Part shown: positions 1 to 23,064 of the stretch, piece by piece | Position numbering within the stretch: position 1 is the stretch's first letter | Layout of the letters: the number at the start of each line of letters is the position of its first letter | From: an archaeon | GTDB lineage: Archaea > Iainarchaeota > Iainarchaeia > Iainarchaeales > Iainarchaeaceae | Direction: 5' to 3' | DNA: 23,064 nucleotides | Assembly: GCA_038046625.1 (NCBI GenBank) | Contig: JBBSVV010000032.1 | Span: 1-23,064 of the forward strand | Made by a program: the position numbers and the translations under genes | The notes under the pieces: model-generated | Database searches by the model: none | Told to the model about the DNA's origin: nothing | The model's input: only the letters and a program-made list of their open reading frames with translations

Positions 1-4
1 CTGT

Positions 5-154
5 TTATTTTTGAGAAAATAGTTTGTAAATTATCTTGCTCTTCTCTAGCTCTGCTGCTTTTTTTTCATCAAACTTGACCTTCTGTAAGCTATCCCAAAA
101 CGCTTTTGCGTCTTTCCCTTCCAAAACTGGTGTTGGTTCAATTGGTTTAGCCAT
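5..154 (-). CDS. 49-aa small protein MAKPIEPTPVLEGKDAKAFW...; putative antitoxin-like protein
   Basis: Translated by hand (below ORF-track cutoff): ATG at 154, TAA at 5-7, GTGA RBS-like upstream. The N-terminal 'PIxxTPVLxGKDAxxF' pattern recalls small proteins found beside GNAT-type toxins (recollection, unsearched). Confidence 0.55.
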   Translation of the reverse strand: MAKPIEPTPVLEGKDAKAFWDSLQKVKFDEKKAAELEKSKIIYKLFSQK

Positions 155-275
155 CTCAATCACTCTCTATTTATCTGTTAATAGATTATTGCAAAGGCAG
201 GTATAAAACCTTTTGCAGTTAAGAAAACAATTCCTCCAACAGCCAAGTGTTATGTATACATCATTGTTGGTTGTT

Positions 276-536
276 TTAGCCCTTTGTAGTTAGTTGAAGC
301 ATCTCCTGCTCCAATTTCCTAATCCTTGTCTGCATCTCATCCATCCTCTCGCTCGGCCTCGCATAATTTTTTGCCGGGCTATTCGAATTGAACCCCTTGT
401 TTGTGAGGTCACACATCACATTGTGTTTGCGAAAATCCAGAATCAGCTCAATGTTCCGTTTGGAAATTCCGCACTTGCCTAGTTTGGCAATCTCTTGCTC
501 AAGCTTTCCATCGAGGTCGTATAATCCGTTTCTCAT
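276..536 (-). pseudogene. Probable internally deleted tyrosine integrase remnant
   Basis: N-terminal ~45 aa (LYDLDGKLEQEIAKL...ISKRNIELILDF...DL) resemble N-termini of archaeal tRNA-targeting integrases, followed directly by a coiled-coil-like tail. No catalytic R-H-R-Y core. Lies 60 bp from the tRNA 3' end in the same orientation. Confidence 0.5.
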
Positions 537-596
537 GTTTCTCTTCTCCTCAACCGAACAACTTTTAAAGGAGAAAGAGTCGAACTTGACGGTCTA

Positions 597-667
597 AGCT
601 GGGGGAGGGAGTTGAACCCCCTTAGCCCGCTCTGCAGGCGGGTACATAACCGTTCTGACACCCCAGC
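597..667 (-). tRNA. tRNA-Cys(GCA), intronless, CCA not encoded
   Basis: Reverse complement folds as a cloverleaf: acceptor GCTGGGG/CCCCAGC, anticodon arm CCCGC-CTGCAGA-GCGGG, T arm GGGGG-TTCAACT-CCCTC, U discriminator typical of tRNA-Cys. Confidence 0.95.
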
Positions 668-670
668 AAC

Positions 671-702
671 CTTTTTCTTTTCGTTGGCACGAAAAGAAAA
701 AG
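671..702. repeat. Perfect 14-bp inverted repeat upstream of tRNA-Cys
   Basis: CTTTTTCTTTTCGT-tggc-ACGAAAAGAAAAAG, followed by a partial third arm AAAAGAAAAG (711-720). Confidence 0.8.
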
Positions 703-821
703 CTTGGCCAAAAAGAAAAGTGCAAATTGCGCAGTTCTTTTACAGAAAATTGCTTATTCGGGGTTAAAAACCTAACTTATTGCGGAATAGCAATTTAACG
801 CTTATGCCGCCAAATTATGGT

Positions 822-1496
822 ATGAAGGCCATTTTGTTCGACTTTGACGGCGTCATTGTGGATACGATGCATTTGCACCACGAGGCAACCGCAAAGGTTT
901 TTTCCGGGGTGGGCAAAACTCTTTCCGAAAAGGAGCTGCGTGAGATTGATGTGATGCGCGCCAGCGATGCATTCAAAATAAGCTTTTCAGGAATGAGCGA
1001 GGAGGAAAGGGCGGCATTGGTTGCGAAGTATTATGCCTTCCTCAAGGAGCAAAGCAGCGGCATAAAGCCTTTTCCGGGCTTTTTGGAGTTTTTGTTCAAG
1101 GTGAAGGGGAAGTATCCTTTGGCTGTTGTATCCAGTTCGAGGAAAGAGTTTATTGAGTATGTGCTCAACGGAATAGGGGAAAGGGGTTCTTTTCAGGTTG
1201 TTCTCGGCGCCGACGAGGTTTCAAAAGGAAAGCCGCATCCGGAGGGCTACATCAAGGCGGCGCGCCTGCTCAGAGTGCCGATAAAAGAATGCCTCGTTGT
1301 TGAGGACGCAATCCTCGGCATCAAGGCTGCGAAGGACGCGGGCGCAAAATGCGTTGCGGTTACAACAACTTACGACAGGAATTTTTTGCTTGACGCGGAT
1401 TTGATTGTGGATTCGCTTGCGGAATTAAGCATTGCGGGGCTGGAGGCTTTGTTCAACAACCCAAAAAGAACCCCTCGCCATTCAAGAGGTGTTTAG
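822..1496 (+). CDS. HAD-family phosphatase (beta-phosphoglucomutase/CbbY-like)
   Basis: MKAILFDFDGVIVDT motif I, KPHPE motif III, VVED motif IV; start moved to ATG 822. Confidence 0.9.
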   Translation: MKAILFDFDGVIVDTMHLHHEATAKVFSGVGKTLSEKELREIDVMRASDAFKISFSGMSEEERAALVAKYYAFLKEQSSGIKPFPGFLEFLFKVKGKYPLAVVSSSRKEFIEYVLNGIGERGSFQVVLGADEVSKGKPHPEGYIKAARLLRVPIKECLVVEDAILGIKAAKDAGAKCVAVTTTYDRNFLLDADLIVDSLAELSIAGLEALFNNPKRTPRHSRGV

Positions 1497-1561
1497 CTCG
1501 TGGTTCTTTTTCCGTTGACGGGTATCAAGTTGCGGTGCTGTATGAATCTGGAGGTGCTCAT

Positions 1562-2215
1562 ATGATTGAGGCGGTTGTTTTCGATTTTGACGGCGTGATT
1601 GCGAACACCCCTGAATATTACTTCAGGCACATGCGCGCGTACCTGAAAAGGATTCATGCAGGCATTACGGATGAGGAGGTTTCCGAGCTTGTGGGGAAAT
1701 CATTCAGCGAGAAGCTCGCTTACATAAACGAGAAATATTCCCTCGCAATAGATCTTGCGGAGTTTGTGGAATCAGTTTCCGTGCCTGCGCGCGAGGAAAT
1801 GCGCCTGAAGATGGAGCCGGACGGCGGAATGAAAAGGCTCCTTCGCGAAATAGAGTCCGCAAAGCTGCCGTGCGCCATTGCAACAACCAATGTGAGGAAC
1901 AACGTGGATTTCGTGCTTGAAAAGTTCGGGCTCAAGAATTTTTTCAGTGTTATTGTGACTGTAGAAGATGTGGGCAAGTACAAGCCCTCTCCTGATGTTT
2001 ACATCCGTGCCGTGAAGCTTCTCGGAAAAAACGCAGAAAACTGCGTTGCGGTTGAGGACACGATGATTGGGGTTTCTGCCGCAAAGCGCGCCGGATTAAA
2101 GGCAATTGCTTTGCCCGGCGTTTTCACTTCAATGCACGATTTTTCTGAAGCGGACTTAGTTGTTAAAAGCTTTAAGGAACTCAATCTCAGGCGAATGGAG
2201 GCCCTTTTCGCATGA
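1562..2215 (+). CDS. HAD-family phosphatase, tandem paralogue
   Basis: MIEAVVFDFDGVIANT, KPSPD, AVED motifs; GGAGGTG RBS before ATG 1562. Confidence 0.9.
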   Translation: MIEAVVFDFDGVIANTPEYYFRHMRAYLKRIHAGITDEEVSELVGKSFSEKLAYINEKYSLAIDLAEFVESVSVPAREEMRLKMEPDGGMKRLLREIESAKLPCAIATTNVRNNVDFVLEKFGLKNFFSVIVTVEDVGKYKPSPDVYIRAVKLLGKNAENCVAVEDTMIGVSAAKRAGLKAIALPGVFTSMHDFSEADLVVKSFKELNLRRMEALFA

Positions 2216-3435
2216 AGATAGCGGTTTTTTCGGACACCCACCTTGGTTTTGACGAGAAGGGCGAGCGCTATTCCGAATCGTTCGAGAATCTAGGGCAGGC
2301 AATCAAAATTGCTTTGCAGGGGGAAGCGGATTTTTGCGTTTTGTGCGGCGACATTTTCGACGCTCCCGTGCCTTCACATAATGTCCTTTACCGCGCCATT
2401 GAATCCTTTTCGCTCGCGAAAAGCGGCTCTTCCGCTGCCTCTTTTGTGCTGGAAAAGAACAGTGAAAAAAAAGCCCTGCAGATTTCCGGTTTGCCTTTGA
2501 TTACTATCCACGGGAACCATGAATTCAGGGGAAAGGAAACAAAAACAGCCTTGGACGTGCTTAACCTCTCGGGCCTCATTGTTTATCTCCACGCGGGCAA
2601 AATAATTGCTGAGAAGGGCAATGAGCGGGTTTGTGTTTTCGGTTTGGGCGCCGTGCCGGAGAAAAGGGCGCTTGATGTTCTCCATCACTGGAATCCGGTT
2701 CCGGAAAAGGGCGCGTGCAATTTGCTTCTTTTGCACCAGACCTTCAAGGAGTTCATTGTTATCGATGATGAAATGGTCGCAACCCTTTCCCTTGATGATT
2801 TGCCGAGCGGATTCGACCTCATTGTGAACGGCCATTTGCACTGGGCTAACGAGCAGAAGCTCCGGGAAACCACTTTTTTGCTTGCGGGTTCCACAATAGC
2901 CACTTCAATAAAGAAGCTTGAGTGCGAGAAGCCTAAGGGCGTTTTCTTTTTTGATTCCGCTTCAAAGGAACTTTCCTTCACGCCTTTTCCTAGGCAGAGA
3001 AAAATGTTTTACCACAGGGTTCTGCTGGATTCGGCTTCGCAGGAGAATGTTTTGGGGGACTGCAGGAGCGCAATTGAATCTGACCTGAGGGAAAAGCAGG
3101 AAATGAAGCCGCTGATAAGGATTAATTTGAAGGGGACCTTGAAGAAGGGCCTTTCTTCCGCGGATATCGACCTCAAGGAAATAACGGAGGCATATTCCGG
3201 AAGGGCGTTCCTTTCGGTTTCCAAGAATTTTTTGGCGGATTCATTCAGGAAAAAAATTTCAGAGCTGCGCGAGCTCCAGAAGTCGAGGCTTTCCATTGCG
3301 GCAATGGGTTTTGACATTCTGGAGAAAAACCTCAAGGAAACGGATTTCGGGGGCGCCTTTGACCTGAAGGAGATTTTTGATCTGCTTGCGGAAGATGAGC
3401 TTGAGAAGGCGCTTGAAAAGGTTTCACACAGCTAA
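2212..3435 (+). CDS. mre11: Mre11/SbcD DNA repair nuclease
   Basis: Metallophosphoesterase motifs SDTHLG, GDIFD, GNHE, LHQ, GHLH plus capping domain; ATGA overlap with upstream gene. Confidence 0.88.
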   Translation: MKIAVFSDTHLGFDEKGERYSESFENLGQAIKIALQGEADFCVLCGDIFDAPVPSHNVLYRAIESFSLAKSGSSAASFVLEKNSEKKALQISGLPLITIHGNHEFRGKETKTALDVLNLSGLIVYLHAGKIIAEKGNERVCVFGLGAVPEKRALDVLHHWNPVPEKGACNLLLLHQTFKEFIVIDDEMVATLSLDDLPSGFDLIVNGHLHWANEQKLRETTFLLAGSTIATSIKKLECEKPKGVFFFDSASKELSFTPFPRQRKMFYHRVLLDSASQENVLGDCRSAIESDLREKQEMKPLIRINLKGTLKKGLSSADIDLKEITEAYSGRAFLSVSKNFLADSFRKKISELRELQKSRLSIAAMGFDILEKNLKETDFGGAFDLKEIFDLLAEDELEKALEKVSHS

Positions 3436-4811
3436 GTTTTCCTGAGGAATTCGGCGTATGAAGCCATTTCCTTCATTGAGCGCGCCGCAATGCTCGGGTA
3501 AGTAAAGGTTGTGAATCCGGCTCTCTCTATTTTTCCCATGTATTTTTCAGTGTAGTCGCTGCCGATTGAAATCACTATTATCGGCTTTGCGAGCTTTTTC
3601 CTCGCGCCCTTGAGTATGCTCAGCTTCTGTGCCTCGATTGCCGGAAGGTTAAACAGGACAAGCACCATTATGATGTCCGCATTTTTGTCGCTTATGGTTG
3701 CCTTGAGTGCCTCCTTGAATCGCGCGACATCCGCATCGCCAATGAGGTCCATGGGGTTTGATATTGTGGCCATGGGCATTTTGTGCCTGAGCTCTGAAAC
3801 CGTTTTTTGCGATAGTTTCGCGAGCCTCAATCCGTTTGCAATCACCTGGTCCGCTGTCACGATTCCAAAGCCGCCTCCGTTGGTTATTATCTGCACGCGA
3901 TTCCCCTTTGGCAGCGGCTCTTTTTCAAGCAGTTTTGCGACGTTGAAAAGCTCGATGAGGTCGTTCACCTGTATTATTCCCGCCTGCTTGAACACGGCAT
4001 CATAAACTTTCGAAGAGCCTGCAAGAGAACCGGTGTGCGAGGCCGTTGCCTTGCTTGTTTCCTCGCTGCGCCCGCCCTTAAGCACTATTATGGGCTTTTG
4101 CCTGGAGACCTTTTTTGCGGTTTCGTAGAATTTCCTGCCGTCGCGCGCACCCTCGAGGTACATTGTAATGACTTTGGTTTTTTTGTCGCGCCCGAAATAT
4201 TCCAATAAATCGGCTTCATCAACGTCCATTGCGTTTCCGTATGAGGCGAACTTGCTTATCCCGAAGTCCTGTGTTGCGACCCAGTCAAGTATCATTGAGC
4301 CAAGCGCCCCGGACTGCGAGATGAATGAAAGGTTCCCTTTTTTTGGCTTCCGCATCCTTTCGCTTGAAAAGAATGTCGTGTCAAGGCCCGAGTGGTTGTT
4401 CATTACGCCCACGCAGTTTGGCCCCATTACCCTTGTGTGCGGGTGCTTCTTTATGAGTTCAGAAATCTGTGCGGTGAGCTTTTTTTCCCCGACTTCGGAG
4501 AAGCCCGCGCTCACTATTATTGCGGCGCCGCATTTTTTTTCCATGCACTCCTCAAGCGCGCTTGGAACGAATTGTGACGGCACCGCTATCACCGCAAGGT
4601 CAATCGGAAAAGGAATGTCCTTTACGGAGGCGTAGGTTTTTTTCCCCTGTATTTTCGCGTGCTTCGGGTTGACGGGGAAAGCTTTTGTACCGTAGATTTT
4701 TGCCACGTTTCCGAATATTGCCGAGCCGACGCTTCCCTTCTGCCCCGAAGCGCCTATCACCGCGACGCTTTTCGGCGAGAAAAACGCGTCAATGCTTTTC
4801 CAGTCCTTCAT
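3432..4811 (-). CDS. acdA: Acetyl-CoA synthetase (ADP-forming) alpha subunit
   Basis: FFSPKSVAVIGAS, GPNCVG, SQSGALG, SHTGSLAG (phospho-His), NPMDLIGDA. True start ATG 4811; the ORF-track extension overlaps the upstream gene. Confidence 0.9.
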   Translation of the reverse strand: MKDWKSIDAFFSPKSVAVIGASGQKGSVGSAIFGNVAKIYGTKAFPVNPKHAKIQGKKTYASVKDIPFPIDLAVIAVPSQFVPSALEECMEKKCGAAIIVSAGFSEVGEKKLTAQISELIKKHPHTRVMGPNCVGVMNNHSGLDTTFFSSERMRKPKKGNLSFISQSGALGSMILDWVATQDFGISKFASYGNAMDVDEADLLEYFGRDKKTKVITMYLEGARDGRKFYETAKKVSRQKPIIVLKGGRSEETSKATASHTGSLAGSSKVYDAVFKQAGIIQVNDLIELFNVAKLLEKEPLPKGNRVQIITNGGGFGIVTADQVIANGLRLAKLSQKTVSELRHKMPMATISNPMDLIGDADVARFKEALKATISDKNADIIMVLVLFNLPAIEAQKLSILKGARKKLAKPIIVISIGSDYTEKYMGKIERAGFTTFTYPSIAARSMKEMASYAEFLRKT

Positions 4812-4846
4812 GGAATAAGGATTGTTTTCTGTTCTTAAAAATGTTT

Positions 4847-5488
4847 CTAGAAATTGCCTATGCATACCTTGCCCACGCAGTGCTGGTGCGGGGGGCATTC
4901 CTTTTCCTGGTATTTGGGGTCGTTCTGGGGGCAGCATTGGGCCTCGCAGGCCGGCTTCACGCATTTTCCGTTCACGCAATCCAGCGTGCCAGAACATGCC
5001 TTGTCCTGTGTTCCGGTTATTCCGGCACAGCACTGGCTTTTGCATGCGTTGAGTTCGCATTTTCCGTTCACGCACTGCATGTTGTTTGCGCATGTTTTTT
5101 CCCCGTAGGCGGAGTTTGCGGCACAGCACTCGCTTTCGCAGGCCGGCTTGACGCATTCGAACCTCTCGCATGCCAATCCGGAGGGGCATTCCTTTCTTTC
5201 AAAGCCCTCGGTTATGCAGCACTCCGCGTCGCACTGCCTCGCAACGCACGCATTGTTCACGCACTCAAGCCTTCCGTCACAGGCTTTTTGCATGAATGTT
5301 CCGTCGGTGCAGCATTCAAAATCGCTTGGGCAGGCGCATTGGCTTAGTGAGCCTGCTTTTGTTCCGTCGGGGCATTTCACGAGCACTTCCCTTGGTTCAA
5401 CTGGCAGGAGCAGTGCTGCGCCAATGCCGAGCAATAGAAGTACGGTGAACACTATTGCCGCGAGGTTGCTTGTCATGCGCAGGTTCAT
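4847..5488 (-). CDS. Membrane-anchored cysteine-rich repeat protein
   Basis: N-terminal hydrophobic helix (LAAIVFTVLLLLGIGAALLL), a CPDG motif, then five ~31-34 aa repeats with six Cys each. Confidence 0.8.
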   Translation of the reverse strand: MNLRMTSNLAAIVFTVLLLLGIGAALLLPVEPREVLVKCPDGTKAGSLSQCACPSDFECCTDGTFMQKACDGRLECVNNACVARQCDAECCITEGFERKECPSGLACERFECVKPACESECCAANSAYGEKTCANNMQCVNGKCELNACKSQCCAGITGTQDKACSGTLDCVNGKCVKPACEAQCCPQNDPKYQEKECPPHQHCVGKVCIGNF

Positions 5489-5564
5489 GCCTTTCACTTT
5501 TACCGGCCGTAAATTATATCAAAAGACATTAATTTTTGAAACTTTTTTAGTGTCTTTCGATATT

Positions 5565-5753
5565 ATTTGTGGATTCGGCTTGATAAGCATTGCCTCAACA
5601 GTTTCGTCCGAGAGTGCGCCTACCCTGACGGGCACAGGTCGGAAGGGCGCCAAGATTGTTGGGTGCGAGTGCCATCTTCGTTGGACTCGATGGCAAGAAC
5701 TGCACTGCCGGAGGCGTGCGCCCCCACCCCCAACGCGGGCTTGCGTTGCTCGC
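5565..5753 (+). ncRNA. Structured intergenic element A (unknown family)
   Basis: Shares 5665-5748 with element B with compensatory changes, and GATTCGGCTTG with element C; long stem CTCAACAGTTT/AGATTGTTGGG with three G-U pairs on +. Confidence 0.6.
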
Positions 5754-6848
5754 TTACGGCAGGAAGTCCTCTTCCTTTATTTTTTTGGGAACGTAAGTTT
5801 CCGTGATGAACCTTATTCCTTTTTTTGAGAGTGCTTCGAGCTCCAGCTTGTATGCCTTTTCCCGCATGTTGTTGAATTCCTGTTTCCATTCCTTTTTCTG
5901 GAACCACTCGTAGCCCTCCATTTCCTTGAGGCGCTTCACGTCCAATTGGTTCAATTTGATTGTGACTTCCTTGGGTATCTTGAATTTTTCAACATCCATT
6001 GTTGTGAGGCCGATGAATTGCGCCGAAGGCGTCGCAAGCTTTTCCTCGGAGTATGACAGGCTTATCGAGCCCTGCTTTATTACGGAGTAAATGTACATTC
6101 CCCAGGGGTCCGCATCAGTGAGCACGTATATGGGCAACTTGAATTCCTTTACCAGGCGCTGTGCCATCCTTCTTTCTCCGCGTCCGGGCTGTCCCCTTCC
6201 TGTGAGTATTATGCATTTTTGTTTTTTCCAGAACTGGTCCTCGTTGAAGCGCCTCCAAACCGCGTCCTTCTCTATGAAGAGGATGTATTCGGCGTTGACT
6301 TTCTTGAATTCAATCCTGTCGGGTTCAACATTGCTCGGAACGCTCCACCCTCCGGAACCCATTTTTGTGAGATCTATGTTTACCCCGCCGTCCCTCAATT
6401 GCACGTCGCCCGCGATTATTCCCTTTGCGGAGGCCGCGAGATGCAGTTCTTCCCTGAGCAAATCCAGTGAGGCCTCGATGTCCTCAATGCATGGGTCGGA
6501 TTCCGACTGTTCCTCGAAAGTGTTTTCGTTCGTGCCCTCGATTGTGTGCTTGAGCGCGTAGTAAAGGTCACGGATGCTCACGGTGGCCTGCTGTTCAATC
6601 ACATTTCTTATTTCCGACGCAACCAAAAGTGTCTGCATGAATTTCTTGGAGTGCGCGACGTTCAGGAACTGCCTTTCGGACACCTTGTCCCCGAGCTTTA
6701 TTGTGCCGCTTTTTTTGTCAAAGAAAACGTTGTTCAGTGTCCTCACGGGCACCTCATAAGTCGGATTCTGGCTTTTGTCTATCTGCCTGTAGATTGCCTC
6801 GCCGATGCTTTCAAGCTTTTTTTGCACTTCCTTGTCCCTTCCAGCCAT
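5754..6848 (-). CDS. top6A: DNA topoisomerase VI subunit A
   Basis: SIRDLYY (catalytic Tyr), IEKDA, DADPWG TOPRIM motifs, KLELEAL. Confidence 0.96.
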   Translation of the reverse strand: MAGRDKEVQKKLESIGEAIYRQIDKSQNPTYEVPVRTLNNVFFDKKSGTIKLGDKVSERQFLNVAHSKKFMQTLLVASEIRNVIEQQATVSIRDLYYALKHTIEGTNENTFEEQSESDPCIEDIEASLDLLREELHLAASAKGIIAGDVQLRDGGVNIDLTKMGSGGWSVPSNVEPDRIEFKKVNAEYILFIEKDAVWRRFNEDQFWKKQKCIILTGRGQPGRGERRMAQRLVKEFKLPIYVLTDADPWGMYIYSVIKQGSISLSYSEEKLATPSAQFIGLTTMDVEKFKIPKEVTIKLNQLDVKRLKEMEGYEWFQKKEWKQEFNNMREKAYKLELEALSKKGIRFITETYVPKKIKEEDFLP

Positions 6849-6850
6849 TT

Positions 6851-8620
6851 TCACTCACTCTCCTCTTCTTCAATGGGCTCTTTCTTTCCCCCGTCCTTTC
6901 CCTTTGCGGTTTCTTTTTTTTCCTTTTCCATTTTTTTCTCGTAAGCCTTCTCTATTTCCTCTTCGCTTGCCTCGCCCTTTGCATCCGCCTCTTTTTCCTT
7001 CTGCTCCTCGAGCTTTAGGTGTTTCAAAACGAGCGCGTGCAGCTTGTCCTCGACCTGCTTTTTTGGCTTCTGCGCGAGTTCCGAAACCGCATACGCGACT
7101 TCTGATGCGTATTTGTAGAACATTTTCCTCTTAGCTTCCTTTTCCGCCTGCCTCTTCTGGCGCCCGATGAAAGTGTAAATTTTTCTTCCAGTGTCCATCA
7201 AAGCGAGGCGGAGTTCCTCCATTATTTCGTCCTCATCGCTGATTGCCTGCTTTCCTGCCGAAGTGTAGGGAATGTGCACTGAAATCAGGTTCACGAAAAC
7301 CGTCAATGGCGCGCTCTCCAGGTCCTTTATTCCGTACCTTTTCCAGTCAATGGACTGAACGGCCTTTGTTATTGCGCATGCCCCGGTATCAAAAAGCAAT
7401 GGTGTTCTGTTTGCGAACCTCATTATTTCCACTTTTCTTTCCTGCCGGCCTTCCTCATTTACAATGCCGGTTTTCCCGGCGTTGCCTCCGAATGCTATGC
7501 CGACCTCGACCTGGAATGGGAAGCCGCCCTTGTAAACGCTCGGTTTTCTTGTTACGACAGAAAGGAATTCCGGAACCACGATGCTTGAGAGGCTCTTCTT
7601 TATTCTTTCCTCGCCGATTGACCTCAGGCCGTCTGTCCTCGGCGCAATGAAGCTGATTTTTTTGAATTGGCCGATTATTTCCTCGGATTCCTCCCAAGTG
7701 AGTTGCCTAGGGTCCTTCCTCAGGTCAAATGAAACGTTTTTCGTGATTTCCTCAACGGCCTTGTCCCCGAGCCTGTCGAGTTCGCTTTTCAAAAAGCTTG
7801 AAACCTGCCTCGCCTTGGTGTATTTTGCGAGCGTGCTGAGTTCATCCACCGTAATGCCTTTCGGGTGCGGCTTTATTTCCAGTGGCTTTGCGGGAATTTC
7901 TTTTAAGGTTCTTTTGAAAACTATTTTGTTTCCGCTCGGCTCTATAAGTGTAATCTGTGCGTGCGGGTTTGCAATCGCGGTCCTCCTCAAATATTCAAGC
8001 GGCGCCTGTTCCGAGTTAACGTACTTCACGTCCTTGAACTTGGCCCTGATTACAGTTCCCTTGAACTCCTTTTTGAGTTCCGTGAGGTTGGAGATTTTTG
8101 CCTCGTTCTTTTTCGGGTCGATTGTTATTTCCAGGCTGATTGGCGCGTGCTTTCCCGTTCCGGTAATGACCTGCGTGGCTTTTCCCGTTGTGATTTGTGA
8201 AAGCATTGTGCATCCCGCGGCGCCGATTCCCTGCTGTCCGCGCATCTGCATCATCCTGTGGAATTTTGTTCCCGCAAGCAGCTGCCCGAGGGCTTTTCCG
8301 ACTGTTTCCTTTGTGAGGCCGGGGCCGTTGTCCTTTGCCGTAATCTCGTAATACTCGTTGCCCAGTTCCTTTACCTGGACCTCAATGTCGGGCAGTATTT
8401 TTGCCTCTTCGCACGCATCCAGCGAATTGGTGACGTACTCGTGCACAATTGTTGTCAGGGTCTTGATTTTTCCCGTTAACCCCAGCATCTGCATGTTTTT
8501 TTTGAAGAATTCTGCGACGGAATGTTCCTTGAATTCTGTTGCTATTTCTTCCGCGCTTGTTCCTTTGAGCTGTGCGCTTTCCGCTTCCGTTTCTTCATGT
8601 TCTTCATTTTCTTTCGCCAT
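6851..8620 (-). CDS. top6B: DNA topoisomerase VI subunit B
   Basis: SVAEFF, HEYVTNSLDACEE, DNGPG, RGQQGIG GHKL motifs; RFANRTPLL, YTSAGKQ. Confidence 0.96.
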   Translation of the reverse strand: MAKENEEHEETEAESAQLKGTSAEEIATEFKEHSVAEFFKKNMQMLGLTGKIKTLTTIVHEYVTNSLDACEEAKILPDIEVQVKELGNEYYEITAKDNGPGLTKETVGKALGQLLAGTKFHRMMQMRGQQGIGAAGCTMLSQITTGKATQVITGTGKHAPISLEITIDPKKNEAKISNLTELKKEFKGTVIRAKFKDVKYVNSEQAPLEYLRRTAIANPHAQITLIEPSGNKIVFKRTLKEIPAKPLEIKPHPKGITVDELSTLAKYTKARQVSSFLKSELDRLGDKAVEEITKNVSFDLRKDPRQLTWEESEEIIGQFKKISFIAPRTDGLRSIGEERIKKSLSSIVVPEFLSVVTRKPSVYKGGFPFQVEVGIAFGGNAGKTGIVNEEGRQERKVEIMRFANRTPLLFDTGACAITKAVQSIDWKRYGIKDLESAPLTVFVNLISVHIPYTSAGKQAISDEDEIMEELRLALMDTGRKIYTFIGRQKRQAEKEAKRKMFYKYASEVAYAVSELAQKPKKQVEDKLHALVLKHLKLEEQKEKEADAKGEASEEEIEKAYEKKMEKEKKETAKGKDGGKKEPIEEEESE

Positions 8621-8630
8621 AAACAAAACC

Positions 8631-9164
8631 TCACAATTCAAATCTTCCGCCGGAACCGCGTCTCTTCAGCACGTCATAAACGTGCGTGTGGGAGGCGCCC
8701 TTCAAAAGCATTTCAACCGCCCTCAGGGCCTTTGAAATTTCTTCCTCCGTGCCGATTATTGAAATTGTTTTCCCGTAAACCGAAATCAGTGCTCCCGTGT
8801 CCTGCTCAATTTCATTCCTTGCTTTTCCCCTTGTCCCTATTACGCGGCCTTTTTTTGCCTTCATTGTGCCCTCGCTTTTTCCGAAGAATTCCCGCAAATC
8901 AATTATTTGGAGCATCACGTCATCCTGGGAAAGCCTTGATGCGTGCTGCGGCGAGAATCCCCGCGCGATTGCCTTGACAATGCTCATTGCCTTCAGGTAC
9001 TTCAATGGGTTTCCTTTCTGGATTACTTCAACTTCCCCCTCACGGCTGTCAACGACCAGTTTGGTTTCCGTGAGCCTCTCTATTTTGCGTTTTGTCGCGC
9101 CTTTTTTTCCAATCAGGGCGCCAACCCTGTCGTGCGGCATCAGGAGAAATTCCGAAGAATCCAT
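8631..9164 (-). CDS. KH-domain pre-rRNA processing protein (Dim2/Pno1-like)
   Basis: Two KH GxxG motifs (LIGKKG, VIGTRG), AIARGFS, GASHTHVY; conserved position next to RIO1. Confidence 0.9.
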   Translation of the reverse strand: MDSSEFLLMPHDRVGALIGKKGATKRKIERLTETKLVVDSREGEVEVIQKGNPLKYLKAMSIVKAIARGFSPQHASRLSQDDVMLQIIDLREFFGKSEGTMKAKKGRVIGTRGKARNEIEQDTGALISVYGKTISIIGTEEEISKALRAVEMLLKGASHTHVYDVLKRRGSGGRFEL

Positions 9165-9197
9165 TCAAACTTAATATACTATATATATTATATATTT

Positions 9198-9995
9198 TTA
9201 TATTCGTCCCCGTTTTTTCTCCAGTTCTTCCTTCCTTGCCTTAACAGCCGCGTACATGCCCTCAAAGCCCGTTTCCAGCCCGTTTTTCGAGAAATAAGAG
9301 GCCATGTTGGTTACATCCCTTTCGAAGAATTCCCTCGCCTTTGGGTGCGTAACGAGAACGGCCTGTGCCATGTCAATGAAAACCAGTTCCTTGTTCCGCA
9401 CCAGAATGTTGTATTCCGACAAATCCGCGTGAATGAGATTCTCGAGGTAAAGCCGCGCAATGAAATCAATTGTCTGCCCGTAATAATTTTTGAGCTCTTT
9501 TTGCGTCGGTTTTGTTTCCCTGAGCTTCGGCGCAGCCTCGTTATTCTCGCCTATGAATTCCATTACGAGCACGTTTTCCATTGAGCCGAGCGGCAGCGGC
9601 GCGCTTAAATGCGCATTCGCGGCAACGGAGAGGTTCTTGAATTCTTTTTTCGCCCATGCAAAAACGAGCTGCCTCCTTTCCTTTTTCAGGTTCTTGAAGC
9701 GTTCATCGCCCTCAATGTACTCGTTCATGCGCTTGAAGTCTGTTGTGAGTGTTTTGTAGATTTTCACTGCGCGCCTGTTGTTGCCCTTGTCCAGCGCAAC
9801 AAAAACGTGCGCCTCTTTTCCAGTGCTTATGATGTGCTCTACAAAATTGAAAAGTTCCTTTGTCGAGAGTGTGTGCAGCGCCTTGAGCGTGCGCTTGTCG
9901 AAAACCTTTTCGAATATTTTCCTGTCGGACTCGTTTTTGAATGTCCTCTCGATTTTCTCGAACTCGAAGCCGTCTTCGGAAAATTCTTCTTGCAT
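9198..9995 (-). CDS. rio1: RIO1 serine kinase
   Basis: STGKEAHVF, AVKIY, WAKKEFKNL, HADLSEYNIL, IDMAQAV; start at ATG 9995. Confidence 0.93.
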   Translation of the reverse strand: MQEEFSEDGFEFEKIERTFKNESDRKIFEKVFDKRTLKALHTLSTKELFNFVEHIISTGKEAHVFVALDKGNNRRAVKIYKTLTTDFKRMNEYIEGDERFKNLKKERRQLVFAWAKKEFKNLSVAANAHLSAPLPLGSMENVLVMEFIGENNEAAPKLRETKPTQKELKNYYGQTIDFIARLYLENLIHADLSEYNILVRNKELVFIDMAQAVLVTHPKAREFFERDVTNMASYFSKNGLETGFEGMYAAVKARKEELEKKRGRI

Positions 9996-10049
9996 AAGAA
10001 TTATGGCAAACCGCGAAAGTTTTTTTGGCTTTTTCCGGCGGTTTGCCAG

Positions 10050-10094
10050 ATAGCAGACCATAAATTTCGCCGAATTATTTTATTGGCCTGCCAT
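10050..10094. repeat. ~45-bp palindromic repeat, copy 1
   Basis: ATAGCAGACCA...TGGCCTGCCAT; reverse complement nearly identical to 12429-12474. Confidence 0.8.
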
Positions 10095-10126
10095 AGCCTT
10101 TGCCCAAACGCGGGAAAAAATTTTTT

Positions 10127-10459
10127 TCAGATGTTGAGCTTGTCCAAAAACCCTTTTCTCTTGAGGTGCTCCATCTGGAAGCCCAAATATCTCCACACTA
10201 TGTCGGCTTTTGACGGCTGAAAATCCCATATCCTGACTATGACCAGGTCATTGTCGCGTATCCACGCGCGTTTCCTCATTTTTCCCGTGATGCGGCAGCT
10301 CCTTTCTAATCCGTCTTCGCACTGCACCTTTATCTGGCTCGCGCCCTGTCTTTGCGTCACAACGCCGAACATTTCGAATTCGTTTCGGTGAGGCAGCCTC
10401 ACCTTTGACATCTGTTCCTGCTGCAGTGCGGCCTTTTCTTCGTCGTCTTTTCTGCCCAA
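10127..10459 (-). CDS. eif1a: Translation initiation factor aIF-1A
   Basis: VRLP, CEDGLERSCRITGKMRKRAWI, WDFQPSKADIVWRY; TTG start. Confidence 0.93.
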   Translation of the reverse strand: MGRKDDEEKAALQQEQMSKVRLPHRNEFEMFGVVTQRQGASQIKVQCEDGLERSCRITGKMRKRAWIRDNDLVIVRIWDFQPSKADIVWRYLGFQMEHLKRKGFLDKLNI

Positions 10460-10463
10460 TTTC

Positions 10464-10754
10464 TCAGACCTTCAGTATTATTGCGTGCAGAACCCCTGCA
10501 ATCTTAATAATGTCGCGTTCACTTAAAAAACCTTGTTTAAGCGCGACTCCTACTGCCTTGCTTCCGAAGAGGTTTATGTTGTTGGCCTGCTTCAAAAGTT
10601 TCGCAAGTTTTTTTTCGCTTGTGAGTTTTCCCTTGTAGAATGATTCTTTTATTGTGACGTCGTAGTTTCCTTCCTTAAGGTTTTTGCCAAGAAGTTCTTT
10701 GTCGCAGCACGCGACAACAAAATTGCCCTGCGTGCTGTATGTGTCGCAATACAA
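10464..10754 (-). CDS. DUF424 family protein
   Basis: VVACCDKELLGK, SFYKG, INLFGSKAV; probable TTG start at 10754 (or 10757). The ORF-track extension runs through element B. Confidence 0.85.
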   Translation of the reverse strand: MYCDTYSTQGNFVVACCDKELLGKNLKEGNYDVTIKESFYKGKLTSEKKLAKLLKQANNINLFGSKAVGVALKQGFLSERDIIKIAGVLHAIILKV

Positions 10755-10757
10755 CAA

Positions 10758-10917
10758 CCCTTTCGCCGGTTCGCCCTGTCGGGTGCAAGGGGAGCGAGTA
10801 CTATCTTCGCTTTTGGGCTCGATAGTAAGATCTGCACTGCCGGAGGTGTGCGCCCACCCCGCCGCGGGCTTGCGGCGTGCGACTATCATCTTCGCTCTTC
10901 GGGCTATCGCTGATAAG
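10758..10917 (+). ncRNA. Structured intergenic element B (unknown family)
   Basis: Contains module M1 (shared with C), M2+M3 (shared with A) and a second M2-like unit (10879-10917). Confidence 0.62.
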
Positions 10918-10946
10918 TGTTTTGAGTAGCCTATTTTGCCCAGCCC

Positions 10947-11351
10947 CTATATTTTCCTGATTGCGCTGATTGCGCCGCACGCCGTGCATTTCAATACCTT
11001 GACTCCGTTCCTTTCAATGATTTGCGTGTCCGGCTTGTGGCACTCGTGGCACAGCACGTATTCCTTCAGATAATTTTCGAAGAGCTTGCTGATTTGGAGC
11101 TGGGGGAATTTTCCGTTCAAAGTGAGTTTTCCCTCGTCCATAATCATTGCGGTCGCGATTTCCTTGGTCAGGAATTTGTAGAAATGCTTGTCTTCTCTCT
11201 GCACAGTTTTCACAGCCTGCGAAAAGTTCCTGATTATTGTCTTGGTTCCCTGTATCTGAACCTCGAGCACAGGCAGTTCAAACCTTTCCTTTGAAACTGT
11301 TTTCTCGGGCAACGAGGAATAAAGGCGCTGGAGCATGTTATCGTAATCCAT
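10947..11351 (-). CDS. eif2b: Translation initiation factor aIF-2 beta
   Basis: MDYDNMLQRLY, ERFELP, KTIIRNF, zinc finger CHECHKPDT...CTACGA. Confidence 0.95.
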   Translation of the reverse strand: MDYDNMLQRLYSSLPEKTVSKERFELPVLEVQIQGTKTIIRNFSQAVKTVQREDKHFYKFLTKEIATAMIMDEGKLTLNGKFPQLQISKLFENYLKEYVLCHECHKPDTQIIERNGVKVLKCTACGAISAIRKI

Positions 11352-11445
11352 ACTAAACCTTGCGCTGTTAAAGGCTTTTAAAGGTTCTTTCCCATTTTTG
11401 TGCCGCAGGATAATGATTAAATACTCCGCATTTTAATATTCTGTC

Positions 11446-11724
11446 ATGCCGCAAAAACGCTCCGAAATCCATCACGGTCTCCCGAAATTCACTTTGTTCG
11501 GCAGGCTTTTCGAGCCGGCAAAGAAGAGGCCGGAAGTTTACCTTATCGAGGGGACAAGGAAATTCCTGAAAGACAAGAACCCGCAGACCGCAAAGGCTTT
11601 CCTGGAGAGGCTGGCTCTCCTTGAAAAGCAAAAGGCTATCAAGCTCAGCGATGGTGAGCGCCACATCGTGAGTGACCTGAAGCTCAGGTGTGACCAGATG
11701 CTCCCGCGCTCAAAGGGCAAATGA
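11446..11724 (+). CDS. Hypothetical basic protein
   Basis: 92-aa ORF with TTAAATA box ~22 nt upstream; no recognisable motif. Confidence 0.6.
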   Translation: MPQKRSEIHHGLPKFTLFGRLFEPAKKRPEVYLIEGTRKFLKDKNPQTAKAFLERLALLEKQKAIKLSDGERHIVSDLKLRCDQMLPRSKGK

Positions 11725-11814
11725 AACCCCCTTGTTGTGCCAACCAGCCTGCAATGCATCCGCTTCCTTGCTGTTTTATTAACCAGTTATTCCCTTTTTT
11801 ATGTCGGTTTTCTG

Positions 11815-12432
11815 ATGGCCCGAGATTTGCGCCACTACAAGGATTACATGGATCAGCAGCCCGTGAACTGGGGGTTCCTGCGCATTGTCCTTGCTATAAT
11901 AATTTTTTTTGTTATTGCGTACTTCATTTCGCAGAACTCGTCAATCATTGCTTATCTCGCAAGTGGTTACGGCCTTTTTGGTTTGTTTGTGGCCGCAATC
12001 ATTGCGAACGCAACGGTTTTTTTCCCTCTCCTGATTGAGCCAATAGTTTTTCTCATAGCCTCTTCCCAACAAAGCCTTGTCTACGCGCTTCTTGTGGGCA
12101 TTGTGATGGGCGCAGGAGCCGCAATAGGCGAAATGACGTCCTATCTTCTCGGTTTGCTGGGAATCGAAGCCATAAAGAAAAAGGGTATTTTCGAGCTCGA
12201 AAAAATCGCGTTCATCCGCGAAAAAATCGAGGACAAGGGCATGGTTTTCATTTACCTTGTTTCGATTATTCCCTTCCCGTTCGACATCATTGGCATAACC
12301 GCGGGCCTCATAAAATACGATTTCAGGAAATTTTTTGTTGCCGCGCTTCTGGGCAAATCTACTAGGTATTTGATAATTGCGCTCGCGGGTTTTTACGGCA
12401 TCGGGATAATAAAATCAATTTTCAACATATAG
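11815..12432 (+). CDS. DedA/VTT-domain (YqaA/TVP38-like) membrane protein
   Basis: Several TM helices, GAAIGEMTSYLLG, IIPFPFDIIGITAG, GKSTRY; probable start ATG 11815. Confidence 0.85.
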   Translation: MARDLRHYKDYMDQQPVNWGFLRIVLAIIIFFVIAYFISQNSSIIAYLASGYGLFGLFVAAIIANATVFFPLLIEPIVFLIASSQQSLVYALLVGIVMGAGAAIGEMTSYLLGLLGIEAIKKKGIFELEKIAFIREKIEDKGMVFIYLVSIIPFPFDIIGITAGLIKYDFRKFFVAALLGKSTRYLIIALAGFYGIGIIKSIFNI

Positions 12433-12519
12433 CAGGCCAATAAAATAATTCGGTGAAGTCTCATGGTCTGCTATCCAGCAGACCCCCATAAATGCCGAAA
12501 AACTTTCATGGTCTGCTAT
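12429..12519. repeat. Two tandem copies of the ~45-bp palindromic repeat between convergent genes
   Basis: ATAGCAGGCCA...TGGTCTGCTAT (12429-12474) and AGCAGACC...TGGTCTGCTAT (12477-12519). Confidence 0.8.
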
Positions 12520-12543
12520 AGCCTGAAAAAATAATTCCGTGTT

Positions 12544-13374
12544 TCAATAGCCTGCTATTTTCGTTATTCCCCACACAATGAGCATCAGAATGACCTGGAA
12601 CGGCAGTGCGGGGAGCGCCCTTCCAGATTTTTTGGAGGCAAAGTCTATGGTGAAAATCAGGCCGATAAGGGAAACAAAGAGCACCAATGCGGGTGAAACG
12701 AAAAAGTAAGGGTATGCAAGCGCGGTTTTCGCCTCGCCGAGAACGCTTACAGCGAACGCGAGCGGAATAATCATGTCGCCGGTTCCAAGTTCAAACTGGT
12801 GCCCTTTTGTGGGCATAGCGTAAGTGAATGAAAGGTTCTTTTTGGTGATTCCTTTTGCCAGGGTAACCATGTGCTTTGTCTTGAACACCGCGATGAAGTC
12901 GTATGCGGAAAGCAGCACCACGAAAACGAGCACGGGCATTACTCCGAGGCTCGCACCTATGAGAGATCCGGCTCCTGCCGCGGCGATGATGCTTGTGATG
13001 TTTCTCAGGATAAGGTTTTTGGAGAAAATTATTCTGAGCGCAACAAGGATCAGCGCGGTTCCGAATATTATTTCATCAGTTGAAATGAACGGCATCAGCA
13101 CTATTATTGCGGTTCCGAATATCGCCATTATTTCAACACCTTTTATGAGAATTGAGAACAGCCAGTCCGGCGCGAATTTTATGAGCACGAGCAAAAATGC
13201 GGTGAAAATAATTATCCACACGAACAGGCCAATGCTGTTGGCGACATCATTCGGGTCATCATTCAAGAGTGTAGTGTGTATGCCCTGATTTATGAGGAAA
13301 TCCCCCACAAGAAGGCCAAGCACCTGCGTGAGCAGGAACAAAAGAACGAGCTGTGCAATGAGGCGCATGTTCAT
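12544..13374 (-). CDS. Presenilin/signal-peptide-peptidase family intramembrane aspartyl protease
   Basis: Multi-TM protein with YD (LSAYDFIAVF), GxGD (LGTGD) and PAL (LPALP) motifs. Confidence 0.92.
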   Translation of the reverse strand: MNMRLIAQLVLLFLLTQVLGLLVGDFLINQGIHTTLLNDDPNDVANSIGLFVWIIIFTAFLLVLIKFAPDWLFSILIKGVEIMAIFGTAIIVLMPFISTDEIIFGTALILVALRIIFSKNLILRNITSIIAAAGAGSLIGASLGVMPVLVFVVLLSAYDFIAVFKTKHMVTLAKGITKKNLSFTYAMPTKGHQFELGTGDMIIPLAFAVSVLGEAKTALAYPYFFVSPALVLFVSLIGLIFTIDFASKKSGRALPALPFQVILMLIVWGITKIAGY

Positions 13375-13406
13375 GGAAACAATTTACGGTTTGCGCTTAT
13401 TTAATC

Positions 13407-14069
13407 CTATTCGAACAGTCTTCTCCCGATGCGGAGAACAGTGGCTCCTTCCTCTATCGCGATTTTGTAGTCGTTGCTCATTCCCATTGAGAGGTGGTGC
13501 AGGTTCAGGTGCTCCTTGATGTCGAAAAGGGTTTTGAAGCAGTTCCTTATTGTTTCCTCGTTTTCCGTGAGCGGCGCCATTGTCATGAGGCCCATGAATT
13601 TCACGTTCCCGTAAGGCAGGTTCTTCATCGTAGTTAAAAGTGATTCAACCTCGTGAGGCGGCATCCCGAATTTCTGTTTTTCCCCGGAAGTGTTCACCTG
13701 CAGGAAGATGTTCTGCACCTTATCCATGTCCAAAGCTGCGTAATGTATTTTCCTGAGCAAATTCAGCGAGTCAACGCTTTGTATGTAGTCCGCCATTTCA
13801 ACGACCGGTTTCACTTTGTTGCTCTGCAGGTGCCCGATGAAGTGTATTTCCGTTTTGAGTTCCTTGAGGTCTGGGTATTTTTCCTCGAGTTCCTGCGCCT
13901 TGCTCTCGCCGATGTCTTCAATGCCGAGAGAAACGATTTCCCTTATTTTCGTCACGGGCTCGTTTTTAGTGACCGCCACGAGAGTTATTTCTTTCGGGTT
14001 GCGCCTCACGCGTGCACAGGTTTGGGCTATTTCTTTTTTCACTGATTCGTAGTTGGACTTGATGCTCAT
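13407..14069 (-). CDS. yggS: YggS/PROSC PLP-binding protein
   Basis: LVAVTK, HFIGHLQSNKVK, QSVDS, GLMTM, LSMGMSND, EEGATVLRIG; start ATG 14069. Confidence 0.93.
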   Translation of the reverse strand: MSIKSNYESVKKEIAQTCARVRRNPKEITLVAVTKNEPVTKIREIVSLGIEDIGESKAQELEEKYPDLKELKTEIHFIGHLQSNKVKPVVEMADYIQSVDSLNLLRKIHYAALDMDKVQNIFLQVNTSGEKQKFGMPPHEVESLLTTMKNLPYGNVKFMGLMTMAPLTENEETIRNCFKTLFDIKEHLNLHHLSMGMSNDYKIAIEEGATVLRIGRRLFE

Positions 14070-14123
14070 GCACAAATTAGGTTTGGGAAAAGTTTTAATT
14101 ACCGCTTTTTGTGTTAAACGCAA

Positions 14124-14324
14124 TTACAGTTTCCTTATTCCGTCGCACATGGGGAATGCCACACATCCCCAGAATTTGCCGTATTTTCCTTCGCGGATTT
14201 TCATTTCTATTCCGCAGTTGGGGCACTTCGGCGCCGAGAACTTTGTTTTGAGGTGCTGTGAGCAGACCGGAATTCCCTTGGAATTGATTTTGGTTGCGGT
14301 GTTCCCGCACTGCGCGCATTTCAT
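14124..14324 (-). CDS. Small zinc-ribbon protein (topoisomerase C4 zinc-finger type)
   Basis: CAQC...CSQH, then CPNCG-x-M-x-IREGKYGKFWGCVAFPMC. Confidence 0.8.
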   Translation of the reverse strand: MKCAQCGNTATKINSKGIPVCSQHLKTKFSAPKCPNCGIEMKIREGKYGKFWGCVAFPMCDGIRKL

Positions 14325-14357
14325 TCGAGACCGTACTTCAGGAATTCCGAAACGTAT

Positions 14358-17300
14358 TTATTTTGAATCCTGTGGTTTGTAAAACCCGTTCTTTGGGGAG
14401 TAAATGTCACCGGCCTTATGCAATTTTTCAAGCAAATCGCGGGCCTTGTCCTTTTCTATTCCGAGCGTTTTTGCCTCGCCGATTATTTCCTCGATGGAAA
14501 TCATGTCGACTTCCTTTGCCTTCTCCCTGATTAATCCCAAAATTTTCTTGAGGTTTGAGAGCGTTGTGTGCGTTTGGCCGGAAGTAATGATGTCGATGTC
14601 GATTTTTCCGGTTTCGGGGTCGGTGACAAGGTCCTGCAGCGATGTTTTTACCAGCCTTATCGCCCTTTCAACGTCGTTCCTTTCAACCGCGTCGCTGAGC
14701 CTTACGCGCGCGCTCGCTTCGGACAATCTTATTATTCCCTCCAATTGTCGATGCGTTGCCGCATATGCGCCCTCCTTTCTTCCCTGGTCGCGCAATGCAA
14801 TGTAAAAATCTGATATTTCCTTCATTGACTCGTCCGTCATTATGGGGAATATTTTTTGGCGCGCGTATGAAATGAATTTTTTGAGGAGCTCTCCGCTGAT
14901 TTTCGGCGTGATTAATTCTTCGAGCTTTTCGAGCTCCACGCTTTTTTTTCCGCCGCCTTTCTTGAGCCTCTGCAGGTTCATTTCCCCGGCCCTGTGGCTC
15001 TTGATTATGTGGTCCGCAATCTCCTGGTCTTTTGTCCTGTCAAGGACATCCCGGATCATGAAGAACAGGTCGAACCTGCTTATGAGTGTTGCCGGCAAAT
15101 TGATTTGTTCTATGAATGGCTGGTAAGGGTCGAACCTTGAGTATTTGGGATTTGCGGCCGCAAGTACTGTTGTGTCGGCCTTGAATTTCGCTATGATTCC
15201 TGCTTTTGCCACGGAAACGGTATTGTGTAGCACGACACCTGCTGATATGAAGGTATGTGTCGGCTCTATTGTGACGTCATAAACCCATTTTGAGTCCTTG
15301 TTCTCTATTTTTTTGATTTCGGTAATTTCAAGGAACTTGATCGGAGAGTCTATAAGTCCAGCTATAGATTGTACTTTTTTTCCAAGGGCAAAGATTTTTT
15401 CCCTGGCCATTTTTTCGGCTGTTTCAAGCAGTTCGCCGTGTTTGGATGAGCGGTTCCTTTCAATGTAAGTTATGGCGCTTGGCGAAAGCCCCATTCTTTG
15501 TGAAATGTCGTTCAGGCTGATATGAGATGCTTTCCTTATTTCTCGCGGGTCTTCGGAACCAAGTGCTTTTTCCGCAGAATCGAGTTTGTTTTGGGCTTTT
15601 GATAAGTATTTTAGCACCGTGTTTGCTTCCGCATTATGGTTTTTCTTTGCATGGCTGAAAAAATACCCGCCGCTTATCCCTATTTCCTTGAGTATTCCAT
15701 TGATTTGCCTCACTATTTGTGGCGGAAGCAGCCTTCTGGAGCTTTCCCTGTTCCCGCTCCTCAGGATAAATTTCCCTATTTTTTCTTTTCTCCTGTCTGT
15801 GGGCGATACAACTATTTGCCTGAATTTTTCCATGTTTTGGGTTCCTGAAACAACAACTTTGTGATAGGGGCCTCTTTGCTCCGTTGCAATGTACGAAAAT
15901 ACGCCAATCTGCAGCAGCATGTCCTGGTAATCGCAGGCGAGCCCGTAGGAAGCGGTAGCGTAACCGATTCTTTCGCTGTCCACAAAACCGTCTCCGCTGA
16001 ATGCCGCTTGGAGGAAATTTTTGATTGTTTCCAGCTCAGCCTGCTTGATCTTGTTTGGCGCCCTTTTCTGCCTCGCCTTTGCAAGTATTTCCGTAAAGTT
16101 TTTCTCAAAAAACCTGTAGAGGGGCTTTGAAGCCATTCTTATTGTTGTGAGGTCTTTGGTGGCTTTTTCCCTTCTCTCCGCCTTTGCTATGCTGGTGTTG
16201 AGCCTGCCATGGAAACTGCTAGTGAAAGCGCTTTCCATGTCGCGCAGTATTTCCGGGTCCGTGTTGCTCACGCCTATTTCGGCATACCTGTTTTCATGGC
16301 TTATGTATGAGTGCCCCTCGCTCGCCACGTAACCCAACAGCCTGCCCACGCTCGGATTCATTGAAGCCGGCAGTTCGAGTTGTTTCCTCGTCATTTCCAC
16401 ATTCGAATCTAATTGCACGGGCGCCTTTTTTGTTTCATAAATGCCCACTCCGGGTGCAACCACTCCGGGTTCGGCTTTTTCCGCGGCCACTTCCTCAAAG
16501 CCGTGTTCGCCAAAAATGTAAAGTGGGTGCTCGGGCGTGACAGTTATTTTTCTTCCGTTCGAATATGTCACTTCAATGAAGTGGCTTGGCGCAATGTGCC
16601 TGCTCACCCTGTCGGCCTTCACCGAAAACATTTCCTTGAAGTCCGTGCTCAGCACCTCAATATTTTCAACCGGCAGTATCTGGCAATCCTTGCCGTCAAT
16701 TATTTTGCCGCCGTTTTCCTCCATGAGCGTATCAACGAGTTCCCCTATTTTTTTTGTCGAGCCGTCCGCAAGCATTATTTCAAAATCCTTGTGGTAGGAT
16801 TGCTGCTCGAGCGCCTCGTGCATTGCGCTCCTGTCTTCCGGCTCCATTTTGTCGAATTCATCCACCATTACCATTCCGCCTGAAGCGAGAACAAGCGCGC
16901 CTGCTTTTAGTGTCCAGCCTCCTTCCCCGAATTCATCTTTCACGGCTGTTGCGGAAAGGCCTGCTCCTGAAGCCGATTTTCCCGCGACGTAAATCGATTT
17001 CGGCGCTATGGCATCAGTTGCCTTCAAAATCGCGCTTTTGGCCATTCCCGGATCTCCTACCAAGAGTATGTGTATGTTTCCCCTTACCTGCTGGGCGTTG
17101 GGCAAAAGTTTTTTCACTCCGCCGAACAATTGGAGCGCGATTGATTCCTTCATTATTTCGTGGCCGTAAATGTGCGGCGCAATGCTCTGTATGAGCTGTT
17201 CATAAACGTCATCGCGCTTCGCGAGCTTGATTATTTCTTCCTCCTCTTCCTTTGATATTTCGACTTCCTCGAATTCTTTTGCGGTTTCCTCGATGTGAAT

Positions 17301-18047
17301 CGCCTCGAGATACCTGCCGTAAACGATTTTCTTTTCCTTTGGCGGCGAGAGCCTTATTATTCCGGTTATTCTTGTCCTGTCCCCCGGCGCGGCTTTATTC
17401 ACGTTGTCATCGCTCACGTAAATGTCGAGGTTGATTGCCTGTTCGCTTCCCTTTATTGCTTCAAGCGGTTCCTGTATCTGTATTTTCTGGTAATCGACAA
17501 AATCGCTTGTTTCCTCATCAAGGTTGAATGTCCTGTTCTTGCATTCGCTGCACATTGAAGGCGTCTTGGGCAACAGGTTCTTGGTCTGCGGAACCTTGTA
17601 GGTTGCGTCACAGCGCGTGCAGTGCCAGGTCGCGGACTTTAATTTCGGCAGCACGTCCGTGACCTGCCTTATTACGCCCTCGACGCTGATGAGTTTTCCT
17701 ATGTGCGAGGAACTGATGTCCATGAGAAGCGGCTGTTTTTCTTCGGGCAGGTTGAATACGCGTATGTGCGGGGAAAAATCCTCGACCTCGAGCATTGGGA
17801 CATCAATGTTCTTGATTGCTAATTGTGCCGCCTCGAGGCAGACGTCAGGATTAACCAGCAGTTCGTCCGCGAGCTCGAAATCATAGTGCTCGAGTTCCTT
17901 GAAATCGACAAAGAGGCTTCTTTTTTGTGGGTATTCACCCACGAGGCGCTCTATATCTTTCATGCACCTGTTCTTCAGGAACAATTCGAATTTCTCGACA
18001 AAGGGATTGTCCTCGCGCACCTTCTCCTCGTACATGCTTTTCCCCAC
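14358..18047 (-). CDS. mcm: MCM replicative helicase, intein-containing
   Basis: Zn finger CTRC/CSEC, Walker A GDPGMAKS, Walker B VDEFDKM, AAANP, SRFDL Arg finger, RQLEG, C-terminal wHTH. Start GTG 18047 or ATG 18035. Confidence 0.96.
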   Translation of the reverse strand: MGKSMYEEKVREDNPFVEKFELFLKNRCMKDIERLVGEYPQKRSLFVDFKELEHYDFELADELLVNPDVCLEAAQLAIKNIDVPMLEVEDFSPHIRVFNLPEEKQPLLMDISSSHIGKLISVEGVIRQVTDVLPKLKSATWHCTRCDATYKVPQTKNLLPKTPSMCSECKNRTFNLDEETSDFVDYQKIQIQEPLEAIKGSEQAINLDIYVSDDNVNKAAPGDRTRITGIIRLSPPKEKKIVYGRYLEAIHIEETAKEFEEVEISKEEEEEIIKLAKRDDVYEQLIQSIAPHIYGHEIMKESIALQLFGGVKKLLPNAQQVRGNIHILLVGDPGMAKSAILKATDAIAPKSIYVAGKSASGAGLSATAVKDEFGEGGWTLKAGALVLASGGMVMVDEFDKMEPEDRSAMHEALEQQSYHKDFEIMLADGSTKKIGELVDTLMEENGGKIIDGKDCQILPVENIEVLSTDFKEMFSVKADRVSRHIAPSHFIEVTYSNGRKITVTPEHPLYIFGEHGFEEVAAEKAEPGVVAPGVGIYETKKAPVQLDSNVEMTRKQLELPASMNPSVGRLLGYVASEGHSYISHENRYAEIGVSNTDPEILRDMESAFTSSFHGRLNTSIAKAERREKATKDLTTIRMASKPLYRFFEKNFTEILAKARQKRAPNKIKQAELETIKNFLQAAFSGDGFVDSERIGYATASYGLACDYQDMLLQIGVFSYIATEQRGPYHKVVVSGTQNMEKFRQIVVSPTDRRKEKIGKFILRSGNRESSRRLLPPQIVRQINGILKEIGISGGYFFSHAKKNHNAEANTVLKYLSKAQNKLDSAEKALGSEDPREIRKASHISLNDISQRMGLSPSAITYIERNRSSKHGELLETAEKMAREKIFALGKKVQSIAGLIDSPIKFLEITEIKKIENKDSKWVYDVTIEPTHTFISAGVVLHNTVSVAKAGIIAKFKADTTVLAAANPKYSRFDPYQPFIEQINLPATLISRFDLFFMIRDVLDRTKDQEIADHIIKSHRAGEMNLQRLKKGGGKKSVELEKLEELITPKISGELLKKFISYARQKIFPIMTDESMKEISDFYIALRDQGRKEGAYAATHRQLEGIIRLSEASARVRLSDAVERNDVERAIRLVKTSLQDLVTDPETGKIDIDIITSGQTHTTLSNLKKILGLIREKAKEVDMISIEEIIGEAKTLGIEKDKARDLLEKLHKAGDIYSPKNGFYKPQDSK
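15222..16799 (-). mobile_element. 526-aa intein with LAGLIDADG homing endonuclease in MCM
   Basis: Inserted at HEALEQQ|TVSVAKAG; begins SYHKDFEIMLADG, block B TVTPEHP, LLGYVASEG and FLQAAFSGDG endonuclease motifs, ends VYDVTIEPTHTF...VLHN, +1 Thr. Confidence 0.93.
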
Positions 18048-18081
18048 TAAACACTGTTTTTTCGGCCTTTAAAAACGCTCT

Positions 18082-18323
18082 GAGGGCTGGTTGCCGCTGC
18101 GCGCAATCCTTTCGCCGGTTCGCCCTATATAGCGGGTGCAAGGGGAGCGACAGCCCCTGCTTTGCAGGGCCTTGGTCCCGCAACAGCGGGACAATAACTA
18201 TCGCACCGCGAGCCAGCGGCTGGAAAGCACCCCACCTTCACCCCCCTTAGGGGCTCGATAGGTCTTGCTTGCGCAACACAGCCTCTGAAGCAGTTGTTCT
18301 CTGATTGTCTTAGATTCGGCTTG
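18082..18323 (+). ncRNA. Structured intergenic element C (unknown family)
   Basis: Enclosing stem GGCTG-GTTGC...GCAAC-A-CAGCC; module M1 (18108-18150); hairpins CCCTGC/GCAGGG and GTCCCGC/GCGGGAC; CTATCG/CGATAG; GATTCGGCTTG shared with A. Confidence 0.6.
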
Positions 18324-18587
18324 TCCCACCAAGAATAAGCCAAAACCCGTTATTGGATTCGCATTGGGTAATTTTCTATAACAAGTACCCCTCTGAACTA
18401 ATTAAGGGCTCTTCCTTAGGTTTCGGAACTTTTTTGCGGAAAAAAATCAGGAAACTGAATCAGGGGCGCATAAGTTTTGGTTTTCATGCCTGCTGTGAGA
18501 ACGCATCCACTATGTTTTTTCCCAGGCACTTTTTGCGGGAAAAACCAATTATATTCCTTTCAGCATTTTTGTTGCGGCCCAGTTGCC

Positions 18588-18656
18588 TTTAAATAAATTC
18601 TAAGGTTCTATTATAATGAATATATATTAAATTCTATTAACTCTGCAGAGGTGAAG
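18588..18656 (+). promoter_or_regulatory. AT-rich promoter region and GAGGTGA RBS for metG
   Basis: TTTAAATA, TTATAA and TATATATTAA boxes, then GAGGTGA 7 nt before ATG 18662. Confidence 0.55.
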
Positions 18657-18661
18657 CGGCT

Positions 18662-20834
18662 ATGAGCGGAAAAGGCAAGTTCTATATTACAACTGCAATT
18701 GATTACCCCAACTCTAAGCCCCATCTTCGGCCACGCTTACGAGAAAACTGTTGCTGATTGCCTCGCGCGCTGGCACCGCTTGAAGGGCGAGGATGTTTTT
18801 TTCCTCACGGGGACGGATGAGCACGGCAAGAAAATCCAGGATGCCGCGGAAAAAGCGGGCAAGGAGCCGAAGCCTTTTGTTGATGCGCAGGTGAAGTCCT
18901 TCAAGGAACTCTGCGCCAAATGGGGCATTTCCTATGATAATTTCATCCGCACCACAGATGGAAAGCATGAAATGATTTGCCAAACCATTTTCCAGCGCGT
19001 GCTCGAAAAGGGCGACATTTATTTGGGCGAGTATGAAGGCCTTTACTGCAACGGGTGCGAAAGGTTTTACCTTGAAAAGGAGCTTGACTCGGGCCTCTGC
19101 CCCGTGCACAGGACAAGGCCGGCTCTTTTGAAGGAGGAGAGCTATTTTTTCAAAATGAACAATTATGCCTCGAAGTGGCTTGAGTTTGTCGAAAAAAACC
19201 CTGAATTCATTTTTCCCCTGCGCAGGCGCCAGGAAATAATCAACCGCGTTCAGGAAGGCCTGCGGGATTTGAGCGTTTCACGTACCAGTTTTCACTGGGG
19301 AATCCCGCTGAAAAACAATCCGGCGCACGTGATTTACGTTTGGTTTGACGCGCTCCTCAATTACCTTTCCGGAATAGATTACTCTTCGGAGAAATCAAAA
19401 AAATTCTGGCCCGCCGACATGCACGTAATCGGGAAGGACATACTGTGGTTTCATTCCGTAATCTGGCCGATAATGCTTTTCTCCGCGGGAATAGAGCCGC
19501 CGAAGAAAATTTTTGTGCATGGCTTCATCAATGACGCGTACGGCGAAAAAATGTCGAAATCCATTGGAAACGTAATCGACCCGATTGAGCTTGTTGAAAA
19601 GTACGGTGCGGATTCCGCGCGCTACTACCTTCTCCGAGAGATTCCGATGGGTGAGGACGGCAATTTCTCGGTTGCGGCAATGGTTGAACGCCATAACTCC
19701 GAGCTCGCGAATTCTTTGGGGAATTTGCTGCAGCGCACTCTAACCCTTACCGAAACAAGGCTCAACGGAACGGTTCCGAAGGCAAAAACGAGTGAGGCAC
19801 TTGTGAAGCAGCTCAATCTGGAAAAAATCGGCTCCTATATGGAGCGGCTTGAGGTTCATAATGCCTTGGCGGAAATTTTTTCTTTCGTGACGGCTTGTAA
19901 CCGCTTCGTGAACGGGAAGGAGCCGTGGAAGCTCAAGGGAAAAGCTTTGGAGGAAACGCTTTACTCTCTTTTGGACTCGCTGCGCATTATTGCAATCCTC
20001 GTTTCCCCGTTCATGCCGGGCTCGGCGGAAAAAATTTCTGCGCAATTGAACGTTCCCCTCGGCTCTTTGAATGATGCAAAATTCAATCTTCTCAAGGCAG
20101 GGGTGAAAATCGGCAAAAAGGACATTCTGTTCCAAAAGCTCGAGGCCCCGAAGGAGGAGGTGCGCGAGGGGAAGGCGCGCAGCATAGGGGTTTCAATCGA
20201 GCCGAAACTCAAAGAGCTGGATTTGAAGCTTGCCGTCGCCATAATAGAGAATGTCCGCGTTAAGAAGAAGCACGAAGGCCTGGACAAGAAAGCGAGGGAA
20301 GCCGTGAAGGCAATAAATCTGGGCGAGATTGAAAAGAGCCCCGTGATAAAGGGCTATTTGGAGCTGTATGACGCCTTGAAGGTGAAGCGCGGGAAGCACG
20401 CGGTCGCGAACTTGGTTGAGATTTCCGCGCAGTCGGGAAAATTGCCGACAATAAACACCGTGGTTGATTCTTACAATTTGGTTTCGATAAAAAAGGCTTT
20501 GATTGTCGGCGCGCATGATTTGGACAAGGTTTCCGGAAATGTCCGCGTGAAGATTGCGGATGGCTCCGGGCTTTACATTCCTCTCGGGCAAAGCGAAGCG
20601 ATGGAGGTTCCGAAGGGCGAGTACGTTTTTGCGGATGATAAGGTTGTTTTGTGCCGCATGGACGTGAAGCAAGGGGAGCACACGAAGGTGACAAACGAAA
20701 CGAAAAACGTTTTCCTTTACGTGCAGGGCAACAGGTACACGCCGCAGAAATACATTGATGACGCTTTGGAGGAAATCTGCGGGAACATTGTGAAGTATTG
20801 CGGCGGCTCGTGGCGGAAAGTTAAGGTCGAGTGA
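18662..20834 (+). CDS. metG: Methionyl-tRNA synthetase with C-terminal B3/B4 domain; +1 frameshift near 18725-18729
   Basis: ATG 18662 gives MSGKGKFYITTAIDYPNSKPHL, then +1 frame GHAYE; GTDEHG, YVWFDAL, GKDILWFH, KMSKS. The last ~210 aa are B3/B4-like. Confidence 0.9.
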
Positions 20835-20869
20835 AGGATTTAAATATTTCGGCGCTGTCTATTTTTTTT

Positions 20870-21487
20870 ATGCCTCCTTCAAGGCCTCATAGGGTAATTT
20901 ATTTCGATGACCACATTAGGCATCAACTTCCAGTCGGGTGGAATGCCGGGCGGATTGAAATGCCGCGCAGAGGAGGATCTACTTTTGCTTTTACCGCCCC
21001 TGTAAATAAGTTTGGCGTGTTCAGGTTCAGGGTAAATGCTGTCGGGAAAATTCTTCCCGAGACACTAATGAGGGTGAGGCATGTAGGCCGAGAAGGAAAG
21101 TATAGTGCCTGGGAACTCGAGCCGGTAAATGTTCTTGAAAGAAAGATGGCCAAGTCAGTTCTTGAGAAGCAAATGCCTTGGCTCAGGGCGCGCAAAGTCA
21201 AGAAAGTTGGCGCACTTGTTAATGGGCAAAAAGTTTTTGTGCCTGCGAATTGGAAGAACACGATGGGTGACACCTGGGAAACCAAGATGCGCTTTTTGGG
21301 GCGTGATGTTTGGGTGCAGTTCACCTTCAACCGGGACATGGATATAGACCAGATTACTTTCCAGTATGATATTCTTGAAAGGGGCGAAAAAACCGGCCAC
21401 GGCTTCGGCGTTAAGCATGATGAAGAGGCGGTTGCTGAAATGATTCGAACGCTCACTTCAGAAGTGGAAGTAAAAAGAATTAGTTAG
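20870..21487 (+). CDS. Hypothetical protein
   Basis: 205-aa ORF from ATG 20870, with TTTAAATA box 23 nt upstream; no recognised motif. Confidence 0.65.
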   Translation: MPPSRPHRVIYFDDHIRHQLPVGWNAGRIEMPRRGGSTFAFTAPVNKFGVFRFRVNAVGKILPETLMRVRHVGREGKYSAWELEPVNVLERKMAKSVLEKQMPWLRARKVKKVGALVNGQKVFVPANWKNTMGDTWETKMRFLGRDVWVQFTFNRDMDIDQITFQYDILERGEKTGHGFGVKHDEEAVAEMIRTLTSEVEVKRIS

Positions 21488-21889
21488 TCACGCTTTCTTT
21501 GTGCTCGTGATGCGGATGTTGCTGCCCCACTTTATGTATTCGACTTCGACCCCTCCGCTCAGGCCCTGTATGTCCTTCGGCTTCGGCAAATCATAACTCT
21601 TGTAATCCTGCAAATCCATTATTTGCACGGTTTCGCCCATTACCGCAACGACTTGTGCGCGGCCCTTCTCAATGATTGGAACCTCGGCATCGTCATCCGT
21701 GGGCTTCATGAGGCTTTTTTTGGAGTCCTTGAAGATTCCCATTGCGGTTACCTTTATTTTGGCCGCTCCGTGCTTTCCGGGCTTGGATTTTTCCGCGTCC
21801 TTCACCTGGCAGGGTTCATTGTCAATGAGCACATAAGACCCCGGCTTTAATGTTCCCGAGGGCTGGAATTTTTTTTCGCCGTCCGCCAA
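21488..21889 (-). CDS. eif5a: Translation factor aIF-5A
   Basis: Hypusine motif KSKPGKHGAAK, VQIMDLQDY; TTG start with GTGA RBS. Confidence 0.95.
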   Translation of the reverse strand: MADGEKKFQPSGTLKPGSYVLIDNEPCQVKDAEKSKPGKHGAAKIKVTAMGIFKDSKKSLMKPTDDDAEVPIIEKGRAQVVAVMGETVQIMDLQDYKSYDLPKPKDIQGLSGGVEVEYIKWGSNIRITSTKKA

Positions 21890-22073
21890 ATCGAATCACT
21901 CTATTGAAATAATTTGGTTCAGTTTAAATAGCTTTCCGAGAAGTTGCGGGGGTTGCGTGGCATAAAGGCGGCCGATAAAGGTTTTTTTGCCCCTGAAAGG
22001 GGTTTGTCAAAAGTTATAAATAAAGCGAACCTTATATTTAGTAGGTTCTTGTGCTGCCTGGAAGTGTCTGTTT

Positions 22074-22568
22074 TTGAATCTCCCCGTAGGAGAAGTCATA
22101 AGCAGGGGCGTTAACCTCAAGGATGTGGATGCCAAAAGGCTCATTGAGAGCTTTTATGACAAGAAGTTTTCCGGCTACCTAGTGGCTACGCTTAGGGGTT
22201 ATGACGGCCTCGAGGAAGGGGTTCTGCTGTTCAAGGAAGGTTCGCTGGCGGCATCGCTTTTCGAGTACGATTTTTACGGGGTAACGATTTTCGGGGATGC
22301 CGCGATTCCGCAGGTTTTTAATTCTTTTGCGGCAACCTACGTTGTAGCGGATGTAGTTTATTTGAGCAACCAGCAGGTTGATTTGGTAACTGCTTTCAAC
22401 GACAAGAGCAGGCTCACAAAAGAAATCAAAAAAAGCGATGTGGGCCGGCTGATTCCGAACGCTTATTCGGCAGATTTCGCGAAGCAGACCCTCAGCCAAG
22501 TGGTTGATAAAAAGGAGTCAAAGAAGGACATTTTCAAGAAGCTCGGCCTCGGTGGTCTGGGCGGTTAA
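22074..22568 (+). CDS. DUF2226-like protein
   Basis: MNLPVG...FSGYL...EEGVLLFKEG pattern and C-terminal 'IFKKLGL' (recognised from memory). Confidence 0.6.
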   Translation: MNLPVGEVISRGVNLKDVDAKRLIESFYDKKFSGYLVATLRGYDGLEEGVLLFKEGSLAASLFEYDFYGVTIFGDAAIPQVFNSFAATYVVADVVYLSNQQVDLVTAFNDKSRLTKEIKKSDVGRLIPNAYSADFAKQTLSQVVDKKESKKDIFKKLGLGGLGG

Positions 22569-22573
22569 TTTTT

Positions 22574-23035
22574 ATGTTCAACGGGACAAGGAGCATGCTG
22601 AAAAAGATTGCCTCGGTGATTTTCGACATCGATGATACGGTGAAGCCGGTCGCGCACCTGAAGCTGTTGGAGGATTACGCTGGAAAATTCAACTTCGAAA
22701 CAAAAACAACGGATGTTGCCGAGCTTTTGAAGGTGCTGAAAAAAAAGCATTTGGTTGATGAGATTGTTGTTTCAACCATGAACGGCAGTTCTATAGTTTC
22801 AACGAACGGCAACGCGGTTTCCGATGCCGTTACTGGCGCCGCGCTGTTCAATTACATCCAGTCCGAGCTCCCGAAAAGCAGGAGCGTTTTGATTCAGAGC
22901 AACGGCTGGTACATGCTTTTCCCGCATCTCAACAAGCTCTACATTGTCAGGGCGGCCGCGAACCTTGCCGGCGTTGAATTGAAGGCACTTGCAAAGGAAA
23001 TAGATTCATTTCTGGTTGCAAGGGATGTCAATTGA
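22574..23035 (+). CDS. Hypothetical protein, C-terminal part possibly roadblock/longin-like
   Basis: 153-aa ORF 5 nt after the previous gene; 'EIVVSTMNGSSIVS' resembles the beta-hairpin of roadblock folds. Confidence 0.6.
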   Translation: MFNGTRSMLKKIASVIFDIDDTVKPVAHLKLLEDYAGKFNFETKTTDVAELLKVLKKKHLVDEIVVSTMNGSSIVSTNGNAVSDAVTGAALFNYIQSELPKSRSVLIQSNGWYMLFPHLNKLYIVRAAANLAGVELKALAKEIDSFLVARDVN

Positions 23036-23064
23036 GCAACCCAACCCCGTAGGGGGTTCCGTTG

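Follow-up and report, generated by a model that had tools for sequence, protein, structure and literature searches.

Probable small hairpin insertion elements dispersed through the genome of an archaeon of the Iainarchaeaceae

Introduction

The REP, BIME and REPIN repeats of bacteria are mobilised by RAYT, a Y1 transposase whose gene is usually single-copy and flanked by the repeats, while prokaryotic MITEs include the Correia/NEMIS, ERIC and RPE elements. Integron attC sites carry the cores RYYYAAC and GTTRRRY, and double-hairpin elements of Allomyces are said to have been described by Paquin in 2000. DPANN archaea have very small, gene-dense genomes. The REP/REPIN-RAYT system is treated in PMC12306157, and the mitochondrial comparators used here are the GC42 clusters of yeast (PMC4478555) and the sponge RHE (PMC2800124).

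Here we describe three elements, A, B and C, found in a 23,064 nt stretch of DNA (the window) from a 986-kb archaeal genome. They are probably copies, partly composite, of lineage-specific small non-coding hairpin insertion elements, that is, selfish DNA and not dedicated RNAs. On our best reading the family has so far been undescribed and is non-autonomous, like REP/BIME, MITEs or mitochondrial GC clusters. A literature search outside the subscription journals returned no description of Iainarchaeum or Diapherotrites repeats or of DPANN hairpin elements.

The elements resemble REP/REPIN in being short, GC-rich, imperfect palindromes at gene junctions in tens of copies (here 33 covariance-model matches in 986 kb), in combining units into mosaics and in having a constant short sequence at the hairpin foot, and by analogy they may also be handled as single-stranded hairpins. 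Unlike REP/REPIN, they have no RAYT-like gene flanked by repeats, sequence variation falls in their stems and conservation in their loops and linkers, modules nest within loops instead of lying head-to-head, and long target duplications were found at some loci. With MITEs they share non-autonomy, a length of 50–250 nt, foldability, presence or absence among close relatives, nested insertions and a possible position at or inside gene starts. They differ from MITEs in lacking terminal inverted repeats (the ends CAAC... and ...GCTCGC or ...GATAGTAAG are not complementary), in lacking a short target duplication of fixed length (no flanking duplication of at least 9 nt was seen at A, B or C, which counts against reading them as insertion elements) and in that no parent insertion sequence with matching ends was found, the IS200-like ends in the sister genome being different.

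Mitochondrial GC clusters, a group known from organelles and defined by behaviour and not by homology, are likewise GC-rich hairpins within a compact genome whose overall GC is lower. Their units merge and shuffle, are rapidly gained and lost and include a double-hairpin module; changes fall mainly in loops or are compensated in stems, the mechanism is disputed, and the clusters carry no transposase. Our elements differ in belonging to an archaeal chromosome, in having no sequence relationship to the mitochondrial ones and in their constant 5' module. Integron attC sites, which are read as single-stranded DNA, are similar in being structure-defined, sequence-variable hairpins, and the constant hairpin H1 described below reads ..AAC / GTTGGGT, like the attC cores; however, H1 is only 18 nt and the elements occur singly where core genes meet, in either orientation and with no cassette arrays, and an attC-like reading of H1 was rejected on this context. 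Neither Iainarchaeota nor Diapherotrites occurs in the main text of an archaeal-integron paper (PMC9668308).

Genomes and searches

The source genome (84.6% complete, 114 contig ends) was compared with that of a sister species of the same genus, G001, with which it is syntenic at 94–98% identity. Loci outside the window are given as contig and position (for example C3:50721). Copies in the source genome were counted with a covariance model of the element core (CM R1) at E<=0.01, and sampling across the phylum comprised 151 genomes for this model and 215 genomes for a 19-nt H1/linker signature. The only Rfam match in the window, in a scan at gathering score, was tRNA-Cys at 597–667, and ARAGORN also returned tRNA-Cys alone for the window.

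Results

Architecture of the elements

Reading across the copies revealed one architecture, a constant 5' hairpin H1 (CAAC..GTTG) followed by GGGWGCGA and then by variable hairpins. H1 has the pattern CAAC-NN-TTTCGNC-NN-GTTG before the linker GGGWGCGA, and the two are uninterrupted at C13:14443 and C9:4259. At least one exchangeable hairpin follows, from P2/P3, H2 or M3a/M3b, with P2/P3 the most frequent cassette 3' of H1 within the genus, and the commonest forms end in GCTCGC or GATAGTAAG. The loops of larger hairpins host smaller modules (an 18–22-nt mini-hairpin, a ~48-nt insert or a ~50-nt double hairpin), and it is because of this nesting that the elements look like mosaics. The parts of the three elements are as follows.

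A, 5576..5595, plus strand: 5' tail (20 nt), not in G001; similar to the loop in a long hairpin present whole at C51:28820-28870
A, 5596..5669, plus strand: constant module H1, 5' arm CAACAGTTTCGTC, 3' arm and linker TGTTGGGTGCGAG
A, 5609-5656, plus strand: nested insert X, which splits H1; inner 19-nt hairpin at 5621-5639
A, 5670..5697, plus strand: H2 hairpin (M2 of the sequence-only reading), arms TGCCATC / GATGGCA
A, 5701..5723, plus strand: M3a hairpin, GCAC..GTGC, loop with GGAGG
A, 5729..5753, plus strand: M3b hairpin, CAACGC-GGGCTT-GCGTTG, then GCTCGC; also in G001
B, 10755-10771, plus strand: H1, with nested 18-nt mini-hairpin at 10772-10789 and linker GGGAGCGAG; whole 10755..10798
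B, 10799-10829, 10833-10855 and 10860-10883, plus strand: H2, M3a and M3b, respectively
B, 10884-10917, plus strand: second, degenerate H2-like unit, then a 22-nt non-repeated tail; block 10884..10939
C, 18104-18120, plus strand: H1, with nested 22-nt mini-hairpin at 18121-18142 and linker GGGAGCGA; whole 18104..18150
C, 18153..18192, plus strand: P2 and P3 hairpins, P2 GCCCCTGC-TTT-GCAGGGC, P3 GTCCCGC-AACA-GCGGGAC
C, 18193..18265, plus strand: H2-like hairpin with inserts, tip different from G001
C, 18266..18330, plus strand: variable 3' part with no alignment to G001; holds the second M4 copy (18313-18323)

An earlier, sequence-only reading had described A, B and C as GC-rich stretches in one orientation assembled from shared modules, and this was partly borne out. 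GC content was ~55–59% vs ~48% genome-wide, the common orientation held, and the modular make-up was recognized in the exchangeable, nested hairpins. The module called M1 was common to B and C (10755-10797 vs 18104-18150, 87% over 47 nt, E 1e-9 for the whole genome) and M2+M3 to A and B (5661-5745 vs 10790-10874, 80.7% over 88 nt, E 3e-16); a further M2-like unit was present in B (10874-10902 vs 10789-10817, 76%), and at 18251-18261 GGGCTCGATAG forms the right arm in a hairpin of M2 type, which the G001 ortholog still folds. M1 (10755..10798 in B) and X correspond to the constant hairpin H1 with nested inserts. The limits of the three elements were corrected against G001, the insert at A running from 5576 to 5728, B from 10755 to ~10939 and C from 18104. 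M4 had to be given up as a module, its 11-mer occurring exactly at 5572 and 18313 only in the whole genome and in none of the other ~35 elements; at A, moreover, the first 4 nt of the 11-mer are flank conserved in G001.

The constant module of A has a 94% identical copy at C49:20426-20513 and a 99% identical copy at a different G001 locus, and insert X recurs at C3:50721 minus its inner 19 nt. CM R1 matched A at 5596-5698 (E 1.5e-4) and C at 18104-18180 (E 2.4e-8). The H2 hairpin of A differs from that of B at both variable stem positions, in compensatory fashion.

Dispersal and taxonomic range

Sequences matching the modules of A, B and C were found on many contigs of the source genome, where CM R1 detected 33 copies (8 of them training sequences); with stricter filters 28 copies were counted there and 33 in G001. 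Unlinked copies are 94–99% identical to each other, and a single-linkage repeat network took in 147 loci, or 1.36% of the genome. The idea of three special RNAs linked to genes of replication and translation was not sustained, as A, B and C are three of at least 33 dispersed copies and a module search of the whole genome led to many contigs beyond these three sites.

The proposed restriction to one lineage was upheld. Of 19 genomes sampled from the family, 16 gave CM R1 matches, which were patchy elsewhere in the phylum (42 of the 151 sampled genomes overall), and the 19-nt signature occurred in 25 of 215 phylum genomes and 16 of 22 family genomes, with three matches in total for a reversed control pattern. 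When genome contigs were searched with the signature, 33 among the 80 matches listed were in Iainarchaeum, Diapherotrites or 'archaeon' records, often several per record; the other 47 of the 80 listed were single bacterial matches, one record having two, with ~140 chance matches expected. Viral contigs contained one exact match, which by arithmetic is under chance level.

Gain, loss and rebuilding between genomes

Relative to G001, B is a clean insertion of ~184 nt (10755-~10939), and the spacer between aIF2beta and DUF424 measures 195 nt in the source genome and 11 nt in G001. Of 18 relatives that have both genes, 17 have a spacer of no more than 32 nt and one has a spacer of 78 nt. At A, 153 nt in the source genome are matched by 12 nt in their place in G001. 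C sits at the same site in G001, minus a 22-nt nested hairpin (a clean indel); the tip of its H2-like hairpin shows a compensatory swap (CCCC..GGGG against GTGCC..GGTAC) and its 3' part has been replaced. The mcm-metG spacer is ~400 nt in 5 of 11 measurable genomes vs 651 nt in the source genome. Seven elements could be assessed against G001, and three were absent, one was mostly absent and three were present, two of these three with different modules. In other genera, elements are not retained at these loci.

Two insertions outside the window have flanking duplications of ~19 and ~40 nt. At B, the last 11-12 nt of aIF2beta recur in diverged form 5 nt from the original and on the same side of B; this copy was considered as a target duplication but could not be fitted to one. 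At one other locus the alignment with G001 stopped short of the element.

The scattering of copies in the genome, together with their coming and going between sister species, makes them look like selfish insertion DNA. Such elements would spread in DNA form, by way of a single-stranded intermediate folded into hairpins, with a putative enzyme supplied in trans recognizing the constant H1/linker. Hairpin formation would be required for this spread and would thereby keep the stems paired, while new leaders and displaced start signals of neighbouring genes would be by-products.

Folding, position and a possible role as RNA

We consider it unlikely that the elements are instead a functional structured RNA family, or domesticated copies serving as stabilisers, as processing or termination signals at junctions or as translation-coupling spacers, which would have spread by duplication and been kept for folding as RNA. 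The covariation is nonetheless genuine. In an alignment of 26 P2 copies 96.8% of cells were paired and five of six pairs had changes on both sides; the covariation score was 0.41, compared with 0.138 for shuffles (none of 500 reached the observed score) and at most 0.139 with partners slid, and RNAalifold recovered the same helix. Both variable pairs of H2 were kept in 12 of 13 copies. The stems stay paired via compensatory changes, as had been proposed from the sequence, and a functional RNA would also be compatible with this covariation, which was measured between paralogs. The same holds for the conservation of H1/linker between genera whose aIF2beta is only 57–73% identical, and for the many loops that are TTCG when read on the CAAC strand. 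On the other hand, the pairing showed no strand asymmetry (5 C.A vs 2 G.U cells), so that no wobble bias names an RNA strand, and whole-element folding energies were ordinary and alike on both strands (z-scores between +0.96 and -3.7 for the three elements, and between -0.7 and -2.7 for four typical copies).

Position lends the RNA reading some further weight, as copies lie flush against gene boundaries, exactly where coding sequences start or stop and where tRNAs end. The M3b hairpin at A adjoins the top6A stop codon (5754-5756, minus strand) and the 5' end of B adjoins the TTG start of DUF424 (10752-10754, minus strand), while on the minus strand an ATG at 10889 begins an open stretch through B that is in frame with DUF424. 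Among 38 placed copies, 14 were antisense and 4 sense in co-directional gene pairs (two-sided binomial ~0.03, on a crude ORF map), 5 were divergent, 1 was convergent, 6 lay in a predicted ORF core and 8 by a contig end; the 14:4 skew could reflect an RNA-level effect. Enrichment by tRNA genes was rejected, since 4 of 35 copies within 150 nt is near the expectation estimated from non-coding space alone. Against a functional RNA, copies occur in both orientations, congeners differ in presence at the same site, the sites are empty in other genera, and an own promoter is lacking, a TATA-like motif being found upstream of 2 of 34 copies. Rfam holds no matching family, A, B and C giving no match at gathering score and nothing meaningful up to E=10, which agrees with the novelty claimed for them earlier.

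Mobilising enzyme and exchange of modules

No match to Y1_Tnp, TnpB or RT was found in the 84.6% complete source genome, which counts against the insertion-element reading, and its self-comparison revealed no multi-copy insertion sequence; MAGs often lose insertion sequences. RT was found in none of 23 family genomes and Cas1 in one of 23, unlinked to elements. Y1_Tnp gave seven matches in G001, several at contig ends, and was present in 9 of 23 family genomes. These Y1 genes of relatives are multi-copy and IS200-like; an element lay near one of 11 Y1 loci, at 1.6 kb, and none of the loci was flanked by elements. Identity to the ends of a known insertion sequence had been named as a point against a functional RNA, and the end hairpins of the IS200-like copies of G001 showed no similarity to H1, H2 or P2. 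IS200-type transposases are not known to make target duplications, and the duplications of 19 and 40 nt at two loci therefore count against this route. The IS200-like Y1/HUH transposase, present in the sister genome and missing from the 85%-complete source assembly, would be a weak candidate for the mobilising enzyme.

Spread could also have proceeded with no dedicated transposase, hairpins stalling replication and modules being copied by template switching, microhomology-mediated repair or gene conversion. Such a process, which we regard as quite unlikely, would shuffle modules, nest hairpins and leave duplications of variable length. It would suit the mosaic module order, the very unequal target duplications, the different module content of orthologous copies and the failure to find a linked enzyme (TnpB, RT or Y1 in the source genome, RT or Cas1 in the family). 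A 19-nt piece of H1/linker moreover borders H2 on each side at C3:15 and C7:23311 and stands in tandem, twice, in G001, and by their sequence the mini-hairpin and the H2 core look like diverged copies of one ~20-nt unit. However, ~35 copies at unlinked sites share the exact CAAC 5' end, the 3' ends GCTCGC and GATAGTAAG recur and the 19-nt signature is conserved across genera. Such fixed or recurring ends and the cross-genus signature argue for sequence-specific recognition and against random switching.

An assembly or binning artefact, in which chimeric joins at repeats yield apparent mosaics, is highly improbable, for although contig ends in public runs fall within A (5625), within B (10781) and, for one run, within C (18088-18116), and 20 of the 114 genome contig ends fall in repeats, a 10.6-kb contig from an independent run spans C with two differences, G001 has the same families with C at the same site, and the sequence on either side of A and of B is collinear in the two genomes. 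The public contigs yielded no usable presence/absence variants.

Discussion

Selfish hairpin insertion elements remain our preferred reading of A, B and C. It is rather unlikely that they represent an altogether new kind of mobile element, in which small hairpin modules bearing a constant recognition hairpin enter beside or just inside gene starts and one another's loops, leave unusually long duplications of variable length (19–40 nt) and require no transposase, RT or Cas1 of a known family. Such a class would depend either on template switching driven by the hairpins or on an enzyme of unrecognised type. If this is true, a side effect is that leaders, start sites and N-termini of essential genes are rewritten in archaea with reduced genomes.

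With their high GC, covariation and lack of an Rfam match, the repeats look like candidate structured RNAs, and screens for non-coding RNA should recognize repeats of this kind. The lineage tolerates tens of hairpin inserts pressed on the start and stop codons and tRNA ends of essential genes, and about half of the assessable sites differ between two congeneric genomes. If mobile, the elements would supply new regulatory and coding sequence at low cost and would mark recent change in the genome.

Dispersal and modular architecture

Elements A, B and C are three GC-rich intergenic stretches which the sequence-only reading had put forward as a new family of structured RNAs assembled from shared modules.

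Location of the three elements in the window
Element A: between top6A and an ORF of 216 aa
Element B: between aIF2beta and the DUF424 gene
Element C: between mcm and metG, which are divergent

The shared stretches were present as described (43-47 nt at 87% identity for B and C; 85-88 nt at 81% identity for A and B) and searches against Rfam gave no match for the elements, either at gathering score or up to E=10. The window is C32:1-23064. BLAST comparison with the whole genome (G000; 986 kb, 57 contigs, GC approx. 48%) recovered the shared modules but did not confine them to A, B and C, as many contigs were matched, frequently at their ends. A, B and C are dispersed repeats. Self-comparison of the genome with single linkage gave a repeat network of 147 loci, which makes up 1.36% of the genome yet is found at 20 of the 114 contig ends, and in independent public runs contigs likewise break inside A, B and C.

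Reading of the copies revealed a constant 5' module, hairpin H1 (CAAC-NN-TTTCGNC-NN-GTTG) followed by the linker GGGWGCGA, and then exchangeable hairpins, the commonest being P2, usually with a TTCG-like loop. P2 is followed by CTTGGC and either another hairpin or GCTCGC-NNN-GCTCGC. The module M1 of the sequence-only reading is H1 with a mini-hairpin of 18-22 nt nested between GGTT and GGGAGCGA, versions without this insert occurring at C13:14443 and C9:4259 (contig:position). What that reading called "X" in element A consists of 48 nt inserted into the loop of H1, with a nested 19-nt hairpin of its own which the copy at C3:50721 does not have. M3b is a second H1-like hairpin (CAAC..GTTG plus TGCGAG), again with H2 after it. 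H2, the former M2, is genus-restricted: G000 has 10 copies, the same-genus genome G001 has 3, and the remaining 21 genomes of the family have none. A double hairpin of approx. 50 nt (CCTTGTACCC..GGGTACGAGG plus CCTCGCAG..CTGCAAGG) was found within H2, within the loops of P2 (at CT^TCG) and of M3a, and within two unrelated AT-rich repeat families, and because it is nested in several hosts single linkage merges all of these into one network. The original observation was sound, with the exception of module M4. A tandem array in G001 (L048, C40:35500-35900) carries a 19-nt H1/linker piece with H2 repeated twice; the G000 counterpart (C3:15-128, C28:7438) carries these once.

A covariance model of H1, linker and P2 built from 16 copies gave 33 matches in G000 at E<=0.01, including 8 training sequences; element C scored 2.4e-8 and element A 1.5e-4, and element B missed the threshold. 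Matches were obtained in 42 of 151 sampled genomes of the phylum. In the same family 16 of 19 genomes were positive (1-33 copies per genome), in other families a few genomes (with 14, 6, 3 and 2 copies), and outside the order none of the 11 sampled. The 19-nt H1/linker signature gave a similar picture (25 of 215 genomes; 3 matches in total for the reversed control). Among the matches listed for a species-representative collection, multi-copy holders were titled Candidatus Iainarchaeum, Diapherotrites or 'archaeon', while bacterial matches were single and, by our own arithmetic, at chance level.

Turnover of the elements between G000 and G001

The window aligns collinearly with G001, at 94-98% identity. 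At the seven assessable sites G001 was empty in three, mostly empty in one and filled in three, two of the latter differing in content. The aIF2beta-DUF424 spacer which holds element B measures 195 nt in G000, 11 nt in G001 and no more than 32 nt in 17 of 18 relatives having both genes (78 nt in the remaining one), indicating that approx. 184 nt were inserted immediately before the TTG start of DUF424. The site of element A measures 153 nt in G000 compared with 12 nt in G001, which are half of a hairpin found whole elsewhere, and in G001 an M3b hairpin adjoins the top6A stop codon; this site was occupied beforehand and has been rebuilt since. Element C was found in both genomes, the two copies differing by a clean indel of the 22-nt mini-hairpin, a compensatory swap of the H2-like tip and a replaced 3' part. 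The mcm-metG spacer is approx. 400 nt in 5 of 11 family genomes where it could be measured, compared with 651 nt in G000, which makes C a genus-level insertion.

Outside the window, the elements at C3:38253 and C3:47882 are missing from G001 and are flanked in G000 by duplications of approx. 40 nt and 19 nt, respectively; at A, B and C the flanks showed no duplication of at least 9 nt. C3:50721 lies within a continuous match to G001, and C7:24804, right after a tRNA, is filled in both genomes with different modules. Comparison of C3:38150-38480 with G001 (L220) placed the element 40 nt into a gene, which is restarted by a second copy of those 40 nt. The upstream copy and the preceding 70 nt are identical to G001, local identity far exceeding the 86-90% of surrounding matches, and the downstream, functional copy has seven differences, all synonymous.

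Other features of the window
649-726: separate repeat family, at least 11 matches, beginning right beside tRNA-Cys (597-667, minus strand); approx. 90 extra bases in G001
4847-5497: ORF of 216 aa, no Pfam match, direct repeats of period 96 nt at 4932-5291; there is overlap with the CoA-ligase ORF in its long reading (3432-5189), so that the ligase start is probably further downstream
5510-5562: 50-nt AT-rich palindromic repeat beside A, with 6 further matches in the genome and also found at this site in G001; read on the minus strand, it is the probable location of the promoter for gene 4847-5497
9999-10101 and 12419-12532: inverted copies of an AT-rich family of approx. 95 nt (at least 20 copies each in G000 and G001), bracketing 2.3 kb with the DUF424 gene, aIF2beta and two further ORFs; G001 lacks the right-hand copy (about 12434-12542) and has 32 nt at this site
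10464-10889, minus strand: DUF424 reading frame; an ATG at 10889 within element B is in frame over 46 codons, and the start supported by homology is the TTG at 10754, touching the CAAC end of B
14358-18047, minus strand: mcm, 1229 aa in total, including an intein that has LAGLIDADG and HTH domains
18597-18648: G001 longer by approx. 650 nt shortly upstream of metG, an indel in the opposite direction

Pairing and strand

In 26 paralogous copies the P2 stem was paired in 96.8% of cells, with two-sided changes in five of six pairs. The covariation score was 0.41 compared with 0.138 for shuffled data (none of 500 reached the observed value) and at most 0.139 when partners were slid, and RNAalifold returned the same helix with two outer pairs. 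Both variable pairs of H2 (A-T/G-C, T-A/C-G) were kept in 12 of 13 copies, the remaining copy having a C.A mismatch. The stems therefore do covary, as had been claimed, among copies that are paralogs. Covariation would be equally expected if hairpin formation were required for the element's own spread. Two results speak against a strand-specific RNA: C.A mismatches (5) were not less frequent than G.U pairs (2), which favours neither strand, and whole-element folding energies were ordinary on both strands.

When 38 copies were placed on a crude ORF map, 14 lay antisense and 4 sense between co-directional genes, 5 in divergent spacers, 1 in a convergent spacer, 6 inside a predicted ORF core and 8 beside a contig end. 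Only 2 of 34 copies were preceded, at 15-40 nt from CAAC, by a TATA-like motif. Copies were found within 1-7 nt of stop codons, start codons and tRNA ends.

Candidate mobilising enzymes and related systems

No Y1 transposase, TnpB or RT was found in G000 (84.6% complete). Among the 23 family genomes RT was found in none, Cas1 in one and Y1_Tnp in nine. The seven Y1_Tnp matches in G001, several at contig ends, indicate a multi-copy IS200-like element; such elements are often lost from MAGs.

IS200-like elements of G001
L051-L058: approx. 600 nt, Y1 transposase of 137-181 aa

Their end hairpins (CCCACGCC-TAAA-GGCGTGGG and CCCATCTCT-AAA-GAGATGGG) bore no resemblance to the modules and only 1 of 11 Y1 loci had an element nearby, so a connection of the Y1 transposase with the elements is no more than a weak hint.

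No published description of these repeats was found in a search of the openly accessible literature. The elements do not pass the defining tests of REP/RAYT or of MITEs. Nearest in behaviour are mitochondrial GC clusters and double-hairpin elements, the units of which also merge and shuffle according to the published accounts (PMC4478555, PMC2800124). The earlier interpretation was half right, in that a lineage-specific, modular hairpin system with preserved structure is present. The results argue for non-autonomous insertion elements, not for RNAs serving these genes.

Follow-up and report, generated by a model that had tools for sequence, protein, structure and literature searches.

Two short repeats in an archaeal genome, which we call copies A and B, are probably built from modules (M2 and M3) of a family of small, non-coding, non-autonomous mobile elements of the Iainarchaeia. 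Members of this family occupy many loci, their structure is constrained, and their presence at a given site differs between close relatives. We infer that the constraint acts on the propagation of the elements and not on a function for the host. Both copies lie in a 23,064-nucleotide stretch of DNA (hereafter the window), in which a first-pass annotation had described them as the two copies of a structured module, M2+M3.

The window belongs to one contig (C32) of a source assembly comprising 986 kb in 57 contigs, which is 85% complete. Its genes are archaeal and include those for topoisomerase VI subunits A and B, KH, RIO1, aIF1A and DUF424 proteins, as well as aIF2-beta, an intein-bearing MCM, MetRS and aIF5A. 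Searching the whole window against Rfam in gathering mode returned a single match, a tRNA at 597-667. For comparison, we used the relative Candidatus Iainarchaeum andersonii SCGC AAA011-E11, a DPANN archaeon, which shares 98.1% identity with the window across 6.1 kb at topoisomerase VI (sequence L025) and 91-96% identity around aIF2-beta (sequence L265). Copy A (5665-5748, + strand) is separated by 5 nt from the stop codon of topoisomerase VI-A, a minus-strand gene, and copy B (10794-10877, + strand) lies between the minus-strand aIF2-beta and DUF424 genes. Because they occupy the + strand beside minus-strand genes, both copies are antisense to their operon.

The window holds other features that we record separately. 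The MCM gene (14358-18047, - strand; reading frame of 1229 aa) contains an intein with LAGLIDADG and HTH domains. A cysteine-rich open reading frame (ORF) at 4847-5497, for which we obtained no Pfam match, has internal direct repeats at 4932-5291 with spacings of 96 nt and 189 nt. An inverted duplicate of about 75 nt (10022-10095 and 12428-12502), with arms 75% and 93% complementary, repeats the initial 40 nt of the gene for RIO1 kinase together with the region upstream. It lies in the gap between two convergent genes, for a VTT-domain protein and a signal-peptide peptidase, and the motif ATGGTCTGCTAT is found there twice.

The coordinates and letters of A and B were as first described. We divided each copy, together with the sequence on its flanks, into the following modules and read a third family member in the window by eye.

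5596..5669, + strand: leader hairpin X1 of copy A, CAACAG..TGTTG, with a nested insert in its loop, then linker GGGTGCGAG
5670..5695, + strand: Y hairpin of copy A (M2), outer stem TGCCATC/GATGGCA, internal loop TTC/TC, inner stem GT/AC
5702..5719, + strand: Z hairpin of copy A (first part of M3), GCAC-T-GCC GGA GGC-GTGC, seven pairs and one bulged T
5720..5748, + strand: right end of copy A, GCCC, C-rich linker and terminal hairpin X2, CAACGC GGGCTT GCGTTG
10755..10798, + strand: leader hairpin X1 of copy B, CAACCC..GGTT, with an inserted small hairpin CGCCCTGTCGGGTGCAAG, and linker GGGAGCGAG
10799..10827, + strand: Y hairpin of copy B (M2), outer stem TACTATC/GATAGTA, internal loop TTC/TC, inner stem GC(TT)/(GG)GC
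10834-10851, + strand: Z hairpin of copy B, with one G-U pair
10852-10855, + strand: GCCC of copy B, followed by a linker and then X2
10860-10877, + strand: X2 hairpin of copy B, CGCCGC GGGCTT GCGGCG
10878..10926, + strand: continuation of copy B: TGCGAC as linker, then a degenerate third hairpin TATCA..TGATA, then the remainder of the strain-specific insertion
18104..18295, + strand: third family member, between the MCM start and MetRS

The X1 motif is present in the motif clusters of the genome, and the X1 leader of copy A recurs without an insert or with a shorter one (C3:50680, C49:20380). The leader of copy B abuts the TTG start codon of DUF424 (10752-10754, - strand); the same leader with its insert is also found at C10, C5 and C54 and at 18104 in the window. 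There, the third member is more complex than A or B: besides the X1 leader with copy B's small insert, it has a CTTGC..GCAAC hairpin, a Y hairpin that a large insert divides, and further hairpins. Read on the - strand, X2 of copy A is an X-type hairpin followed by GGGC; on the + strand, CTCGC (5749-5753) and the topoisomerase VI-A stop codon (5754-5756, - strand) come directly after the copy. M2 and M3 had been taken as one unit, a description that did not survive: M2 is part of an X-pseudoknot-Y arrangement on the + strand, and the terminal hairpin of M3 is an X-type hairpin in inverted orientation.

Copies A and B differ at two indel sites and by 12-13 substitutions, of which 12 is the better figure, the thirteenth arising from the placement of the second gap (gaps of 2+1 give 12). 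Eleven substitutions fall in proposed paired columns. Ten of these make up five pairs that change on both sides and remain Watson-Crick. The outer stem of M2 contains two such pairs, its inner stem one (GT/AC in A, GC/GC in B) and the terminal hairpin the other two (CAACGC/GCGTTG in A, CGCCGC/GCGGCG in B). One further pair is altered on a single side, from G-C to G-U, and a linker accounts for one more substitution, AAGAAC in A being AAGATC in B. Neither copy has a non-standard pair among the 22 proposed. When the substitutions were placed at random, five or more compensated double changes arose in none of 200,000 trials, and all pairs were kept in 661 of 200,000. These counts confirm the original claim that the differences between the copies are largely compensatory, and the unpaired letters said to be invariant (TTC, AAGA, GGA and GGGCTT) are indeed the same in both. 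The folding energy of the single copies was no better than that of shuffled sequences on either strand, with z-scores for A and B of +0.39 and +0.15 on the + strand and -1.5 and -0.9 on the - strand.

We collected further copies of the Y hairpin with an anchor that fixed only ATC, TT[CT][GA], CTC and GAT. The resulting alignment holds 39 copies with covarying free pairs, 23 from the source genome (the Y hairpin of copy A among them) and 16 from family members. Paired cells amounted to 91.5%, compared with 84.2 +/- 0.8 in shuffles, and double-changed cells to 28, compared with 7.1; neither value was reached in 500 shuffles, although the shuffles, like the permutations described below, ignore kinship of the copies and therefore overstate significance. 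Slid controls on the same alignment were 27-42% paired. Individual positions show the alternation directly: pair 8-38 is AU in 21 copies, CG in 7 and GC in 3 (7 mismatches), pair 10-36 is UA in 32 and CG in 5 (2 mismatches), and pair 18-29 is CG in 26, UA in 7 and GC in 2 (1 mismatch). The outermost pair is weak, being unpaired in 10 of the 39 copies. The anchored columns (ATC/GAT and CTATC/GATAG) are set by the search patterns and are uninformative on pairing.

A stricter Y pattern, CTATCTTCG-N4-16-CTCGATAG, matched 49 of the 215 genomes of the class, and its reversed control matched none. Among 134 distinct copies we counted 86 inner sequences, and 127 of the copies form one or more pairs in addition to the closing G-C. 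Positions flanked by Watson-Crick pairs are themselves Watson-Crick in 100 cases, G-U in 4, A-C in 2 and otherwise in 2. For the terminal hairpin of M3, all four free pairs are Watson-Crick in 16 of 38 X2 anchor matches, compared with 0.15 by chance. The stems are CGCC/GGCG (10), CAAC/GTTG (4, one of them the orthologue of copy A), TGCC/GGCA (1) and TCGC/GCGA (1). Substitutions in further copies are thus not random with respect to the pairs first proposed, and the alignments support a pairing constraint on M2 and on the terminal stem of M3. For the Z hairpin, which stands invariably 3' of a Y hairpin in the roughly 11 copies inspected, variation consists of changes to G-U without a double change; these copies neither support nor contradict its pairing. 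Scanning the collection with a 16-letter Z-hairpin pattern yielded only chance matches in unrelated bacteria.

The GGGC loop had also been proposed to pair with the upstream GCCC as a pseudoknot. In 13 of the 16 X2 copies, GCCC (once GCTC) precedes the hairpin by 3-7 nt; because the loop was fixed by the search pattern, no covariation is visible for GCCC/GGGC itself. What does covary, family-wide, is the homologous pairing of loop and linker. Hairpin X always stands upstream of Y, and its loop is complementary to the X-Y linker: the longest Watson-Crick run between the two averaged 3.26, compared with 2.55 +/- 0.07 when loops were matched with the linkers of other copies, and none of 2000 permutations (125 distinct loop/linker sets) reached the observed complementarity. 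At least 10 distinct complementary classes exist, among them CACCT/AGGTG (L234, L337, L346), GCCT/AGGC (L340), AGGTC/GACCT (L306, L338, L353), CACGC/GCGTG (L323, L377), TTCCGT/ACGGAG (L283), GCTC/GAGC (many copies), GCTT/AAGC (L354), ACCG/CGGT (C3, C52) and TTCG/CGAG (X1). GCCC/GGGC is the class of X2-type hairpins, read from the other strand. On this comparison, which supports the pairing for the family, the pseudoknot in A and B would belong to the inverted X-type hairpin at the right end of each copy.

A and B are not the two copies of an isolated feature, as first thought: their modules recur at about 45 loci in the 1 Mb of the genome. A search of the assembly of 986 kb with copy A gave 24 matches, of which 9 are no more than 100 nt from a contig end, and motif clustering of the genome gave 49 loci. 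Metagenome contigs break within the modules, and no contig provided an informative joint spanning A or B; the junctions at 5200-5625 and 10781-11200 are present in metagenome runs X3 and X6.

The modules are combined in various ways. X1-Y occurs alone and within X1-Y-Z-X2-Y arrays (C48, C51), and Y adjoins X2 in either orientation (C9, C15, C30, L250). Inserts are carried in the X1 loop, where copy A has a second insert within the first, in the Y internal loop (C3:38220, C13, C48) and in the Z loop (C48). In some copies, X1 opens the element and its reverse complement closes it (C53:7527-7653, L244). A 23-nt palindromic hairpin, CCTTCTACCC GTA GGGTACGAGG, stands alone at many loci (G000 C1, C2, C3, C15, C18, C36, C39, C40 and others) and is also found inserted in Y hairpins; this hairpin is perhaps a mini-element in its own right.

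Relative to the nearest ORFs, copies were opposite to both in 24 cases, in the same direction as both in 15, mixed in 15 and 9, and incomplete in 6, in a tally of 69 rows that includes three duplicated loci. The 74 neighbouring ORFs are unrelated housekeeping genes, with no transposase among them. Of 43 loci with a Y hairpin, 11 have a tRNA gene within 90 nt (L227, L229, L237, L279, L280, L281, L290, L291, L299, L302 and L305). The 5' end of X abuts the tRNA 3' end in tandem at L279, L281 and L291 and the tRNA 5' end in divergent arrangement at L227, L229, L299, L302 and L305; nearly the same acceptor-stem letters stand on the element's strand in both arrangements. Two of the 74 neighbouring ORFs are LAGLIDADG endonuclease-like (L279:454-1422, L281:567-1661), each about 80 nt from an X-pseudoknot-Y unit and next to a tRNA gene.

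Comparison with relatives revealed that individual sites are polymorphic. In AAA011-E11, 12 nt stand in place of window positions 5576-5728, which make up most of copy A; the X2 stretch (5729-5748) is common to both genomes. Site B is empty in AAA011-E11, where 8 nt separate the stop codon from the TTG start codon, and is also compact in L266, L267 and L270; the insertion in the window comprises about 184 nt (alignment columns 30-213). The reciprocal case also occurs: AAA011-E11 (L265) carries an X-pseudoknot-Y unit upstream of aIF2-beta, opposite 11383-11410, a place that in the window holds no unit, just ordinary spacer of 26 nt.

Some insertions are accompanied by long duplications. After the topoisomerase VI-A stop codon, L026 and L028 carry different family members, the former flanked by a perfect 21-nt repeat of the gene end and the latter by a diverged copy of about 33 nt; no family member was seen at this position in 13 further relatives. 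At L278, a 59-nt X-pseudoknot-Y unit without terminal inverted repeats lies between two perfect 33-nt repeats. At A, at B and at the AAA011-E11 insertion near 11383, we found no convincing target duplication. In the 85%-complete assembly, we obtained no matches to the Y1 transposase domain (PF01797), for which controls matched in 6 of 14 genomes, or to reverse transcriptase and TnpB-type domains. A single tyrosine recombinase is present; it is XerA-like and encoded on a different contig from the window.

Taking these results together, we propose that the basic unit would be an element of about 60 nt, in which a hairpin X, whose loop pairs with the downstream linker as a pseudoknot, is followed by a hairpin Y, often with a third hairpin after it. 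In Y, the outer stem (CTATC/GATAG or CCATC/GATGG) and the internal loop (TTC/TC) would be fixed and the inner helix free to vary. Units would insert at gene and tRNA boundaries and in the loops of earlier copies, building mosaics such as A and B; copy A would be a mosaic of X1 with a nested insert, Y, Z and an inverted X-type hairpin, and the two copies would go back to separate sub-lineages of the family. The folded single strand, either RNA or single-stranded DNA, would be recognised or used in propagation, such that only lineages that keep their stems and pseudoknot go on spreading while resident copies decay neutrally. Selection at the level of propagation would thus make copies differ in a compensatory way, with no function needed where they land.

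The mismatches in the stems bear on this proposal. We counted 21 G-U and 21 A-C mismatches (Y outer stem 7 and 4, Y inner stem 4 and 2, X stems 10 and 15, respectively). A structured RNA kept at its site should accept G-U much more readily than A-C on its own strand, so the equal counts, small as they are, suggest that resident copies are decaying neutrally. The mixed orientations and the polymorphism between strains point in the same direction, towards selection during propagation. The first-pass view of a functional structured nucleic acid therefore stands in part: the stems and pseudoknot are constrained, whereas dispersal and polymorphism speak against a discrete RNA tied to its locus. The conserved internal loop and the pseudoknot would suit a functional RNA as well.

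One such function would be that of a domesticated or host-useful RNA structure at transcript boundaries, comparable to the stabilisation or punctuation of bacterial mRNAs by REP/BIME elements; a folded copy would protect the ends of transcripts, serve as a processing or termination signal or re-couple translation of the genes on its two sides. We consider this unlikely, though not negligible, since copies lie almost exactly at gene and tRNA ends, B falls between stop and start codons that are 8 nt apart in the empty allele, and the Y internal loop and pseudoknot are conserved across the whole class. However, copies take both orientations to co-directional genes (24 opposite and 15 same), A and B are antisense to their operon, near-identical genomes differ in the presence of copies, and G-U pairs are not in excess. 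Gene boundaries, moreover, are perhaps the sole tolerated landing sites in compact genomes.

We give a small chance to the idea that X-pseudoknot-Y is a self-cleaving or intron-like RNA that is removed from transcripts or moves through an RNA stage. A covarying pseudoknot beside a hairpin with an invariant internal loop has the look of small catalytic or protein-recognised RNAs; the abutment of units on tRNA genes (11 of 43 loci) and the LAGLIDADG endonuclease-like ORFs (2 of 74 neighbours) would also suit such an RNA. It is opposed by the missing Rfam match even at E-values up to 10, by the failure to find a reverse transcriptase and by wobble pairs that show no strand asymmetry; no bulge-helix-bulge motif was found by eye, although inspection by eye is no real test.

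The parity of G-U and A-C is also what a strand-symmetric process would be expected to yield, and pairing might in principle be kept by a selection-free DNA process, such as correction of one arm by the other in extruded palindromes. We regard this as very improbable: the stems are merely 5-7 bp, invariant unpaired loop letters adjoin free helices, and arm-to-arm correction cannot yield covariation of a pseudoknot between loop and linker. The remaining suggestion, that M2+M3 is a cis-regulatory or ligand-sensing RNA of both neighbouring gene sets, in favour of which the covarying stems and fixed loops of A and B could be cited, is scarcely credible, given dozens of copies beside unrelated genes in mixed orientations, an antisense position to the flanking genes at both loci, sites that are empty in close relatives, and the absence of any Rfam or riboswitch family match; ligand sensing is accordingly not supported, and we rejected a riboswitch or other cis-regulatory leader as a candidate.

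Returning to the mobile-element reading, we can extend it speculatively, in a form that we think rather unlikely as a whole: an X-pseudoknot-Y RNA or single-stranded DNA of about 60 nt might direct its own insertion at stem-loops without an element-encoded transposase, produce duplications of 20-30 nt or more and seed archaeal tRNA introns. Its targets would be tRNA acceptor ends, hairpins at gene ends and the loops of older copies.

If the family is indeed mobile, a class of ultra-small archaea carries undescribed folded mini-elements that spread without a recognisable transposase and have nothing conserved but a pseudoknot and a hairpin whose internal loop is fixed. They would offer a small, concrete substrate for finding a new insertion mechanism, which would have to explain why target duplications are long and why units land at stem-loops and tRNA ends. 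For the discovery of RNA motifs, the case would carry a caution: selfish repeats can give clean covariation and invariant loops, so covariation alone is no proof of host function. New here are the quantified covariation of M2 and M3, the family-wide covariation of the pseudoknot and the absence of wobble asymmetry.

Known RNA folds and recombination sites did not account for the copies. Over 5500-11000 of the window, Rfam in E-value mode up to 10 returned nothing on A or B and two chance snoRNA matches outside them. K-turn, hammerhead, twister, pistol and HDV-like folds showed no fit, in agreement with Rfam. We also rejected an integron attC array: the X1 tail GTTGGGT fits the GTTRRRY core, but the context is against it, since topoisomerase VI, KH, RIO1, aIF1A and DUF424 lie between A and B and the recombinase is encoded elsewhere. 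Among the papers listed by a literature search on repeats, MITEs and hairpins of Iainarchaeum, Diapherotrites and DPANN, none appeared to describe the family. A prokaryote-wide MITE census reports high MITE density in some DPANN genomes (PMC11602168). The family is apparently undescribed, although it might still be among the unnamed MITEs of that census. Like MITEs, its members are small, non-coding, non-autonomous and present in many copies, and some are bounded by inverted X hairpins. Unlike MITEs, they have no cognate transposase among the families that we covered (Y1 and TnpB-type domains, and the 74 neighbouring ORFs); their duplications are long and variable (21, about 33 and 33 nt) instead of short and fixed, and many units are without inverted ends.

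REP/BIME elements of bacteria are palindromic units arranged in mosaics and mobilised by RAYT, a Y1 transposase. The elements described here resemble them in being short imperfect palindromes that occur in many copies, lie between genes, form mosaics in both orientations and serve as targets for further insertion. By contrast, the present family is archaeal, in a genome where we found no Y1 transposase domain, and its units have a pseudoknot and a fixed internal loop and can duplicate 21-33 nt on insertion. Certain insertions in Helicobacter reportedly come with a long target duplication, as Nobusato in 2000 and Furuta and Kobayashi are said to have described. Their duplication is similarly long and variable, but they are protein-coding cassettes rather than folded units of 60 nt. 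Rickettsia palindromic elements, mitochondrial GC clusters and double-hairpin elements are tiny selfish hairpin inserts; to our knowledge, a pseudoknot with covarying partners is not known for any of them. They belong to other hosts and have no sequence relation to the family, yet they share with it a fold that is kept as the sequence drifts, nesting of one copy in another and spread without a known enzyme.
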